IMG/VR virus record: IMGVR_UViG_3300037418_000344 | DNA from: an uncultured virus (IMG/VR IMGVR_UViG_3300037418_000344) | Taxonomy: Duplodnaviria > Heunggongvirae > Uroviricota > Caudoviricetes | DNA: 64,000 nt | Strand: one strand, 5' to 3' | Shown here: one piece after another, positions 1 through 64,000 of the stretch | Layout: each line of letters opens with the position of its first letter | Numbering within the stretch: position 1 is the first letter of the stretch | Made by a program: the position numbers and the translations under genes | Notes under the pieces: generated by a model | Databases searched by the model: none | Told to the model about the DNA's origin: nothing | The model's input: only the letters and a program-made list of their open reading frames with translations

Positions 1-183
1 CCCCCCCCCCCCCTTCCATTACTACAGGAAATGTGTTTTTATCCTCGGCTGTTGCACCCCTTAGGACAATCCAACCAAACCCTATCCACTCTTTAACGCA
101 TCCATTGTGTATCACGATGGGATGTCTAGTCTCTCCGCCTGCCACCATTCGAATAATTGAGCAGTCGCTAAGTTTTACTGTTT

Positions 184-477
184 TCACAATTTCCTCCAAG
201 CCTTTTTACCTCTGTATGTAATTTCCTCAAACAAACCTAGCATTTCTCCTAAATGCATCCCGTAGTCCCTCGATACTTTTCCTTGAGATGTGAGCTTAGA
301 TAAGGAATAATCTGTAACTGGGTTATCACTAGTGGCATGCCTCGCAGCATATATAACCTCTGTCACTTGTAGTCGCTTTATAAGCGCGGTGTAATAGTTG
401 CCCGGTATCACAGAGACAAGTTTATCGTAGATATCGGATGCTTGTTCAGGTATTACAACATTAAATTCCTTATTCAT
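184..477 (-). CDS. hypothetical protein (early region)
   Basis: ORF with probable ATG at 477 after a GGGG-type RBS; co-oriented with neighbours. Confidence 0.6.
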   Translation of the reverse strand: MNKEFNVVIPEQASDIYDKLVSVIPGNYYTALIKRLQVTEVIYAARHATSDNPVTDYSLSKLTSQGKVSRDYGMHLGEMLGLFEEITYRGKKAWRKL

Positions 478-780
478 AATCACCCCTTCCAGCACTCAAA
501 CTCTTTATCAAGATTCCTATTCCACACAAGGAACCAATTCCCATACGGAGGCACAATCTCAATTTGTGTGCTTGAAGCATCTTAGAGCGGTATGCAATTG
601 CCTCATATGTTGCATTGAACTCTTTGTTTGCTTTACGTTTAAGTTCATCCTGTCTATCTGCAATCTGTTTATTGATGACGCCTGTACTATAACCGCTATG
701 CTTCGTAGCACATACACTACCAAAGTGGAACAGTTCACCACATTCATCTTCCATAACAACAGTGTACTAACGTCAGTCAT
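470..780 (-). pseudogene. rearranged/chimeric gene remnant
   Basis: Coding signal is split over three frames; 480-578 encodes SSTQIEIVPPYGNWFLVWNRNLDKEFECWKG*, paralogous to the C-terminus of ORF 1503-1706. Confidence 0.5.
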
Positions 781-789
781 GATTATTCC

Positions 790-972
790 TCACTCAACAA
801 ACGTTTTCATGCAAGCCGGACACGCATAAAGACTCACGCTTTCATTGTCCCACCATTTAGTACGACGTTCAAGCTTTACAGGAAGCTTATAAAATTCATC
901 ATACTCACCTTCTACATTGTCGCATTTGTCGACATTAAATCCATGTTCGTAATTACAGTTTGGACAAATCAT
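790..972 (-). CDS. small zinc-ribbon protein
   Basis: 60 aa with CPNC...CPAC; AGGAGG RBS. Confidence 0.65.
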   Translation of the reverse strand: MICPNCNYEHGFNVDKCDNVEGEYDEFYKLPVKLERRTKWWDNESVSLYACPACMKTFVE

Positions 973-974
973 AT

Positions 975-1367
975 TTATTCCTCCTTCCCAAACTCATAAT
1001 AAAGCTTACCATTCTTATCCTGCCACACTGTAGCATCAGATTTACTTCCTAGCGATTCATCCTTAAACACCATCTTCAGCCCTTCATTCGACACAAGCTG
1101 TGTGTATTCGTAGCTATCCTTGTATGTGTTAATACGTGCAACAAGCTGTTGGATGATCTGCCGTTTAACTCCCACTTTACCATTCCCATGTCCCACTTTG
1201 CAACCAACATCTTGCATAGGCATGTTCTCGTAACGTTGCATGTCAATGCAATATTCCATCTTAACCTGTAGGCCATTCATGGGATGACTCTGTGCATAAG
1301 ACTCGCTGTATGCTACAGAGCTAGACATTAGCACGATACACAAGAGGCAGAGGGAAATGAGTTTCAT
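975..1367 (-). CDS. putative exported protein
   Basis: Probable start MKLISLCLLCIVLMSSSVAYS looks like a signal peptide. Confidence 0.6.
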   Translation of the reverse strand: MKLISLCLLCIVLMSSSVAYSESYAQSHPMNGLQVKMEYCIDMQRYENMPMQDVGCKVGHGNGKVGVKRQIIQQLVARINTYKDSYEYTQLVSNEGLKMVFKDESLGSKSDATVWQDKNGKLYYEFGKEE

Positions 1368-1388
1368 GTTAGGCTTTCTTGTTGTGTT

Positions 1389-1495
1389 TGGTGGGCATTG
1401 AAGGATTCCAACCTTCACCTCCGGCTAGGTTTATAGAGATAATCCTCAGAGACTTCTAGAAGTCTCCCCTAGCCAGTAGACCCGCATGGATGCCC
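1389..1495 (-). ncRNA. tRNA-like RNA with tmRNA tRNA-like-domain topology
   Basis: Minus strand: GGGCAT../..ATGCCC-A-CCA acceptor stem, T-arm GAAGG-TTGGAAT-CCTTC, no D-stem, 9-bp helix CTGGCTAGG/CCTAGCCGG. Confidence 0.65.
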
Positions 1496-1502
1496 TATAA
1501 TA

Positions 1503-1706
1503 TTATTTCCAGCAATCAAAGTGTTTATCAAGCTTGCGATTCCAGACAGTAAACCAGTTGCCGTAAGGAGAAATAATCTCAACCTGAGTGCTAGTCATCT
1601 TACGATTCTCAAACAGAATGTTAGCTTCTTCTTCGGTGTACATGTCGGAGAATTCATCTCCTGAAAAGTTGTACCAACGAAGTTGCCAATCTTTAAGCTG
1701 TTGCAT
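1503..1706 (-). CDS. hypothetical protein
   Basis: 67-aa ORF with GAGGGG RBS downstream of a promoter; paralogous fragment at 480-578. Confidence 0.7.
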   Translation of the reverse strand: MQQLKDWQLRWYNFSGDEFSDMYTEEEANILFENRKMTSTQVEIISPYGNWFTVWNRKLDKHFDCWK

Positions 1707-1743
1707 GATGTTCCCCCTCTGTGTTTGTTAATCGAATAAGTCT

Positions 1744-1772
1744 AGTGTACACAAGCTTTCTAAGCACGTCAA
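1744..1772 (-). promoter_or_regulatory. sigma70-type promoter
   Basis: TTGACG-17-TACACT. Confidence 0.75.
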
Positions 1773-2596
1773 GAGTTTTATAGCACCAAGCAATTCAACT
1801 GTTGAGCGCAAGCGAAACAGGCAGGATGCGTAGCAGACTACATCTTAGCCTCAAGCCTTTGAACACTATCTTTCTTAGCCATTATGATTTCTCCTGTACA
1901 ACAACACTAACAACCCTATATTCGTCCACACAATCATTGTCTAAGCTACCTTGCTTCCACTTATCGCAGCTTTCAATAGCTCTATCAAATGCATGGTAAA
2001 TCTCAAGCTGGCCTTTAGTGCTGCAAAAAAGCCATGTTTTACTTATGTTGTCATACCATTGAATTGCATACATAATCATTCCCCTTTGCACACACAATCG
2101 TTACACATCTTCCAACCGTAACACCAATCTGTGTAGCAGAATGTCCCTTTCATGTAAGGACAATCTTTCAGCTTAGCATAGCCGTACAATCTTGCGTTAT
2201 ATCCTACATTGTAGGCGAGTGACATGTAATGTCTCCGTTAGGAATGTTGTTTAGAGGATTAGTTTAACGAAAGTTAAACAATTCCTGCTACATGAAAATC
2301 CCACCAAACAGCAAAAGGCAACCCAATAAATCCTACTGTCATAAGAATGATGAACAAGAGGAATAGGAAATTGTGCAGCTTGTCGAATGTTTGCATGTTA
2401 GTTGTCTCCTCATTCAATCTTACCGGCACATTCCAGAGAGTGGAACATGCAATAGCCATATTCTTCTGCTGCTTTCTGCCAGTCCAAACCTTTGTATTCT
2501 TGTGCACCATACACAACCATATATTTGTACTTACTAGTTTGGTACAGCATCACTGGACAGTCGCCGTCGTTGAATGTAGTAAGAAGAGTTTTCATG

Positions 2597-2839
2597 TCAG
2601 TTGCCTTTCTGCACGTTGTTATAAATCCATTGGTTAGCCTTGTACATAACACAAGCTTCCGCTTCTTCCTTGCTCAATCCTGCCGCTACAGTGCGTTGCC
2701 CTTCCGGCTTAGACGTATCATGTACAATGTAGCAGCCATTTAAAGGATTGCGATATTCTTTGAATGGGCTGTTTGCTCGTGCCTGAATTACGTCAGAGAC
2801 GAAAGTGACACGTTGGTTTTTAAGCATTGTGATGTACAT
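2597..2839 (-). CDS. hypothetical protein
   Basis: ORF with probable start MYITMLK after AAGG RBS. Confidence 0.55.
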   Translation of the reverse strand: MYITMLKNQRVTFVSDVIQARANSPFKEYRNPLNGCYIVHDTSKPEGQRTVAAGLSKEEAEACVMYKANQWIYNNVQKGN

Positions 2840-2948
2840 GATATTACCTTTCAGGAAATAATAGCAGCCCAAGGGGCGGAGACTACCAGCACCACAACCA
2901 TGAGGATTACGAAGAAAAGAGATTTGTGCATGTTAGCCCCCTAATTAA

Positions 2949-3149
2949 TTACAAGTTATTCTCAGCGCGGAATTGGAAGAACACAGCACAGATGATGCAC
3001 ACCAGCATAGGAAGAGGCATCACAACAATACTGTTGCTCATGAATGGCTCCATAGCTACAGCCAATTTAAACCCTGCGAAGAATGCCGGAAGAGTGGCAA
3101 TCATGCAGAGTAAGGAAAGAGCGACGTAGCAGAAGGAAGAGAGTTTCAT
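2949..3149 (-). CDS. small membrane protein
   Basis: MKLSSFCYVALSLL...; two hydrophobic segments; follows a promoter. Confidence 0.55.
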   Translation of the reverse strand: MKLSSFCYVALSLLCMIATLPAFFAGFKLAVAMEPFMSNSIVVMPLPMLVCIICAVFFQFRAENNL

Positions 3150-3182
3150 GTTTGGCTCTGTGTTTGTTGATCGAGTAGAGAC

Positions 3183-3211
3183 AGTGTAGCTAAGATTTTT
3201 AAGCTTTGCAA
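3183..3211 (-). promoter_or_regulatory. sigma70-type promoter
   Basis: TTGCAA-17-TACACT. Confidence 0.65.
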
Positions 3212-3248
3212 GCACTTTCTTAAGAATTTTATCTGTTGCAGAAATGAC

Positions 3249-3267
3249 AAAGCCGCCCGAAGGCGGC
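3249..3267 (-). terminator. intrinsic terminator
   Basis: GCCGCC-TTCG-GGCGGC-TTT just after the stop of 3276-3866. Confidence 0.7.
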
Positions 3268-3275
3268 GAATGTTG

Positions 3276-3866
3276 CTAGAATGGACACTCTAAGCTATCA
3301 TCGTAGCTTGTCGATTGCATCCTACCATCCCACGTATAACGGCGCTCTCCGTTCCTGTGATACATTGGGGAACCATCAGGATTAGTTGTAGAACCCTCTT
3401 TATCGGGCGCTGATGGCGTTTTCTCTTTGGATGGCTTCGGAGCTACATTACCCTGCTTTAAACCGCTTGTGTTGCGTTCTCGTGGCTCCTTTGGATCAAT
3501 CTTAACTGATGCCGCAATCACACCCTTTGGACGAGGATTGCCAGACTGCATAAAGCATTCAACAATTTTGAAACCATTGACGTAGTACGTGTTACAGTTA
3601 CCCTTGCCTTTACCGGGCTTGTACTGCATCCACCCACTGTCAACAAGTGACTTTCTTACTTTTTCGATTGTCTTGATATGTATGCCTGTATGCTCGGATA
3701 TAGTTTCTGTGCTAGGCCAGCATTTATATCCCTCACCATCTTTGATGTTGGCGCAGGCTAGTAGGTATGTCAGCACGCGGAATTCTGCGAGTGACAGATT
3801 GACACAAGAGTCCTTACTCTTGCACAGGAGCGTAGAAAGCTCCATTGGGGAGATTGTTTTTTCCAT
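3276..3866 (-). CDS. winged helix-turn-helix protein, replication-initiator-like (HTH_36 type)
   Basis: AEFRVLTYL...CWPSTETISEHTGIHIKTIEKVRKSLVDSGW...NTY pattern typical of phage/plasmid initiator N-termini. Confidence 0.7.
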   Translation of the reverse strand: MEKTISPMELSTLLCKSKDSCVNLSLAEFRVLTYLLACANIKDGEGYKCWPSTETISEHTGIHIKTIEKVRKSLVDSGWMQYKPGKGKGNCNTYYVNGFKIVECFMQSGNPRPKGVIAASVKIDPKEPRERNTSGLKQGNVAPKPSKEKTPSAPDKEGSTTNPDGSPMYHRNGERRYTWDGRMQSTSYDDSLECPF

Positions 3867-3999
3867 TGTTATCCTTAGTAGATTGAGTATCCTGCAACAT
3901 CATTTTCTTGACAAGTGTTAGAATAAACTTTTGCCTAGACAGTTCGCCTCTGTTAGCATCTATCCAGCATGCCACATCAGGGTTAAGGTTAAGTTGCAT
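3814..3999 (-). CDS. small ribbon-helix-helix (CopG-like) DNA-binding protein
   Basis: MQLNLNPDVACWID...LSRQKFILTLV: beta-strand, helix, SR, helix pattern; AAGGA RBS. Confidence 0.5.
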   Translation of the reverse strand: MQLNLNPDVACWIDANRGELSRQKFILTLVKKMMLQDTQSTKDNNGKNNLPNGAFYAPVQE

Positions 4000-4029
4000 A
4001 ATTTTCCTTAGTTAATTTGCTACACAACA

Positions 4030-4058
4030 ATTGTAGCACAGGTAAGATCGTATGTCAA
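4030..4058 (-). promoter_or_regulatory. sigma70-type promoter for the RHH-HTH pair
   Basis: TTGACA-17-TACAAT. Confidence 0.8.
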
Positions 4059-4063
4059 ATACA

Positions 4064-4424
4064 AAACCCCGCTTTAAGCGGGTATTAGGAGGCATGGTAG
4101 GAGTGTAAACCCCGCTTTTAAGAGGTTGATAACCCCTCATTAGAGAGGTGCAAAACCCCGCTTTTCTTCCGATCTAATAGATAAGTTAACAGATAAAAGA
4201 AAAGATAACTTAAGGCCCTTAGTTCTTACAATCATCTTTCTTACTCTCTGCTACGGCTTCGCCTCCACAGAGGAACAGATAACATAGCTTCGCTATAAGT
4301 CTTACAGACTGTTTGTGTGCTACGCCTTTGAGCGCGAGCGCATGCGAGTAAGACTAAATTTGTTTGGTGCAACGAGCGAAGCCGAGATATGAAGATAATA
4401 GAAACCCCGCTTAAAGCGGGTATT
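4064..4424. repeat. iteron-like repeat array, putative replication origin
   Basis: AAACCCCGCTT at 4064, 4107, 4153, 4402; variant AACCCCTCATT at 4131; AT-rich AGATAA repeats ~4178-4210; no ORF. Confidence 0.65.
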
Positions 4425-4427
4425 TGA

Positions 4428-4640
4428 TCACTCCTCTACCCACTCACCCAGAGCTTGATACAACTCTTTAATCTTGCGTTCGTTCTTCTTCATCTTCTCA
4501 GCCATGTTAAGCGCATCACACACTTTGTTGGCTGTCTCTTCGTCCCAGCACACAACATCGTTGAAGCCCATCCAAATTGCCCAATGTGGCACAGTTGAAC
4601 TTTCTATTTTCTTTACTGTGTATTTTTGTTCTTTAGTCAT
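4428..4640 (-). CDS. hypothetical protein
   Basis: 70-aa ORF in a co-oriented cluster. Confidence 0.6.
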   Translation of the reverse strand: MTKEQKYTVKKIESSTVPHWAIWMGFNDVVCWDEETANKVCDALNMAEKMKKNERKIKELYQALGEWVEE

Positions 4641-4656
4641 TTCGCCCTATCATCAC

Positions 4657-4986
4657 TCAGACTTTAACCTGAGAATACATCTTCAAGACTTCAGCATTGC
4701 TAGTGCAGACACTTCCAGCATAGTAGTTGTTCCGCGCTTCCTCGCAAGCTTTGGCGAATTCATCGCCGGACAGAATATTAGCAGCGCGGAAAGGTTTTGC
4801 AGCACCCTTCATGTATTCTTTCATGCGCTTGTCGTAGATTGCACGATAAGCATTTTGTGCCAAAATAAAATCATTCTTCAACTCAACATCGGAAGGGTTT
4901 TTCTTGTGCTTCGCATAGGCGGCATTGACAGCCGCGAATGCATCAGCTTCTACTTTCATGTTTGCCAAGGTTTGTTCGACGTTCAT
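4657..4986 (-). CDS. hypothetical protein
   Basis: 109 aa; AGGAG RBS; follows a promoter. Confidence 0.7.
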   Translation of the reverse strand: MNVEQTLANMKVEADAFAAVNAAYAKHKKNPSDVELKNDFILAQNAYRAIYDKRMKEYMKGAAKPFRAANILSGDEFAKACEEARNNYYAGSVCTSNAEVLKMYSQVKV

Positions 4987-5041
4987 GATGTTCTCCTATG
5001 TGTTGTGTGCTGGGATGGCTTCTTAGCGAAGCGACAGAAGA

Positions 5042-5070
5042 ACTATACCGCACATCTCAAAGCATTGCAA
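5042..5070 (-). promoter_or_regulatory. sigma70-type promoter
   Basis: TTGCAA-17-TATAGT. Confidence 0.65.
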
Positions 5071-5268
5071 GCACTTTTCTATTTCAACGCCCACTCACCA
5101 TCCCCGAAATAAGCATCTAGCCACTGATGCACCTCTGTATGTGTGATCTTGCTGACACTCTTCAAAGTTTCATCTGGTGGAAACACAATATCGTAACCTA
5201 GATGATGTTTGGTTACAGTGCAACAGTAATTGTTGTGTTTGTCATACACTCTTGTTGATGATGGCATG

Positions 5269-5652
5269 TTAATCACTCCCATATGTCGCCCTAGCCTCTG
5301 CCAGCTTTTTCCTCACATCCCACAAAGAAGCCTCACACGATGCCATGCGGTCTTTACGGTTAGCTTTGGTGTGCGCTAGCAAAGCTAATTCATAATGCTC
5401 AATCTGTTTCAAGTATCGACGTTCCAACCCCTCCAAAATCTCCTTATTCGTCATCGGCTGTTCGTACGTGACGCAAGAACTAATATCTACTCCGTGCGTA
5501 TCTTCTTCCATTGCGTAAGTATATACTAACACATGCTCAGGAGAGAGTGTTTCGCTCAGCGTGCTAAGATATTCGATAGCCTCTTTCACAGTGCGCCCGT
5601 CAATGGCATTCAGCCAATCGATGTCTTGTGTGATTGTTTTGGTGTAGGTCAT
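5269..5652 (-). CDS. hypothetical protein
   Basis: 127-aa ORF abutting its neighbours. Confidence 0.65.
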   Translation of the reverse strand: MTYTKTITQDIDWLNAIDGRTVKEAIEYLSTLSETLSPEHVLVYTYAMEEDTHGVDISSCVTYEQPMTNKEILEGLERRYLKQIEHYELALLAHTKANRKDRMASCEASLWDVRKKLAEARATYGSD

Positions 5653-5843
5653 GATTAGTGTAAATTGTCAATACGTTTAATATCCCACTCAGTTTTACCA
5701 GTGGCCTTAATGAATGCCTCTATTGCGCTAGAAAGCAGCATTTGGCAAGGTGCTTCCCACGTACTGCCATTATACATCGTGAATTTCCAGATCATGTTAT
5801 CCCCTCCCATTCCGGCCTCGCCCTCTGCGCTGCCCATGAACGT

Positions 5844-5872
5844 ATAATCTCACATAAACTTAAGCACGTCAA
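5844..5872 (-). promoter_or_regulatory. sigma70-type promoter
   Basis: TTGACG-17-GATTAT; -35 context nearly identical to the promoter at 1744-1772. Confidence 0.55.
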
Positions 5873-5878
5873 GCACTT

Positions 5879-6142
5879 TTAAACTGATTCTGAGTTTGGC
5901 CTAACCTTGTTGTCATCGTAAGTTATGAGCCAGCACGAATCTCTATCAATCATAGTGCTTGCAGTCATCATATCTGCCCCGGCATCCCAAATCTCTGCCA
6001 TGTACCAGCCCTCAGGATGGATATGGGCATGACCGGCACCAAATAAAATCTCAATTCCATCAGGCATGCTGTCAAGATGCTTTTGTAATTTCTTTGCCCA
6101 TGCTATTTGTTCCCGAGTCATCACAAATTCTTCGTATTTCAT
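5879..6142 (-). CDS. hypothetical protein
   Basis: Probable start MKYEEF after GGGAG RBS. Confidence 0.6.
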   Translation of the reverse strand: MKYEEFVMTREQIAWAKKLQKHLDSMPDGIEILFGAGHAHIHPEGWYMAEIWDAGADMMTASTMIDRDSCWLITYDDNKVRPNSESV

Positions 6143-7169
6143 ACATTCTCCCTTCAAACACTCTCAACACTAAATCCTTGCATTCCATGCACTACAGATA
6201 TTTGCGAGCCGTTCGGAAAGGTTTACTTTCCTTCAAAGATTGCCAATTCTTCTTTCCCTTCTAACATGTCGTACAATTGAAACAGAACGTCTGTAGAACG
6301 ATTGTAGGAAGCTGTTGCAATCATGGCTCTATAGTTTGGTGTGGCTCTGCAACGAGCTAGGATTAACTTTAGGGCTGTTTCTGTGTATTTGGTCATTTAA
6401 TCTCCGTCCGCACGTTAACAAATCCCAACATAGCCGCCCCATCTAAAAGCTTATTTGCCAAGTGCACTGCTTCCACTTTATTAAGAGTGACACTAAACAC
6501 GCTGTCATCTGCCAATTTAATTTCAATGTCGATGTATTCGCCATCGATAAACACTTGCGGGGTCATTTGATATTTTCCTCCTCTTTCCTAGCTTTCAAAC
6601 AATATAGCGCAGAAAGAAACTCTTGTGCATCGATATAAGGCTGTGCACCATATGGGTAGCAGATGCACTCTTTCAACACTTCAATTAACTCGTCAATTTC
6701 AATTGTCATATCACCCTCACACATTCAACATAATCACACAAATTGTCACGAATGCAACAAATGCCAATATGGCAATGATTATAAAAACAGCGCCCTCATG
6801 CTCGCGTATGAATTTGCGTATCATTGTCTCCTCGCGTTTAGAGCCTCATCAGGTGCTCAAAGTTGTTTAGGCTACCACCCTACAGGCCGCATTGTGTTGT
6901 GGCCTTGTGGGCATCTCCTACGCCTTGAATCGTCATTATCACATCATTGCAAGAATCACTCTCCCCACATCGGCTCTTGCTCATACCAATTGCCCCGCCC
7001 ATCACTCCAACGATACTCTACATTTCCTGTATCCTTGTGGATACGCATGGACATGTCTTGATTGTAATACCATTTGCTTGCAAACAGATGGGAAAGGAAT
7101 TGTTTGATGGTGTTCATGATGTTCTCCGTTTTGTTGAGTGTTTGATGTTTTCAACATCTGTGTGGACAT

Positions 7170-7199
7170 AGCTTAATAGGCTTAGAGTGCTTGTGTCAA
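7170..7199 (-). promoter_or_regulatory. sigma70-type promoter
   Basis: TTGACA-18-TAAGCT. Confidence 0.5.
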
Positions 7200-7375
7200 G
7201 CGTTATTTGCAAGATCGTTAGCAATGTCCATATCAAATGCCGTTCTCAATTGCCCATTCAATGGCAAACGTTTTTGTGCCTGTGTATTGCACCTTGTTTT
7301 TGTTTGAAATAAGCGTGACGATGTAGCGCGAGCCGGATTTAAAGACGGCGTAGATACTGTTGGTGAAAATGGGCT

Positions 7376-7726
7376 TCATTCTTCATTCTCCATGATGTAA
7401 CGTTTGATTGCTTCGTCTGCAATAATACGTGCCATCGTAATCGATTCACAAATGCCACGGTTAATACGCAGAATTTTTTGCAAATCATCATCAGTAAAGT
7501 CGCTTTTCGGATATTCCTTTTTTGGTTTGATTCGGTATTCATCTGTATCATGCCATCCCGGATGGGGGCAATCCCGCCATTCTTCAGGCTGCGACCTGTA
7601 CTTATACTGAATTTCTGCCCCATCGGCCCATAATTTTATAAGTGCTGCGTGTTTTTGTGGTGTATTCTTCGAATGTTTGTTCATTTCATCCGCCAAATTC
7701 AATAAAGCCTTTTTCGGATAATTCAT
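7376..7726 (-). CDS. hypothetical phage protein
   Basis: HAALIKLWADGAEIQY...P.W....EYRIKP motif recurrent in phage proteins. Confidence 0.7.
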   Translation of the reverse strand: MNYPKKALLNLADEMNKHSKNTPQKHAALIKLWADGAEIQYKYRSQPEEWRDCPHPGWHDTDEYRIKPKKEYPKSDFTDDDLQKILRINRGICESITMARIIADEAIKRYIMENEE

Positions 7727-7934
7727 TTAATCCTTTTTGTATTATGAGACATGCTTGTCCCTTTTCCCAATCAAGACTTGGTGCACCTTGTATAAGATTC
7801 ATTTGCTTAAATGCTTCTATTGCAGCATGTCGCAACAGTTCGGGGATATTTACATGTGCATATTTACCGTGCTCAACAAGAGTTGGAACGAATTGCGCAC
7901 ATGCAATTAACACAACATCTTTATGATAATTCAT
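7686..7934 (-). CDS. hypothetical protein
   Basis: 82 aa; AAGGAGG RBS. Confidence 0.55.
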   Translation of the reverse strand: MNYHKDVVLIACAQFVPTLVEHGKYAHVNIPELLRHAAIEAFKQMNLIQGAPSLDWEKGQACLIIQKGLNELSEKGFIEFGG

Positions 7935-8447
7935 TTATTCCTCCTTAATGGCATATCCATAAATCATATTCCAATTGCAAAAGTAGTGTATATTGACTTT
8001 TGTAAAGCGCAACACACCGCTGTCTAAACTTACATTTGACGTACCTTTATATGTTGTACTGGTATTATCCGAGTATGTAATTTCAATAGTGTATGTTTTC
8101 TTTTTAAACATCATTCCCCCGTTATTTCGTCAATAAATTTATACAAAGCATTTCGTGTGCGGTCACGCTCTGCAAGTGCAACATCCCATTCAGCTTGTTC
8201 CTTGTTCCTCAAGAGGGCAAGCATGGCTGTTGCTTCAGAGAAAAGGGCTATCTTGAGTTTCAATTCGTGTGCTTGTTGTTTGTTCATTTTTGAGCCTCTT
8301 TCAACTCATCGCAGGCGTCGCACACATCATTAATACTGTCCGGACTTTCGCACCAAATAACCAATTCATCTAACACGCCATGATCTGTAGCTTGTTGTAA
8401 TGCTTTAATCAGGTTGTCTAATGCAATACTTTGAATATGATTGAGTT

Positions 8448-8771
8448 TCATTTCTTCTCCTGTAGCAACATAGTTGCAGCAAATTTAATCGCGGTATCTT
8501 CCGGGTTCCACTCGTAATGTGGTTTGCTAATCTCACCTTTCATGTTGCGCGATTGGCTATAATAAAGCTGCTCCGTGTCTGCGTCCAACACTTCCGCATA
8601 CGAGGCCCCATATTTATTAATTTGGAGATTTCTCATAACGTTAAGGCCAGCTTCAAACAAGTTTGTTCCATGCGTCACTTTGACGACTTCATTGCGGAAT
8701 ACATAACGTGTTTTTAGCTTTGTTGGAGCATTCTTTGTGGCTCCGTTGTTCATTACTATTTTACTTGTCAT
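8448..8771 (-). CDS. hypothetical protein
   Basis: Probable start MTSKIV; upstream TTGACA at 8846-8851. Confidence 0.6.
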   Translation of the reverse strand: MTSKIVMNNGATKNAPTKLKTRYVFRNEVVKVTHGTNLFEAGLNVMRNLQINKYGASYAEVLDADTEQLYYSQSRNMKGEISKPHYEWNPEDTAIKFAATMLLQEKK

Positions 8772-8859
8772 GATAACGCCCTTGGTAGAGTTGACATTGC
8801 TCACGCTCTGTCTATGTGCTTATTATTGCTTGTATTGCTTACCCATGTCAAGAGAAATT

Positions 8860-9051
8860 TTAGTCATTCTCTTCAGGCTGATTCCAAGAGATGACCAACA
8901 CGTCATCTGACAAAAGTTCAATCTTTCGAATATTACTTTCCAGAGCCTTTAATCTAAAAAGTACGCCCATTTGTGCTGCATCCATTCCCTGATGTTCGTA
9001 CGGCATTGCATCAGGCGCTTGTGACGAATACCACCATTTAAGAACTAGCAT
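8860..9051 (-). CDS. hypothetical protein
   Basis: 63 aa; AAGGGG RBS. Confidence 0.55.
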   Translation of the reverse strand: MLVLKWWYSSQAPDAMPYEHQGMDAAQMGVLFRLKALESNIRKIELLSDDVLVISWNQPEEND

Positions 9052-9196
9052 GTTCGCATCCCCTTAACCAACGTCACCAGCAATACCCGCCAGCACGAGA
9101 ATAACGGCGCCTGCTAGGAATGCCATCAACACAACAATAATTTGCAGCACAGATGGAAGGCGTTCCGGCTTGTACGATTGTGCATAAGTGGGCATG

Positions 9197-9451
9197 TTAT
9201 TTGTCCTTCATGGAAACAATTGCATCAATATCCGCTTGCGAGATGCCAGCTTGTTTAAGCTGTCCGGATAGCTCAGCACGTTCGATACAATGGGGCCATT
9301 TACGGAGCCATCGCAGCGGCTGCGAGCGTTCGCTATAGATTCGTGCAACCACTTCACCGGACAAGTCACGCACCGTTACAGAGGCTTTCTGTGAGCCTTT
9401 TTTGCTGGCGTTGCTGCTGTAAATGAGTAGGTTGTTAATTTGCTCTGCCAT
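9197..9451 (-). CDS. hypothetical protein
   Basis: 84-aa ORF abutting the upstream gene. Confidence 0.6.
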   Translation of the reverse strand: MAEQINNLLIYSSNASKKGSQKASVTVRDLSGEVVARIYSERSQPLRWLRKWPHCIERAELSGQLKQAGISQADIDAIVSMKDK

Positions 9452-9453
9452 GA

Positions 9454-9681
9454 TTACATCTCCCGCATTGCCGCTTTAATCGTCGTGATACTGTATGGTG
9501 CACCGTCAGGGGTTTTTGTTTGACCTTGCGACTTAAGAATGTGCAACATCTCTTCTGCGGCATCTTTTTTGTTCATAATGCTGTTCAATCGCTGTGCCAT
9601 CCGATACAACCCCTCATCGTTGTTGATCCACAGAGATACATTCCAGTGATTCCAATTTTTGTGCCCGTTAAACTTTGTCAT
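9454..9681 (-). CDS. hypothetical phage protein
   Basis: FNGHKNWNHWNVSLWINNDEGLY motif; AGGAG RBS. Confidence 0.7.
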   Translation of the reverse strand: MTKFNGHKNWNHWNVSLWINNDEGLYRMAQRLNSIMNKKDAAEEMLHILKSQGQTKTPDGAPYSITTIKAAMREM

Positions 9682-9719
9682 GCTGTTTCTCCTAGAAAGT
9701 TTGCGTTATCGATGTGTGT

Positions 9720-9748
9720 ATCTTAAGGTTCTTATTTAAGCCCGTCAA
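9720..9748 (-). promoter_or_regulatory. sigma70-type promoter
   Basis: TTGACG-17-TAAGAT. Confidence 0.7.
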
Positions 9749-9804
9749 GCAACCAAAGCATTAAAAGTTAGAGTATTTCCTCTAATTTAAAGCTTGACTT
9801 TCTA

Positions 9805-9833
9805 TTGACAATCTGTGCACTGAGACGTATAAT
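9805..9833 (+). promoter_or_regulatory. consensus sigma70 promoter of endonuclease cassette 1
   Basis: TTGACA-17-TATAAT, perfect consensus. Confidence 0.85.
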
Positions 9834-9905
9834 AATGTTATCTGCGTAGTGCAATGCTACGTTTTGTAAGTCCGTTATCCGACAATCCCTCCAAAAGGAA
9901 TCAAA

Positions 9906-10112
9906 ATGTCCCGTTCGTTCGACTATCAGTCTGCGTCCGTCGATGCTATCGCCGTTCGCCTTAACACCGTGCAAGACCAAGCGTATTACCGGCTAGTTAC
10001 ATACTACACTAAGAAAAACGACAATACAATGCTTGCCAAATTGGCACAAGCTAAGAAACTTTCTAAGATTTTTAAGTTGCAAGCAGAGTATGCCGAGGAG
10101 TTTGGAAATTGA
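9906..10112 (+). CDS. small 'SFDYQ' protein, partner of the endonuclease
   Basis: AAGGA RBS; ungapped similarity to 27125-27316; stop overlaps the next start (TTGA). Confidence 0.75.
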   Translation: MSRSFDYQSASVDAIAVRLNTVQDQAYYRLVTYYTKKNDNTMLAKLAQAKKLSKIFKLQAEYAEEFGN

Positions 10113-10930
10113 ATTGGTATAGACAGCTTAAACCAGATGACGAAATGATAGCTAAATTCATGGCAACAGGGAGTTATCACGAAGGCACTATTTTTAGTAG
10201 AAGCGAGAAAATTTCTGTAAAGTCACGCCGACCGTACTGGAGTGTAACTTGCCCTATTTGCAGCGGCGACGAATACACGCGGAACGGCCTATGTACAGGT
10301 ACGTTTACTGTTACAGGTGACAACCTAAGAAAAGGTTATATACCTTGCAGGTGTGGGGACAAACCAAACTTCACAGAGGAACAATGGCTTTACAGGATTA
10401 ATAAAAGACTGTTGGATAAAGGTGAGCACATATCTTTCGTAAGAATTGATAAGAACGGAGGAATCTCAAAAAGTAGGTTGCATTTGCACTGTGAATATCA
10501 TGGAGATTTTGACATGGTAGTTAACGGTTTTATGTATACTGAAGGTTCTTGCCCATCCTGCGCTAAGACAGGGTTTAGTAAAGCGTTGCCAGCACATCTA
10601 TACGTGTTAAGAATAGAAGGATTGCATGAATCTTTTACAGGGTTTGGGATTTCAAACCGTATAGAGCACAGGCTTAATTTTCATAAAAAGACACTTGCAA
10701 AATACGGACTGTGCGTAACTGAAACAAGGGTGTTTCCTTGTTCGGGCACTGTTGCGTACGAAATTGAAAACCTTGTTTCTGAAAAATTTCCTTTGCTCAA
10801 CCAAGGTATTTCAGGTTTCATCAGAGAAGCGACACATTTGCATTACTTCTCTGACGTGGTAGACCTTGTAGATACTACTCTCCGAAATAAAATTGACGGC
10901 AATATTGCAGCAACGTATCTTGGTCAATGA
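10109..10930 (+). CDS. zinc-finger + GIY-YIG-like putative homing endonuclease
   Basis: CPIC, CRC, CEYHG, CPSC then HLYVLRI...FTGFGISN...RL..H; homologous to 27313-28539; opposite strand to its surroundings. Confidence 0.7.
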   Translation: MNWYRQLKPDDEMIAKFMATGSYHEGTIFSRSEKISVKSRRPYWSVTCPICSGDEYTRNGLCTGTFTVTGDNLRKGYIPCRCGDKPNFTEEQWLYRINKRLLDKGEHISFVRIDKNGGISKSRLHLHCEYHGDFDMVVNGFMYTEGSCPSCAKTGFSKALPAHLYVLRIEGLHESFTGFGISNRIEHRLNFHKKTLAKYGLCVTETRVFPCSGTVAYEIENLVSEKFPLLNQGISGFIREATHLHYFSDVVDLVDTTLRNKIDGNIAATYLGQ

Positions 10931-11390
10931 TGCCTACACAATCAAACCAAGGCGTTCCCCAGTCTTGCGCCTGAATCCATGCTCGGCACGGTTCGCAATA
11001 GTCATTCAGTTTACCCATAATCCGCACGGCAGGCCCGCCAGTACACAGCAGAATATAAAACTCTTCCGGGCTGTCGCCTTCGCTTTTGCTGCAAGGGTTG
11101 TACCATCCGGACCTAACTTGTACTTCCAATGCATCCTCTTGGATACGCTCGCGGGCTTCGTCTTCGGATTCGTTGCCGTTTGCAGCCTCTTCCAGTTCGC
11201 GCAGTTCTTCAAGCTCATCAGGTTGAATCTCTTGACCATCTTCCCCGGCAACTTGAATACTATTATCGCGGATATCACGCAATTCTTCCAGACGCTCATA
11301 ATCAACGTTCAGGGCACCAACCATGTTATAGATGCTGGTAGCTTGTGCAACAGCTTGTTGGTATGCGTGATTTTTGTCTTGTTCGCTCAT
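10875..11390 (-). CDS. acidic hypothetical phage protein
   Basis: 171 aa, ILLCTGGPAVRI..QDWGTPW; GGAG RBS. Confidence 0.75.
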   Translation of the reverse strand: MSEQDKNHAYQQAVAQATSIYNMVGALNVDYERLEELRDIRDNSIQVAGEDGQEIQPDELEELRELEEAANGNESEDEARERIQEDALEVQVRSGWYNPCSKSEGDSPEEFYILLCTGGPAVRIMGKLNDYCEPCRAWIQAQDWGTPWFDCVGIIDQDTLLQYCRQFYFGE

Positions 11391-11440
11391 GGTGTTCTCC
11401 GTTGTGTTTGACGCGGCATCATTGCTGCATCCATGACTGA

Positions 11441-11469
11441 AGTATGCGCCAGTGGATAAAGCGTGTCAA
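11441..11469 (-). promoter_or_regulatory. sigma70-type promoter
   Basis: TTGACA-17-CATACT. Confidence 0.7.
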
Positions 11470-11926
11470 GCACAAAAAGCGAAAATGTTCAAAGAAAGTG
11501 CAGTCAGAGAGAAATGTACTGTGTTTTGGGTAGTAAGTAGGATTGTTATCGAGCCCTATATAGAGCGTGGCACCAGCTTCACTATCTCGCAAATTGTTAT
11601 CACGATAAGCATTTTGAACACCTCGCCCCTTTACATTTTCAAAACGTATTTTCAGCCAAAAGAAATAGCCCGCACAAGGCGAGCCAATAAAAATTTCCAA
11701 AATTGTAGAATGGGCCTCGTTGATCCCAGTATGTTGCGAGTCCCGATTCGACACCCAATTTTCCCATCTGTTCTTCTACTCAATTCCAAAACCATTTCTA
11801 ACGCCCTGCCAAAATAGCTTCCCGCTTTTCTTTCAAATGGTGTTCGTATTGCGCCCAATCCGCAAAAGCAATGAAGCAAACCATCCCAATTCCGATTGCA
11901 ATAAAAGTTTTCTTCACATCATTCTC

Positions 11927-12202
11927 CTAATAGTAAAGGCACATAAGACCGATGAGTGTCACTACAGTGCCTAGCCCAACAAGCATTGGCGATAGCTTAT
12001 AATCTTTCGTAGTGATTAGCTCGTAAGACAAATACCCTGCGAAGGTAATAATTGCAAGAGACAGCACCTTTGCCAGATTGTTTAGCTCTTGCGCCTGATT
12101 CAAAAGTAGCAAGCCAAACGAGTAAACGAACAGCGTTGCAAGTGTGTATGCAAAATGCTTTACTGTCACAATTGTATTATCCACAACATTCTCCTTATTC
12201 AT
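11927..12202 (-). CDS. membrane protein (about 3 TM segments)
   Basis: Three hydrophobic stretches; AAGGA RBS before MNKENV. Confidence 0.6.
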   Translation of the reverse strand: MNKENVVDNTIVTVKHFAYTLATLFVYSFGLLLLNQAQELNNLAKVLSLAIITFAGYLSYELITTKDYKLSPMLVGLGTVVTLIGLMCLYY

Positions 12203-12546
12203 GCTGCATTCCTTTTCACTCGTCGGGCTTCCATACCTTGAAAGCTCCAATAGAAGGGATCAATACTCATGTGCGTATTGAGTAGCCTAACACGGCCCCT
12301 TGTGCCATAGTTTTTAAGCACAACGTATTCTTCGTCGAATAGGGTTATAATCTCCTCCCGCTTAAAAGGCTCCTCCTTGTTAGTGGTGCCAATTGCATTT
12401 CTCATCACACTTCCTTTCCTTCAAATAATCTCGCCACAATCTATGACGCTCGTTCACATCGTTCTCGCAATAGATTATACCTAAGAAGAAACCTGCAAGG
12501 AAGCACACAACCATCAAAATAATAACGTACAAAATTGATAACTCAT

Positions 12547-12756
12547 TCATGGCATGATAAGTAGGTAACGAGCAGCTTGAATGAATGTTTTCATTTGCGA
12601 TGGTAAGTCGTATGTGGTGTCGAACTCAAACACTGTGCCATCGTGATAAATCTTAACAGGCCATTCTTTACCAAGTGAATGTGTCTTAATGTAGGCGTAC
12701 AACTCTGACTCGGTAGCCCCCATTATTGTGATTTCATCCCTAGATAGTTCAGCCAT
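12547..12756 (-). CDS. hypothetical protein
   Basis: AAGGAG RBS; promoter TTGACT-17-TACCAT at 12785-12813. Confidence 0.65.
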   Translation of the reverse strand: MAELSRDEITIMGATESELYAYIKTHSLGKEWPVKIYHDGTVFEFDTTYDLPSQMKTFIQAARYLLIMP

Positions 12757-12821
12757 CCCGCTCTCCTTGTTTGTTTATATGCACATGGTAGAGTGGAAAT
12801 GGCTGTTAGTCAAGTGGAAAC

Positions 12822-13424
12822 TTAGCTATTTTTGAAATTGTCGATGTAGGTGATGAGGGCGTTCAACGAGTGCAAAATCGCAGTATGAGATGCGGCATCA
12901 TCGTACTCCTCCAATAACTCTTGGAACTTCGGATCGTCGCCGATACTCGCCGTCTTCCGTTCTGCCGGTTTGCCATAGCCCATGTCGCATTCCTGCGCGA
13001 TGTCGACAAGCTCTTGAAGCTTCGCGTGTTTCAGTTCGCGCTCAAGCTGGCGGATACGCTCGGCATACGGGGCGATGGCTAGATTCGCCAACTCCCGCCA
13101 ATATTCGCGCTCTTCGTCTGGTTCGTTGCCGCTGGGCGTATGGCGGCAGTCTTGCGCGGTATCCCAGTTATCCCATCCGCTATGTATTGCCATCGCTTTT
13201 GCTACCGACTCCACCGTCGGCAGTTCTTCCACGATAGGGGCGGAGACAGGAGCAACTGACGTATCTACGGTGCGGCGAGCGGCTTGCCATGCGCCCCATG
13301 CTGCTTTGGCCAGAGGGTAGTGGTAGCCTTCGCCATTCACGTCCATCGTCAGTTGAATGTGCTTCCCACGCGCCCAGACCTCAAACGCCGCGCGCTCTGC
13401 GTCCATGTTAAATTCAGTGCTCAT
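12822..13424 (-). CDS. hypothetical phage protein (GC-rich patch)
   Basis: ERAAFEVWA...AWGAWQAAR motif common in proteobacterial prophage proteins. Confidence 0.7.
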   Translation of the reverse strand: MSTEFNMDAERAAFEVWARGKHIQLTMDVNGEGYHYPLAKAAWGAWQAARRTVDTSVAPVSAPIVEELPTVESVAKAMAIHSGWDNWDTAQDCRHTPSGNEPDEEREYWRELANLAIAPYAERIRQLERELKHAKLQELVDIAQECDMGYGKPAERKTASIGDDPKFQELLEEYDDAASHTAILHSLNALITYIDNFKNS

Positions 13425-13678
13425 TGCGGTCCTTTCTGTTCTACTTTGACTGATGGGCGCTCCATACCCGGAACCCATTCAATAAACCCACCTTCTTCGG
13501 CTGCAAGTTCTTGCATTGCGCCATAGCATTCGGGGTGCATCTTTACAGTTCCTACATCGCCGCCATCAAAGAACCGATAGCGTTGGTATGTCTCGCCCAC
13601 TTCGATACGTTGCCAGCACCACGTGCATCGGTGGTTTTTGTTTGCTACATGAGTGGCAGTTTCCGTCTGAGCGCTCAT
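13421..13678 (-). CDS. small Cys/His zinc-binding protein
   Basis: HRCTWC...HPEC; ATGA overlaps on both sides. Confidence 0.7.
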   Translation of the reverse strand: MSAQTETATHVANKNHRCTWCWQRIEVGETYQRYRFFDGGDVGTVKMHPECYGAMQELAAEEGGFIEWVPGMERPSVKVEQKGPQ

Positions 13679-14442
13679 GCCTTCTTCTCCTGCTCAGCGC
13701 TTGCGGCGATAGCTGCGTCGATTTCTTCATCACGAATAGGGAATACTTCGGGGTCGTCATTCCACGTGTTCCAAGCGATGCGCTTCCAGGTGTCGAACGG
13801 CTGAGTGCGCAACCAGCGATAGCGCGCTGCATCCCGCTCGGTATCCTCGCCAGCATTCGATGCATGGGATGCGCCAGAATTGGCGAGGGCGGCGCGGAGT
13901 CCAGCCCGACATGCGGCACGAGGATCGACCGTGCCGAATGGCTGCTTGTCCGCTGCTTCGATAAGTTCCCTGCTCGCGCTTGCCGTGGAGGCCGCAGGGC
14001 TGATGACTTGCAACGTGCGGAACTCGTAGGCGTCTGCCCAATGGGGCATGCGCTTGATGCACGTTTCGCCGTCAGCATCGCAGTCGGTCCAAGTGCCGCC
14101 TGCCTTGTGGCGCATCTGATGAACCAGTTCAGCCGCTCCAGCCTGCTGTGCGGTCGGTGCAAAATACAGCTTCGTTCCTACGGGAAGATCGAACAAGTCA
14201 GGTCCGTTCGAACTCCAATCGATCAGTTTGCCGTAAGGGCCAAGTTTGACCTCTCCGGCAGGTGCTTCGGGCGCGGCTTGCTGAACATCCTTAAAATGCT
14301 CAAGCACGATGTCAACAGCAGCGTGGCGTGCGTCACGATGTCCTAGTTTGTATGTAAGCGTCTCGTCTTTTGTCCACGCTTCACTAATTCCTGTGTACGG
14401 AATATTCATAATTGCCATGTTAAGCTTGTCAATGTCTGTCAT
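13675..14442 (-). CDS. hypothetical phage protein (mosaic)
   Basis: YKLGHRDARHAA and ERDAARYRWLR motifs of proteobacterial phage proteins. Confidence 0.7.
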   Translation of the reverse strand: MTDIDKLNMAIMNIPYTGISEAWTKDETLTYKLGHRDARHAAVDIVLEHFKDVQQAAPEAPAGEVKLGPYGKLIDWSSNGPDLFDLPVGTKLYFAPTAQQAGAAELVHQMRHKAGGTWTDCDADGETCIKRMPHWADAYEFRTLQVISPAASTASASRELIEAADKQPFGTVDPRAACRAGLRAALANSGASHASNAGEDTERDAARYRWLRTQPFDTWKRIAWNTWNDDPEVFPIRDEEIDAAIAASAEQEKKA

Positions 14443-14443
14443 A

Positions 14444-14704
14444 TCATTCTCCTTGATTCTTCATTGCACGGATGGCCGATGCGCAATCACCTGCACCTGT
14501 TGCTGCATCATCACGAAGCTCAGGCCATTTACCGCCCTGCATTTCGTTGTAGTTGTCCTGAACCTTCTCAGCAGCTAGTGCAGCACGTTCCAACACAGCA
14601 TCTTCAATAGCACGAGCAAATGCAATATCATCAGGTAGGCAGAAGGTATCTGCAAAGCGAGCAGCAATGATTTGTCGAATATCGTCGTCGGTAAGTTTGG
14701 TCAT
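14444..14704 (-). CDS. hypothetical phage protein
   Basis: FARAIEDAVLERAA...CASAIRAM motif. Confidence 0.65.
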   Translation of the reverse strand: MTKLTDDDIRQIIAARFADTFCLPDDIAFARAIEDAVLERAALAAEKVQDNYNEMQGGKWPELRDDAATGAGDCASAIRAMKNQGE

Positions 14705-14711
14705 GTTATTC

Positions 14712-15044
14712 TCACTCGTAAACAGTTTGTGCAGGAATGGTTTTCTCTTTGATGTATCCAAATTTAAGCAGTAAAGGAACCCATGCAGATTCCGGTTGTG
14801 ACCATCCGTCAAATCGATCTTTAGACCGTTGCCACCAAGAATAGTTTAGACAAACAAGGTCGTGCATATTATCGATTTGTGACACTTCGTTATATCGAGC
14901 AGTAGCAACCCAACAAACAGAATCCCATTGCACAGTGATGCCGCTGCTTTTGTAAAAACCTTTGATGTAAAACTTCCCACCTTTGCGCAACACTACTTCG
15001 ATGTCAGCTTCAACAAGTTGTTCGATGAAATCTGGAATGTTCAT
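14712..15044 (-). CDS. hypothetical protein
   Basis: AAGGA RBS; promoter TTGACA-17-TACACT at 15079-15107. Confidence 0.7.
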   Translation of the reverse strand: MNIPDFIEQLVEADIEVVLRKGGKFYIKGFYKSSGITVQWDSVCWVATARYNEVSQIDNMHDLVCLNYSWWQRSKDRFDGWSQPESAWVPLLLKFGYIKEKTIPAQTVYE

Positions 15045-15122
15045 TTTGTTTCCTTCTTATGTTTGTTAAGACAGAATAAGTGTAGAGATAAGAATCTTAG
15101 CTGTCAAGAGAAAATTGAGCAC

Positions 15123-15150
15123 AAAAGAAAAAGCCTCTCTTCGGAGAGGC
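15123..15150 (-). terminator. intrinsic terminator
   Basis: GCCTCTC/GAGAGGC stem followed by a T-run on the minus strand. Confidence 0.75.
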
Positions 15151-15208
15151 AAATGCACAACGAGGGTTGTTGTTATCGTCTTGGCGGGACGTTATCTATG
15201 CTCAGTGA

Positions 15209-15874
15209 TTACATGACGCCTTTCAAAAGCTTCACCAATTTCAAAGCAAACTGAAGTTCTGCCTCACTCACTTGCTCGGGTGTGATGCCGGGGCCGGGTA
15301 CAGCAGGTTGAAGCAGGGTGGTCGACTCAGCAGCCACTTGACCCAACTCGGAAAGGTAGCGCTTCATTGCGGCCTCGCTACGTTTGTTCGATTTTTTGGT
15401 GTAAGCACGCTTCGTCTTAGCTTTCTCTCCCGCAGAACGAACAACCTTCGCACCTTCAGGATTGGTTGCTGACGCAACATCCTTCCTCTGTTCCGGCTTG
15501 TTCGTCTCCTTGTCATGCATTTCCTGCGCAAGCTGTTGCAGGGTTTCCGGCTCATCTTTCTTCTCTTCGTCCTTCTGAACAAGCACAAGGTTAGCATCGT
15601 TCAGTTTGCGCGGAAGAGGCTTCGTTTTCGGAAAGCGTTGACGAACTAGGATATCATGCTCAGGAATGTTCTCGTGTTTGGCGTACGCACGAGCCACTTG
15701 CAATGCTTGTTCAGGGTTCAGATGCTCAGTGTGCATGTAGAAATCGTAGCCCACTTCAACAGACTCACCATTCATGAACGCTTTCAGGCGTCCGTTGCCG
15801 TTCTGTTTCGACTCCACGTCAAAAATCACTGGCGTGTTCGTCAGGGGATAGATGCGAGCGATAACCTGTTTCAT
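15209..15874 (-). CDS. hypothetical protein in its own transcription unit
   Basis: AAGGAG RBS before MKQVIAR; promoter TTGACA-18-TAAGAT at 15978-16007; terminator downstream. Confidence 0.7.
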   Translation of the reverse strand: MKQVIARIYPLTNTPVIFDVESKQNGNGRLKAFMNGESVEVGYDFYMHTEHLNPEQALQVARAYAKHENIPEHDILVRQRFPKTKPLPRKLNDANLVLVQKDEEKKDEPETLQQLAQEMHDKETNKPEQRKDVASATNPEGAKVVRSAGEKAKTKRAYTKKSNKRSEAAMKRYLSELGQVAAESTTLLQPAVPGPGITPEQVSEAELQFALKLVKLLKGVM

Positions 15875-16019
15875 GATGTTACTCCTTATATAGTGTTTGA
15901 TTACGTTAGATTGCTTTGCCAGCTTCGACAGCTTTGCTTCTTGTATTGCATCGCTGTGTTGCGCTGTCGATGAATGCATCTTATCGCTACTTATATTCGG
16001 CTGTCAAGAATTTTTTCGT

Positions 16020-16625
16020 ACAACCCCTATCTTTCTGTTCAGAATCGTGCTAGGCAGTGAATTTCCACATCTCACCTGTATGCATAAACAGTTGTTATCC
16101 TGTCCACGTAAGCCAACTCCTACAACATTCTTACAATTCTCACCAAAAAGCGTGAGAATTTGCTGTACATCTACAAAAGAAAGGCGTAACGTGATTGTAA
16201 TTCTTACGAACCCTATCTTCTGTGAGGTAGATAACGCTCAAACAACGATGACGCCCTATCAGAACTACTAGGGCACATGTGGAACATGTCTCGTCACACA
16301 GGCGTAACATGACATATAGGGAAACTGTCCCTCTGCGAAATCTCACATACTAGGTGGGGTAAGGTGATGTTTTGCCTGAAAGAAACAGCAACAATGCTGT
16401 AATGGCGAAGCTTTGTCTAAAACTTTTGAAAGCTGCTCTAGAAGCGGCAGGGAGGGGCTTGCACCGTTCGGTGCTGTGTAGAGGAAGGGCGCGTTTTCAG
16501 AAACGTGTTTTTGAGGATGATGAACGGGCAAGAGGGGCAAGCTCCACACAGTTTCCCGGTAGAGCCTACCCTATGCGTTGATCCCAAGGGTGCTACGTCA
16601 GTGGTTCGGCACCTAATTTTTACTT
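16020..16625 (+). ncRNA. putative large structured non-coding RNA
   Basis: No credible ORF; many hairpins plus long-range helix GGGAAACTGT(16319-16328)/ACAGTTTCCC(16548-16557); G-U pairs favour the + strand; ends are approximate. Confidence 0.55.
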
Positions 16626-16649
16626 GTATTCATTTCTAGGATTTAGAAA

Positions 16650-17279
16650 TCATTTATTAGCCAGAGCAACCATACGCTGCCCAAAAAACACAACTTTCTG
16701 TGCGTCGTACAAACCATCATCGTAGCCCTTCTTAGCAACTCCGAACTTGCGTGCCGCACAAGAGCGCCAGATGGCTTTGAAAGCATTCCCTTCAGCATAG
16801 TTCATACCAAGAGCTTCGATGATATCGTTGCACTCAGCGGTGTAAGGTGCTTTGTCCGGGTCTGTGGGATTGTCTACTGGCACGGTGTAGTAGCTGACGG
16901 AACCACCCGTGTACTCATCGTCTTGTTGTTCCACTTCATCTTCTACAATTTCAAATCGGTGTTGCGACCAAGAGCATTTCATACCTTCAAGATAGAAATC
17001 GCATGCATCGTTCCACACGTTTTCGCCAATCGCAGTGTAAACTTTTCCTTCCTCAAGCTGTTCTTCTGCGTTCATGTTGTCAATGCAACGTACACGGAAC
17101 GGAAATTTTAGTTGCTCTTTAATCACTTCGCAATGCTCAGGGCCAATACCTACGTTCTTATCCTCTACAAGTGGGTAGTAATCATAACCGCCTCGGTGCA
17201 CTGGCTTGCTCTCCACTTCGTATTCTTCCCCCACTTTGTACCAGTTGTCATCTGTGACACGGGTTACTCGTACTCGCAT
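16650..17279 (-). CDS. DUF3310-like protein with two N-terminal SH3-like repeats
   Basis: ECNDIIEALGMNYAEGNAFKAIWR...DAQK; AGGAGG RBS. Confidence 0.7.
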   Translation of the reverse strand: MRVRVTRVTDDNWYKVGEEYEVESKPVHRGGYDYYPLVEDKNVGIGPEHCEVIKEQLKFPFRVRCIDNMNAEEQLEEGKVYTAIGENVWNDACDFYLEGMKCSWSQHRFEIVEDEVEQQDDEYTGGSVSYYTVPVDNPTDPDKAPYTAECNDIIEALGMNYAEGNAFKAIWRSCAARKFGVAKKGYDDGLYDAQKVVFFGQRMVALANK

Positions 17280-17310
17280 GATTCCTCCTAAAATTGTTGT
17301 GAACGTGTGT

Positions 17311-17414
17311 ATGATGGCACAGTAGAGCTTCTATGTCAAGCCCCTCTGCGTAAGATTTCTAACAACAGCCGTAAGAATTTTGCGCTTGACATGATCTTCA
17401 TCGCAGCCTACAAT
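17311..17414. promoter_or_regulatory. divergent sigma70 promoter pair at the strand switch
   Basis: Minus: TTGACA-17-CATCAT (17311-17339); plus: TTGACA-17-TACAAT (17386-17414). Confidence 0.75.
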
Positions 17415-17441
17415 GAGCGAACATTTTGACAAGGAGGGTGT

Positions 17442-17771
17442 ATGAAGTTTGAAAGTAAGTTTAACATTGGCGATGTGGCGTATGTTTTCATGCATGGTAC
17501 TAAGTGGCCACAGAGTGTGACTATCGGGCAGATTCGCATAACGCACACCGACAGTAAGGGCGATAGTTCTTATAGTTTCGGTGACAACTATAAGCCACAA
17601 AAAGGATATGTTGAGGAATACATGTGCGACGAGACGGGCGTTGGTTCTGGCAGCGTGTTTCAGCTAGGTAAGAACATTTTCGCAACAAGTGAAGAGTGTG
17701 CACAAGTGTTTGCAGAAGAAATTCGTAAGATTGAGGAGCTAGAACGCCAACAACGTGAGTATGACAAGTAA
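17442..17771 (+). CDS. hypothetical protein
   Basis: AAGGAGG RBS; first gene after the promoter. Confidence 0.7.
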   Translation: MKFESKFNIGDVAYVFMHGTKWPQSVTIGQIRITHTDSKGDSSYSFGDNYKPQKGYVEEYMCDETGVGSGSVFQLGKNIFATSEECAQVFAEEIRKIEELERQQREYDK

Positions 17772-17842
17772 TCTAAACTTCGCCGGGAAGCAAGCTTGCG
17801 AGCACAACTTGAAGAGATTGAACGGATCAAAGCGGAGGGCGT

Positions 17843-18160
17843 ATGAACATCTCAGTAGGTTCAGTTTGTGTGACAATAAATAAGAATGGTTTCTTATATC
17901 CAGAATTTGTCGGACTGGAGTGTACTGTTTCAGGTGGTCGCGCTCGGCGTTTGACAACAGACAACAAGGGTAATAAAGGGTATCTAGATTGCTACGTTGC
18001 AGAATTTCCAAATAAGGGTCAATACTTGGTAGCACATGAAAATCTAATCGTCAAAAAATTCCCACCAAACACAGATGCATGGCTGCGAGAGAAGATGAAC
18101 AATTTGCTGTACAGGGTTCCTGCTAACATTCTTAACGAGGATGCTCATGACAAAGCTTGA
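17843..18160 (+). CDS. hypothetical protein
   Basis: GGAGG RBS. Confidence 0.65.
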   Translation: MNISVGSVCVTINKNGFLYPEFVGLECTVSGGRARRLTTDNKGNKGYLDCYVAEFPNKGQYLVAHENLIVKKFPPNTDAWLREKMNNLLYRVPANILNEDAHDKA

Positions 18161-18359
18161 AATTATTACACATCTTGTTGCTGCTGAAGTAGCACGTAGC
18201 AATTATAGCTTACGGTTTATGAGTGAGGTTGATGCAAGGGCCGCTGCAAAGCTTGCAGATTGGATTTTGTTTGTAGCTGCTGAGGAGGATAAAGATGACG
18301 CAAGAACAGCATCGCAGGGCTCGTGAGGAGCTTGGCTGGCCGATCAAAGGGCAAGACCA

Positions 18360-18773
18360 TTGAGTGGTGCAGGGGCCGTCCTCCTCGCACTTATGCTAGC
18401 GAGTGGTGCACAAGCTAAAGTGTCGGACAACGCCTGTTTAGCATACGTAGCAAAGCGTGAATCGGAGAACCAGCCGTTGCGAGCCGTACGTGGAGTTGTG
18501 GAAGTTGTGCAACACAGGATGAAGAAGGCACACAAGAGTTGCAAGGCTATTGTATCTCAACGAGGGCAATTTTCTTGGTGGCACAAGAGTGTTAAGATGA
18601 AAGTTGAGCCTGACTGGTTGACAAGGTACAATGAATCGCGTAAGCTTCGTCCCGTGTTGCCAGATTGTGCTGGGTTCTTCCATTCCACAGATGTGCAACC
18701 GTCTTGGGCAAGGAAGATGAAAAAAGTTGCTAAGTTTGGTAAGATTGTTTATTATTGTGATGTACAAAATTGA
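18360..18773 (+). CDS. SleB/Hydrolase_2-like cell wall hydrolase
   Basis: CLAYVAKRESENQP...V.EVV.HR...QFSW...FFH...PSW; N-terminal signal-like stretch. Confidence 0.75.
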   Translation: MSGAGAVLLALMLASGAQAKVSDNACLAYVAKRESENQPLRAVRGVVEVVQHRMKKAHKSCKAIVSQRGQFSWWHKSVKMKVEPDWLTRYNESRKLRPVLPDCAGFFHSTDVQPSWARKMKKVAKFGKIVYYCDVQN

Positions 18774-18782
18774 GGAGGGGTT

Positions 18783-19121
18783 ATGAGCGTTAATCACAGT
18801 GCGTTTCTTGGCATTGGTCGCAGGATGTCAAGCGAAGACGAGGTTAAGGAATTTCTTCTAGAACATTACAACAGGCTTGAAAAATGTCATGTTGAACAAC
18901 TGAATGCAGGTTGGGATTTTGATGAACTTATTCCCTATCTGGAGGTCGATGTAAATTGCCTTGATTGCTATAATGGCGATGATTGGTTTGTTGGCTTCCG
19001 TGTTGGCAAAACTCAACAGGCTAATGAGCTTTCTGACAACGTGGCAGATGCAGTAAACCTTTGGGAGCAGGGGTTTCCCGGTGTTGAAGGTCGTGTTGTT
19101 TGGGCTGTGGTTCATAGTTAA
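18783..19121 (+). CDS. hypothetical protein
   Basis: GAGGAGG RBS. Confidence 0.65.
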   Translation: MSVNHSAFLGIGRRMSSEDEVKEFLLEHYNRLEKCHVEQLNAGWDFDELIPYLEVDVNCLDCYNGDDWFVGFRVGKTQQANELSDNVADAVNLWEQGFPGVEGRVVWAVVHS

Positions 19122-19137
19122 TTTTAAGGAGAAGAAA

Positions 19138-19323
19138 ATGACGAAAGAGGAAGCAGTTGCAAAGATTGCAGATTTGGTTGTGGAGGCATACAGTGCTATT
19201 AACGAGGCTGAGTCCCTTGCAGACGAGCATGGTTTGGATTTCAGTTTCTCACCAGCATATGGTATGGGTGGCTGGTACGATGGTGAAGATCAGTGTTGGA
19301 ACCCTTCGTCGCAAAGCTGCTAA
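19138..19323 (+). CDS. small protein ending WNPSSQSC
   Basis: AAGGAG RBS; shared C-terminal motif. Confidence 0.75.
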   Translation: MTKEEAVAKIADLVVEAYSAINEAESLADEHGLDFSFSPAYGMGGWYDGEDQCWNPSSQSC

Positions 19324-19346
19324 CAATTTTATTTAAAGGATAAAAC

Positions 19347-19610
19347 ATGAGCAAGGTGATGATTAGCAAGAAACGTCTGGATGAACTGCTGGCTAAGGCT
19401 GGCCGGACGCCGATTGATATCCGTGAGGCCAACAAGCAAGTGGCAGAAAAGGTGAGCCAGATCAAAACAACCCTGAAAGAAATTAAGGAGATTATTGAGA
19501 TTTCTGGTATCGAAGTAAAACTTGGCGGTTCTTATGGTGTGCTGTCGGATGCCATTGAAGAGGTGGATGAACTGCACAGCGACTGGAATTCGTCGTCCTA
19601 CAATTGCTAA
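19347..19610 (+). CDS. small protein ending WNSSSYNC
   Basis: AAGGA RBS; shared C-terminal motif. Confidence 0.75.
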   Translation: MSKVMISKKRLDELLAKAGRTPIDIREANKQVAEKVSQIKTTLKEIKEIIEISGIEVKLGGSYGVLSDAIEEVDELHSDWNSSSYNC

Positions 19611-19620
19611 GGAGAAAATA

Positions 19621-20067
19621 ATGCAAGAAATCATTATTGATGGTGTAAATCTGAACGAGATGAAGGTTAAGCATGATGCTCTGCAAGCTGAGATGGCAGA
19701 TGCACGTAGCAAGGTTCGTCAAGGTGCTGCTAAGTTTATTGCTGATAATATTGCAGCAGGTAAGAAAATTGTAGATGAACTGCTTGAGGAAGAAAACGAT
19801 AAAGAAAAGGTTGAAGACCTTGCAAGTAAAGCTTTTGATCTTTTGTCCGCAGCAAGTTTTGTTAGCGATGTTGCTGGTGTTGCGTTCGACCTGCCTTACT
19901 ATGACCGTCAAGGTGATTATTATCCTGACGGTACTCCTTACAGCAATCGCTTTGACGACAACGAGAATGGGTTGATTGAGTACGACAATCCTGCTATCAG
20001 CAAACTTTGGGGTCTGCTTGAAAGCATGGAATCTGAAGTTCAAGATTGGAATACAAGCTATTGCTAA
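19621..20067 (+). CDS. protein ending WNTSYC
   Basis: AAGGAG RBS; shared C-terminal motif. Confidence 0.75.
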   Translation: MQEIIIDGVNLNEMKVKHDALQAEMADARSKVRQGAAKFIADNIAAGKKIVDELLEEENDKEKVEDLASKAFDLLSAASFVSDVAGVAFDLPYYDRQGDYYPDGTPYSNRFDDNENGLIEYDNPAISKLWGLLESMESEVQDWNTSYC

Positions 20068-20084
20068 TGTAAAGGAAACTTGAC

Positions 20085-20993
20085 ATGATTTTGATTGGTA
20101 GCTGCGCGTTGCAGCAGCATGTAAAACTGCCAGATGGACGTAAGATTTCTGACCAAGACTACGTGGGTACTTACGAAGAGGCGATGGAATTGCGTAAGCA
20201 AATCAATGCAACCGTATGCTTTCCAATCAACGGGGGAAAGTCTATCTATATGCGTGGCAAAGACGGCTCTATCGTAGAAGTGGAGATCGCTTGGCCTGAC
20301 AGTATGGCAGAGCGACTTGTCAAGTTTGTTGAGTCTCAGGAGGATAATCTTACCAGTTATATTGATGTCATTATTCCGTCCCTTGACGTGCTGTACTTGT
20401 TAAAGCTTTCGCACAGGTACAAAAAAGATTCTCCACATTGGTTGAAGACTCTTCGTGACATTCAGTTCATGCGAAAGCTTGGTGCTAAGATTCGTCCTGA
20501 GCACGAAGAATTCTTAAAACAGCGGGAGAAGGAAACTTACGATAACATTCTGCCAAAACTGAGCCAAAGTAAAAATGGATTCTTTAAAGATGACATCTAT
20601 ACGTGGGACCACGATACTATCCATCAAGCAGTTGCTATTGGCAGTCGTCCAGCGTATCTGGAATTCAAACCTGCGGATAGCGAAGTTATGGTGAGTAAGA
20701 AGATGTGGGACGAATGTTCTGACCAAATCAAGCTTAATGCTGCGTATGAAGAAATCTGTGTTTTATGCATTGAGCGTGCGCTGGTGCCTTTTCCTGATAA
20801 GTGGCCCAACCCTAAAAAAGCATTTGATCTTGCACACATGAAACTCGGGAGCAGCATTAGTGGCGGGTGGTTTCGCGAGTTCGTTTACGAGAGGTACGAC
20901 GACATCCAAGCGATGTACAGCGACGAGTTTGTAACTAAATTTGAACAAGGGCTTGCGACAGGTGTTGTTAAGCCACATAGAGGAGGTAAATAA
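20085..20993 (+). CDS. putative nucleotidyltransferase (Pol-beta superfamily motif)
   Basis: N-terminal LIGS-x15-SDQDY fits the hG[GS]...DxD pattern. Confidence 0.55.
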   Translation: MILIGSCALQQHVKLPDGRKISDQDYVGTYEEAMELRKQINATVCFPINGGKSIYMRGKDGSIVEVEIAWPDSMAERLVKFVESQEDNLTSYIDVIIPSLDVLYLLKLSHRYKKDSPHWLKTLRDIQFMRKLGAKIRPEHEEFLKQREKETYDNILPKLSQSKNGFFKDDIYTWDHDTIHQAVAIGSRPAYLEFKPADSEVMVSKKMWDECSDQIKLNAAYEEICVLCIERALVPFPDKWPNPKKAFDLAHMKLGSSISGGWFREFVYERYDDIQAMYSDEFVTKFEQGLATGVVKPHRGGK

Positions 20994-21404
20994 TGAAATC
21001 TTATGTAGAAGTGGCAGTAACAATCTATAAGAATATTCTTGTTGAGGTTGAACATGGAGCTGAACACCACGAAGACGAGATTGTTGATATGGCTGTGGAT
21101 GCACTGGATGCACCTGCCGATTCTGTGATTGAGGTGACGGGAGTGCTAGACAAGAAGCCTAGCGATAGAGACATGGCACTGTATGATGAGTTTCAGGAGG
21201 TATGATGAACGACAACCTAATGAAAAACTTTGAAGCACGTATGGCAGACAAGAAAGCTAACAAGCCTGTGCTGCACGACTTCACGGCAGAATTCAAAATT
21301 GGGCTGAAAGCGATTGACGAAGAGACGGCACAACAAACTGTCGATATCATTAGTAAGCATCTTGAGAGTTTTGAGGATATTGAGAGTGCGAAAGGAGTGT
21401 TGAA

Positions 21405-21719
21405 GTGAAAAAGTCCGTAATTGTCCGCACAGAAAAACATTACGAAATCGACATCGCTGATAGCGTTCTTACTCAAGAATTCATCAACGAGTTTGAATCG
21501 TATATGTTTGCGCTTGATGGCGACACTTTAGAGGAAAAGCAGAACAATCTGTTTGAGTTTGCTGCACGTCAGCTTGCTCAAGGTGAGGAATATTTCATCG
21601 AAGGGCTTGGTAAGATTGCTAGTGTGAACACTGTAAAGTTCAAGCAAGATCGAGGTGATAAGATCGATGTTGTGTGGAAAGAGACTTATGACGGTGTTGA
21701 GACGGAGGTGGTAGGGTGA
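21405..21719 (+). CDS. hypothetical protein
   Basis: GTG start overlapping the previous stop; AAGGAG RBS. Confidence 0.6.
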   Translation: MKKSVIVRTEKHYEIDIADSVLTQEFINEFESYMFALDGDTLEEKQNNLFEFAARQLAQGEEYFIEGLGKIASVNTVKFKQDRGDKIDVVWKETYDGVETEVVG

Positions 21720-22270
21720 CTGCGAAATACCACGACTACATTCGGTATGCCGTTGATCGTGGTTGTTGGTTCGACTTTGACACAGGGGAATTTGTAAGTC
21801 ACACTGGCCTTAGAAAAATACCAAAGCTTTATGGAAAGCAGAGGTATCCTTCTACAGCTATTATGAGAAAACAGCATTTTCCAATCCACAAATTTGTTGC
21901 GTATTTGTTATACGGAGAGATTTCTTTTGCCGCTGATGTGGAGGTTCGGCATTTAGATGGCAATACTCTCAACTTAAGCAAAGAAAATATTGTTTTAGGT
22001 ACATCCGCAGATAATCAGATGGATAAAAGTTCAGATGCACGTTCAGCGGCAGCAAGGAAAGCACGCGCAGCACAGTCTCGCCCAACAAACTCTGTGTTGA
22101 CAGAGGATCAAGTTAAAGAAATAAAACTTTGGTACAAACTGCTAAAACAGAAGTACCCCAAGAAATTACCAAACGGTAGTTTGAAGAATAAGGCAAAAGA
22201 TTTTGGAGTTACCGTGCATTGCATTGGTGGCATTGTTAATGAAATTATTTGGAAAGATGTAAATGTTTAA
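21716..22270 (+). CDS. HNH homing endonuclease
   Basis: HKFVA...VRHLDGNTLNLSKENIVLGTSADN, plus C-terminal HTH-like part. Confidence 0.8.
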   Translation: MTAKYHDYIRYAVDRGCWFDFDTGEFVSHTGLRKIPKLYGKQRYPSTAIMRKQHFPIHKFVAYLLYGEISFAADVEVRHLDGNTLNLSKENIVLGTSADNQMDKSSDARSAAARKARAAQSRPTNSVLTEDQVKEIKLWYKLLKQKYPKKLPNGSLKNKAKDFGVTVHCIGGIVNEIIWKDVNV

Positions 22271-22910
22271 AGCACGTCTAATTGCTGTTACTAAACCTGT
22301 TGTGGATGGCGTGGAAGACGCCAAGGATTTGATCGCGTTTTGTGCAAGGGTCAGTTCGCCCAACAATCAGATGAACATGGACACAGCAGACAAGCTTCTT
22401 AATTATCTTAAGAAGCATAGGCACTGGAGTCCGTTTGAGATGGCTAACTGTGTTGTAGAAGTGGAATCTCCACGAGACATTGCACGACAACTTCTGCGAC
22501 ATGGCAGCTTCAAGTTTCAGGAGTTCAGCCAACGCTACGCTGATGTCACTCAGCTTGAAGAAGCGTTCTGCCTGCGCGATCTACGGATGCAAGACACCAA
22601 GAATCGCCAAAACAGCTTGGCAGCAGACGACGAAGTGTTGAAAGATTGGTGGGAGAGTGAGCAGAAGATGCTGCTGGCAATCGTGCAGGATACTTATAAG
22701 CGTGCCCTTGACCGGGGCATTGCTAAAGAGGTTGCTCGTGTTATTCTGCCGGAGGGTCTTACGATGAGTCGTCTGTATGTTAATGGCACTATCCGATCTT
22801 GGATTCACTATCTTGAAGTGCGTCTGGAGGAAGGTGTGACGCAACTTGAGCATGTGCAGCTTGCACGGCTTATCGCAGAACAAGTAAATTCTGTGTTCAA
22901 AGTTGCTTGA
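22263..22910 (+). CDS. thyX: flavin-dependent thymidylate synthase
   Basis: HWSPFEM...RQLLRHGSFKFQEFSQRY signature. Confidence 0.95.
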   Translation: MFKARLIAVTKPVVDGVEDAKDLIAFCARVSSPNNQMNMDTADKLLNYLKKHRHWSPFEMANCVVEVESPRDIARQLLRHGSFKFQEFSQRYADVTQLEEAFCLRDLRMQDTKNRQNSLAADDEVLKDWWESEQKMLLAIVQDTYKRALDRGIAKEVARVILPEGLTMSRLYVNGTIRSWIHYLEVRLEEGVTQLEHVQLARLIAEQVNSVFKVA

Positions 22911-22935
22911 CAACCCCTACAACCTCTGCCATACT
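22907..22935 (+). promoter_or_regulatory. sigma70-type promoter
   Basis: TTGACA-17-CATACT. Confidence 0.7.
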
Positions 22936-22986
22936 ACGCCTGCACTGAACAACAGTGCTTTAACAACCATCAAGAAAGGCAACAAT

Positions 22987-23391
22987 ATGAAAAACACTAT
23001 CTCCGCGCTCGCTCTGTCTCTGTTCGCTTCGGCAGCATTCGCACAAGGCATTCCCGTCTCGGCATCTTACGAAGCCCCTGTCTCAGCTTCCGCTGTAGTA
23101 GCAGATGATGTTTCTGCCCCTACGCTGGCATCTGATGCGAAAGATGGTCGTCGTCCGGCTCCTTCGCTGAGCGATTGCTGTGGCATTCCTGTGTCTGCTA
23201 CGGCTGTTGCTTCGGATGTCTCCGCCCCGTCCGTTGGCGCAATGGGCTGCTGCGGTGTGCCTGTCTCGGCTCCTCAGTATGCCAAGAAAGATGAAGACAA
23301 TTCGGATTCGCTGGCAATGGCAGGTTTGGGCTTCGGGCTGTTTGGCCTTGTGGGCCTGACGAAGTTTGCTCGTCGGAAGAAGCAGAAGTAA
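22987..23391 (+). CDS. exported repeat protein with PEP-CTERM-like C-terminal anchor
   Basis: Signal peptide ending AFA; PVSA/DVSAP repeats; TM segment followed by ARRKKQK. Confidence 0.7.
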   Translation: MKNTISALALSLFASAAFAQGIPVSASYEAPVSASAVVADDVSAPTLASDAKDGRRPAPSLSDCCGIPVSATAVASDVSAPSVGAMGCCGVPVSAPQYAKKDEDNSDSLAMAGLGFGLFGLVGLTKFARRKKQK

Positions 23392-23401
23392 TTTGTAGAG
23401 G

Positions 23402-23430
23402 CAGGGGCGAAAGCCCCTGTTCATTTGTTT
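23402..23430 (+). terminator. hairpin, probable terminator
   Basis: CAGGGGC-GAAA-GCCCCTG then an interrupted T-rich tract. Confidence 0.6.
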
Positions 23431-23463
23431 ACAACGTTCATGTAACGTGAACAAGGAGGGAAT

Positions 23464-23805
23464 ATGAAACGTAGTATTGCACGTAAATGGGCTAAGGCTC
23501 TGGAGAGTGGTGAGTACAAACAATGTACTGGAAAGATGCGCAAAGGGGACAAGTTCTGCGCGCTAGGTGTTCTCTGTAATCTGCATGCGCAAGAACATCC
23601 TCAGATTGCAGCTAAAGAAAAAGTCAAGTCCCGCTACTTGGGTGAGGATGTAGAACTGCCTATGGCTGTAGTAGAGTGGGCGGGGATGAATAGTGCAACA
23701 GGATACATCAATTGGGCATACACCATTGTAGATATGAACGATACAGAGGAACGTCCGTTTGAGTACATTGCAGCGGTTATTCGCAAAGCGTGGAAGAAAC
23801 TTTAA
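23464..23805 (+). CDS. hypothetical phage protein
   Basis: KWAKALESGEYKQ...FCALGVLC...MND...F..IA motif; AAGGAGG RBS. Confidence 0.75.
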   Translation: MKRSIARKWAKALESGEYKQCTGKMRKGDKFCALGVLCNLHAQEHPQIAAKEKVKSRYLGEDVELPMAVVEWAGMNSATGYINWAYTIVDMNDTEERPFEYIAAVIRKAWKKL

Positions 23806-23818
23806 TTAAGGAGAAATC

Positions 23819-24055
23819 ATGAAAAAGCTTATCACAATTGCAGCAGTGGCTGTCACCCTGACGGGCTGTTCCAGTTACGACCACAACGAATGCCGTAATA
23901 GTGTCGTGCGAGACGTTGGCACACAGGACGTTGTAGAAGTTCATCCTTGGCGCTTCGTCGCTCGTGATGCTCATGGCGCGATCTGGTACTACGAGACGAT
24001 GAATCAATTGGATGCGCAGATCAGTAAGAAACAGCCTGTGTTTGCTGCACAATGA
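23819..24055 (+). CDS. small lipoprotein
   Basis: MKK + hydrophobic stretch + lipobox LTGC. Confidence 0.75.
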   Translation: MKKLITIAAVAVTLTGCSSYDHNECRNSVVRDVGTQDVVEVHPWRFVARDAHGAIWYYETMNQLDAQISKKQPVFAAQ

Positions 24056-24212
24056 AATCCTACAAAGTGGTAGTAGAACACGACGACCACTTGTACAAGA
24101 TTGGCACCATTGTTAAAGTGGCCTATTATTGTGGCTCAGGCGAGTACGCTTGGTATGTAGATGACGAGGGCACTTGGCAGATCTTACATTCTAGTGAAAT
24201 TGAGGAGGTGGT

Positions 24213-24440
24213 ATGATTTTGATCTTACTTGCAGTAGCGGGATTGGTGCTTGTATGGGGTTCTGTCTCCATCGTTAGGCTTGGAATTGTGCATAATCATA
24301 TCTGCCATAGAATCGACGAAGTTTATGAATCAGAGGATTGGTACAAATACCCGATAGACGTTGATGGCACGTACAATTTAGCGCTATGGGATTATCGCAA
24401 ATGGTCTTACAAACAATTCTTTCCAGAGGAGGTTGTATGA
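24213..24440 (+). CDS. small membrane protein
   Basis: N-terminal TM segment; GAGGAGG RBS. Confidence 0.6.
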   Translation: MILILLAVAGLVLVWGSVSIVRLGIVHNHICHRIDEVYESEDWYKYPIDVDGTYNLALWDYRKWSYKQFFPEEVV

Positions 24441-25333
24441 AAGAAGTCTTTGAAGATTTAATCTTGCTACTCAAGCTCAACAGCGACCAGTATTTCTACG
24501 AAGCTGAGGACGGTTCAGATGTGTTCGATGCTACAGCGCTCTACTCGGAAATTAGAGGGTTTGCTGAGGAATTTCAGAAGAGGATTCAATGAATATCATT
24601 GACAAGATTGAACAGCAATGGCTCTCCTACGTGGGAGAAACAGGCCGTATGCCAAAATACCTCTACTTGGGTCAACAAGAGGCTACAGCACTAGACAAAC
24701 TCAAGGGCATGTTCGTCATCTCGCACAAGGATATGTTTGTTGTTATGGTGGAGAAGGATTCGTGGCTGAGTGTTGGGGATAAATATGCGGAGGAAGTGTG
24801 AACAAGTATAAGATTCATATTAAAGGTGGTGTTATCACTGTTTGTTTAATTAAAGATGACTCTGTTCGCGCATTCTACTTCGATGCAGGTTGTGATCAGA
24901 AGGGCTCTGCACAAGAGATGTACGACTTGCTTTTGAGCACGGGTGCAGATGTGGAGGAGTGGGAGGGTTGATGGGTTATCAAACTAATAAAGAGGAGTTG
25001 TGTCAAGACTCATATTGGGTACAGCAAGGGCACACTGAAGATGAAGACGGAAATCCTTTAGTAAGTCGTTGTGAATGGGTGGTTGACAGTACGTACAGCG
25101 ATGTTTGTAAAACTTGTGGTGCTATAGCTTGGTATGGATAGTGGGGGATTGATGCAAGATAAATTTGAAATTGAGGTGCACGGTGATGGTGTACAAGTGT
25201 GGGCAACTAACTGGAAGGGTGGCTCTGGGCTTGCTGCTGACATAAGAACGGACATGACCCGGAAAGAGATTGCACAAGAACTTTATGATTTGCTTGCGAT
25301 GAGTGGGCGTGAGGTGAAGTTTAAGGAGGGTTG

Positions 25334-27070
25334 ATGATTTCTAACGAGCCATGCCCACAATGTCGTAAAGCGGGACATGACACAGCAGGGGATAACCTTG
25401 TCAATTACGGAGAAGGCATGGGGAAGCATTGCTTTGCCTGTGGCTTTTCCATTTTGAGCGATGCTGAGCGTAAAGCCCGTGGCGTCGATAACTACGAATA
25501 TGACGATGAAGAGGTTATGACTAAAGAACTTATTACTCAAGAAGAAGTTGAGAAAATCAAGGGGTACACAGGGGTCAACGGACAGAACTGTCGTGGCATC
25601 ACTGATGAAACTTATAAAGCTTATGCCTGCCGGTTCAAGTTTGACGAAGAAACTGGCAATGTCGCTGAAGTGTTTTACCCTTACACGGAAGGATACAAAC
25701 CTGCAGGTTTCAAAGTTAGGAAGTTGCCAAAGGAGTTCTATAGTGTAGGCAAGATTGGCAAGGATTCTGAGCTTTTCGGGCAGTGGAAGTGGAAGAACAG
25801 TGTTGGCCGATACTTGTTGATCTGTGCCGGGGAAGTTGATGCCTTGTCGGCTTACCAGATGCTTGAAAATTATCGAAAAGGTAAGGGGAGTGACTTTGAT
25901 CCAATACCAGTAGTTTCTAGCGGCATTGGTGAGGCAGGTAGCTACAAACAAATTCAAAAACACTACGACTGGATCAACAACTTCGATAAGATTGTTGTCT
26001 GCTACGACAACGACGATGCTGGCAAGGACGCTGTTAAGAAGCTTGTTGATGTACTACCAAAAGGTAAGATGTTTGTGATGAAGTTGTCGCTCAAGGACGC
26101 TAACGAGTATCTTGAGAAAGGCCGTGAGAAGCAGTTCGTAAGCTTGTTCTATTCTGCCCCTGCATACAGCCCTGACGGCATCATTGGCAGTGACAGCCTC
26201 ATGGATAAGATTATTGAGCAAGCCCGTACGCCTAAGATTCCTCTGCCGCCATTCATGCACAAGGTTCAGAAGGAGATGGCAGGCGGAATTCCGCTAGGTG
26301 TCATTGTCAATCTTGCATCTGCAAGTGGAACAGGTAAGAGTACTATCGTAGATGAGTGCACGTACTTTTGGGTGTTCAACAGCCCTCATCGTATTGGTGT
26401 TGTTACTCTTGAGAGTGATAGTGGGCAGTATGGCACTAAGATTCTTAGCCGTCACATCGGGCGTAAGATCGATCTTATCGAGGATGTAGATGAGAAGATT
26501 GAGTTTATCCAAAGTGAAGAAGTTCAAGCTAAGGCTAAGGAACTGTGGTATAATGAAGACGGAACTCCGCGCTGGCATCTTGTAGAGGAGCGTGATGGGG
26601 GGATTGAGAGTCTTAAAGACCTCATTATGAATCTCATCATTGCTTGCGGCTGTAAGGTGATTATCCTTGATCCGTTGCAAGACATCCTTGATGGACTCAG
26701 TAATGAGGAGCAGGCTGTGTTCATGCGTTGGATGAAGGGCATGGTCAAGAGTCACCAGTGCACTTTCATTAACGTAAATCACGTGCGCAAGTCCGGTAGC
26801 GGGCAGAAGGCCAACTCTACTGGCGCTAATATGCATGAAGAAGACATTCATGGTTCGTCTGCAATTCTGAAGTCGGGTGCCTGCAACCTCATCTTCACTC
26901 GTAACAAAGAGGCAGAGGACGAAACTGAGAAAAATACCACGCACATGAAGATGAGTAAGTGCCGCTGGACGGGTCGTACAGGTATGGCTGGCAAGTACTA
27001 CTACGACAATGTTACTCACACTATGCATGACATGGATGATTGGTTGCAGCAGAACCCTCAGCAGTTTTAA
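25334..27070 (+). CDS. DNA primase-helicase (T7 gp4-like)
   Basis: Zn finger CPQC/CFAC, TOPRIM GEVDA and YDNDDAG, Walker A SGTGKST, IILDPL, HVRK. Confidence 0.93.
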   Translation: MISNEPCPQCRKAGHDTAGDNLVNYGEGMGKHCFACGFSILSDAERKARGVDNYEYDDEEVMTKELITQEEVEKIKGYTGVNGQNCRGITDETYKAYACRFKFDEETGNVAEVFYPYTEGYKPAGFKVRKLPKEFYSVGKIGKDSELFGQWKWKNSVGRYLLICAGEVDALSAYQMLENYRKGKGSDFDPIPVVSSGIGEAGSYKQIQKHYDWINNFDKIVVCYDNDDAGKDAVKKLVDVLPKGKMFVMKLSLKDANEYLEKGREKQFVSLFYSAPAYSPDGIIGSDSLMDKIIEQARTPKIPLPPFMHKVQKEMAGGIPLGVIVNLASASGTGKSTIVDECTYFWVFNSPHRIGVVTLESDSGQYGTKILSRHIGRKIDLIEDVDEKIEFIQSEEVQAKAKELWYNEDGTPRWHLVEERDGGIESLKDLIMNLIIACGCKVIILDPLQDILDGLSNEEQAVFMRWMKGMVKSHQCTFINVNHVRKSGSGQKANSTGANMHEEDIHGSSAILKSGACNLIFTRNKEAEDETEKNTTHMKMSKCRWTGRTGMAGKYYYDNVTHTMHDMDDWLQQNPQQF

Positions 27071-27073
27071 AGT

Positions 27074-27102
27074 TTGACAAGATTGTTATTCTGATGTATA
27101 AT
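27074..27102 (+). promoter_or_regulatory. consensus sigma70 promoter of endonuclease cassette 2
   Basis: TTGACA-17-TATAAT, perfect consensus. Confidence 0.85.
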
Positions 27103-27124
27103 TAAAGCTTTAAGGGAAAGATGC

Positions 27125-27316
27125 ATGAGCTTTGATTACCAGAATAGCACTCTTGAAGAACTTGCAGAATACATTGAAACTGCAACACCTCAAGTAATTT
27201 CAACCATGATTCGTTATTATGCCAACAAAGGTAATACTGAGATGGAAAATAAGATTCGTGGGGCTCGCAAGATTGTTGTCAAAAAGCGTGCTCTGGCCCG
27301 TTTGGAGGCAATGTGA
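27125..27316 (+). CDS. small 'SFDYQ' protein, partner of the endonuclease
   Basis: Paralogue of 9906-10112; stop overlaps the next start (GTGA). Confidence 0.75.
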   Translation: MSFDYQNSTLEELAEYIETATPQVISTMIRYYANKGNTEMENKIRGARKIVVKKRALARLEAM

Positions 27317-28539
27317 CAGCGAAATATATTCCGGGATATGTTAAAAACGGATTGACAATTGTTGAGAGGGTAGAGCATGACGGTAGAAAATATTTCCGAG
27401 TAAAGTGCGACAAGTGTGCATCGGATAGCGAGATGTATGGGGATGGGACGTTCTTGCAAGCAACCAACTCATTTTCTAGAGGGAATGTTCCTTGCGGTTG
27501 TAGTGCAAACTACGAGATGTCTAAAGAGCAGTACGAAACTCTTCTGCGCAGGAAATATGTGGGGCTAGATCACGAGTTTGTTGGAATTTTTGCGGAGTGG
27601 AATCGTTCATTGACGAAAGCAGAAATGTTCTGTAAAATTCATAACAAGACGTGGGAAAGTACATATGTTAGCAAACTGTTGGGAAAAGAGTGCGGCTGTC
27701 CGTACTGCAAAGCAGAAAACTCTAGGGTTAGGGCCACTAAAGAGAGCGAAGAATTAATCAGAAAGTTCTTTAATACTGGTGTGTACCACCCTGACACCAA
27801 ATTCCTTAGAGGTACACGTACTCACTCTTGGTATTACTTATGCCCTGTTTGTAAGAATGATGAGTTTGCAAGCGCAGGTCTATGCGATGGGATTTTTCAG
27901 AGTACAACTGCAAAGCTTGGGCAAGGATTATTGGCATGTAGGTGTTCTCATATTTATAAGTGGCCTATTGCTTTAAGGGAGTATCAAGTAGTAACTGCAT
28001 TGCTAGGAAGCAAATATACATTCAAGGGTTGGGCCGAGGGGTACGTCGGCAGTAAGTCGAAAGTATCTATACAGTGTCTTGAACACGGAACCTTCGATAT
28101 TGGATTACAGAGTTTTTTGAACGGTAGTCGATGTGCAAGCTGCGTACAGGGAGGGTATAAGCGACTAAGTGACGTGGGGTATGTCTACGCACTGAAAATT
28201 GAAGGGTTTGCGGACTCGTTTGTTGGTTTTGGGGTCACAAACAATTTTGACAGAAGACTAAAGCAACACACTGCACAGTTAGGGAAGCATGGATATCACG
28301 TTGATATGTCTTACGTCCTAAAGACGACTGGGGCAATTGCATTCGACTTGGAGAAGGAAATCAAATCTAACTTCCCGTTGAAAAGGGTTGGTGTAAAGGG
28401 TTTTGTAAGTGAGGCAATGCCATCTTCACAGTATTTAAAACTTATAGATTTTATAAAGGAAAGCGGGTACATATATGAAGGCACAATTAGTTCAGCGCAA
28501 CATAGCAGTATTGTCACAGGTTCTAACGGGCCTGTATGA
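27313..28539 (+). CDS. zinc-finger + GIY-YIG-like putative homing endonuclease
   Basis: Duplicated Cys/His modules then YVYALKI...FVGFGVTNNFDRRL..H; homologous to 10109-10930. Confidence 0.7.
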   Translation: MTAKYIPGYVKNGLTIVERVEHDGRKYFRVKCDKCASDSEMYGDGTFLQATNSFSRGNVPCGCSANYEMSKEQYETLLRRKYVGLDHEFVGIFAEWNRSLTKAEMFCKIHNKTWESTYVSKLLGKECGCPYCKAENSRVRATKESEELIRKFFNTGVYHPDTKFLRGTRTHSWYYLCPVCKNDEFASAGLCDGIFQSTTAKLGQGLLACRCSHIYKWPIALREYQVVTALLGSKYTFKGWAEGYVGSKSKVSIQCLEHGTFDIGLQSFLNGSRCASCVQGGYKRLSDVGYVYALKIEGFADSFVGFGVTNNFDRRLKQHTAQLGKHGYHVDMSYVLKTTGAIAFDLEKEIKSNFPLKRVGVKGFVSEAMPSSQYLKLIDFIKESGYIYEGTISSAQHSSIVTGSNGPV

Positions 28540-28909
28540 AGAACAGTCCAAACTCCGCAAGGCACGCGCCGCCTACAATTCGCAGGCGGACGAATATATG
28601 TCGCAATATGGCGTGTGTATGAAGGAGCAAGATACAGTGTCGGCAGAGACGTGCTATTCAAACGCAAAAAATTGCAAAGAACAAGCTGCCGTCTACACAC
28701 CCTACATTCGCAAGTTCAAGAAGAAGATTGCTGCTGTGGAGGAAATTCAGCGGATGCTCAAGGATGAATTGAAGGATCAACAGTCGCTGGAAGCATGGAT
28801 TGTTGAGGACGATGCATTCTGGCTTCAGCAGGCTTATGTTGCACGACAAGAGGGTTATAATGTGACGTATAGCTTTGACGAGGCCGCTAAGCTGTTTGGG
28901 GAGGAGTGA
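28475..28909 (+). CDS. coiled-coil hypothetical protein
   Basis: 144-aa ORF overlapped by the endonuclease 3' end. Confidence 0.65.
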   Translation: MKAQLVQRNIAVLSQVLTGLYEEQSKLRKARAAYNSQADEYMSQYGVCMKEQDTVSAETCYSNAKNCKEQAAVYTPYIRKFKKKIAAVEEIQRMLKDELKDQQSLEAWIVEDDAFWLQQAYVARQEGYNVTYSFDEAAKLFGEE

Positions 28910-29247
28910 TGGACAATTTACATTTCTTTATGTTTAGCAGTGGTGAGTATAGCGATTATTGTGTTGGCGGCATGTATGTGTGCGACCATGTTGTCACTAA
29001 AGATGAGTGGGAGCAGTTTGTGGCAGATAAGCTTGCGAAGCGGCAGAAGGCTCGTGAGGATAGCATGCTTAAATATCGTACACGGGCCGGAGTTAACATC
29101 TTTTATTACGGCGTGCCTGAAGGATGGTATGAGAGTGATGAATACGAAGAATATCACAAATATTGTGATGAAAATTGCATGCGAGATTTGTTCATCAAGG
29201 CGCATAACATGTGTGAAGTGAAATATACGGAATTGTGGGATTATTGA
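28906..29247 (+). CDS. hypothetical protein
   Basis: GGAGG RBS; SSGEYSDY motif. Confidence 0.65.
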   Translation: MMDNLHFFMFSSGEYSDYCVGGMYVCDHVVTKDEWEQFVADKLAKRQKAREDSMLKYRTRAGVNIFYYGVPEGWYESDEYEEYHKYCDENCMRDLFIKAHNMCEVKYTELWDY

Positions 29248-29248
29248 T

Positions 29249-29476
29249 ATGGCAAGCGTACAAGTGACGGCGTGGGATGTTGCCCAAGCAATTGGTTTAT
29301 GCTACGTAGATTCCGAGCGGGATGATGATTATCAAACCACGTACGAATACTATTTCAACGGCAAAGAAATTTTTGTCAAGGAAGATTATTACAATGTGAA
29401 TGATCGTGACACAGCCAATGAGTATGCGGCGAAGAAATTGTTTGAGGGACTGGCTAAGTTGATTGTTATTGATTGA
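29249..29476 (+). CDS. hypothetical protein
   Basis: 75-aa ORF in the operon. Confidence 0.6.
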   Translation: MASVQVTAWDVAQAIGLCYVDSERDDDYQTTYEYYFNGKEIFVKEDYYNVNDRDTANEYAAKKLFEGLAKLIVID

Positions 29477-29485
29477 GGAGGTTGT

Positions 29486-31426
29486 GTGGGGATTTATGCG
29501 GCAGATATTGAAACGACTGGACTTCTGGAGCAAATGCAGAAGCAGGCCAATCCTAAATTGCACAACTTCTGCGCTATTGACATTGATACGCCCCACACGA
29601 TTCTTTTTGAGGGGCATCAGCGCAATGACTTACAGGAGTTTCTGAATCAAGGCCACACGCTTGTGATGCATAATGGCAAGTTGTTCGACATGGAGGCTCT
29701 TAAGCTTCTTGGCTATGATGTATCTCGTGTGAATCTTATCGACACGCTTGCACTAAGCTGGTATCTTGAACCAAATCGAATGAAACATGGCTTGGCAGAG
29801 TATGGCGAAGAGTTTGGCGTACCTAAGCCTGCTATTGAGGATTGGGAGAATCAAACACAAGAGGAATATAACCATCGTGTGCAGGAAGATTGCAAGATTC
29901 AGAAAAAGTTGTGGCAGAGGCAGGTGGCAAAGCTGAATGTGCTGTACGGCACCCAGCCTGATGCGCATAAGAAGATTATTGCGTATCTGATGCAGAAGAT
30001 GGAGGAGTTTCGCCAGCAGCAGCAGAATCGCTGGAAGCTTGATGTAGAAGGGGCGATTGCCCTGCAAGCAGAGCTTGAGAAGGCCATTGAGGAGAAGACT
30101 GAGGCATTGCGACAAGTGATGCCGAAGGTGCCTGAGTATGTTGTGCGCAAGCGACCTACGGCGTGTTTTAAAAAGAATGGCGAGATGTCCGAAGCTGGAA
30201 AACGATGGTTGGAGGTTACAGAACAAGCAGGTCTTCCGTTTGAACACACAGGCGATATCAAAGTTGTCAAAGGGTGGAACATCGGCAACCCAGCTTCACA
30301 CACACAGATCAAAGCTTGGCTGGACAGTTTGGGTTGGGAGCCGATCACCTTTAAATTTGTACGTGGTGAGAATGGTGAGCCGGATAGGAATATTCCTCAG
30401 ATCAACTTGAAAGGCGGCGAAGTTTGCCAAAGCGTGAAAGACTTAATACCTAAGTGTGAAGGTATTGAGCACATTGCTGGTCTTGGAATTCTTAACCATC
30501 GTGTAAGTGTGGTGAAAGGGTTCTTACGGGACCACATTGACGGTGAAGTGACAGCCCGTATGCAAGGGTTCACAAATACTTTGCGCGTTCAACATCGTGA
30601 AATCGTGAATCTACCAAGTTTACGAGTTAAATATGGAGAACAGCTTCGCGGATTGCTGATGGCGCGACCCGGTATGAAGCTACTTGGCTCGGACGAATCA
30701 TCTCTTGAAGACCGCCTCAAGCATCACTTCCAATGGAAGCTTGATCCAGAGTATGTGAAGTCACAGATGACTAAGGGTTTTGATCCGCATAACACAATCG
30801 CAGTGATTGCAGGGCTGATGACTCAAGCTGATGCAGATTGGTATTCTCAGTACAAAGCATTGCCAAAGTCTGAGCACACGGCAGATGGGGATAGGAAGTT
30901 TGAGCGTATTGATGCTGTGCGTGCGGTTGGCAAAAGTACCAACTATGCGTGTCAGTATGGGGCCGGGGCGGCAACCATTGCCCGCACTGCCAAGGTAAGT
31001 ATGGCTGTAGCTAAGAAGTTACATGCCGCATACCACAAGATGAACTGGAGTATCGCTAAGATTGCCAGTATGATGGTTGTGAAGAAGACAGATTTTGGAG
31101 ATTGGCAGCTAAACCCAATCAACAAAATGTGGTACTCACTTCGCTCTGACAAGGACAGGTTTTCTACGCTGATTCAGGGTACTGGGGCTTACACGCTAGA
31201 CCTGTGGCTTTATCACTGCGAGCGTCTTGCAAAACAGCGAGGGCTGCAATGGAAGCTGCTAGGGCAAATGCACGATGAGCTAATCGCAGAGGTGCCAGAG
31301 GGTGAAGAAGATGTTTATCGTCAACTTGTTGCAGATGCTATGGGCAAAGTAAACGATCAACTGAAGCTTAACAGGGAACTTGCGTGCGATATTAATTTTG
31401 GGGAGCGGTATTCGGACATTCACTAA
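29486..31426 (+). CDS. DNA polymerase, family A, with 3'-5' exonuclease
   Basis: Exo I DIETTG; motif A GSDESSLEDR; motif B RAVGKSTNYACQYG; motif C MHDE. Confidence 0.95.
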   Translation: MGIYAADIETTGLLEQMQKQANPKLHNFCAIDIDTPHTILFEGHQRNDLQEFLNQGHTLVMHNGKLFDMEALKLLGYDVSRVNLIDTLALSWYLEPNRMKHGLAEYGEEFGVPKPAIEDWENQTQEEYNHRVQEDCKIQKKLWQRQVAKLNVLYGTQPDAHKKIIAYLMQKMEEFRQQQQNRWKLDVEGAIALQAELEKAIEEKTEALRQVMPKVPEYVVRKRPTACFKKNGEMSEAGKRWLEVTEQAGLPFEHTGDIKVVKGWNIGNPASHTQIKAWLDSLGWEPITFKFVRGENGEPDRNIPQINLKGGEVCQSVKDLIPKCEGIEHIAGLGILNHRVSVVKGFLRDHIDGEVTARMQGFTNTLRVQHREIVNLPSLRVKYGEQLRGLLMARPGMKLLGSDESSLEDRLKHHFQWKLDPEYVKSQMTKGFDPHNTIAVIAGLMTQADADWYSQYKALPKSEHTADGDRKFERIDAVRAVGKSTNYACQYGAGAATIARTAKVSMAVAKKLHAAYHKMNWSIAKIASMMVVKKTDFGDWQLNPINKMWYSLRSDKDRFSTLIQGTGAYTLDLWLYHCERLAKQRGLQWKLLGQMHDELIAEVPEGEEDVYRQLVADAMGKVNDQLKLNRELACDINFGERYSDIH

Positions 31427-31450
31427 TAATCTTATTAGTCTAGGGCAAAT

Positions 31451-31479
31451 TTGACACAGACGAACTAACGTGGTACACT
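31451..31479 (+). promoter_or_regulatory. sigma70-type promoter of the HNH gene
   Basis: TTGACA-17-TACACT. Confidence 0.75.
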
Positions 31480-31500
31480 TAAGATTTATAGGAGATGTAA

Positions 31501-32337
31501 ATGGAAGAAATCTGGAAAGATGTGTACCATGAAGGTGTGTATGTTGGTAAGAAGATTAGCAGTCTTGGTAGATTGATGGGGGATAACGGCCTCATTTATG
31601 CGCAAGCAGATAATGGCGCAGGCTATAAATTTTACAACATTCTCCACTTTAGAAATGAAGAAGGTAAGAGTCGATCCGTTCGCAGGTATGTACACCGCTT
31701 GGTTGCAGAGTACTTTATCGACAACCCTGATAGTTTACCTCAAGTAAACCATACCGACGGTGATAAAAGCAATAACCGGGTTGACAACTTAGAGTGGACT
31801 AGTGGTAGCCAAAACATTCGGCTGGCACACAAAGCTGGACAAATGCGAAACAGGACTGATGCTGGAGATGTTGATATTCTGACAGTCGAACAAGTGATTG
31901 ACCTGTACACTGCCATTAAGAGGGATAAGGTTGGTATCTCTGCAAAAGCAAGAGAATTAGGCATTCCAAGGACAACAGCCAGCAGTATTGTCAACAAGCG
32001 CAGTCGCAGTTATATAACTGATGCTATTGATGACTATCTGCTAACGGATAATGTTGTGTATGATAGAAATCTTACGCGAGAAGATTTAGGCTTTGGGGCC
32101 AACCAAAATTTGTACAGAATTCATGAGAAACCTCGTTCAGACAGCAGTTCTGGTATTATCGGAGTTTACACCTACATTGCAGAAGACAAATACCCAATGT
32201 GGTATTGCGTTTGGCCGCTTGGCAATGGTAAAATGGGCAGCAAGCATTTTAGCGTAGGTAAATTCGGAGATGAAGGTGCAAAGCAAAAAGCCATTTCATA
32301 CCGAGAAGAGATGATGAAGCAAGTATCACAACACTAA
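31501..32337 (+). CDS. HNH homing endonuclease (NUMOD4-like, HNH, HTH, AP2-like)
   Basis: EEIWKDV..ISSLGR; VHRLVA..VNHTDGDKSNNRVDNLEW; SGIIGV..KHFSVGKFG..A..YR. Confidence 0.85.
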   Translation: MEEIWKDVYHEGVYVGKKISSLGRLMGDNGLIYAQADNGAGYKFYNILHFRNEEGKSRSVRRYVHRLVAEYFIDNPDSLPQVNHTDGDKSNNRVDNLEWTSGSQNIRLAHKAGQMRNRTDAGDVDILTVEQVIDLYTAIKRDKVGISAKARELGIPRTTASSIVNKRSRSYITDAIDDYLLTDNVVYDRNLTREDLGFGANQNLYRIHEKPRSDSSSGIIGVYTYIAEDKYPMWYCVWPLGNGKMGSKHFSVGKFGDEGAKQKAISYREEMMKQVSQH

Positions 32338-32810
32338 CAAGGACAACACAGCAATGCGCAGTAAAAATGGTAGCAGATTCTACTACGAGGGCCGTGCAGC
32401 GTACGCCCTCGGCATCACGAACAACCCGCACACTAATGGAGATTGCGACAGTGCAGGAGACGACTGGCAGGAGGGCTTCGACGACGCAGAACAAGAAGCC
32501 CTCGACTACGAATACGTCACGAACGTACGGGGCAGGTATGCGCAACAATTTTACGAATAATCGTGACGTAGCGTGGAATGGAAGTAGTTGGCAAGTTATA
32601 CCTTATCGCTTTTTCACAGAGGAGGAATAATGAAACTTGAAATCACTATGGCAGAACTTTTGAAAGACTTGCAGGAGTACACGGATTTGCTGCAATATTT
32701 AACGTTCTTCCGAGAGTATTGCATTGAAACGTACGACGTTGACCCTAACGATGACTTCGGGCTGAACTACGAGTACACTGAGAAGTTTGGCAAAGAGCCT
32801 CCGGAAGTCA

Positions 32811-33200
32811 ATGGTTAAGCGTGTAAAACCCTCTAACCAGATCCGTGCCACAACAAGGGAGGCTTCTGACGAGGACTATAAGATTCTTGCTGCTGCTGTT
32901 GTAGAGGCCATCACATTGAAGAGGAAGGATGTGCACATTCGCTTTCCTTACTTCGTGAGCTTGCCAGATGATTTCCCAAAAGGCTTGCTCTACAAAAAGG
33001 ATGGACGCTACAATTGGTATCGCGCCAAGGCGTTCAAGATGATGGATTGGCTCTACAAGCACGGGCACGCAACACAAGATGCAAAGGGTGTTGTAAAAAG
33101 TCTACGCTCTGTTAACAATCTTATCGGAGAGATTGATAGGATGCTTGTAAATCCTGAGAAAACAGTGTACAATGACGTTTTAGTTGAGGAGGATGCATGA
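32811..33200 (+). CDS. hypothetical protein
   Basis: 129-aa ORF in the operon. Confidence 0.6.
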   Translation: MVKRVKPSNQIRATTREASDEDYKILAAAVVEAITLKRKDVHIRFPYFVSLPDDFPKGLLYKKDGRYNWYRAKAFKMMDWLYKHGHATQDAKGVVKSLRSVNNLIGEIDRMLVNPEKTVYNDVLVEEDA

Positions 33201-33599
33201 CCAAAGAAGAAATTCAGGCTCGTATCGACGTTCTCTGTGATGAGATGGATGCCAACGAAGAAGAGAATCGTACGATGCAGAGCGAAGTGGATCAACTGTA
33301 CAAGATGCTAGATAAAATGTATGAATTGGAGAACGAAGATGCCTAAGCAAGTGTGGCAAACTGAAGATGGAAATATCTTTCAAAGTGAGCAAGAGGCTGT
33401 AAACTGGGAAGACCACGTCAAGCACGTGGACGATATTGCGCAATACTTATACAACTCTACAGTCGGACTTTACGTTAATGATTGTAACGAAGCTGCTAGG
33501 GTGCTTTTAGAAAAATACACGGTAACACTAAAATGAATGAGCTAGCCTACAAATGGATGCTCATCAAAATTGGCTTAATTCTTATGTGGGAGGACATTC

Positions 33600-33863
33600 T
33601 TGAGTTATTCCGATCAAAGTAAACAGTTTTCTCCAAGTTTCTTCACTCGTAAAATCGTTTTACGTGGAGTTGAACTCGAAGTAGAATTCAGGTTCTACCA
33701 AGCCATTCCTTCAACGGCAGATGAGCCTGAATCCCCAGAGGAAGTGATTATCGAAGCAGTGTATGTCGATGATATTGAAATCAGCAATCTTATTGGCACG
33801 AAAGCTTGGGATGAGATTGAAGCTGAAATTTTGAAACTTTATGATAGTAAGGAGGAAGTATGA
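33600..33863 (+). CDS. acidic hypothetical protein
   Basis: TTG start after GGAGG RBS. Confidence 0.6.
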   Translation: MSYSDQSKQFSPSFFTRKIVLRGVELEVEFRFYQAIPSTADEPESPEEVIIEAVYVDDIEISNLIGTKAWDEIEAEILKLYDSKEEV

Positions 33864-34177
33864 AAGTTGATGTGCTGAAGAAATCCAAGGATGAGTCGCT
33901 TACGACACTTGTAGGCCAAGTTTTGTTGGTTCTTGGCTCCAGTGTTTACAAAGCTTGGGTGGTAACTGTTTTGTGGGCATGGTTTGTTGTATCAATCTTC
34001 GGTGCACCTCCGCTCGGGATTGCCGCTGCAATGGGATTGACGCTGTTGGCACGATTTATGGGTGTTCCTAGCGTTGATTTCAAGGTGCTTGACACTGTTG
34101 GAGAATATGTTGCTGCATCCGTAATCCTGTCTACGGTTGTTCTGGCTGCTGGATATATTGTGCATATTTGTGTGTGA
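33860..34177 (+). CDS. membrane protein
   Basis: About 3 hydrophobic segments; AAGGAGG RBS. Confidence 0.7.
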   Translation: MKVDVLKKSKDESLTTLVGQVLLVLGSSVYKAWVVTVLWAWFVVSIFGAPPLGIAAAMGLTLLARFMGVPSVDFKVLDTVGEYVAASVILSTVVLAAGYIVHICV

Positions 34178-34186
34178 GGTGGAATA

Positions 34187-34396
34187 ATGCTATTGATCTA
34201 TTTGTTGTTTTCAATGTTCTGTGTATTTACATACTGTCTCGCAAGTAAGAAGGTTGATGAACAAGATGTTACTATCGGTCTGATGGCTGGTTATGTCATC
34301 CTGAGCTTAATTCCTATTTTGAATATCGTGTCAGTTTTGTATTGTTTGTTCTACACTGCACACCACACGGGGTTCTGGAATAAAAAGTTGTTCTGA
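34187..34396 (+). CDS. small membrane protein
   Basis: Two hydrophobic segments. Confidence 0.65.
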   Translation: MLLIYLLFSMFCVFTYCLASKKVDEQDVTIGLMAGYVILSLIPILNIVSVLYCLFYTAHHTGFWNKKLF

Positions 34397-34489
34397 TGCG
34401 TCCTGCATTCTCAGGACAAAGCCTGCGCTGGCTCTAGCGCTTAAGAGTGTGCTTGCGCACAACAATTTAATCTAAAGGAAATATAATTT

Positions 34490-35530
34490 ATGAAGCCTCG
34501 CAATATCAACGCCCCTGCACGTAACGAAAACACTGAACAGAAAGCATTCGTACCGATCATCCCTGAAGAAGGTTTGGTTCCTGTTCAAGTGGGTCTGCTG
34601 GTTGACCTCGGAAGCCATAAGAAGCTGCCGAAGTTTGCCAAGGATAATGCAGGTAAGCGTGAGCAAGATAAGGTGACGGGAGAGGATAAAATCCTGTGGC
34701 CTAAAGATGATGCTGTTGAGCAAAAGATCGCTTGCTACATTGATCTGTTGGACCAAACTCATGATTATGAAGGTGACATTGGTGTGAAGAACATTCGTCT
34801 GCCTCTGCACCCTGTAACTCGTGGCATGTCTGAAGGTCTGAATTTCACCACTGTTGCTCCTCGTGACCCTGATGGCAATTACATCAAAGGTCGTCCGTGG
34901 CTTCTGGCGAGTACGTCTAACTTCTACAAGATTGCTGGTGTGACTAAGTATGAAGATGGTACGAAGGTTAGTGATGTTATCTTCAAGCCGGACTACAAGA
35001 ATCCTAAGCTGAATGACATTTCGCAACTGCTGGCGAAGCCGTTCATGTTCAATCTGGAAGTGAAGGTACAAGAGAAGGACGATAAGAAGTTTGTCAACAC
35101 CAAGCTCAAAAGTCCCGTGCCCCTCATGAAAGGTATGAAGCCTGAGCCTGCTATTATGCCCGCCGTGTCCGTCGGCTTTGATGATGGTGATCTGCTTGAA
35201 GAGAAAGAAGAACTTGGTGGCCTTGCTAAGTTTGATCTGCTCCGCATTGCCGATCTGCGTAAGATTGTTCTGGCTGAAGAGTATGTTGGCTCTAAAATGC
35301 AAGAAGCTGTTGTAGATCGTAACGGTGCAGACGGTGAGAAGGAAATCATCGCCAAGGCCAAAGAGATTGCAGAGAAGATCGTTGAAGGTGACAAAGAACT
35401 CCAAGAGATTCGTGCCAAGTTCCCGAATGGTAAGCCGGGGGATGGTGAAGCTGCCGCCCCTGTGGCACAGCCGAAGTCTCCTAACAAGCCCGCTCCGAAT
35501 TTTGACGATCTGGAAGATACGCCTTTCTAG
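34490..35530 (+). CDS. putative single-stranded DNA-binding protein
   Basis: Replication context; flexible linker and acidic tail FDDLEDTPF. Confidence 0.6.
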   Translation: MKPRNINAPARNENTEQKAFVPIIPEEGLVPVQVGLLVDLGSHKKLPKFAKDNAGKREQDKVTGEDKILWPKDDAVEQKIACYIDLLDQTHDYEGDIGVKNIRLPLHPVTRGMSEGLNFTTVAPRDPDGNYIKGRPWLLASTSNFYKIAGVTKYEDGTKVSDVIFKPDYKNPKLNDISQLLAKPFMFNLEVKVQEKDDKKFVNTKLKSPVPLMKGMKPEPAIMPAVSVGFDDGDLLEEKEELGGLAKFDLLRIADLRKIVLAEEYVGSKMQEAVVDRNGADGEKEIIAKAKEIAEKIVEGDKELQEIRAKFPNGKPGDGEAAAPVAQPKSPNKPAPNFDDLEDTPF

Positions 35531-35537
35531 GATGTAG

Positions 35538-36071
35538 ATGGAGACGCTAGTAAATAAGGTGTGCTTTAAGTGCGGGGAGATTAAACCTCTCTCCGACTAC
35601 TATAAGCATCCAGAGATGGCTGATGGTCACGTCAACAAATGTAAAGAGTGTAACAAGCTTGATGTTCGCACAAACCGAAAGAAGCGCGAAGAGTATTACA
35701 ACGCTTATGATAGATTGCGTAGCACAGAACCCGAACGCAAGCAGCAAAAGAAGTTGAGGGAATCCAAACCCGAAGTTAGGGCAAAGATTGCTGAATACAG
35801 AAAAAGTTACACCTACGACAAAGCGAGGAAAGCTGCGACCACGGCAGTTAATAATGCAGTACGGGATGGCAAATTATCCAAGCTGCCCTGTTGGGTTTGC
35901 GGCACGACGGAAAATGTCGAAGGTCATCACGTTCATTATGACATGCCGCTTGACGTGATTTGGCTCTGTACAAAACATCATGCGGAAGTGCATCGTGAGC
36001 ACGACCACGAGCAAGATCGTTTGACACTAAAAGCAACAGAGAAAGGCAGTCGTTGGAAGCAAGACGACTAA
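35538..36071 (+). CDS. HNH-type endonuclease
   Basis: CFKC..K.LSDYY..CKEC; CWVCG...EGHHVHY..PLDVIWLC.KHH. Confidence 0.75.
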   Translation: METLVNKVCFKCGEIKPLSDYYKHPEMADGHVNKCKECNKLDVRTNRKKREEYYNAYDRLRSTEPERKQQKKLRESKPEVRAKIAEYRKSYTYDKARKAATTAVNNAVRDGKLSKLPCWVCGTTENVEGHHVHYDMPLDVIWLCTKHHAEVHREHDHEQDRLTLKATEKGSRWKQDD

Positions 36072-36076
36072 CACAA

Positions 36077-36109
36077 GCCCTGCTCCGTCAGGAGTGGGGC
36101 ATTTTTATT
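36077..36109 (+). terminator. intrinsic terminator
   Basis: GCCCTGCTCC-GTCA-GGAGTGGGGC-ATTTTT. Confidence 0.75.
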
Positions 36110-36123
36110 AAGGAGGAAACTTA

Positions 36124-36891
36124 ATGCAGCATGCGAAAGAATTGCAACAAATCAAACAGGCAGCATCTCATTTCATGCCGAAAGGTGCTTTTATTGCAGG
36201 CGGAGCACTGACCTCTGCTTTCACGGGCCAGCCGATTAATGATGTAGATTTCTATTTCAAAACCAAAGAAGATTTTATCAATGCTGTGGCAAACGCATAC
36301 GATGATAGTCTGTGGTGTGTCTCTGCAACAGATCGTGCTGTGACGTTTGTGAGCGGCAGTTACGTTATCCAGCTTATGCACTTTGATTTCTTCCCTACTG
36401 CTGAAGCTGTGTTCGGTGCATTCGATTACACTGCTGTGATGGGGGCATACGACATTGACAAAGAAGATTTTGTGTTTCACGAAGACTTCTTCAAACACAA
36501 TTCGCAACGCTTCCTACGATTCCACAGCGGCACGCGATACCCCTATGGCTCGTTGATGCGTGTGCTCAAGTATCAAGACCGAGGCTATAAGATTGGTAAA
36601 AGTGATCTGCTTCGTATTGGTCTTGCTTGCCAGAAGATTGAACTCAACTCGTGGGATGATCTGGCTAAAGCGATTGGTGGACAGTACGGCGAGAAGGCTG
36701 CTATTGAGACAGATAAAGAATTCTCCCTCGACAATGCACTTGATTTGTTCAAAGATGCTGAGATCACTACGCCAGAGGCTGCTAAGTCCATGCCTGACAA
36801 TGCGTATGAATTGTTGAAGAGTGTTGGTATCGAACACGAAGAGTGGAAGAACGAAGAGAAGCCGTTTGGACCTAAGAGCTATTGGGGTTGA
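36124..36891 (+). CDS. nucleotidyltransferase, tRNA-NTase/poly(A) polymerase head-like
   Basis: FIAGGA...INDVDFYF...FDYT...R..KY..RGY. Confidence 0.7.
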   Translation: MQHAKELQQIKQAASHFMPKGAFIAGGALTSAFTGQPINDVDFYFKTKEDFINAVANAYDDSLWCVSATDRAVTFVSGSYVIQLMHFDFFPTAEAVFGAFDYTAVMGAYDIDKEDFVFHEDFFKHNSQRFLRFHSGTRYPYGSLMRVLKYQDRGYKIGKSDLLRIGLACQKIELNSWDDLAKAIGGQYGEKAAIETDKEFSLDNALDLFKDAEITTPEAAKSMPDNAYELLKSVGIEHEEWKNEEKPFGPKSYWG

Positions 36892-36892
36892 T

Positions 36893-37849
36893 ATGACAGA
36901 ACGACTCGCAGTAGTTGATGGCGATCTGCTCGCGTACCGTTGTGCAGCCGCCACGGAGAAGCGAAGTGTAATCGCAACACACAAAGAAAATCTTACAGAG
37001 CTTGAGTTCGACACTGTTACACTATTCAAGGAATGGGCAGGCAGCGAAGCTGGGGATTACGATCTTAAGCCTGTACAAACGCCTGAACCAATTGCCAACA
37101 CCATCTATGCAATGAAGCAAATGCTTAAGATGATTTTGGATAAGACTAAATGTACCGCTTATCACATCGTTGTATCAGGCCCGAGTGATGGCAACTTTAG
37201 GAAGCATCTGCCCTTACCTACACAGTACAAAGATAATCGGACTAACATTTCTAAGCCAATTAATCTTGAAGAGGCTAAGCAGTACCTTGTCGATAAGCAC
37301 AATGCTGAGGTGGCTGTAGGTGAAGCAGATGATCTGATCGCCGCCTACAAATATCAAGGCTATCGTAAGAAAGAATATGTAGTGTCCGTAACAATCGATA
37401 AGGACGATAACGCCACTCCCGGCTGGCAATTTAACTGGCTGCACATGGAAGAACCTGAGTTTGTAGATGGCTTCGGTAAGCTGTACCTCAACGACAAGGA
37501 AGAAGTGAAGGGATACGGCAGGGTGTTTGCCTATTTCCAAATGCTGTTCGGTGATCCAGCAGATTGCTATAAGCCGTCCGAGATTGCTAAGAAAAAGTTT
37601 GGCGAGAAGGGTGCGTATAAGCTTCTTAAGGATTGTACTACAGATAAAGAAGCTGTACAGGCTGTTGTAAATCAATATCGAAAGTGGTATGCTGAAGAAA
37701 TCTACTACACAGCATGGGACGGCTCACGGCACAAGGTAGATTGGCTCACCATTTGGCAGATGTACGCTGATTGTGTGCACATGCGCAGATGGGAAGGGGA
37801 TAGGTTGGATGTGAAGAAGTTATGCGAAAAATTGGAGATTGAATTATGA
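36893..37849 (+). CDS. 5'-3' exonuclease (T7 gp6/FEN-like)
   Basis: VDGDLLAYR, NFR..YKDNR, EADD, DKD, GDPAD. Confidence 0.85.
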   Translation: MTERLAVVDGDLLAYRCAAATEKRSVIATHKENLTELEFDTVTLFKEWAGSEAGDYDLKPVQTPEPIANTIYAMKQMLKMILDKTKCTAYHIVVSGPSDGNFRKHLPLPTQYKDNRTNISKPINLEEAKQYLVDKHNAEVAVGEADDLIAAYKYQGYRKKEYVVSVTIDKDDNATPGWQFNWLHMEEPEFVDGFGKLYLNDKEEVKGYGRVFAYFQMLFGDPADCYKPSEIAKKKFGEKGAYKLLKDCTTDKEAVQAVVNQYRKWYAEEIYYTAWDGSRHKVDWLTIWQMYADCVHMRRWEGDRLDVKKLCEKLEIEL

Positions 37850-38231
37850 ACAAGAAAATCACTATCGTAACGAACGAAGACGATTGGGAGGGTTTGTACG
37901 TTGACGGGCTGCTTGCTGTGCAAGGGGATAGGCTTCGTGTGCAAGATGTTTTGGCGGCTGTTGGGATTTTTCCAGACACGCTTGTTTGTGACTACGATTG
38001 GTTGTCAGATCAAGGATACTTACCTGTTAGCTTAGATGAGGTGGTGCAAGATGATTGAGCAAAAATCTTTCCCGGTGCGATACATGGCAATTCACACGTG
38101 GTATGGTTGGAAGGTGATCGATACACGGTCATCAAGACAGCGAGTTGTGCGCAGATTTTTAGGTGGCTTTAGTGGCCTTAAGATTCTTGACGTGTACAAC
38201 TATGTCCGCAACAAGAACGAAGCGGAGGGAT

Positions 38232-38798
38232 ATGTCTACAGACCGTAAACCTTGGCTGTGCGAAGGAAGCCCGTGGAAGACTGAGGCGGCATTCATGAAC
38301 TGGATTCGTGGTGTACTTCGCAAAGGGTGGAAAGTTCATCCCATAAAAATTGAATTTATCAATAGGTTTCGTAAGCGCATTAAGAACCCTAACGTTAAGA
38401 GCGCTAAGCGTTTTCCTGAATGTTGGGGGATGACTTGCGATATCTGTAAGGTGGATACTGTACAAGCAGACATTCAAATCGATCATCGTGGAGACTCGGG
38501 CACCTTTACAAAATTCTCCGATGCAGAAGAATATATGAAGCACCTGTTCCTGATTGACTATGATTCAATTCGTCCGCTTTGTACTGCGTGTCACTCTGTC
38601 GTCAGCCACGCTCAAAACACAAGTATGACATTTGAACAAGCTAAGATTGACAAGCAAGTCATCGCCCTCATGAAAGACAAGAAAAAAGTTCTTGATATCA
38701 CTAATCAATGCGGGTATAATTGTAAAAATGATGTGCAGAGGCGAGAAGCTTTAACGGAGATTCTTACAGCACATCCCAATATTCTTGAGGAGAAATGA
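38232..38798 (+). CDS. HNH-type endonuclease, possible resolvase
   Basis: CDIC...IQIDH...LCTACH. Confidence 0.7.
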   Translation: MSTDRKPWLCEGSPWKTEAAFMNWIRGVLRKGWKVHPIKIEFINRFRKRIKNPNVKSAKRFPECWGMTCDICKVDTVQADIQIDHRGDSGTFTKFSDAEEYMKHLFLIDYDSIRPLCTACHSVVSHAQNTSMTFEQAKIDKQVIALMKDKKKVLDITNQCGYNCKNDVQRREALTEILTAHPNILEEK

Positions 38799-38988
38799 TG
38801 GCTGAACAATTTCCACTTATCAATAGTGATCAAGGTTGTGTTCAGGTGTATTACTACGGACAGAATACAAGTGTAATATGGGTGTCTGATGCAGATAGGG
38901 ACACTGCACAATTTTACGAAGATGACTTGTTGGATTTGATTTCAAAATTACAGCAGGCTTACGCTTATATTCAACAACAAAAGGAGAA

Positions 38989-39600
38989 ATGATGAAACAG
39001 CTTCCAGATAAATTTCAAATGCGTACTTACGGTTTTCCCGGATTCACTCACACTGTAAAGCTCAACCCGCATGGTGACTACGAAGTGACGTGGGCACGAG
39101 GGTTTGATCGCAAGAGCTATTCGATGGGCAAAATGCTGCCGAATGTTGTGTTTACGGAAGAAGAGGTGCGGAAAAACGTAGCGGGTTGCTTGTGGTATGT
39201 TGTGGAGGACACACCGGCGCAAAAGGAAATGAGTGCTAGTATGCCTGATGAGTTCATTGCGAGCAATACATTCAGTCGTAGTAGTTGGTCCATGAAGAAA
39301 GACGGCGCCACTTGGCGTGCATACTGCTTAGAAGGCGGGACACTTCTCTCAATTAATTATTACAGCGAAGATGATGTTCGCAACTACATTAAAAAAGGCA
39401 CTTGGACGATTCAAGAGCGGGTCGCACTCACAGCCGAACAGCAACGCGCTCTGAAAGAGTTCAAAGAACAAGTCGCACAACTCGACCAATCTATCAAGCT
39501 GAATGAACAGGACATCGCTCACAAGGAACATCTCATTGGAAACTATCGTCAACGTCAAGATGATCTTCGCAAGAAGATTGAAGAACTGGAGGGCAAATGA
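38989..39600 (+). CDS. hypothetical protein (tandem domain plus coiled coil)
   Basis: FTEEEVRKNV...W / YSEDDVRNYI...W repeat; AAGGAG RBS. Confidence 0.65.
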   Translation: MMKQLPDKFQMRTYGFPGFTHTVKLNPHGDYEVTWARGFDRKSYSMGKMLPNVVFTEEEVRKNVAGCLWYVVEDTPAQKEMSASMPDEFIASNTFSRSSWSMKKDGATWRAYCLEGGTLLSINYYSEDDVRNYIKKGTWTIQERVALTAEQQRALKEFKEQVAQLDQSIKLNEQDIAHKEHLIGNYRQRQDDLRKKIEELEGK

Positions 39601-40547
39601 ATATTGCAGATAAAGATTGGGCAGTGGAAGCCGTACGACTTGCCAATGAGCATCCTGATATGTCGTGGCGTGAAATCTCTCGCCGGATCGGTGTTGCGAA
39701 GTCTACTGTGTCGGACAACCTGCGCAAGTACTTCAAGTTCCGCGAAACTGAAGTGGAAGCTGTAGAAGGTGTTGTTCCAAAGGGTGCTAAGATTCTTCTG
39801 CTTGATATCGAGTGTGCCCCTACTACAGCATATGTGTGGGGCCGTTGGGATAACAATGTTAGCCAGAAGCAAGTTGTACACGAGGGTTATCTGCTGACGT
39901 ATTCTGCCAAGTGGCTTGGTGAGCCAACTATTGTGTCGAATCGAATCTACGAAGCTCGCAACGATGAAGTGCTTGTACGAGAGCTTGCAGACCTGATGAG
40001 CCAAGCGGACCTGTGCGTGGCACACAATGCGCAGAAGTTCGACATTCCACTCATCAAGACTCGCATGGTTGCTCTTGGGATGACGCCTCCTGCATCTAGT
40101 AAGATTGTAGATACGCTTCGGATTGCTAAGGCCGAGTTCCGCTTCCCAAGCAACAGTCTTGACAGTATTGCAGCATATCTTGGCCTGCAACGTAAAGCAA
40201 GCCATAGCGGCTTTGAACTGTGGACTCGCTGCATGGCTATGGACGATGAGGCATTTGACGAGATGCTTGAATATAACATTCAGGACGTCGTAGTGCTGGA
40301 GGAAGTGTATATGCGTTTGCGCCACTGGAGTAAGACACATCCCAATGTAGCCCTGTATGAACCTGCTGGAAAGCTGCGTTGTGTTTGCTGCGGTAGTGAA
40401 AAGCTGGCGGAGATTGATAAGAAATATTACACTGCAACATCTGAGTTTATGCTGTATAATTGCCTTTCTTGTGGGAAGCAAAATCGGGGACGTAAGAATG
40501 TCTCTGAACACAAGAGCGATAACAGTCTTACGAACGTGGGGAGGTAA
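39597..40547 (+). CDS. HTH + DnaQ/RNase H-like exonuclease + Zn ribbon
   Basis: SWREISRRIGVAKSTVSD; LLDIE; HNAQKFDIP; YNIQDV; CVCC/CLSC. Confidence 0.85.
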   Translation: MNIADKDWAVEAVRLANEHPDMSWREISRRIGVAKSTVSDNLRKYFKFRETEVEAVEGVVPKGAKILLLDIECAPTTAYVWGRWDNNVSQKQVVHEGYLLTYSAKWLGEPTIVSNRIYEARNDEVLVRELADLMSQADLCVAHNAQKFDIPLIKTRMVALGMTPPASSKIVDTLRIAKAEFRFPSNSLDSIAAYLGLQRKASHSGFELWTRCMAMDDEAFDEMLEYNIQDVVVLEEVYMRLRHWSKTHPNVALYEPAGKLRCVCCGSEKLAEIDKKYYTATSEFMLYNCLSCGKQNRGRKNVSEHKSDNSLTNVGR

Positions 40548-40927
40548 AATGTCAACAATTGATATCCGAGATAACCCTGTAGTTACAAGAATCAAGTTTA
40601 ACGATTCTCAGGGTGTTTACATGGCAGGAAATAATTTGATGATTGAGGGCGAAAGTGTTGCTGCTAAGATTCCTAAAGCTGACGTAGAAAATCTCATCAA
40701 AGCCTTGCAGAAAGCTGTTGAGCTTGGGTGGACGAAATGAAAACTCGTGTCTACAAATACGGCAAGTACTATTATCCTCAGTACAAAGGTTGGTTCGTTT
40801 GGCATTTCATGCACGAGGCAATGACGTTTGAAGATTGTGTGGTACATTTTGACACTGCTGAAGAAGCCATCAAGTATGTACAAGATGGTAATTGGGCTAA
40901 ATATGAAGCAGTTGTATGGGAGAGCAA

Positions 40928-41383
40928 ATGAATATTCAAAAGCATTATGACGAAGTGTTGAAATTTAATAAGATCGGCAAGTCTTTCGACGAGCCATTTG
41001 AGGCAGTTTGTCTGTATGTAGACCTTATTAAAGAGGAGCTTGCTGAGACAATTACCGCTTTACACGCAACCGGAGACAGCGTAGAACTTCTTGACGGGGC
41101 ATGTGACGTGTTTGTTGTTACATGCGGACTACTGCAAGCTATGGAGAAAGCTGGATTCAATGTGGACGAAGCACTACGTCGAGTGACTAAGAACAATAAT
41201 GATAAGTTTGTTCCGTCCCTCTTCATGTCTGACTATCCGTCTGACTACTCTTTTGAAGACAACGAAGAGTACGGAGTCATTGTCATTAAAGATAACAAGG
41301 GCAAGATTCGTAAGCCTGTTGGTTTTGAGCCCGTTACCTTAGATGATCTTGTGCCCGATAATTTCTTCGGGGGTGAAGCGTGA
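40928..41383 (+). CDS. MazG-like nucleotide pyrophosphohydrolase
   Basis: LIKEELAE...ELLDGACD...V..NN.DK...GKIRKP. Confidence 0.8.
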   Translation: MNIQKHYDEVLKFNKIGKSFDEPFEAVCLYVDLIKEELAETITALHATGDSVELLDGACDVFVVTCGLLQAMEKAGFNVDEALRRVTKNNNDKFVPSLFMSDYPSDYSFEDNEEYGVIVIKDNKGKIRKPVGFEPVTLDDLVPDNFFGGEA

Positions 41384-41952
41384 AAACTATCTCGGTAACA
41401 GATTTGAAGCTTATTGATGGCCTTAGTCATCTTAACTACATGGAAATGGTGCATCCCTCCAACGACCAATTAGTTGGGAAGTACCTTGACATGATCGGCA
41501 TTGATATTACTAAACCATTGGAGTACCGGGCGTACCAACACAGAAATTTGCAAGGTAAAGTGGTTGTTAATTTTCTTATTGCAGGTGACTTGAAGCTTGA
41601 CCGCAAGAGTCTTACAAGTCAGTTTAGTACGTACGAAGATCGCCTAATTGCCTCAAGCATCTACGACCGATCCTTGTTTGAACAACTACATGAACTCGGC
41701 AACACTTCGCCTACATACGGCGGCACAGCGCCTGATGAGGATGTCCCAACAAGGGAATCGGAAGAGTGTAAAGAAGATGAACTAAAGATTGCAAAAGAGA
41801 TTGCCATGCTGGAAGATATTCTGTACCATATCCGGGGCAGTCAAGTGAACCCCGACGGATCATTCAAGACGATGGATGAGTATGTGAATCCTCGTCCCGT
41901 TGACAAACCTCGTAAGAAACACAAATCGCGTAAGAATGTAGAAGGAGTTTAA
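41380..41952 (+). CDS. hypothetical protein
   Basis: 190-aa ORF, GTGA overlap. Confidence 0.7.
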   Translation: MKTISVTDLKLIDGLSHLNYMEMVHPSNDQLVGKYLDMIGIDITKPLEYRAYQHRNLQGKVVVNFLIAGDLKLDRKSLTSQFSTYEDRLIASSIYDRSLFEQLHELGNTSPTYGGTAPDEDVPTRESEECKEDELKIAKEIAMLEDILYHIRGSQVNPDGSFKTMDEYVNPRPVDKPRKKHKSRKNVEGV

Positions 41953-44190
41953 ATGACTGAGAAGCATATTATGGTTACTAAGCGGGATGGTTCTGTTGTC
42001 CCGTTTGATCCTGAGAAGCTTACTCGTTGGGCAAAGTGGGCAGGTAACATCGGTGTGGATTGGTTTGGCATTGTTGCTGACACCTATCAAAAGCTGCCCG
42101 ACACTTGCACGACTAAGGACTTGCAGCAAGCTATGATTCAGGCATGCATGGATTATGAAGATACTCCGCATATGCTGATGGCTGGCCGTCTGCTGATTGG
42201 TGATGTGTATAAGCAAGCGTTTGGTGGGCATGAGTGTGTTCCAGAAGTGCGGTATATGTACGCCCACATGGTCATGGACGGCTTATGGGAAGATATGGGA
42301 TATTCCCTTGATGAGCTTGACGAGGCGGAATCCTTCATCAACCACGAGCGCGATTTGAATAGCGTCTACTCTGTCATCAATCAGATCACGACCAAATACG
42401 CTATCAAGGATATCGAGAAGAACATTGTGTTGGAGTCGCCTGCATTCGTTTGGATGCGCATGGCTCTTGGGGTGTGCAAAGATGAGCCTAAGGCCACTCG
42501 CATGCAGGAAGTGCGAGCATTCTACGAAGATTACGCAACTGGTCGCATCAATGCGCCTACGCCTAACATTAACAATCTTGGCACTCCTAAGCGAACTTAT
42601 GCTTCTTGCTGCGTTTACAAGAGTAACGATGAACTTGGCAGTTTGGCTGCTGGCGATCACATTGCTACGATTATGACAGCATCTAGTGCTGGTATTGGCG
42701 GCATGCTGATGACTCGTAGTAAGGGGGATGGTGTTCGTAAGAATACTATTCGCCACGGTGGGAAACTGCCATACTACAACGCACAGGCAAGTGCTGTGAA
42801 TGCCAACCTGCAAGGCGGTCGTGGCGGAGCGGAGACGATGCACATCAATGCTCTTGATCCTGAGATTGAGACGCTGCTGCGCCTTCGTCACCCAACTACT
42901 GTTGCATCGAAAGCAGAGCGACGACTCGACTACAGTTTTGGCTTCCACCCTCTGCTTGCAGAGAAGGCTGCTAAGAATGAACAGTGGATGAACATCAGCT
43001 ATAAGGTGAATCCTAATCTGTGGGAAGCTATGTACCGTGCAGACGGCAGCTTTGAGAAGCTGTATGAGGAACACGAAAAGAGCAGCAAGCGTAAGAAGTT
43101 TATTCCTGCGCGTAAACTTGCTCTAGAGTTCCTTCGTATGGAAGAAGAGACGGGTCGGATGTACGAGCACAATACGTATGAACTGAACCGCCATACGCCG
43201 TTCAAAGACCCTGTGTATAGCTCTAACCTTTGCCAAGAAATCGGCCTGCCGACACAAGGCTACAAGGATGTTACCGAGCTTTACCGAATGGACGATGATG
43301 TGCAGGGTGAGATTGGTCTGTGCAATCTAGGTGCAATTGTTGCAGGGCGTGTGACACCTGAAATGTATGAGGAAGTGGCGTACCGCACTCTCAAGATGGT
43401 TGACAACGTGATTTCGATCATGGACTACCCGTTCCCGCATCTGAAGTACACTGCACAGGCTCGTCGTTCTGCTGGCATTGGTATCACAAACCTTGCACAT
43501 GATATGGCAGTTAAGGGGCTTCGATACGATACGGCAGAGGGTAAAGCTTACATGCACCGACTAGCTGAGATGCATTCTTACTGGCTCCACAAGGCTAGTG
43601 TGCGTCTTGCCAAGGAGCGTGGCAAGTGCGATTGGTTCCACAAGACGAAGTATGCAGATGGCTGGTTGCCTATTGACACCTACTGCAAACACATCGATAA
43701 TGTGACGAATCAACCCCTTCTGTGTGATTGGGAAGGTCTTCGTAAGGAGATTGCAGAGCACGGCATGCGTAACAGCGTTCTTGAAGCGTATATGCCTGTC
43801 GAATCAAGCAGCATTGCTGGCAACACGACCAATAGTATTTATCCGGTTCGTGAGCTTGTGGTTGTTAAGACGAGTGGCACTAACAAAAATGTGTTTCTTG
43901 CACCGGACTTGGAAGAATTGAAAGATGCGTATCAGTTGGCTTGGACTGTTCCAGCTAAGGATATTGCTGAGATGTACGGCATCTTCCAGAAGTTCTGTGG
44001 GCAGGCTATTAGTGCTGACAAGTACCGTGCTTTCCCTGCGGGTGTGACGCCTAAGATTAGTGCAACGGAGATGTTTGAAGACTGGCTCTACCGCATTACG
44101 TGCGGCCATAAGTCCGGATACTATTCCAACACCAAAGCTGGCCTCACTCTTGAAGAAAATGAGGCTGAGTGCGAAAGCTGCAAATTGTAA
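41953..44190 (+). CDS. nrdA: ribonucleotide reductase class Ia, alpha subunit
   Basis: ATP-cone VTKRDG; ASCC; SNLCQEI; LCNL; C-terminal CESC. Confidence 0.95.
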   Translation: MTEKHIMVTKRDGSVVPFDPEKLTRWAKWAGNIGVDWFGIVADTYQKLPDTCTTKDLQQAMIQACMDYEDTPHMLMAGRLLIGDVYKQAFGGHECVPEVRYMYAHMVMDGLWEDMGYSLDELDEAESFINHERDLNSVYSVINQITTKYAIKDIEKNIVLESPAFVWMRMALGVCKDEPKATRMQEVRAFYEDYATGRINAPTPNINNLGTPKRTYASCCVYKSNDELGSLAAGDHIATIMTASSAGIGGMLMTRSKGDGVRKNTIRHGGKLPYYNAQASAVNANLQGGRGGAETMHINALDPEIETLLRLRHPTTVASKAERRLDYSFGFHPLLAEKAAKNEQWMNISYKVNPNLWEAMYRADGSFEKLYEEHEKSSKRKKFIPARKLALEFLRMEEETGRMYEHNTYELNRHTPFKDPVYSSNLCQEIGLPTQGYKDVTELYRMDDDVQGEIGLCNLGAIVAGRVTPEMYEEVAYRTLKMVDNVISIMDYPFPHLKYTAQARRSAGIGITNLAHDMAVKGLRYDTAEGKAYMHRLAEMHSYWLHKASVRLAKERGKCDWFHKTKYADGWLPIDTYCKHIDNVTNQPLLCDWEGLRKEIAEHGMRNSVLEAYMPVESSSIAGNTTNSIYPVRELVVVKTSGTNKNVFLAPDLEELKDAYQLAWTVPAKDIAEMYGIFQKFCGQAISADKYRAFPAGVTPKISATEMFEDWLYRITCGHKSGYYSNTKAGLTLEENEAECESCKL

Positions 44191-44198
44191 GGATGAAC

Positions 44199-45293
44199 AT
44201 GACTGTATTTAACCAAGATAATGATGAATGGAAGACTGGCAAGTACAGTTTGTTTCTAGGGCAAGCCCCCGGACTGTACGATAGCATCAACGTAGCACAC
44301 CCTAAACTGTTTAAGTATTACAAGGATCAAAAGTCCGCTGATTGGTCCGAAGATGAAATTGATCTTGAGCAAAGTCGTATCGACATGCTCACTTGCAAGC
44401 CGGAAGCACGAGAAATCATGCTTGAGAATCTTGCGCTTCAGTGGGAGACTGACAGCTTTGCTGCCCGCAGTATTGCACCTCTATTCGCACCGTTTGTTAC
44501 AAACAGTGAATACTGGGCAGCACTGCTGAAGATTAGCGAAATTGAAGTGCTGCACGCTCTAACCTACTCGGAAATCGTTCGGGTGTGCATGGAGAATCCC
44601 AAAGACATCTTTGAGCGCATCATGAAGAACGATGCCATCATTGGTAGGCTTGAAGCTGTCTCTAGGGCATTCAATGAATTGAAGTACGCAGGTGCAGCCT
44701 ACACTTTGAGTTTGATTGCAAAAGAGGATGCCTACCCTGTTGTGATGCGTGCTGTAGTGGCGTTGTACTGCCTTGAACGCCTTCAGTTTGTGGATTCGTT
44801 CGCTGCGACGTTCGGTGTGGTGGAAGGTGAGCAATGCTTTCAAGGCATCGGCAAGCTGGTTCAGAAGATTATGCAGGACGAACGTTTTATCCACGCCGAA
44901 GCTGGTAAATATGTTATCAAGCACGAACTGAGTACTGATCGCGGTGCGGCATGGTTTGAGAAGGACAAAGACATCATCCGTAGCATGCTGGACGAGGTTG
45001 TTCAGGCAGAGTATAAGTGGAACACCTACCTGTTCAGCAACGGTCGTAAGTGTGTTGGCTTCACTGAGCAAAGTGGAATTGACTGGATCGACTACAACGC
45101 ACAAGAAGTGTATGAAGTGTTTGGCTTTGAGCCGCCACGCAAGATTGAAAAGAATCCTTTGAAATATATGGAGAACTGGCTTGATCTGAACAAAACTCAG
45201 AATGCCAACCAAGAGGGCGACCAAGCAAACTATCGCCTTAATATTATTATTGACGATCTTGGTGACAAGATTATTGAATGGAGCTATCGATAA
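44199..45293 (+). CDS. nrdB: ribonucleotide reductase class Ia, beta subunit
   Basis: W.EDEIDL; EVLHALTYS; LE; DERFIH. Confidence 0.93.
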   Translation: MTVFNQDNDEWKTGKYSLFLGQAPGLYDSINVAHPKLFKYYKDQKSADWSEDEIDLEQSRIDMLTCKPEAREIMLENLALQWETDSFAARSIAPLFAPFVTNSEYWAALLKISEIEVLHALTYSEIVRVCMENPKDIFERIMKNDAIIGRLEAVSRAFNELKYAGAAYTLSLIAKEDAYPVVMRAVVALYCLERLQFVDSFAATFGVVEGEQCFQGIGKLVQKIMQDERFIHAEAGKYVIKHELSTDRGAAWFEKDKDIIRSMLDEVVQAEYKWNTYLFSNGRKCVGFTEQSGIDWIDYNAQEVYEVFGFEPPRKIEKNPLKYMENWLDLNKTQNANQEGDQANYRLNIIIDDLGDKIIEWSYR

Positions 45294-45541
45294 TGCTAGT
45301 TGTATATAGTAAGAATAATTGTCCTGAGTGTGCCAAGGCTGCTGCATTGCTGGATGCGAAAGGTGTAGAGTATAAAACGGTAAAAGTGGATGAAGACCCT
45401 GTAGTCCGGGCAATGCTCATGTCGATGGGGCATCGATCTGTTCCGCAAATCTACATGGAAGGTCAAAATGATGCAACGCTGGTAGGTGACTACAAAGCTC
45501 TTACCAAGCTTACCGACGAACAGTGGGCTGCTTTGAAATAA
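45293..45541 (+). CDS. glutaredoxin
   Basis: YSKNNCPEC...RSVPQI. Confidence 0.9.
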   Translation: MLVVYSKNNCPECAKAAALLDAKGVEYKTVKVDEDPVVRAMLMSMGHRSVPQIYMEGQNDATLVGDYKALTKLTDEQWAALK

Positions 45542-45556
45542 ATTTTAAAATTCTTG

Positions 45557-45585
45557 TTGACAAGGGCCAAGCTCATCAGTAGAAT
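45557..45585 (+). promoter_or_regulatory. sigma70-type promoter
   Basis: TTGACA-17-TAGAAT. Confidence 0.75.
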
Positions 45586-45631
45586 AGCTCTTGTCGATTT
45601 AGACGAAACACAAATCTTAAGGAGAAATCGT

Positions 45632-45814
45632 ATGAACATTGTTAAACAAATTGCCGACCGTGTAAACGCCATCCTGCGTACGGGCGCATCGAAAGAGAAA
45701 GCTGCTCGTTACATCAATGCCGAGTTCCACGCTTGTGCGTATGTTGGTAAAGGTAAGCTGTGGGCTTCGTTCACTGGCGAAGATGGCAAACAGCGTGTGC
45801 AGGTTTTTGCGTAA
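45632..45814 (+). CDS. hypothetical protein
   Basis: AAGGAG RBS after the promoter. Confidence 0.65.
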   Translation: MNIVKQIADRVNAILRTGASKEKAARYINAEFHACAYVGKGKLWASFTGEDGKQRVQVFA

Positions 45815-45821
45815 GGCGAAA

Positions 45822-46421
45822 ATGGCTGTCCCTGACTACAAAGGTTTAGATGGAAGGTGGGTAAGGTCTACAGGTCGAGGTAAAAATCAAATCTATACCA
45901 GAGCAGGCAACATTTGGCGCTGCGTACAGACGCGATGTAAACTTGATGGGCAGTACCAAAAAGATCGCGACACATACAAAGGTGTCCGAAATGAATTTAT
46001 AGATTTCCAACACTTCGCAGAGTGGTGTCAAAAACAGATTGGTTACTCTTCAGATGAAGTTTGGCAAATTGACAAAGACCTGCTATACAAGAATTGCAAA
46101 GTGTACTCGGAAGGCACCTGTTTGTTTCTACCTATACAGATTAATAATTTTTTAATCCAAGCGAACATGCGGAGGGGTAAACTGCCAATTGGTGTAAAAA
46201 TGGAAAAGAAGGTTACTGCACGGTATAAGGCACAATGTGCACCTTCTGGAACAGATTTTAAAAATTATATAGGCAATTTCGACACCCCGGAAGAAGCCTT
46301 CTACGCTTACAAGACCCGCAAAGAGTGTATCGCAAAAATTTTGGCGGAAAGATGGAAGGACAAGATTGACCCACGGGCATATGAAGCCCTACAAAATTTT
46401 ACCGTAAATATTAACGACTAA
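45822..46421 (+). CDS. HNH-like/AP2 homing endonuclease
   Basis: FQHFAEW..IDKDLL...YSEGTCLFLP..IN; YIGNFDTPEEAFYAY. Confidence 0.8.
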   Translation: MAVPDYKGLDGRWVRSTGRGKNQIYTRAGNIWRCVQTRCKLDGQYQKDRDTYKGVRNEFIDFQHFAEWCQKQIGYSSDEVWQIDKDLLYKNCKVYSEGTCLFLPIQINNFLIQANMRRGKLPIGVKMEKKVTARYKAQCAPSGTDFKNYIGNFDTPEEAFYAYKTRKECIAKILAERWKDKIDPRAYEALQNFTVNIND

Positions 46422-46433
46422 GGAGTTTTAAAA

Positions 46434-46697
46434 ATGACCAAGCATGTTACCGTAGATCAGGCAACCTTTGATGCGGCAGACCTTACCAAGTTTTTGCAAC
46501 GGGGTATCAATGTTCTTGCCGAAGAGGCTGCGTTGAAAGACGACTTCAAGGCTCTTGTCGAAGAAGCTGCCAACGCAACCAAGATTGAGAAGAAGATCAT
46601 TCGCAAGTTCATCAAGTCTCGCTTTGCTGTCAAGACCAAAGACATCGTTGCGGAAGCTGAAACTCTCGATGCTCTGAGCAAAGCTGTGGACGAATAA
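46434..46697 (+). CDS. dsDNA-binding protein (GapR/T4 DsbA-like)
   Basis: EEAALKDDFKALVEEA....IEKKIIRKFIK.R helical pattern; AAGGAG RBS. Confidence 0.55.
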   Translation: MTKHVTVDQATFDAADLTKFLQRGINVLAEEAALKDDFKALVEEAANATKIEKKIIRKFIKSRFAVKTKDIVAEAETLDALSKAVDE

Positions 46698-46793
46698 GCA
46701 GTTCTTGCAGGCAAGCTATGCTGTCAATGCAACAATGTCACAAGATTATGTATATGTCGTTTTAATGACACGCAATAAATCACGAACATTTCT

Positions 46794-46823
46794 TGACAGC
46801 ACATCTTCTGTAGGCATACACTT
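46794..46823 (+). promoter_or_regulatory. sigma70-type promoter
   Basis: TTGACA-18-TACACT. Confidence 0.6.
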
Positions 46824-46957
46824 ACAAACATACTGATTCGGAACAAGGCGCTTCCCTCCGAATCTGGCAGAACAAGAAGCCGTAAGGCCTTGAAGCACAT
46901 TTATACAAACAATCTTTGAACAAATCTACCAAGCTAACATAAGGAAAGCTAAACACT

Positions 46958-47230
46958 ATGAACATCATTGCAACCGCAAACATCATCCTGACCCTGCTGC
47001 CTGTTGTGAGCGACACTGTTAAGAACGTTGAAGCGTTCGCAGGTACGGGTAACGGCGCAGCTAAACAACAAGCCGCCCTCGGCATCATCAAGTCGCTATA
47101 CGAAACATCCTCTCCCCCGGTTCCATTTGAGCAGATCGTTGCACAAGTCACTCAACTGATTAACGAAGTTGTTGTGTTCTACAATGCTATCAAGGCATTT
47201 AGCCGCTCTGCACACCAAGCAGCAGCCTAA
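46958..47230 (+). CDS. small amphipathic protein, holin-like
   Basis: ..VEA..G.GNGAAKQQAAL motif seen in small phage membrane/holin proteins. Confidence 0.55.
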   Translation: MNIIATANIILTLLPVVSDTVKNVEAFAGTGNGAAKQQAALGIIKSLYETSSPPVPFEQIVAQVTQLINEVVVFYNAIKAFSRSAHQAAA

Positions 47231-47234
47231 TAAA

Positions 47235-47335
47235 TAAAAAAGCCCCAACACTTTCGTGAAGGGGCGAACGAACTCTCTACCAAGAGTTGCTAAGGAAAGC
47301 GTGAGGACCGAGCTAAGGTTGTCTCACGCTTTTTA
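47235..47335. terminator. terminator hairpins between convergent arms
   Basis: A-run then GCCCC..GGGGC; AAAGCGTGAG...CTCACGCTTTT (bidirectional). Confidence 0.7.
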
Positions 47336-47378
47336 GTATAGTCGACATTTCAAAGAGATGTCAATGCCTTTGACACTA

Positions 47379-47843
47379 TCAAGCATCATTCGATAGGCCG
47401 TTTGTTGTGCTATGCTGTCTTGCCCATTCAAGGGCGCGAGCACGTACGTCGTCATCAATTGATGCATTAACAATTCCTCGTCCAGCATCGGGTGCGATTT
47501 CAGCTTGCACGTTGGCGGGCTTTTCTTCGGCAGGTTGTTCATCGCTTCGCACAGTCTGTTCGGTTTCTCGTACGGCTCCCGATGGCAATCCGTGGTCTTT
47601 GGAGGTTGCGATGTTGATGCCGATGTTAATTGCACTGAGCAAACCAATAGCGATGTCAGCACAAGTCTGCATGTCGATACCAAAGTCATAACCAAAACTC
47701 CGCAACAGGGAAACAATAGCAAACAGCAGTGCAGCTATCATGTTCGCACTGATCTGATGGCCCACCCACTTCTTCTTGTCGGCAACTTCTTCGCCTGCCT
47801 TAAACACTGAATATAGTGCTTTAATCTTTTCAATACTTAGCAT
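47379..47843 (-). CDS. membrane protein of the lysis cassette (holin-like)
   Basis: Two TM segments; overlaps the endolysin stop. Confidence 0.55.
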   Translation of the reverse strand: MLSIEKIKALYSVFKAGEEVADKKKWVGHQISANMIAALLFAIVSLLRSFGYDFGIDMQTCADIAIGLLSAINIGINIATSKDHGLPSGAVRETEQTVRSDEQPAEEKPANVQAEIAPDAGRGIVNASIDDDVRARALEWARQHSTTNGLSNDA

Positions 47844-48379
47844 TTCAATACCTCTCTTGCTTTCTTAAAGTAAGCTTGCCTTGCTGTCCACCCATTAGGC
47901 AAACCCGTCACTTTGTTCTTTCCGTTTACGTGGATGCTCAATGTCAAAAAATCTTCAGAATCTGCCAAGGCGTTTAGTCCACGATCCTTAAAAAACCATG
48001 CCGCCGACCTACAAGCATTCTCAGGGAGGGACAGCAACTCCGGATGCTCTACACAATCAATCCCCAGTGCCATCATCGTTTTAAGAAAATTGAAATACCC
48101 CGTTGTTTGGATCAACCCTCTTCCTTTGTACAACTTACCCCATCCGGGATGCACATTGCCTAAGTCCTTCCGACCTTCATACGCCTCTCCAGAAGCAATC
48201 TCCTCTGTGTAACGAAGCTCTACTGATTCGTGGGCCACTTGGGCTAAGAATGCTGCCATGCGGAGGGGTGTATTAATCTCAAATTCTGCCATAGCAGCAT
48301 TCAACGGAGCCAAGAAAACACTTGCACGATTCTTGGCATATGGCATAATGGCAGTAAGTTGTGCAAGTGTGATGTCCAT
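47837..48379 (-). CDS. endolysin, glycoside hydrolase family 19
   Basis: AAFLAQVAHES...YKGRGLIQTTGYFN...SAAWFF. Confidence 0.92.
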   Translation of the reverse strand: MDITLAQLTAIMPYAKNRASVFLAPLNAAMAEFEINTPLRMAAFLAQVAHESVELRYTEEIASGEAYEGRKDLGNVHPGWGKLYKGRGLIQTTGYFNFLKTMMALGIDCVEHPELLSLPENACRSAAWFFKDRGLNALADSEDFLTLSIHVNGKNKVTGLPNGWTARQAYFKKAREVLKC

Positions 48380-48663
48380 CAGTGCTCCTTCTGGTCAATC
48401 ATCTTGTTCAGACGTTCCTCTAGCCGATCAAGACGCATGTCAAGTTTTGTTCCATATGCCTCAAACGCTTTATTGATGTCTCGCAGAGCTTCTTTTAGTT
48501 CTGTGCTAGATGCGTAAGTCTCTGCCACATGCACCTTGTACGTTGCAAGATCGTTTTCCACCTTCTCCGCTTTCTTTTTTGTTTCTGTAAGATTTGCCCA
48601 CAGCACGGCACACAGAGCACCCAGCAGCGCTTGCACTGGTCCCAACAACATGTTAAAATCCAT
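48379..48663 (-). CDS. holin/antiholin-like protein
   Basis: One N-terminal TM plus coiled coil; directly upstream of the endolysin. Confidence 0.6.
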   Translation of the reverse strand: MDFNMLLGPVQALLGALCAVLWANLTETKKKAEKVENDLATYKVHVAETYASSTELKEALRDINKAFEAYGTKLDMRLDRLEERLNKMIDQKEH

Positions 48664-48664
48664 A

Positions 48665-49174
48665 TTAATCTCTCTCTACAAAGGTGAGTGTGTAGCCCTT
48701 AGAAAGAGCTTTTTGTACTACAGCAGCAGGCGTTGCGATCGACCCTAAATCCAGAGAAGACAACCTGCGCATAGAAATGGTAAGCTCGCTGCACTGCCAG
48801 CGACGATCTTGTGCAATGTCTAACATGTGAAAAAATCCTTCGACTGCTTGGACCTTACTGTAATTGTCACCAACATGGGACATCCCGTAAGCCTCTTCTT
48901 CTTTACTCATTGGTTTGTCTGTAGTGGCAATGTGATAGAAGCCGTGATCTAAATACTTCGTAAGTGGACTTACAGATACTTTAGGCACCACTGCCTCTAT
49001 CACATGAGGCTCGCCACTCTTATCCTTCCAAACAACCGCAACATGGCTGTATTCGGACTCTGTTGCCATTCTCACAATCTGACTTTCTACGTCAGCAATA
49101 GTATCCCACTCTTGGTGGCTAACCGCTACAATGTCACCACTTTGACAGACATCTTTAAATTCAGAGTACTTCAT
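48665..49174 (-). CDS. permuted papain-like (YiiX/NlpC-P60) amidase
   Basis: GDIV...YSHVAV...VIEA...QCSEL...TP. Confidence 0.8.
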   Translation of the reverse strand: MKYSEFKDVCQSGDIVAVSHQEWDTIADVESQIVRMATESEYSHVAVVWKDKSGEPHVIEAVVPKVSVSPLTKYLDHGFYHIATTDKPMSKEEEAYGMSHVGDNYSKVQAVEGFFHMLDIAQDRRWQCSELTISMRRLSSLDLGSIATPAAVVQKALSKGYTLTFVERD

Positions 49175-49186
49175 ATAGTATCCCCA

Positions 49187-49999
49187 TTAAATTTCTTCCA
49201 CGTCAATCTTAGCAGCCATAAAATTGAAGTACGGCGTCAACATCGCGGCGTTAGTAGACAGCCTCCCGTACAACATATGGGCCTGCTCTTTCTTGGCCTC
49301 AGTATTGTCCGGGAAAAGACTCAGGAACACTGGCTTCACCATTCCATTGTTGTACAAGATAGACCACAAAGCTGCCCTGTCATTGGCATCCAACGAGGGC
49401 ATAGAAATAGACTGCTTACGGAATCTAGGCTTGACTGTAACTCGCATATCACCACTATATGTGCGGGACTGCTCACTCATGTCATTCATCGTCATCGATG
49501 TGTTACCTTGCTCCGCTCCAACAACAGACTCCCAATAGTTTCCAACGATGAGTCGGCCTGCCTCTACATACCCTTGTGTGTTGCCTGCGTCAGAGATAGT
49601 GATAACTAGCTTTTGCACTGTTACGCGCTGAGCAAACCAGCAACGGGCATAAATACCACCACCATAAGCAAAATAATTTACACCCCTATTCGTTGCTACA
49701 CCTCCGCTTGACGCTGTTACAGACGTAGAGTACACTGGTGTTGTGTCTCCACTGTTAGTATAAGCATTCACCGTGATAGTGGCATTGTCTGTGCAGTTAG
49801 TGAATGCAAACATAACACCACCAATTGTTTCTGCTGTAGTCCATGTCGCGGTAACGGTGAGGGATGTTGTGGTAGACCTGCACACATCAGACTTCAAATC
49901 TGTGGTAAGCTTAGTTACATCCAACCCTGTAGCTGTTGCTGTGGAAGAAAGGGTTGCCCTATCTGCCGCATTGTCATAGATAACTCTAACGTTTGCCAT
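49187..49999 (-). CDS. virion tail-associated protein
   Basis: Thr-rich beta protein with YVEAGRLIVG motif; tail module context. Confidence 0.6.
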   Translation of the reverse strand: MANVRVIYDNAADRATLSSTATATGLDVTKLTTDLKSDVCRSTTTSLTVTATWTTAETIGGVMFAFTNCTDNATITVNAYTNSGDTTPVYSTSVTASSGGVATNRGVNYFAYGGGIYARCWFAQRVTVQKLVITISDAGNTQGYVEAGRLIVGNYWESVVGAEQGNTSMTMNDMSEQSRTYSGDMRVTVKPRFRKQSISMPSLDANDRAALWSILYNNGMVKPVFLSLFPDNTEAKKEQAHMLYGRLSTNAAMLTPYFNFMAAKIDVEEI

Positions 50000-50038
50000 G
50001 ATACCCTTTCAAAAATGAGCTAATAAAATCCTTAGAAG

Positions 50039-50067
50039 ATTGTATCACGGCAAACACTTCTTGTCAA
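50039..50067 (-). promoter_or_regulatory. sigma70-type promoter inside the late arm
   Basis: TTGACA-17-TACAAT in an intergenic gap. Confidence 0.7.
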
Positions 50068-50073
50068 AACAGC

Positions 50074-50586
50074 TTACATCGTTTCGATAACAGTTTTATC
50101 CGTGTTGACAATGAAAGTGCGATAAGACTCCCAAGTATCATCAGGGATAAGATTAGCCTTCACAAGATTCGCTTTGTAAAGCTTAGACAGCGTGAGTGCA
50201 TCTTGGATTACAAGAGGGAAATCAGGATGACTCGCAAGAGCCGCATCATTCCAAGCTTTCGCTGCATCATCTTCTGAGCAAGCGGGATTTGCTTTAATGA
50301 AGTCTATTGCCGCACTCTTAGCAGCAAATCTCTCCGATTCCACCAACTGTGTGATGACAGATTTAGGACCATAGTCTGCTGTGATCCCCGGTCCAGCCCC
50401 AGCTTCCAATGCAATCAATTCATCTTGAGCAGATGCCAAAGAGATTTGAGCATCACTGTTGACACTGTTTAATCGCTGCACCAAAGATGCGGTAGCATTC
50501 ATAGAGCCTTGCAGCCCAGCGATTTTCTGCCTAAGCTCTTGGCGGCGCGCTTCATTCGCCAACGCTGTTTGTACATCAGTAACCAT
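50074..50586 (-). CDS. hypothetical protein downstream of the tail fibre (chaperone candidate)
   Basis: AAGGA RBS; N-terminal coiled coil. Confidence 0.65.
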   Translation of the reverse strand: MVTDVQTALANEARRQELRQKIAGLQGSMNATASLVQRLNSVNSDAQISLASAQDELIALEAGAGPGITADYGPKSVITQLVESERFAAKSAAIDFIKANPACSEDDAAKAWNDAALASHPDFPLVIQDALTLSKLYKANLVKANLIPDDTWESYRTFIVNTDKTVIETM

Positions 50587-50596
50587 AATAATTCCT

Positions 50597-53500
50597 TTAG
50601 AAAGATGCTTTAGTGTTGTGGCAAAGCAGTCCACCGGCAAAATACGTACCCGCGCCTTCAACACGGAAGCTCACCACTTGACCTTCTCCAACAGCTAGTA
50701 CAGACTCAACAATGCTTTCTTGCAAGCCCATGATTTGATCTCCAGCACGAAGATTTTGCACTGTTACCCAGCCACGATCAACCACAGCAAAACGATGGTT
50801 TTCACTCCATTCCGTCGCAGCACCGTTAGTAAGCTTGACACGATAACGCTGTGCCCAAATTGTCGTCAAGTCTCTGACAGTTCCTCCTTGCGGAAGTGGT
50901 TGCATATTGTTGTCGTTAACAGCAGCAAGCTTAGCACCGTTGTGAAGATCGCTGGCATTCACTTCTTTACCGCTCAGCAGTTTTACTTTAACCCAAGGAG
51001 CAGGGCAGGCACCCCCGGATGCGCCAGAGCCACCACCAGAGGAACCTGCTACGCCTGTGATGGTAGTGTGGCCAAGGGAGGTTCCAGCAGACACCCCCCT
51101 GTCAAAATCTTGAGTAGCTGACCAACCATATGTGTTCGCAATCCGAACGCGAAGATACCCGTTATAGACACGCGGGTTTGTGGAAGTAATCAGAGCAGCA
51201 TTTGGATTTACACCTCCGGCATACTTCCATCCCCAGTGCCAGCTACCTTTTACAATGCCTGATGCGGCGTCATATGTCCTAGATGGGCACGGTTGATAAA
51301 ATTCTGTGAAAGGTGCAGTATCGGTCAGTGAGGTAAAGAATTGAACATGAATCTGCTGAACTGCGTCAAGATTGTCGGTGTTTGTGGAGTATGTGGTAGG
51401 CGTCAGTGTATAAGTGTGATACGCCAACTGGAAAAATTCACTCGCACTGTAATCGGAGATTGGCACCGACAAAGTAGGAACTACTGTCAAACATGCAATA
51501 TTCGGTGCACCCCCTCTAGTCGTCGCATCATTGTTACCACGCCAGATAATCCTATTCGATGTGACACTGCCATCAATACCCTGCACAAGACGGAACCAAT
51601 AGTCATTAAGGACAAGCGTGCCGATCTGGAAAGAATTCTTCTCCACCTTTAAAGCTGTTCCAGTGGACGCCAACTTAGCACCCGCAGTAGGATTACCCGA
51701 GCCATCTTCCGCGTAGTTGGTTGTGCGCAGGTCCGATATATGAACGGAATTGATGGCTCCTGTGCCGATCAATGTTGACGAGTTACTGCTCGTTATCTGA
51801 CCACCGACGTTCTGACCCAGCACAGGCCCGCCGAAATAAGCTTCCAACGACGGCTCGGAACCATCAACAAGGTTGACCATCGGCCGACCGAACACCTGCT
51901 GCGCCCCGTTGGAGGCATAGTACTGGTAGGCCCGGTGGGTGTGAGAAGTGATCCCAACCTTGAAGTTGTAGTTGGTCCCGGAAGCTACTTTCTGACGGGT
52001 CATGCAGTCCCAGACACCAGCATTATCGTTCGTGTTGCCAGTGGAGCCCGCAGGGTAGATATACCCGACGAACAGATACCACCGGTCCGTCGTGGAAATA
52101 GACATGTTGGCGAAATACGGGTTACTCACAGCCGTCGTCGTATTCAAGGTGCAAGTCGTACCCTCGTTGATGCCCCAATAGGCCGTGGCCGAGCCGGACA
52201 GCTTGCGAATCGGGATCACAAAGCGATAGGTCTTGGTCGGGTCAAGCACCAAGGGCGCTAAGTTCCATCCCCCACCACTGCCGCCATTGTTAGCAGTTTC
52301 TGTTGCCAGCCACACAGCCTCGTTAACCCCCTTCGGACCGAGGACACCAATATCCCCCATAGCGTCCACAATTGCGTTGGTTTCGTCGTTCAGGGTCCAT
52401 GGAATGGTCGCTCCTTTGGCCCACCACGACAGGTCGGTCAGGTTGTTCTTGATCTGGTCGTCAGCGGGTCGATTTCCGATGTTGGCCCAGTTGTTGGAGG
52501 ACAGCGGTCCGAAACGTATATTCTTCAGGGTGGCATTCGACGAGTTGAGGGAGCTGTCGAAGAACAGAGTCTGGTTCGGGACCGAGGCGTTGGCGGAAGT
52601 GGACGTGTAGACCACAACCCCATTTTTCAGGTATTTGACCGAAGACCCGTCATACACAACTGCGAACACGTCGCCAGCGGCATAGGCTCCCAAGCTAGGA
52701 GCTTTGTTCACTCCGCTCTCGTAGACGGCAAGGGTGCCAGCAGCCAGGTATATCGCGTAGTCGATGCTGGCGTAGCTGCTGTCAGATGTGGGGTCGCTGT
52801 TCAAGCCGAACATCAGGCTGGTGCTGGCCTCCCCCGCCACAGCAGAAGCATATGCGCCACCAGTGAAGCTGTCGACCGAGTACACGTCGGCGTTACTCCA
52901 ACCATCGGCAACATTCTTGGCAGCGCTGTTACCTGTCACCGTAACCCCCCGACCAATCAGCACGAGGTCGGACGAAGCGTTGTCCGCAGGTCTCCCTGTG
53001 CCGGACACACCAATCCAAGTTGAAGTTGTCGATGCAATCGAAATATCCGCTGAAGTGTCTTCTGGAGCAGGCGTCCACGCCGTACCTTTATTACCCTCTT
53101 CAATTTGAATGGCATCTACGGCCATCCAAGCATACGTTGTGCAATGAAAACCGAACCTAGGCTCTATGGTTGTTACACCAGAAGGACAAGTCCAAACCAA
53201 AGAGGCTTTTGTCCAACTGTCTTGATTCCCAAATACAACACCGAAGTCCGCACCACCTATATGGGTTCCGTTTGACAATCTCCAAAAGGTACTTGTATTT
53301 GTAATCCCGCCCGCAGATTTGTAATAGAAACTAAGTGTGTATGCTTTTCCCGGTGTAACTTGAGCTAGCGGGCCACCCAAGTAAAGATATGCATCCACTT
53401 CAGCACCCCCTGTAGGGTCGCTATCAAAAAACAAAAACTTACTTCCTACGTAGGGTGATGTAGCTCCTGTATCGATTACTCCGCCTGTTTGAGTGGCGCT

Positions 53501-55597
53501 GCTAACACTTCCAGATGTTTCCGAGCAAGGGTGTTGTCCACGCTCAAATCCAGAGTCTTGTAGCAAGTTCCTTCCGCCCACAACAATATCGGCATTAAGT
53601 GTACCGGGTGCAGCGTTAGCAGGATTCAACTGTGTGCCTGCTGCCAACAATATCGATCCATCCGGATTATATATAGTGGCAGATTTCATAGTGACACCAC
53701 CCGAAGCATCCACTACAAAATTACCATTTGCAGAACTAATTGTCCCACTTACAGTCAAGTTGCCCGTATTTTCTGAAACAGAGTTAAGGCTTCCTACTTT
53801 CAATGAAGACCAATATGGAATCGACCACGTCACTTTGTTCGTAATGGGGTCATAAATACCGTCAGATTGATACAGGTATTGCCCAGAAGTTAGCGATGGT
53901 ACTGTGCTGCTCCACGTCCCAGTAATACCTCCATCGTTCGTAGCAGGTAAACTTGTATTGCCAGTTGTCTGTGCAGGAGTTGTGGTAGTTGTGGCTGTAG
54001 CAGACGCACAGTAAGCTGTAACGTACGATGCGCCCTGTTGCCCTGTATTGCCATTGCTACCGGCATATCCTACAGATGAAACAGATGCAGATGTCCAATT
54101 GAAACTTGTTTGTGTTGCTGTAGCTGAGTCTACGAGATAGACCTTTGCCTCCCAAAGAGTCATCCCCGGAGTAGGAGACACCCCCGCCGAGGAAGACCAA
54201 CCAGAAGGGAAAGAACTTACTGCCCTGTTGCTCCATGTATAAGTTGCTGTACCAGAAGGGCTTGCTGGGATGCTTGCTGCCCATTGATAGACTGCTGTAG
54301 ATGCACTCTGTACACCGCTATCGCCTTGAGGGCCAGTTGCACCGTTCTTTGTCCACGCTTGAACAGTGGCGCTTGAATAGCTCACAGAGCTTGATGTCGT
54401 TCCAGATGCAGCCACAATCTGTGCAATAGCCACAAACAGGCTAAGATTGGCAGTACCCGGATTCGTAGGCACAGTGGTGCTCCATCCATCACCTGTCACG
54501 TATCCCGTGTTAGCACCAGTTGACCAGTTATAATTGGATGTGCCTGTTGGGTTCGCGGGAACAGTTGCCGCCCATTGGTACAAATAAGCCGTTGCATACT
54601 GATTAGCTGGCGTGCCTGCTGTACCCGTCTTAGACTTAGCAAGAGTCACTGTGAGCGGAATCGTAACTCCGTTATAAACTGCTTGCAGAACAGCGCTCGC
54701 TGTATCTGCTGCCATTACTGTGATGCTGTAGACACCAGAGGTATTAATAGTGATCGTACAATTGTTTTGTGAGGCGACAGAGTAAGTTACGCTTGCACCA
54801 GTCTTATCCGTAATACCATCATACACTTTGAACGTACCTGTAGCAGATGCGTAGCTTCCTACCGTACCATCAGTTGCTGCGGCAAGTGTGATGGATTGAT
54901 TGGTCAAGAATCCGCTCACGGAGTTTGTACCGCCTGTCACTTGCACAATCGTCATTTCATCTACATAGACGCTGCCATCAATCGTCGCCTGCACACGATA
55001 ATTACGCGACGATGTAAAGTCACCAGATGCAACCTCATATGTTGCAGATGTTGCCCCGCTAATATTTGTCCAAGCAGAACCATCCCAGTATTGCCACTGG
55101 AATGATGTCGCGTTATTACCGTACGGTGTTGCATTCAGCACAATAGATGTGGGAGTGAATGCAGATGTTGCAGTTGGGCGGCTAAACACTTGTCCACCAA
55201 ACGTGGAGATTTCAACCCAAGCAGCAGACGAGCCAGCTTGGCCCGCAGAGCCGTCTACAACTTTAGTAAGAGTTGTGCTAGCATTGTACGTAGAACCATT
55301 TCGTGTTACACTTGCAGTAATAACAGCGCTGCTCCCCGACATGCCGTTGTACGCTATAGTGGCAGTGTTATCTCCATTATCTGTAATAGTTGCACCAGCG
55401 GCGGTGAACGAAGCTGTACCAATAATGTTGAGGAGGTGGGCGGTAACAGTAATGTAGGAGGGAGTGGTTGTCCCAGTTGCACTTACGTGGAATGTAGGAG
55501 AATCACTCGTAATTAGAATTGTTGCATCTTGAGAATTTACGTCTCGTTGAGTTATCCCCAACAAAAGTACATCCCTATCATTCATTACTGTTGCCAT
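50597..55597 (-). CDS. tail fibre / host-specificity protein with C-terminal Hint domain
   Basis: 1666 aa, Ser/Thr/Gly-rich; YQWAA..P..P.GT..Y.W repeats, collagen-like linkers, GGRNLL.DSGFE carbohydrate-binding-like module. Confidence 0.85.
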   Translation of the reverse strand: MATVMNDRDVLLLGITQRDVNSQDATILITSDSPTFHVSATGTTTPSYITVTAHLLNIIGTASFTAAGATITDNGDNTATIAYNGMSGSSAVITASVTRNGSTYNASTTLTKVVDGSAGQAGSSAAWVEISTFGGQVFSRPTATSAFTPTSIVLNATPYGNNATSFQWQYWDGSAWTNISGATSATYEVASGDFTSSRNYRVQATIDGSVYVDEMTIVQVTGGTNSVSGFLTNQSITLAAATDGTVGSYASATGTFKVYDGITDKTGASVTYSVASQNNCTITINTSGVYSITVMAADTASAVLQAVYNGVTIPLTVTLAKSKTGTAGTPANQYATAYLYQWAATVPANPTGTSNYNWSTGANTGYVTGDGWSTTVPTNPGTANLSLFVAIAQIVAASGTTSSSVSYSSATVQAWTKNGATGPQGDSGVQSASTAVYQWAASIPASPSGTATYTWSNRAVSSFPSGWSSSAGVSPTPGMTLWEAKVYLVDSATATQTSFNWTSASVSSVGYAGSNGNTGQQGASYVTAYCASATATTTTTPAQTTGNTSLPATNDGGITGTWSSTVPSLTSGQYLYQSDGIYDPITNKVTWSIPYWSSLKVGSLNSVSENTGNLTVSGTISSANGNFVVDASGGVTMKSATIYNPDGSILLAAGTQLNPANAAPGTLNADIVVGGRNLLQDSGFERGQHPCSETSGSVSSATQTGGVIDTGATSPYVGSKFLFFDSDPTGGAEVDAYLYLGGPLAQVTPGKAYTLSFYYKSAGGITNTSTFWRLSNGTHIGGADFGVVFGNQDSWTKASLVWTCPSGVTTIEPRFGFHCTTYAWMAVDAIQIEEGNKGTAWTPAPEDTSADISIASTTSTWIGVSGTGRPADNASSDLVLIGRGVTVTGNSAAKNVADGWSNADVYSVDSFTGGAYASAVAGEASTSLMFGLNSDPTSDSSYASIDYAIYLAAGTLAVYESGVNKAPSLGAYAAGDVFAVVYDGSSVKYLKNGVVVYTSTSANASVPNQTLFFDSSLNSSNATLKNIRFGPLSSNNWANIGNRPADDQIKNNLTDLSWWAKGATIPWTLNDETNAIVDAMGDIGVLGPKGVNEAVWLATETANNGGSGGGWNLAPLVLDPTKTYRFVIPIRKLSGSATAYWGINEGTTCTLNTTTAVSNPYFANMSISTTDRWYLFVGYIYPAGSTGNTNDNAGVWDCMTRQKVASGTNYNFKVGITSHTHRAYQYYASNGAQQVFGRPMVNLVDGSEPSLEAYFGGPVLGQNVGGQITSSNSSTLIGTGAINSVHISDLRTTNYAEDGSGNPTAGAKLASTGTALKVEKNSFQIGTLVLNDYWFRLVQGIDGSVTSNRIIWRGNNDATTRGGAPNIACLTVVPTLSVPISDYSASEFFQLAYHTYTLTPTTYSTNTDNLDAVQQIHVQFFTSLTDTAPFTEFYQPCPSRTYDAASGIVKGSWHWGWKYAGGVNPNAALITSTNPRVYNGYLRVRIANTYGWSATQDFDRGVSAGTSLGHTTITGVAGSSGGGSGASGGACPAPWVKVKLLSGKEVNASDLHNGAKLAAVNDNNMQPLPQGGTVRDLTTIWAQRYRVKLTNGAATEWSENHRFAVVDRGWVTVQNLRAGDQIMGLQESIVESVLAVGEGQVVSFRVEGAGTYFAGGLLCHNTKASF
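50615..51007 (-). other. Hint (intein-like) domain, 131 aa
   Basis: Starts C-PAPW; block B SENH; W...NL..GD.I; V.SF.VEG..TYFAGGLLCHN followed by T. Confidence 0.8.
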
Positions 55598-55606
55598 TGT
55601 TTTCCT

Positions 55607-57085
55607 TTAAATTAAAACTTCCACCATGATAGTGCCATTGAACCAATTGGGACTTAGAGACACCACCACGCCATTTTTGCCGTTTGACAGGCCATACCGA
55701 GGATGCACCAAAGTGACTGCACAGCCTAATGTCAAAGAGTTGATTAAATCGGACGTTCCTGTAAACTGAAACACGTTCCGAGGAGTGCTCCACAAAGTTA
55801 CACGTCTATCAGCTTCCGCCGCTGCATCTACCCTACGCAAGAGCATGGTGTCAACTTGCGGCGGTGCTGCGTTAAGCTTGTAGTCAGCTTTGGCCGTTGC
55901 ATTTGTCGATGTTGTTGTTAGCCATTCTTGTGCGAAAAGCTTCTTATGCTCATCTGGAATGCTCGTAAGTAGATTATCCTGCACAGTGTAGTTTTTGTCA
56001 AATCCTAGCTTAATCGATGCTTGTACAAGAGGTCTGCTGCTGATTTTAAGGCTACCCACAATAATCTGAGTCGTATCAATTCTTACAGGAGTGCCTGTCC
56101 CGTTGATATTCACTTGAATAAGGCGAAGCAAGCCAGAACGTGATGTAACCAAACGAGCATCGACACTTTTAGCTAATTCTTGGCAAGTGGTCAGCACATT
56201 ATCTCCACTCTCCAAGAACACCCCCACAGGTTGCGGGCACGCTGTATCGAACGCTGAAAAGTTTGTAAGATCAATGTCGGAGTCAGTGTAACGGGAGGTA
56301 GCTGTACCAAAGTTGGTTGCCATCCGTCGGATAACACCAGCGATAGTGTTTACGTAGGTTGTGTTCTTATCCCCTTGAACAGATGCGGTAATTACCCCGG
56401 CAGACGAGTGGGACAAAGTGAACGTACCGTCAGATAAGCTCTTAGTAATTGCGATAGGAATGCCATTGTCCCGCACTTCGATAATATCTTCGATTGGACC
56501 ATTATGCACTTGATACTTAAGCTGAGTGGCGTCTAACAGTTCTGGTGTAACGTTGTGAACCTCACCAAAAGCCAACTTAAACAGGTTATCTTTATTTGTT
56601 GGATTGGTTGTATTGACATCTCCAATCTTTTGCTCTGTAGCTGGAGTGTTCAACCGTTGAAGCTTGTCGAGAATCGTAAGTGTAAGGGTCTTCTCGTCCT
56701 TGCTGTCGATAGTGGCAACAATGCCATTGAAGATCATCTGAAAGTCCGAACGCTGCCAACTAGGATCGCCAATCCAAGCAACAATAGAACGATTATCCCA
56801 CACATCATTAAGCCAACTATCTCGCTCGCCGTTATTGTTAGCAATCTCAAGATCACCACCAGACAATCCGCCTGTCCCTTCAACATCCAGTTTTTCTGTG
56901 TATTGCAAACCGGATGTCAGTACAGGAAGATATTGCTGGTTAGCAGGGGTGTCTGTGGGGGCCGTAACATAAGCCCCCGTTGAAAGGTAGCGAGTTGTTT
57001 CCACCCCGCCACTCTTAACATTCACCTCAACCAACACAATACGAGGAGCGGCAGGATTTTTAAGCCATGCCGCAAAATCAATCAT
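55607..57085 (-). CDS. tail tip / hub protein
   Basis: 492 aa directly after the tape measure; LAFGEVHNVTP motif. Confidence 0.7.
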   Translation of the reverse strand: MIDFAAWLKNPAAPRIVLVEVNVKSGGVETTRYLSTGAYVTAPTDTPANQQYLPVLTSGLQYTEKLDVEGTGGLSGGDLEIANNNGERDSWLNDVWDNRSIVAWIGDPSWQRSDFQMIFNGIVATIDSKDEKTLTLTILDKLQRLNTPATEQKIGDVNTTNPTNKDNLFKLAFGEVHNVTPELLDATQLKYQVHNGPIEDIIEVRDNGIPIAITKSLSDGTFTLSHSSAGVITASVQGDKNTTYVNTIAGVIRRMATNFGTATSRYTDSDIDLTNFSAFDTACPQPVGVFLESGDNVLTTCQELAKSVDARLVTSRSGLLRLIQVNINGTGTPVRIDTTQIIVGSLKISSRPLVQASIKLGFDKNYTVQDNLLTSIPDEHKKLFAQEWLTTTSTNATAKADYKLNAAPPQVDTMLLRRVDAAAEADRRVTLWSTPRNVFQFTGTSDLINSLTLGCAVTLVHPRYGLSNGKNGVVVSLSPNWFNGTIMVEVLI

Positions 57086-57086
57086 A

Positions 57087-60000
57087 TTACCTCTCTACAA
57101 TTTTATAAGATGTTCCAACTTTAGTTGATGTAATTGCAGTTGTAGTTCCACTCACAATCTTGTTAGCAGCATTGTCTTGAGAATCATACACAGCCCCCAC
57201 AAGCGTGTTGGTTGTAGCTTGATTAGACTCTGCGACAGTGGCTTTCAAGTCGTTAATAGCTGCAACAACATCTGCATGCACAACGGATTGCGTACCTGTT
57301 GAAACGGTTGCTGTCACAGGAGTTATTGCCTGAGTGCTACCAGTGCTTCCAATCGGCTTAATTTCACCCTTAGCTTCAGGGCTATTAGCAATGGCATTTG
57401 CAATATCTGTCAGCGAAACGCCTTGGCTAATTTTATCCAGCCAGAATTGCATACCTGCTGCGTCAGAAGCACGATGAAGGATGTCGTTGTACAACTTCTC
57501 AATTGCAGACTGTGCATTGCTTGCCGCTTGATTCGCCACTTGATCACCTTTCGGAGTACCCTTGAGTGCAGTGATGAGATTGGCGATAGCTTGAGAAACA
57601 GTGAGCAGGCTATCATTAACATCAATCAAACCTTCTACTTGCTTGTTCAAAGCATCTAACGTTGCTTGAGCGACATTCACTTGCTTCTGAGCCCATTCAG
57701 TTGCTTGCTGTGTCACCTTCTGTGCGTACACAAAGTCTTTTTGATATTGTGCACCAGAGGCATTAGCCACTTTAGAAGCTTCAAGGAATGCTGTGTAGGA
57801 CGCTTCAAACTGGTCTTGCGCATCTTTATCACCGTTCTGAGCTTTTTCAGCAACAGTCTCAAATTGAGATTTAGCTTCAAGGTACTTCTGCTGAGGAGTG
57901 AGAGGAGAAAGATCGCCAAGCATGCTAGAAGAGGACAATTGCTTCAACGTGGTGACAAGACTCTTCATCTTGTCTTGCGTCTCTTTAATCGCATCAGACT
58001 CGCGTTTGTAAGCGTCAGTCAGAGCACTGCGAGCATCATTTGCAAGCTTCTCAGTGTCATCGATTGTCTGCGCGAATGCAGGGGCAATGTTCATCAACGT
58101 GGCAAACATTTTCGCACCGGCTTCTGTCGTCAAATCAAGGCTATCCACAACTTGCTTGAATTGCTCTTTAGTTTTGACGTAAGACAACCCAAGGCCATCC
58201 ATAGCAGTAGACACAGACTTGATGATCGGCATAAGCTTTTCTTGATCTGTGTAGATTGCGTTAATGTAGGACTTAACACCTTTTGTCAGATTGTCAACAG
58301 AACCAAATTGTTCGATCAAAGCTTCAGATGTGGAGATTGCATCTACTGCTTTTGGAATTGTTTTGCTGAGCGAATCAAACACATCTTTAACCTGTTGCAA
58401 GTCATTCGCAACACGCACCACAGTTTCCATCAACCCTTCACCAATCTTTTGATACTTCTGAAGGTCGGAGAACGCGAATTGCGCCATTTGATCGCCAAGC
58501 TTGGAGAATACATTCTGAAGAGTCTTTTGAATCTCGTCGCCGGTCATCCCTTTCAAGCTGATATTACCAATGTCAACAACAAAACTTTGCAGCTTCTTGT
58601 CAAACTCGTCGCCACCAATACCAAGACCAACAGCAGCAGTTTTGAGCGTGTCTTCCATGCTCAACACAACCTGAGTGATTTGGTTATTGAACTCAGTGCC
58701 CAAAGTTTGTGTTGATGTGTCGTGACTATCGCTGCGGAACCATCCACCGCTTGTGGTCGTGTTAGTGTACTGTTGACCCGTCAAGCCAGATGTTTCTACT
58801 TGACCAAGTGACGTTTTGCCGATGGTAAGTCCCGTGTCATCAACTGATTTAGAACCACCAAAGACACTACTCAGTGCTTTACCAACAATACCATGTCCAA
58901 CCATCGCCCCAATAAGTGCACCTGCGATTGTACCCAACACAGGAAATGCAAACGACATACCAATTGCTGCGTATGCTGCAAGGGAAGCTCCCCCAAGTGC
59001 TCCACCCACTGCACCCAATCCATTTACTGTTTTGTTGTCAAACGACTTACTATTATTTGCCGTGTAACCAGTGAGACCACTGTTTTGAACAGCCAGAATG
59101 GCAAAGCTGTTGATGCTGTTGTCCAGTTTCCTCAAAGCATCTAGCATATCGTTTTGCACAACAAGGCCAAGGCCGGAATTCTTCTCAGTGATTTTCAGCG
59201 AGTTGGCAATAGAATCAGACTTTTGACCAACCAGCTTGACATCTACACCATCAAGGATTGTTGGGGCGCCTAGCACTGTTCCAGTACCCTGCCGCCTCTG
59301 TTGTTCTTCCGAAGATATCGGACCACCGCCACCACCTGTAACAGCCACACCAAACGCAGCAACTGCTGCTGTCATTGCAGCTACACCGGCAAATCCACCC
59401 CAACCAGATTGAGCGAACATTGTTGCCGCACCTGCTGCCAATTTAGCAGGGATAGATGCAAGAGCCATAGCCGTCTCTGCCAAGTGGAAGGCTTTGGAAA
59501 TGCTTGTGGCAATTTTGTAACCCTGGCTTTGTTTATCGAAGAATCCGGAGGCGGCATCTGCAATGCTTCCATACATTGCAATAGTAGATTGCGCGCTGCT
59601 ATCTTGAAGTGCTGTAATTTGTCTTGTGCGCTCCTCGTCTGTAAGACCGTCCTTTTCCTTGACGATACGAATCTGATTTGCCAAATCGATCTGTTGAGAC
59701 TGGCTTTCTGCGAACACTTTGAACATCTCGCCAGCGGCTTTTCCAGAGTTTCCAAACGCAGCCTTCAGCGATTTTTCAATCTCATTGCCCGCATCTTTCC
59801 ACATCTTAACTTGCTCTGTGGCAATCTTAGTAAGGGCAGAAGAACGGTTGAGTGCGTCGTTGTTTTGTTTGTCATTGGCCTCTTTGGCGACATCGACAGC
59901 CTTAAGCTTCTGACGTGCTGCTATTTCTTTATCGATTTGAGCAACACGCCGCCCATTCATAGCTTGCTCAATCAAGTCATTGCTTTGCAGAGAATCACGC

Positions 60001-62333
60001 TCAGCTTGGAGTGTGTCGATCTTCGCCTGTTCAACTTCACTTGCCATCTCTTTTTGGCGTACACCAACAGCCTTAACTGCATCCGGCAGATTGGTGTACG
60101 CATCAACTTGGGCTTGCACAGATTTGGTCTGCCTCTCAATCTGCTTGAGAATATTGTCTTGCTCTTTTTGTTGTTTTGCTTGTTCTGCTGCGTAATTAAC
60201 ATCAGGGACAAGATCATTCATCTTGCTCTTGACATCAATGTCGCTCATAACTTTATTCAGTTGTTTTTGAATGTTAGCACGTTTACTAGCAGCATCGTTC
60301 GCCAACCGGATGTCGTTGGTGTGGAAAGCATCAATTGCATCAAGTGCTTTTTGAAGATGGTCTTTCTCAAGTTGAAGTTCATCGTCAAGGAGCTTTTCTT
60401 TTTGGGCTTGAGCATCCTCATCCTCCATCAGGCCGTACTTGTTTTTAAAATCGATGAGCTTAATTTCGTTGTCCATTGCCCGCTTTTGGACTTCATACCT
60501 CTCATTGATTTCATTTACGGTTTTGTCAAGACCTGACATCCCCTCTGTATGGGGTTTCGGTGCAGCTTTAATGCTATCACGTTCAACCTGCTTACGCATC
60601 ATTTCGACACTTGCATCCGACAATACACCTTGCATCATCGCAGCATAGGCAGGATCGTTCCTAGCTTTCTCACGTTGTTGTGCAATCACATTATCGAAAC
60701 GTGCAAGACGTTGCTGAAGATTCTCTTCGCCTTTGGAACGTTCCATCAAGTTGCGTAGATAGACTTGCTGTTCATTAGCAAGGCGATCCATCGTCTTATT
60801 ATGGGCCTTATCCGCAGCGTCGTATTCGCCCTGAAGAATCGCGTTTTGAAGCTCTTTAATTTTCGCCTTGTCCTCGCGCACACCGAAGTCATTGTCACCT
60901 TTACCAAAGCTCTCAAGACGAGCAAGGTGATCTTGTGTCTCTTTGAGTTGATCTGTTAAACTTCCTTTGTGCAACAGGTTGTTCCAGAAGTTAGACGCTT
61001 TCTGTCCCATTGTGTCTAGAAGCGAACCTAATGATGTAAGCTGAGACTTCAATTCCTCAGCACGCTTCTTCTCTTCTCCAGCAAGAGCCGCAATAGCTAC
61101 GCGAGATGCCGCCGCATGCTCACCTTGACGTTCAAGCTGCATGATGTGGGCAAGCACTGTAGGCTCAAGGAAGTGCATTTGCTCATCAAGTTGCATGGCG
61201 GCGTTCGACACATCTTTGAAGCCTTTGTCAGTAATCTTCAGAGGATTTCCAGCCAGCTTCTCAAAAGCAGCTGCTGTCTTTTCAATAGACACACCTGCGT
61301 ACTTCTCCATACCAACAGCAGCTTCGGCAATGAGGTTAATTTGATCCGCAGTAAACTTGCCTGTGGAAGCAACAGCGATAACAGCCTCACGAGCCTTGCC
61401 GAATTCACCGTAAGCAGAGCCGATACGATTTGCCATCGTGTACAGTGCATCTCCTGTTGCCCCAGCAGAGTTCCCTGTCAGAATAACTTCTTTGTTCAAA
61501 TCTTTTAGAGCAGAAGCACTGTGCATGTACGTCATAATACCGGCAGCAAGTGCGACACCGACAGCCACGATGGCACCGAGCAACACACCGAACGATACAC
61601 CAAGCGCACTTGCTGCACTTCCCAGCGCCTTCCAAATTGCAGGCATTACATTGACACGCTCGCCCAACACAAGCAAGGAGCCGTAAAAACGATTAAGCTG
61701 CCCTGTAGCAAGTTCGTGAGTCAGGACCAGCAACTCACGAGACGTACCCGCTGTAGCAAGGCTCAATCCTTCATGAGCACCTTTAGCACTTTTAAGCTTG
61801 TTGATATATCCGTCAACTTGATCTGACACTCCAAGTTGGGCAGCACGCGAGCGTAATTGCTCTGCGTTATAATCTCGGATTTCTTTTGTGGTCATCCCTA
61901 TAGTGTCAGCTTGACGCTTCAATGTCGCCACAAACGCATCTACATCTCTGTTAATACTATTGGCAGCGGTTTGAGCTTGGCGCAGGGCTGCAGCTTCTTC
62001 TCGTGCCGCTGCGGCAGCATCTTTCCACCTCTGCACTTGCGACATCATGTCAATTTTTTCCATCTGCTCACGGATTTTAGCAGCCATTTTAGCTGCTTCG
62101 TCTTGTGCAGATGTAGCATTCCTGACACTACTTGTGAGTGCATTGAATCCTTGTACAGCTTGTTGGGCAGCATCAACTTGCACCTTAGCTGACGCTTGTG
62201 CACCGCTGCCAATATTGGATGTATTCTTCTCAGCTTTCTCGCCAGCAGTTGCAAGATCATTGAGTGCTTTTGTAGCATCAGCGATGCCTGTCGAATTAAC
62301 GACAATTGTTAGGCTTGAAGCTTCTAGGCTCAT
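57087..62333 (-). CDS. tail tape measure protein
   Basis: 1748 aa, Ala/Gln-rich helical protein; follows the chaperone pair; lambda-like LILTGNSAG.T segment. Confidence 0.92.
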   Translation of the reverse strand: MSLEASSLTIVVNSTGIADATKALNDLATAGEKAEKNTSNIGSGAQASAKVQVDAAQQAVQGFNALTSSVRNATSAQDEAAKMAAKIREQMEKIDMMSQVQRWKDAAAAAREEAAALRQAQTAANSINRDVDAFVATLKRQADTIGMTTKEIRDYNAEQLRSRAAQLGVSDQVDGYINKLKSAKGAHEGLSLATAGTSRELLVLTHELATGQLNRFYGSLLVLGERVNVMPAIWKALGSAASALGVSFGVLLGAIVAVGVALAAGIMTYMHSASALKDLNKEVILTGNSAGATGDALYTMANRIGSAYGEFGKAREAVIAVASTGKFTADQINLIAEAAVGMEKYAGVSIEKTAAAFEKLAGNPLKITDKGFKDVSNAAMQLDEQMHFLEPTVLAHIMQLERQGEHAAASRVAIAALAGEEKKRAEELKSQLTSLGSLLDTMGQKASNFWNNLLHKGSLTDQLKETQDHLARLESFGKGDNDFGVREDKAKIKELQNAILQGEYDAADKAHNKTMDRLANEQQVYLRNLMERSKGEENLQQRLARFDNVIAQQREKARNDPAYAAMMQGVLSDASVEMMRKQVERDSIKAAPKPHTEGMSGLDKTVNEINERYEVQKRAMDNEIKLIDFKNKYGLMEDEDAQAQKEKLLDDELQLEKDHLQKALDAIDAFHTNDIRLANDAASKRANIQKQLNKVMSDIDVKSKMNDLVPDVNYAAEQAKQQKEQDNILKQIERQTKSVQAQVDAYTNLPDAVKAVGVRQKEMASEVEQAKIDTLQAERDSLQSNDLIEQAMNGRRVAQIDKEIAARQKLKAVDVAKEANDKQNNDALNRSSALTKIATEQVKMWKDAGNEIEKSLKAAFGNSGKAAGEMFKVFAESQSQQIDLANQIRIVKEKDGLTDEERTRQITALQDSSAQSTIAMYGSIADAASGFFDKQSQGYKIATSISKAFHLAETAMALASIPAKLAAGAATMFAQSGWGGFAGVAAMTAAVAAFGVAVTGGGGGPISSEEQQRRQGTGTVLGAPTILDGVDVKLVGQKSDSIANSLKITEKNSGLGLVVQNDMLDALRKLDNSINSFAILAVQNSGLTGYTANNSKSFDNKTVNGLGAVGGALGGASLAAYAAIGMSFAFPVLGTIAGALIGAMVGHGIVGKALSSVFGGSKSVDDTGLTIGKTSLGQVETSGLTGQQYTNTTTSGGWFRSDSHDTSTQTLGTEFNNQITQVVLSMEDTLKTAAVGLGIGGDEFDKKLQSFVVDIGNISLKGMTGDEIQKTLQNVFSKLGDQMAQFAFSDLQKYQKIGEGLMETVVRVANDLQQVKDVFDSLSKTIPKAVDAISTSEALIEQFGSVDNLTKGVKSYINAIYTDQEKLMPIIKSVSTAMDGLGLSYVKTKEQFKQVVDSLDLTTEAGAKMFATLMNIAPAFAQTIDDTEKLANDARSALTDAYKRESDAIKETQDKMKSLVTTLKQLSSSSMLGDLSPLTPQQKYLEAKSQFETVAEKAQNGDKDAQDQFEASYTAFLEASKVANASGAQYQKDFVYAQKVTQQATEWAQKQVNVAQATLDALNKQVEGLIDVNDSLLTVSQAIANLITALKGTPKGDQVANQAASNAQSAIEKLYNDILHRASDAAGMQFWLDKISQGVSLTDIANAIANSPEAKGEIKPIGSTGSTQAITPVTATVSTGTQSVVHADVVAAINDLKATVAESNQATTNTLVGAVYDSQDNAANKIVSGTTTAITSTKVGTSYKIVER

Positions 62334-62334
62334 A

Positions 62335-62802
62335 TCACTCCCTTTGTTGTTGTCTCAAAAGTCTCATTTGTTCCATGAAGCCAATCGCCTTACCAATCTT
62401 GTCAACTTCATTTTCTTCCACCTCGGGGGTGTATGGTGCAGGACGCTTAGGGTCGCTTGCACGGCTGTATTCTGCGCAATACGCTTCGGACATTCGCTTT
62501 AAGAGTTCCCTTTCCCACAGCGTAATGTCTAACTCGTTCACATCAATAAATGCCTTAATTTCTAGCCAAGATAAAGGCATCAAGCCCATTCCTGATTGCA
62601 ACGCTTGCCCGGAAAGTGAAAAGATCGCGAGCAGATGACTCCACGGGCCGGGAATCTCCGGTAGTTGAATCTCTGTCGCGATCTCTATCAGGTTGCCATC
62701 TTCTTCACGTTGCCCAAGATGCTTACCTTGGGCCATTTCAAAACGGCTGTATTTTGATTTTTCAGGCGTGGCGCCTAAGAACGCAAGCTGTCTTGCGTAC
62801 AA
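62335..62802 (-). CDS. tail assembly chaperone, frameshift (gpGT-like) C-terminal part
   Basis: PLSWLEIKAF...WERELLKRMSEAY; no good own start; in -1 frame with the upstream gene. Confidence 0.8.
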   Translation of the reverse strand: MYARQLAFLGATPEKSKYSRFEMAQGKHLGQREEDGNLIEIATEIQLPEIPGPWSHLLAIFSLSGQALQSGMGLMPLSWLEIKAFIDVNELDITLWERELLKRMSEAYCAEYSRASDPKRPAPYTPEVEENEVDKIGKAIGFMEQMRLLRQQQRE

Positions 62803-62816
62803 TATAAATTGGGAAC

Positions 62817-63233
62817 TTAGACTTTCAAAAAACTTGCAGTGTCTCCGATTGCCTCATTAACTTGTTTCTTCACCCAATCGTACTTGGCGTCCGAGTACAG
62901 CTTACGGAATGCGTCAGGGTTGTCAACAGGCTCTCCATCCAGAGTGAGGTTATCAATCTTAACCGACAACGCAGTCAGAAATTCAACACTTTGTTCACGC
63001 ATTTCATCCGGCGTTGCTTCACGCTTTCCACGTTTAGCTGCCTTCTTCATCATTGCATCTACCGCCTTGCGGTAGGCGGCGCTAGCTTCACCTTTCACTG
63101 TCACTTGCACAGGCTTCGACTCCGGGTCTTCACCTTTTTTAACAGGGGCGAACAGCGGCATTTCAGTAACAGGGTGATTCAATTGGAAAGTGGTTTCATC
63201 CGACAGGGCCAGCGAATTAAGTTCAAAAGTCAT
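62817..63233 (-). CDS. tail assembly chaperone (gpG-like)
   Basis: 138 aa upstream of the tape measure; AAGGA RBS; slippery site at 3' end. Confidence 0.8.
   Translation of the reverse strand: MTFELNSLALSDETTFQLNHPVTEMPLFAPVKKGEDPESKPVQVTVKGEASAAYRKAVDAMMKKAAKRGKREATPDEMREQSVEFLTALSVKIDNLTLDGEPVDNPDAFRKLYSDAKYDWVKKQVNEAIGDTASFLKV
62826..62832 (-). promoter_or_regulatory. programmed -1 frameshift site
   Basis: T TTT TTG; -1 frame reads FESLSSQFILYAR into the downstream ORF. Confidence 0.8.
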
Positions 63234-63254
63234 GGTAGAGTTCCTTTAGTTATG

Positions 63255-64000
63255 TTATGCTGCTTGTGCAGCTTGGTTGTTAGAGCTATATTGCTCTTTG
63301 GATTGTTGTGAAATTAGTTGTTCGATACGGTTTAGGAGGGATGCTAGGTTTACGTCGTAGAAGCATTCTCGCCATCCGTCAAACGGCATTAAAGGTTGAA
63401 TGTATTGAGATTTTAACTCTTGTAATATTAGAGTTTCGGTTTTACGCGCTCGCCAACCTTCGACAAAACTGTATGTCTTTAATACTTTCAAATCTTTACC
63501 TGAATATCTTGCGACTGTTTTGCAGCGCTTCTCCGGGTTGTTATTTGTAATTCCAATTTTCGTCATATCCCCGTCTGTAAGAACATATAGAAAACCTTTT
63601 TGTGAGCCTTTGAATCCAGATACCGAACAATACGGACAACCTCGTCCTGAAAGATGAGAACCGGGCGCCTGCCAAAAACTTTCGTGCTCTGGACAAATTA
63701 TCTCAACCTTTACTTCAGAATTTTTGTACACGACCTTGTGGTATTGATACCTATTACCATGCACATCATTGGCATCTTGGATAAAATTCTCCAAGGTTTT
63801 TCTACATCTATCACCTTGTTCCTTGAGGTTACACTTCGGGCAACCTGCACGATTGGCGGTATGGTTGTGGAATGACTGAGAAAACCACCCATGCTCATAG
63901 CAAAAGATATCAATTTTAGAATTCTTGTTCGTGTAACCAAGAGGTTCTTTGTACACGTACCTGTCACCATGCGCTTGCCTGATTTCTTCCCGTGCAACGT
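63255..64000 (-). CDS. zinc-finger repeat + GIY-YIG-like homing endonuclease (5' end outside the window)
   Basis: Repeats HG.RY.Y...I.C.EH..F.Q....H....GCP.C then FLYVL...TKIGIT; frame is open to the window edge. Confidence 0.8.
   Translation of the reverse strand, partial: VAREEIRQAHGDRYVYKEPLGYTNKNSKIDIFCYEHGWFSQSFHNHTANRAGCPKCNLKEQGDRCRKTLENFIQDANDVHGNRYQYHKVVYKNSEVKVEIICPEHESFWQAPGSHLSGRGCPYCSVSGFKGSQKGFLYVLTDGDMTKIGITNNNPEKRCKTVARYSGKDLKVLKTYSFVEGWRARKTETLILQELKSQYIQPLMPFDGWRECFYDVNLASLLNRIEQLISQQSKEQYSSNNQAAQAA

Follow-up and report, generated by a model that had tools for sequence, protein, structure and literature searches.

In the genome of an uncultured soil phage, a gap of about 770 bases separates two early genes, and we asked what this gap contains, using a 64,000-nt stretch of the genome (the window). 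The initial annotation had proposed an ORF-free, heavily base-paired region of about 600 nt (16020-16625) as one multi-domain RNA, naming GOLLD and ROOL as examples of large ornate phage RNAs. Comparison with the homologous gaps (708-814 nt) that lie between the same two flanking genes in related IMG/VR contigs, and that align at a mean column identity of 56%, resolves the locus into three things: control DNA, a G-rich hairpin domain and a 3′ module (Table 1). A single 600-nt RNA is rejected, the left ~300 nt being promoter and operator DNA and the right ~110 nt a module shared with a second gap in the window.

We read the locus, with about evenly balanced confidence, as a bidirectional control region that would contain a small + strand non-coding RNA gene. 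The ncRNA gene is likely to be real and new; it is confined to one phage clade and would run towards an early transcript, and + is its candidate strand. The production, ends and role of the RNA are predictions from the DNA sequence.

Table 1. Features of the gap, its flanking genes and the second gap (positions in the window).
Feature	Positions	Strand	Description
222-aa gene	15209-15874	-	driven by P(-)
Control DNA	15875-16200		P(-), operator-like repeats, P1
P(-)	15978-16007	-	sigma-70 promoter of the 222-aa gene; TTGACA, 18 nt, TAAGAT, then conserved CATCGAC
O1	16015-16040		first copy of repeat TTCnTACnAnCCCTATCTTtCTGT; adjoins the -35 of P(-) on its upstream side; conserved alignment block
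Palindrome GTGAATTTCCAC	16057-16068		operator-like; conserved block
CTGTATGCATAAACAG	16076-16091		operator-like; conserved block
Two GTGAGAAT-type half sites	16135-16143, 16152-16160		operator-like
P1 (putative promoter)	16164-16192	+	-35 TGTACA (16164-16169), 17 nt, -10 TAACGT (16187-16192)
Candidate ncRNA, core form	16199-16513	+	P1 or P2 to H4 and U-run; read-through end 16621
G-rich hairpin domain	about 16199/16317 to 16513	+
O2	16201-16226		O1 repeat, second occurrence; repeat search, alignments
O3	16253-16274		palindrome GCCCTATCAGAACTACTAGGGC; repeat search, alignments
P2 (possible)	16301-16312	+	second GGCG-TAACRT-GA copy; -10-like TAACAT (16305-16310), no -35
H1	16340-16360	+	core CUCAC (16342-16346) / GUGGG (16354-16358)
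H2	16385-16400	+	ACAGCA / UGCUGU
H3	16432-16448	+	GCUGC / GCGGC, one U-G pair
Hairpin GCACC / GGUGC	16461-16474	+	window, L002 and L008 only
H4	16489-16512	+	GCGCGUUU / AAACGUGU, then UUUUU
13-bp hairpin	16535-16571	-	GGGUAGGCUCUAC ... GUGGAGCUUGCCC; ~80 nt past the stop codon of gene 16650-17279
Conserved 17-mer	16574-16590		(C)UCGUUGAUCCCAAGGG; alignments; also in the second gap
Terminal hairpin	16589-16621	+	GGUGC (16589-16593) / GCACC (16609-16613) and UAAUUUUU; abuts the stop codon of the - strand gene
Upstream early gene	16650-17279	-	converges with the candidate + strand RNA
3′ module paralogue	11637-11791	+	second gap 11391-11797; nhmmer E 3.2e-10

Relatives, coding potential and RNA families

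The comparison set comprises ~11 lineages of a single clade of IMG/VR phages, so the pairing and conservation counts given below are not independent of one another. In one relative (L008) the 222-aa protein is only 49% identical, yet the gap is 85.6% identical over 479 nt. A search of viral contigs with the 17-mer pattern returned 15 stretches, of which 11 match the gap profile and four read as unrelated sequence; in a metagenome scan the gapped pattern returned nothing, and none of the stretches found with the 17-mer pattern matches the gap profile (0/18). The gap has no DNA match among cultured phages, the nearest of which are the Pseudomonas phiPsa374 group (primase/helicase identity 56%). 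The sequencing runs listed as containing the sequence of 15200-17300 number 13, all of DNA from soil or rhizosphere (RNA, 0/13). The 222-aa protein belongs to no Pfam or PHROG family and gave no usable Atlas match; its AlphaFold model has a mean pLDDT of 66.5, with confidence confined to the N-terminal domain, and a Foldseek search against the PDB returned nothing at E <= 0.001.

The gap turned out not to be ORF-free. It holds ORFs of 68, 68, 69 and 124 aa, though no reading frame is conserved among the related gaps. That the locus exists for one or more small proteins, encoded by the + strand ORFs of 69 or 44 aa, the - strand 68-aa ORFs or the + strand 124-aa ORF (15897-16271), is highly improbable. 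Such ORFs exist, and the 124-aa frame is open in L010 and L002, but matches among the relatives lie in several frames or fade with distance, and in L004 and L005 the - strand ORFs translate the C-rich strand into Pro/Ser-rich sequences that are dissimilar as proteins. G-rich sequence is moreover naturally poor in stop codons, and the TTG at 15897 is preceded by no ribosome-binding site.

Absence from the described RNA families rests on Rfam 15. Searches of the 64-kb window and of the loci of 13 relatives gave no match, and a search of 15700-16900 gave only four, with E 2.9-8.2 and 9-16 bits against thresholds of 45-50. The models of GOLLD, ROOL, tRNA, tmRNA, CsrB/Rsm, ToxI and 6S stayed below their gathering thresholds, and ARAGORN, which found no genes, disposes of a tRNA or tmRNA. 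A type III antitoxin (ToxI-like) was rejected as well: Tandem Repeats Finder reported no array at a minimum score of 30, the modules are degenerate, and the neighbouring genes match no family of that kind. Like GOLLD and ROOL, the candidate is phage-borne, non-coding and found by comparative analysis, but it matches neither covariance model up to E 10 and is far smaller (0.2-0.42 kb), with simple hairpins and a modest folding energy.

Promoters and operator-like motifs of the control DNA

In a promoter scan P(-) matches the consensus at 10 of 12 positions. Its GTCAA, ATCTTATC and GTCGATG segments show little or no variation across 11 relatives, and the module recurs in the window at 8805-8873, with a weaker copy at 9701-9752.

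On the opposite strand the initial annotation had seen no strong promoter, and this is corrected by P1, a weak-consensus but conserved site. The pattern TKTACA-N17-TANNNT stands at the homologous place in 15/17 related gaps (it is missing from L007 and L014), on the + strand only and never on the - strand; within its -10 element variation is confined to positions 3-5, T1, A2 and T6 being the same throughout. By our count P1 agrees with the consensus at 7/12 positions. It does not appear in the list of the promoter scan, and within the window alone its pattern is not above chance; a P1-like match at 8055-8083 lies within a small gene and was taken as chance. Transcription from P1 would start near 16199. 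Further downstream a second promoter, P2, may start transcripts near 16317: in 11 sequences its G..GTA..AT is invariant, and the -10 variants TAACAT, TAGGAT, TAGTAT and TACTAT all retain T1, A2, A5 and T6. The sequence AGGCGTAACnTGA occurs at 16182 and 16300. A T7-type promoter, suggested by ACATATAGGGAAA, which resembles the T7 start region, was rejected: the window has no second copy of the motif; a search of the near-identical record G001 for a PF00940 polymerase gave no match, but the search control was silent too.

All stems and repeats that had been listed for the region were recovered in place, including the 9-bp inverted pair 16135-16143/16152-16160, and the repeat search also gave the direct repeat D1 (16015-16033/16201-16219, 84%). 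The four reported + strand copies of CCCTAT lie at 16025, 16211, 16254 and 16569 (not 16578), and a further copy lies on the - strand at 16316. In the O2/O3 region CCTATCAGAA and TAGG show almost no variation in any relative. The AATTCTCAC/GTGAGAATT pair, which had been drawn as an RNA hairpin, lies upstream of P1, and across the relatives the two GTGAGAAT-like copies occur in direct, inverted and everted arrangement; because their relative orientation changes in this way, they fit protein-binding DNA and not an RNA stem.

Several of these properties would suit an element that acts as DNA: a replication origin, possibly with an R-loop primer in which the G-rich RNA stays hybridised to the C-rich template, or a dense array of regulator sites. 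Five of the window's 21 copies of the oriented CCCTAT(C) motif fall within 550 nt, and over 13 gaps CTAT[CT] is found 40 times on the + strand and 19 times on the - strand (~21 expected). Palindromes and half-site pairs switch orientation among relatives, the cumulative GC skew of the window has its minimum at 16001-17000, a promoter reads into G clusters, and the phage encodes a primase/helicase, a family A polymerase and an O-like/DnaD-like initiator (3276-3866). R-loop origins are known from ColE1 and T4. ColE1 RNA II and the T4 oriF primers share with the candidate a promoter that reads into a G-rich, partly structured transcript and a GC-skew minimum, the candidate's phage encoding its own replisome; in the candidate, however, the G-rich part precedes terminator-like sites, and no adjacent unwinding element was identified. 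We consider a DNA-level element quite unlikely. The skew minimum is sufficiently explained by the switch of gene direction at 17300-17440, with which it coincides, and Tandem Repeats Finder detected no tandem iteron array. Sites consisting of a hairpin and a U-run would release the RNA, and sites in duplex DNA are not expected to show compensatory change in short hairpins.

Hairpins and folding of the G-rich domain

Judged from the alignments, H1, H2 and H3 are retained by compensatory changes beyond controls in ~11 lineages. The core of H1 extends to AUCUCAC/GUGGGGU, followed by GUAAGG, and at its place 14/15 sequences have a hairpin of at least 4 pairs, built from 7 different stem sequences. 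In an alignment of 10 sequences fitted to the model, 91.4% of the cells of H1 and H2 are paired (74.3% when shuffled, 0/500 shuffles as high; slid controls, 35-57%), and both sides have changed in 7/10 pairs. H3 was scored on a MAFFT alignment of 15 sequences unfitted to structure: 91.4% of its cells are paired against 78.4% in shuffles (slid controls, 13-55%), none of 500 shuffles reaches the observed pairing or covariation score, and both sides have changed in 3/5 pairs. For H4, 91.4% of cells pair in the MAFFT alignment and no pair has changed on both sides. RNAalifold, run on raw MAFFT alignments, predicts only H3 and a weak GGG/YCY helix overlapping H1, and for the 3′ module its consensus has no pairs. 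Pairs maintained by compensatory change, which the initial annotation had suggested looking for in related gaps, are seen in H1, H2 and H3 but not in H4 or the consensus of the 3′ module. Its proposal of a non-coding + strand element antisense to the neighbours is supported, with the element conserved. The segment with the 16461-16474 hairpin is missing in L010 and all distant relatives. The model R1 matches in 10/15 sources, missing the window's own copy, and in L010 and L014 its match is shifted one module along, which points to a modular repeat.

The strand of these hairpins was judged from local folds and G-U pairs. The local fold is better on the + than on the - strand in 12/15 sequences for H1, 15/15 for H1b, 10/15 for H2, 11/15 for H3 and 13/15 for H4. 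In a strand-neutral helix search the ratios of GU to AC were 15:4 (H1), 8:5 (H2), 16:8 (H3) and 43:2 (H4), against null ratios of 1.9, 1.1, 1.6 and 4.4. The earlier claim that some helices need G-U pairs available only on the + strand was right for H1, H3, H4 and both long-range helices, but the 16535-16571 hairpin shows the opposite bias.

In the window G makes up 0.30 and C 0.18 of the hairpin domain; across the 11 lineages the fractions span 0.29-0.36 for G and 0.14-0.23 for C, with a G excess in all tested; the + strand G excess equals a C excess on the - strand transcript. By eye, four close G tracts, which raised the idea of a G-quadruplex, are present in some relatives only.

The layout recalls the protein-sequestering RNAs CsrB, RsmY/Z and CrcZ, in which short hairpins are likewise interspersed with copies of an unpaired purine motif and a terminator hairpin forms the end. 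In the candidate, however, the motif is G(U/A)AGGG after the hairpin and not GGA in the loop, and there is no Rfam match. The hairpin loops of the window are AUACUAG, ACAA, UCUAGAA, GUUC and UCAG; a CsrA/RsmA sponge was rejected, as none of them contains GGA and the H2 or H3 loops of some relatives do so inconsistently.

The description of the region as heavily base-paired survives in a weaker form. Folding energy is only modestly beyond shuffles, with z about -2, and the whole region folds no better on the + than on the - strand: 16020-16625 has z -2.03 on + (1/20 shuffles as good) and z -3.01 on - (0/20), and 16300-16625 has -1.82 and -2.20, respectively. On the + strand 16199-16621 reaches z -2.29 (2/100 shuffles as good); for the 5′ domain z averages -1.66 on + and -1.26 on -. 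The shuffling comparison proposed at the outset gives folding only about 2 sd better than in shuffles, and no preference for + over the whole region. The perfect 10-bp long-range helix (16319-16328/16548-16557) exists; by our own arithmetic, chance would yield ~0.4 perfect inverted pairs of this length in 950 nt. In four close relatives the helix retains 10, 9, 10 and 10 of its 10 pairs, one C-G pair having been exchanged for U-A, but no counterpart was found in distant relatives. The long-range enclosing helices were detected in the four closest relatives only, and they compete with a local hairpin that is better on the - strand.

Predicted facing transcript ends and possible roles

At its 3′ end the candidate RNA would meet H4, which with its U-run would act as the + strand terminator. 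Its pairing in the four close relatives favours this strand (8, 8, 8 and 7 of 8 pairs on +, against 6, 6, 5 and 6 on -), and L004 has a different stem, GUGCG/CGCAC, at the same place. The hairpin and U-run at 16589-16621 read as a possible + strand back-up terminator: all relatives carry a hairpin before a U-run there, in varying registers, and its pairing is no better than that of shuffles. Both sites are conserved in position, yet the terminator scan listed neither.

Beyond H4 lies the 3′ module (16535-16650), which the gap has in common with the second gap. It reads better as a structured 3′ UTR of the upstream - strand gene, because its 13-bp hairpin pairs 13/13 on the - strand and 10/13 on the + strand. 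In the four close relatives the counts are 13, 13, 11 and 13 of 13 on - and 10, 10, 9 and 10 on +; the - strand fold reaches z -4.4 in the window and averages -3.0 across 15 sequences, and over the H5/H6 stretch it is the better one in 10/15. The 17-mer is always followed by exactly 28 variable nucleotides and then ARUUU, in columns that are gapless in 14 sequences; the 28-nt segment has no other match in the window that could be a trans target.

Might all the conserved features then belong to the - strand, as a long 3′ UTR in which transcription of the upstream early gene terminates, and the + strand RNA be incidental? The transcript would first form a hairpin (16571-16535), for protection or termination; the C-rich, G-poor tract behind it might load Rho, and the transcript would end before P(-). 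Besides the 13-bp hairpin and the better - strand fold of the whole region, the complement of the hairpin domain speaks for this: in every lineage ~200 nt of it have a C fraction of 0.29-0.36 and a G fraction of 0.14-0.23. H2 also reads as a - strand terminator-like site because UUUCUUUC comes after its stem on that strand, the scan lists such a site at 16400-16385, and the H2 variant of L002 fits the - strand better (6/6 pairs against 5/6). In the second gap, too, the module lies in a - strand 3′ UTR, before a canonical - strand terminator (11686-11666). Rho prefers C-rich, G-poor and unstructured RNA, and of these traits the - strand transcript has the composition but not the lack of structure. 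A Rho zone should lack structure and needs no fixed sequence, whereas H1-H3 show compensatory change and many blocks are conserved in sequence; on the - strand, moreover, the G-U pairs of the + strand become A-C mismatches, and the + strand promoter P1 and the + strand hairpin-plus-U-run sites are conserved. The Rho-dependent terminator lambda tR1 is likewise a C-rich, G-poor tract of an early-strand transcript, situated after a gene and ahead of a promoter; the candidate differs in its compensatory-change hairpins and conserved sequence blocks. We regard the - strand explanation as unlikely. If it were right, the locus would be an example of a conserved, structured terminator zone.

With a + strand RNA gene as the preferred reading, events could run as follows. 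P1, a sigma-70-like promoter of host type, would fire at 16164-16192 away from P(-) at 16007-15978, the two sharing operator sites of the CCCTATC and GTGAGAAT types; a second, activator-type start is possible near 16317. The product would be a G-rich non-coding transcript of short hairpins, H1, H2 and H3, each leading into an unpaired stretch of the G(U/A)AGGG type, and would stop at H4 and its U-run (~16512) or, if read through, at 16621. It would head into the transcript of the upstream early gene, whose 3′ UTR would bear the conserved 17-mer and its own 13-bp hairpin. Most likely it would serve the early region as a cis-encoded regulatory RNA, controlled by the operators of P(-), with an effect on termination, read-through or stability of the convergent early transcript; alternatively, the repeated hairpin and G-tract modules could bind a protein.

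The nearest parallel for such a role is lambda OOP RNA and similar cis-antisense RNAs, short non-coding transcripts with their own host-type promoter opposite the early region, which converge on the 3′ end of the upstream gene and stop at a hairpin and U-run. The candidate is 3-5 times longer, G-rich and multi-hairpin, without sequence similarity to OOP; its core does not overlap the neighbours' coding sequence, the overlap of the transcripts may be nil, and it shows no evidence of RNase III-type action.

A more specific proposal, which we hold to be unlikely, would make the G-rich RNA the founder of a new regulatory RNA family in either of two ways. As an antisense switch for early transcription, expressed from a promoter that shares the operators of the early promoter beside it, the RNA would base-pair with the C-rich tail of the oncoming early transcript or run into it, and would thereby choose between termination, degradation and read-through into the next genes. 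As a sponge, its tandem hairpin and GUAGGG modules would take up an RNA-binding protein of host or phage.

To our knowledge few phage ncRNAs have been described beyond the model phages, with hardly any coming from uncultured soil phages. The locus offers a concrete candidate with mapped putative promoters, operators, hairpins and stop sites and with homologues in ~11 lineages, and the RNA, if real, would be a handle on early-gene timing in this phage clade. Its layout is unusual, as two transcripts would end opposite one another, both in structures of their own. Second copies of the 3′ module are found at the loci of 7 relatives. The second gap of the window has the same convergent layout, with a - strand promoter besides its canonical - strand terminator, a P1-like TGTACT-17-TAGGAT at 11515-11543 and an H4-like hairpin and U-run.

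Homologous gaps and their genomic setting

The phage is a tailed one and encodes a tape-measure protein, an endolysin, a primase/helicase, a family A polymerase, NrdAB, thymidylate synthase and several HNH-type endonucleases. Among cultured phages the Pseudomonas phiPsa374 group comes closest (primase/helicase identity 56%), and DNA runs with the sequence come from soil and rhizosphere. Genes lie on the minus strand left of ~17300 and on the plus strand to the right, with divergent consensus promoters at 17339 (−) and 17386 (+). The family A polymerase domain (29486-31426) and a 'polymerase exonuclease subunit' (39597-40547) are encoded by separate genes 8 kb apart, and four HNH/CapR-type endonuclease genes (10109-10930, 21716-22270, 27313-28539, 31501-32337) are interspersed in the replication module, one of them directly after the polymerase gene.

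The main gap (15875-16649) separates two minus-strand genes. In the 209-aa protein, only the C-terminal ~85 aa are widespread in phages. This segment, which looks like a widely exchanged domain, has 67-76% DNA identity to large Vibrio phages and to T7-like phages of Yersinia, Klebsiella and Pectobacterium, and also matches the final part of a PHROG annotated 3'-phosphatase/5'-polynucleotide kinase.

Homologous gaps were gathered from IMG/VR by protein-anchored and pattern scans. They are 708-814 nt long, lie between the same genes as in the window and, after duplicate removal, comprise 15 sequences (~11 lineages) whose identity to the window falls from 90% (locus L010) to ~50%. The cultured-phage collection held no DNA match to the gap, and 0 of 18 matches in a second metagenome scan were related to it. 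An 89-kb IMG/VR record, G001, matches 15200-17300 at 100% identity but has only 41% of the window's words in common. At locus L008 the 222-aa protein is 49% identical, yet 479 nt of the gap (window 16193-16650 region) are 85.6% identical, so the gap element is more conserved than this neighbour. In the four closest sequences the RNA region is a mosaic, its 5' and 3' halves pairing up differently; together with the L008 contrast this suggests recombination within the element.

Features of the main gap and its surroundings. Hairpin remarks give sequences folding better on + than −, GU:AC counts from a strand-neutral search, and null ratio.
Feature	Position	Strand	Remarks
222-aa protein gene	15209-15874	−	without family; start codon set with help of relatives' comparison
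P(−), TTGACA-18-TAAGAT	16007-15978	−	promoter scan
Operator-like repeat TTCnTACnAnCCCTATCTTtCTGT	16015 and 16201		repeat search
P1, TGTACA-17-TAACGT	16164-16192	+	homologous place in 15/17 sequences
Operator-like palindrome around CCCTATCAGAA	16253-16274		
Operator-like GTGAATTTCCAC palindrome	left part		
Two GTGAGAAT-type half sites	left part		
Second −10-like element, TAACAT	16305-16310	+	without −35
H1	16340-16360	+	12/15; 15:4; 1.9
H1b		+	15/15; not scored; not scored
H2	16385-16400	+	10/15; 8:5; 1.1
H3	16432-16448	+	11/15; 16:8; 1.6
H4	16489-16512	+	13/15; 43:2; 4.4
13-bp hairpin	16535-16571	−	pairs 13, 13, 11, 13 of 13 on − vs 10, 10, 9, 10 on + (four closest sequences)
Final GGUGC/GCACC hairpin + U-run	16589-16621	+	terminator by form
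209-aa protein gene	16650-17279	−	
Primase/helicase	25331-27070		
Tape-measure gene	57087-62333	−	

Predicted promoters and operator-like sites

The left part of the gap (15875-16300) is control DNA. The hexamers of the minus-strand promoter P(−) and the CATCGAC downstream of them are invariant in relatives. A minus-strand early promoter family (8805-8873, 9701-9752, 15083-15117, 15961-16007), upstream of minus-strand genes, has in common TTGACA, a 17-18 nt spacer, a TAAGAT-like −10 and CATCGA(C/T) at the transcript start. The putative plus-strand promoter P1 is weak by consensus and in the window alone occurs at no more than chance; across 17 sequences its pattern never falls on the opposite strand, and only T1, A2 and T6 of its −10 are invariant, as would be expected of a working −10. 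The 13-mer AGGCGTAACnTGA, initially described as repeated, is indeed present twice, as the P1 −10 region and as the second −10-like element. The latter has no −35; as it lies ~21 nt downstream of the palindrome in most relatives, an activator-type second start near 16317 (P2) is possible.

The relative orientation of the GTGAGAAT-type half sites varies among the aligned relatives, which fits protein-binding DNA, and the AATTCTCAC/GTGAGAATT hairpin, formerly read as an RNA stem, was dropped from the RNA since its half sites switch orientation. CCCTAT is locally enriched: of 21 copies in the window, 5 lie within 550 nt. That the gap acts at the DNA level, for instance as an origin, seems improbable. 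A 124-aa TTG-start ORF across the promoter/operator field (15897-16271, +) is open in L010 and L002. It lacks a ribosome-binding site, is lost by degrees with distance among the relatives and was judged spurious.

Hairpins of the candidate RNA

All stems and repeats named in the initial annotation, which proposed a single ~600-nt structured RNA (16020-16625), are present in the sequence, and its view that no family could be assigned held: 0 of 4227 Rfam families reached the gathering score in the window. A relaxed Rfam search of the gap region returned only four chance-level matches (E 2.9-8.2), 13 relatives' loci gave none, and ARAGORN and Tandem Repeats Finder found nothing; the RNA candidate appears to match no described family. 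Non-coding phage RNAs opposed to early genes are already known as a kind of element; the G-rich modular build and face-to-face layout are unusual.

The middle part (~16317-16513) has G of 0.29-0.36 and C of 0.14-0.23 in 11/11 lineages tested. No reading frame is conserved in the relatives compared, and a coding role for the region is very improbable. H1 and H2 keep their positions and their pairing while their stem sequences vary: H1 has seven different stems, including CUCAC/GUGGG, CCCUC/GAGGG, CCGUG/CACGG and CCUGU/AUGGG, and H2 variants include ACAGCA/UGCUGU, CCGCU/AGUGG, CUACGC/GCGUGG and CCACUGA/UCAGUGG. In an alignment made without fitting to a structure, H3 has 91.4% of cells paired vs 78.4% shuffled (0/500 shuffles as high; slid controls 13-55%), and both partners changed in 3 of 5 pairs. 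For H1+H2, a covariance model built from one clade recovered just 10 of the 15 sources, and the window's own copy was not among them; the fitted alignment of these 10 matches is 91.4% paired vs 74.3% shuffled (0/500; slid controls 35-57%), with both partners changed in 7 of 10 pairs. In L010 and L014 the model match slid one unit downstream, which shows that the domain consists of recurring 'hairpin + G(U/A)AGGG + CUAUYGYC + U-rich' modules. H4 (16489-16508) also has 91.4% of cells paired, but no pair changed on both sides, a different stem occurring only in L004; with the UUUUU that follows on the plus strand, it is the putative terminator of the RNA.

The strand evidence leans to plus; the lean is clear at H1 and H4 but weak at H2 and H3. 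Thermodynamic support for structure is modest, with folding z-scores of −2.0 (+) and −3.0 (−) for 16020-16625, −1.8 (+) and −2.2 (−) for 16300-16625, and −2.3 (+) for 16199-16621. We give a real, functional plus-strand RNA an even chance.

The 3' module and proposed convergent transcription

In the right part of the gap (16535-16650), all three plus-strand mismatches of the 13-bp hairpin in the window are of A-C type, a pattern unlikely by chance (estimated at about 0.2 cubed). The two long-range helices of the initial annotation use the same 3' sequences. Their plus-strand pairing is kept in the closest relatives (10, 9, 10, 10 of 10 for one, 9, 9, 8 of 9 for the other, with one C-G to U-A exchange); no counterpart was found in distant relatives, which by eye have local hairpins instead, one (H0) at the 5' end and another (GGCG-AAGCUU-UGCC) centrally. 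The enclosing multi-domain fold would therefore at best be a feature of the closest relatives only. Every relative has a hairpin ahead of the final U-run, in varying registers, with pairing no better than shuffles. A purely minus-strand terminator zone is an unlikely reading of the region, though less unlikely than a DNA-level element.

The simplest model fitting all is two convergent transcription units with their ends face to face. A minus-strand early mRNA would carry a structured 3' UTR; the plus-strand non-coding RNA would start at P1 or P2 and end at H4 or, as a back-up, at the 16621 site; and an operator field between P1 and P(−) would be common to both promoters. As to function, the leading idea is that the RNA would regulate the convergent early transcript in cis; alternatively it would be a protein-binding scaffold.

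The last ~155 nt of the main gap have a paralogue at 11637-11791 (E 3.2e-10), and second copies of the 3' module occur in seven relatives' loci. The shared order is an H4-like hairpin with its U-run, then the 17-mer CUCGUUGAUCCCAAGGG, which a variable stretch of exactly 28 nt separates from ARUUU. In the second gap (11391-11797) the module lies between a minus-strand gene's stop and a canonical minus-strand terminator (11686-11666), and is therefore part of a minus-strand 3' UTR. This gap, which also lies in the minus-strand block, repeats the layout of the main one on a smaller scale: it has a P1-like TGTACT-17-TAGGAT (11515-11543), a minus-strand promoter (11469-11441) and a pair of TTATCACGA-type repeats. 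A shorter plus-strand RNA of ~130 nt may be encoded there. At 7686-8451, a run of four tiny minus-strand genes (55-82 aa), their ends abutting or overlapping, at first resembled a third gap.

What the first reader, a model, noticed from the sequence alone, without database searches (positions are those of the whole stretch)
50597..51060. Tail fibre ends in a complete Hint domain with a 5-residue C-extein
Seen: after a GSSGGGSGASGGA linker comes a 131-aa domain from Cys (CPAPW) through SENH to ...LLCHN, then only TKASF and stop. Established: C1, block-B His, terminal His-Asn and a +1 Thr are the residues used by inteins and bacterial intein-like domains. Many fibres instead use a C-terminal S74 autocleaving chaperone. 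Inference: the fibre self-processes by cleaving off the Hint, splicing on TKASF, or using the thioester to attach the fibre end to another molecule, as Hedgehog does with cholesterol. The downstream 170-aa protein or a host surface group are candidate acceptors. With no endonuclease and a terminal position, this looks domesticated rather than selfish.
Basis: partly seen in the sequence, partly recalled or inferred. Interest (0 to 1): 0.75.

Follow-up and report, generated by a model that had tools for sequence, protein, structure and literature searches.

The report
Self-excising Hint cap on phage fibre

Summary
Observation confirmed. The 1666-aa tail protein (50597-55597, minus) ends in a Gly linker, a 131-aa Hint domain (C1, block-B His, His-Asn) and TKASF. 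The fold is Hint (Foldseek E 1e-10; VIA Z 18.9) and under purifying selection (dN/dS median 0.05, 20 close pairs). Thr+1 is not conserved (S/T/C in 31 of 117 terminal Hints), whereas Lys+2 is (111 of 117; 1 of 24 in a bacterial PT-HINT control). Block-F Asp and a sterol region are missing, so canonical splicing and Hedgehog-like transfer are unlikely. The Hint travels with a swapped, hypervariable FNIII-like tip (61 of 62), not with the 170-aa neighbour, whose relatives follow Hint-less fibres in 10 of 40 loci. The same cap ends lambda-gpI-like proteins. Best reading: a domesticated type-A-BIL-like cap that excises itself, the tail lysine resolving the thioester as an isopeptide; plain cleavage is the main rival. 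No chemistry is shown. I found no paper (10 searches) and no cultured phage with it. This scan noted the same module before on other DNA (7 notes).

The parts
50597..55597 (-). 1666-aa tail fibre / receptor-binding protein (inferred), mosaic: GC3 about 0.35-0.45 except 0.67-0.73 over roughly aa 900-1300
   Evidence: shared segments with relatives; carriers of the same end module annotated as fibres
51515..51772 (-). Conserved shaft joint (about aa 1276-1361) upstream of the tip; also found on fibres that end in other tips without Hint
   Evidence: alignment A5; 7 of 69 proteins share only this part; low-confidence part of the model
51092..51514 (-). FNIII/Ig-like beta-sandwich (aa 1362-1502), hypervariable and swapped between close relatives; likely receptor-binding domain
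   Evidence: VIA Z up to 7.9 to FNIII domains, middling; DNA identity to L001 47-73% here against 99-100% upstream and 89-100% in the Hint; no Pfam, PDB-sequence or Atlas name
51008..51046 (-). Gly/Ser-rich linker GSSGGGSGASGGA; Gly at -2 in 96 of 107 and at -3 in 94 of 107 terminal Hints, -1 variable
50615..51007 (-). 131-aa Hint domain: C1 (51005-51007), block-B His71 (50795-50797), His130-Asn131; block F4 = Ser113 and block-F His position = Gly120
50597..50614 (-). C-terminal tail TKASF and stop; Lys+2 (50609-50611) is the conserved residue, Thr+1 is not
50074..50586 (-). 170-aa all-helical protein (60-residue N-terminal helix, Gly loop, helical bundle); fibre-associated gene that usually follows this cassette but also follows Hint-less fibres

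Best explanation
The Hint is a domesticated, type-A-BIL-like autoprocessing cap on the receptor-binding end of the fibre. Shown: fold, intact catalytic residues, purifying selection, tight coupling to a hypervariable FNIII-like tip, and a tail lysine fixed two residues after His-Asn. Inferred from intein chemistry: C1 forms a thioester with the Gly-rich linker (N-S shift helped by His71) and Asn131 cyclises to release the tail. Inferred from conservation: the epsilon-amine of Lys+2 takes the place of the Cys/Ser/Thr+1 nucleophile and attacks the thioester in cis, so the Hint (14.2 kDa) is lost irreversibly and the mature fibre ends in linker-isopeptide-Lys of the 5-residue tail. Purpose (weakest step): a transient cap or folding aid for the tip that must be gone from the finished fibre, the role S74 chaperones play by other chemistry; the constant Hint gene also gives a fixed downstream arm for tip swapping.
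For: Hint fold. C1 and His71 in 107 of 107 full-length terminal Hints at median 38% pairwise identity. dN/dS median 0.054, max 0.17 in 20 close pairs. Lys+2 in 111 of 117 terminal Hints, Arg in 1; lysine background 2.5%; 59 of 64 after thinning; exactly one Lys per tail in 111 of 117, anchored to His-Asn and not to the stop, tails 2-14 aa; both AAA and AAG codons used. Control: Lys+2 in 1 of 24 bacterial PT-HINT domains, and all 5 control domains with tails of 18 aa or less have Lys at +1/+2 against 1 of 19 with long exteins. Retention of His-Asn implies selected C-terminal chemistry, which plain N-terminal release would not need (established intein chemistry, PMC4031507 passages). Precedent for Hint-made isopeptides: Tetrahymena BIL2 (PMC8616854 section 2.4), joint top structural match. 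61 of 62 FNIII-tip proteins found without the Hint in the query end in a Hint.
Against: No biochemical or proteomic data. Block-F Asp is absent (2 of 107) and block-F His is Gly in this subclade (His 32 of 107), which could slow or uncouple both steps. His-Asn invariance is partly built into my filter (161 of 165 proteins counted), and three relatives have Ser-Asn without the penultimate His (L054, L079, P0257). Six of 117 terminal Hints lack Lys+2 (5 of them have Lys at +1 or +3, 1 has none). Type A BILs give mostly cleavage products. The Lys could be an acid/base helper or structural; I had no model coordinates to measure its distance to C1. The control is small, from one phylum, and its short-tailed members are not independent (L179/L181 are relatives, L172 may be a broken gene). 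Why a 5-residue branched end should matter is unexplained.
Confidence: 0.45

Rival explanations
1. Plain double autocleavage: the thioester is hydrolysed or thiolysed and Asn cyclisation frees the tail; Lys+2 only assists (general base, positioning). The fibre ends in a free ...GGA.
For: Type A BILs mostly give cleavage products (PMC4031507; PMC7664689). No +1 nucleophile family-wide. Same net loss of the cap.
Against: Arg almost never replaces the Lys (1 of 117); conserved His-Asn plus a conserved amine would be superfluous if only release were needed.
Confidence: 0.25
2. Type-A BIL ligation: after Asn cyclisation the free alpha-amine of residue +1 attacks the thioester, giving a linear ...GGA-TKASF whose free Lys is then used for something else (cross-link, binding). 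In this copy Thr+1 could also splice canonically.
For: Mechanism described for type A BILs; any +1 residue is tolerated; Thr+1 is present here and in 29 of 117.
Against: Low-yield route in known BILs; close relatives at 74-77% identity have Leu, Phe or Tyr at +1, so hydroxyl chemistry is not required.
Confidence: 0.12
3. Trans-acylation: the thioester persists and attaches the fibre end to an outside nucleophile (the 170-aa protein, another virion protein or a host surface group).
For: Gly-Gly before C1 recalls ubiquitin-like acyl donors; BIL2 conjugates to other proteins; the 170-aa gene follows FNIII-Hint fibres in 32 of 36 loci with room, across unrelated phages.
Against: 170-aa relatives follow Hint-less fibres in 10 of 40 loci, at 88-93% identity to those following Hint fibres; 4 tip-Hint and 17 non-tip terminal Hints have no such neighbour; no sterol-recognition region and no block-F Asp; a thioester is unlikely to last in a free virion (inference).
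Confidence: 0.1
4. The Hint stays on as a structural or binding domain, or is a harmless terminal hitch-hiker that merely removes itself.
For: Loss of block-F Asp/His; nearest cultured-phage matches are terminase mini-inteins at about 30% identity; the module recurs on unrelated proteins.
Against: Catalytic residues are the most conserved columns; a stop in the linker would delete a passenger at no cost, yet 61 of 62 keep it with dN/dS about 0.05; no endonuclease.
Confidence: 0.08

Closest known systems
Type-A bacterial intein-like (BIL) domains, e.g. Clostridium thermocellum BIL (PDB 2LWY); definitions seen in reviews PMC4031507, PMC7664689, PMC7765530 (passages); the primary papers of Amitai 2003, Dassa 2004 and Aranko 2013 were not read
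   Same: Minimal Hint fold (Z 18.6, rmsd 1.8), C1, His-B, terminal His-Asn, no obligate +1 nucleophile, seated next to a hypervariable region of a non-conserved protein.
   Different: Phage tail proteins; strictly terminal with a 2-14 aa tail; near-invariant Lys+2 and Gly-Gly at -3/-2; distinct CPAPW-type start; below Pfam cut-offs; forms its own branch apart from 12 bacterial PT-HINT controls (100/96 support, few columns).
BIL2 of the Tetrahymena thermophila BUBL1 locus (PDB 6TMM, 6Y75)
   Same: Hint domain reported to form a Lys epsilon-amine isopeptide (PMC8616854 section 2.4); joint best structural match (Z 18.9, 15% identity); Gly-rich donor end.
   Different: BIL2 sits between two ubiquitin-like domains and uses a Lys of a folded partner; here the donor is an FNIII-like tip plus linker and the Lys lies in a 5-residue tail.
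Class 1 mini-inteins (Ssp/Npu DnaB; terminase intein of Corynebacterium phage Cruella)
   Same: Fold, size, C1 and His-Asn; this copy has Thr+1; Cruella element is 31% identical and ends His-Asn-Thr.
   Different: No conserved +1 nucleophile, no block-F Asp, not inside a conserved enzyme site, no intein-free alleles of the same tip.
Peptidase S74 intramolecular chaperones of tail fibres and spikes (described in PMC12403621 passages)
   Same: C-terminal position on a fibre; presumed self-removal that uncovers the binding end.
   Different: Unrelated fold and chemistry (Ser-Lys dyad, trimerising helical domain); no S74 hit here. Analogy only.
Hedgehog Hog domain (PDB 1AT0)
   Same: Hint fold (Z 17.1), C-terminal position, thioester at C1.
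   Different: No sterol-recognition region (only 5 residues follow), no block-F Asp, and a terminal His-Asn is kept.

Membership tests
Hint superfamily | Horseshoe all-beta Hint fold | tested here: met
Hint superfamily | N-terminal Cys/Ser and block-B His | tested here: met
   C1, His71; 107 of 107
Class 1 intein | Conserved Cys/Ser/Thr at +1 | tested here: not met
   Thr in this copy, but S/T/C in 31 of 117 and 9 of 64 thinned
Class 1 intein | Block-F Asp and His (usual, not universal; PMC7765530) | tested here: not met
   Ser113 and Gly120 here; Asp 2 of 107, His 32 of 107
Class 1 intein | Insertion in a conserved host site with intein-free alleles | tested here: not met
   61 of 62 FNIII tips carry it; the one exception ends in the Gly linker in another frame
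Type-A BIL | C-terminal His-Asn | tested here: met
Type-A BIL | No obligate +1 nucleophile | tested here: met
Type-A BIL | Placed in hypervariable regions of non-conserved proteins | tested here: met
Type-A BIL | Match to the published type-A sequence motifs / curated models | tested here: inconclusive
   PT-HINT 13.9 bits against cut-off 27.7; family profile hits 2LWY at 2.1e-9; original motif set not available
Type-A BIL | N- and C-terminal cleavage with minor ligation in vitro | not testable with these tools
   needs expression
BUBL / BIL2 | Hint flanked by ubiquitin-like domains | tested here: not met
   FNIII-like domain and linker before, 5 aa after
BUBL / BIL2 | Lys epsilon-amine isopeptide product | not testable with these tools
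   suggested by Lys+2 conservation only
Hedgehog Hog | Sterol-recognition region after the Hint | tested here: not met
Peptidase S74 chaperone | S74 fold with Ser-Lys dyad | tested here: not met
   domain folds as Hint; no S74 hit
Peptidase S74 chaperone | Drives trimerisation and folding of the upstream fibre | not tested

The most novel reading that the evidence does not exclude
A widespread, undescribed class of protein-splicing element that uses a lysine side chain in its own short tail as the splicing nucleophile, installed as a removable cap on phage receptor-binding tips and tail-assembly proteins (and, independently, on some bacterial surface proteins), leaving virion proteins with a branched isopeptide C-terminus or, under the right trigger, acylating an outside amine.
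Probability: 0.4. Interest if true: 0.85.

Novelty: new variant of a known kind. Interest (0 to 1): 0.64.

Why it matters
If the lysine is the nucleophile, this is a natural cis-splicing route beyond the Cys/Ser/Thr classes, with BIL2 as the only precedent I found, and a compact self-contained isopeptide ligase for protein engineering. For phage biology it adds a second kind of self-removing fibre cap beside S74, marks a family of swappable FNIII-like receptor-binding tips, and predicts a virion modification that standard proteomics would miss. It also gives type-A BILs, whose biological role is open, a clean and testable setting: prophages of named culturable myxobacteria carry two such caps in one tail module.

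Tried and rejected
Cultured phages: tblastn of the Hint, of the 410-aa end, of a myxobacterial Hint and of a jumbo-phage-type Hint against 50,697 phage records gave only terminase inteins or weak hits; three hits inspected are terminase-type inteins or an internal Hint, none a fibre cap. Literature: 10 searches and passages of 12 papers found no description of Hint domains at fibre C-termini; subscription journals are mostly missing and no supplements were read. Automatic UniProt labels do show Hint and FNIII names on uncultured phage proteins, so the domain is not invisible to annotation. 170-aa protein: no Pfam/NCBIfam/PHROG family, no Foldseek match at E<=0.001, Atlas blank; rejected as dedicated acceptor. 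FNIII tip: no PDB sequence hit, Atlas blank. Lys codon as a by-product of the next gene's ribosome site: rejected, it is anchored to His-Asn and uses both codons. All-pairs dN/dS (median 0.64, 221 pairs) looked weak but 201 of these are distant pairs (median pN 0.48, 154 with GC3 above 0.75) where dS is not measurable. Ring cross-linking of fibre subunits through the tail Lys: rejected by reasoning, since each tail leaves its own chain when Asn cyclises or when its N-part is transferred. No whole genome is held for the window; the nearest virus record has no Pfam intein match.

Full report
Observation. The finding lies at the end of a 1666-aa ORF, 50597-55597 on the minus strand. From C1531 to N1661 there are 131 residues, with a Gly/Ser linker before and TKASF-stop after; the next gene encodes 170 aa. 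The window is a phage segment with replication genes, ribonucleotide reductase, tape measure, a tail-like 492-aa gene, a C92 peptidase and an endolysin. The large protein has no tail-family hit of its own, so 'fibre' rests on position and on relatives.

It is a Hint domain. Curated models give only sub-threshold hits (Intein_splicing E 2.2e-4, PT-HINT E 0.066). An AlphaFold2 model of residues 1257-1666 from a 79-sequence alignment (mean pLDDT 82.8, 93-98 over the Hint) matches inteins and BILs: Ssp DnaB at E 1.2e-10; Npu DnaB and Tetrahymena BIL2 at Z 18.9, 2LWY 18.6, Hedgehog 17.1. The domain before the linker (aa 1362-1502) resembles fibronectin type III sandwiches at Z up to 7.9, which the tool calls middling.

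Family. Searches returned 33 proteins and 350 representatives, of which the best 150 were listed; together 165 proteins. In 161 a Hint reached the end of my profile; they hold 117 terminal domains (tail 15 aa or less) and 74 internal ones. In the terminal set +1 takes 15 different residues (Thr 29, Ala 20, Leu 16, Ile 10; S/T/C 31 of 117), whereas +2 is Lys in 111 of 117 and Arg in 1, against 2.5% Lys in the carriers. Thinned to 64 sequences under 60% identity, Lys+2 is 59 and S/T/C+1 is 9. Tails hold exactly one Lys in 111 of 117, at a fixed distance from His-Asn and a variable one from the stop, with both codons. Gly stands at -2 in 96 and at -3 in 94 of 107. C1, His71, His130 and Asn131 are 107 of 107, the last two partly by my filter; three later relatives have Ser-Asn. 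Block-F4 is Ser here (Asp in 2 of 107) and the block-F His position is Gly (His in 32 of 107); these residues normally assist transesterification and Asn cyclisation (PMC7765530 passages).

Control. A PT-HINT search of 151 genomes of one bacterial phylum plus five handle genomes gave 36 loci. My script called 28 block-G ends; I dropped 4 false calls by eye (L164, L166, two in L190), and 10 rows had no block G. Of 24 left, Lys+2 occurs in 1 and Lys+1 in 5. All 5 with tails of 18 aa or less have Lys at +1/+2, against 1 of 19 with long exteins (Fisher p 1.4e-4; 2.6e-3 after removing a probable pseudogene and one of two relatives). One of them (L195) has a Gly run, a terminal Hint and Lys+2 yet groups with the bacterial PT-HINTs, not the phage clade (129 columns, long branches, and the L176 row was cut at the wrong His-Asn). 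So the lysine goes with terminal position. The control is small.

Selection and mosaicism. Hint dN/dS is 0.04-0.06 for the window against six close relatives and 0.15 for a seventh; over 20 close pairs the median is 0.054, maximum 0.17. The all-pairs median of 0.64 comes from 201 distant, mostly GC3-saturated pairs. Against L001 the DNA is 99-100% identical up to about aa 1330, 47-73% over the FNIII-like domain, 89-100% in the Hint and 100% in the 170-aa gene; five more relatives show the same dip. This is the pattern of a swapped receptor-binding domain between constant flanks (inference).

What the Hint travels with. A search with the tip alignment alone, no Hint in the query, gave 69 proteins: 62 have the FNIII-like domain and 61 of these end in a Hint; the exception runs into another frame in the Gly linker; 7 share only the shaft joint and end in other tips. 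The 170-aa gene follows tip-Hint fibres in 32 of 36 distinct cases with room (2 more had no room), in unrelated siphoviral, podoviral-like and prophage settings. But its relatives follow Hint-less fibres in 10 of 40 loci (several near-duplicates): one phage group keeps an 88-93% identical 153-aa version and a 45-66% identical shaft while the end is FNIII-Hint in some and a different tip in others. It is all-helical with no fold match. It is best read as a general fibre-associated protein, not a dedicated acceptor. The same Hint-x-Lys cap also ends lambda gpI-like tail assembly proteins (PF06805, phrog_32) in myxobacterial prophages, which thus carry two caps in one tail module, forming separate branches.

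Mechanism. Shown: fold, residues, selection, linkage. Inferred from established intein chemistry: N-S shift at C1 and Asn cyclisation. Inferred from conservation: Lys+2 as the amine that resolves the thioester in cis, giving a fibre ending in an isopeptide-linked 5-residue tail and a free 14.2-kDa Hint (masses). I put this at 0.45; plain cleavage with an assisting Lys 0.25; alpha-amine or Thr ligation 0.12; transfer to an outside acceptor 0.10; uncleaved or passenger 0.08. Type A BILs lack the +1 nucleophile, mostly cleave, and can ligate through the freed amine (PMC4031507 and PMC7664689 passages). BIL2 is reported to form a Lys isopeptide (PMC8616854 section 2.4 read whole; PMC9200820 passages). 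The purpose, a transient cap or folding aid like S74 chaperones (PMC12403621 passages), is analogy only.

Novelty. No cultured phage among 50,697 records carries the module; the nearest are terminase mini-inteins. Ten literature searches found no description. Term searches inside PMC3556154, PMC5259590, PMC3482391, PMC7824862, PMC12220804 and bioRxiv 10.64898/2026.05.12.724579 (passages only) showed Hints only in terminases, reductases and polymorphic toxins, or none. The primary BIL and BIL2 papers were seen only as citations, subscription journals are largely absent and no supplements were read, so a prior mention cannot be excluded; automatic UniProt labels already put Hint and FNIII names on uncultured phage proteins. 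Seven earlier notes of this scan describe the same kind of cap on other DNA; they are unchecked AI notes, and my lysine reading was recorded before opening them.

Verdict. Real, conserved and apparently undescribed; a new variant of type-A-BIL-like Hint domains rather than an intein, a Hog domain or an S74 chaperone. Interest 0.64; 0.85 if the lysine isopeptide route is confirmed.

Noticed in passing
L075:5383-6450, L076:1163-2482, L077:1433-2491, L078:1417-2493, L090:95-1210: Lambda gpI-like tail assembly proteins ending in the same Gly linker-Hint-x-Lys cap; L076-L078 carry a second cap on the tip fibre two genes downstream.
   Followed up: partly
P0071, P0098, P0123, P0136, P0156: Proteins with tandem Hint domains joined by His-Asn-Lys-Gly(1-4)-Cys spacers, so each junction has both the Lys and the Gly-Gly feature; P0071 also has a Tim44-like domain.
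   Followed up: no
L176, L179, L181, L195: Bacterial Cys-rich or Pro-rich, probably surface-exposed proteins ending in a PT-HINT-type domain with a short Lys-bearing tail.
   Followed up: partly
window about 51700-52900 (fibre aa 900-1300): GC3 jumps to 0.67-0.73 against about 0.4 elsewhere in the gene; relatives lack or rearrange these segments, pointing to a recently imported module.
   Followed up: partly
window 48665-49174 (-): YiiX/YaeF-type permuted papain-like C92 peptidase between the tail module and the lysis genes; kept in close relatives.
   Followed up: no
L044/L045, L050, L051, L087; L140-L160: The 170-aa family occurs as 104-121-aa forms with only the N-terminal helix part and as 153-aa forms with a different N-terminal helix.
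   Followed up: partly
window 21716-22270, 27313-28539, 31501-32337, 38163-38798, 45717-46421, 63255-63956: At least six free-standing HNH or T5orf172-type endonuclease genes, while polymerase, primase-helicase and ribonucleotide reductase show no Hint match.
   Followed up: no
P0248: Near-copy of the L050/L085 fibre tip whose frame changes inside the Gly linker so that no Hint follows; assembly error or real slippage not resolved.
   Followed up: no
L066, L069, L071, L072: About 564-aa proteins of large viral contigs (up to 335 kb), unrelated to the fibre, also ending in Gly linker-Hint-x-Lys.
   Followed up: no
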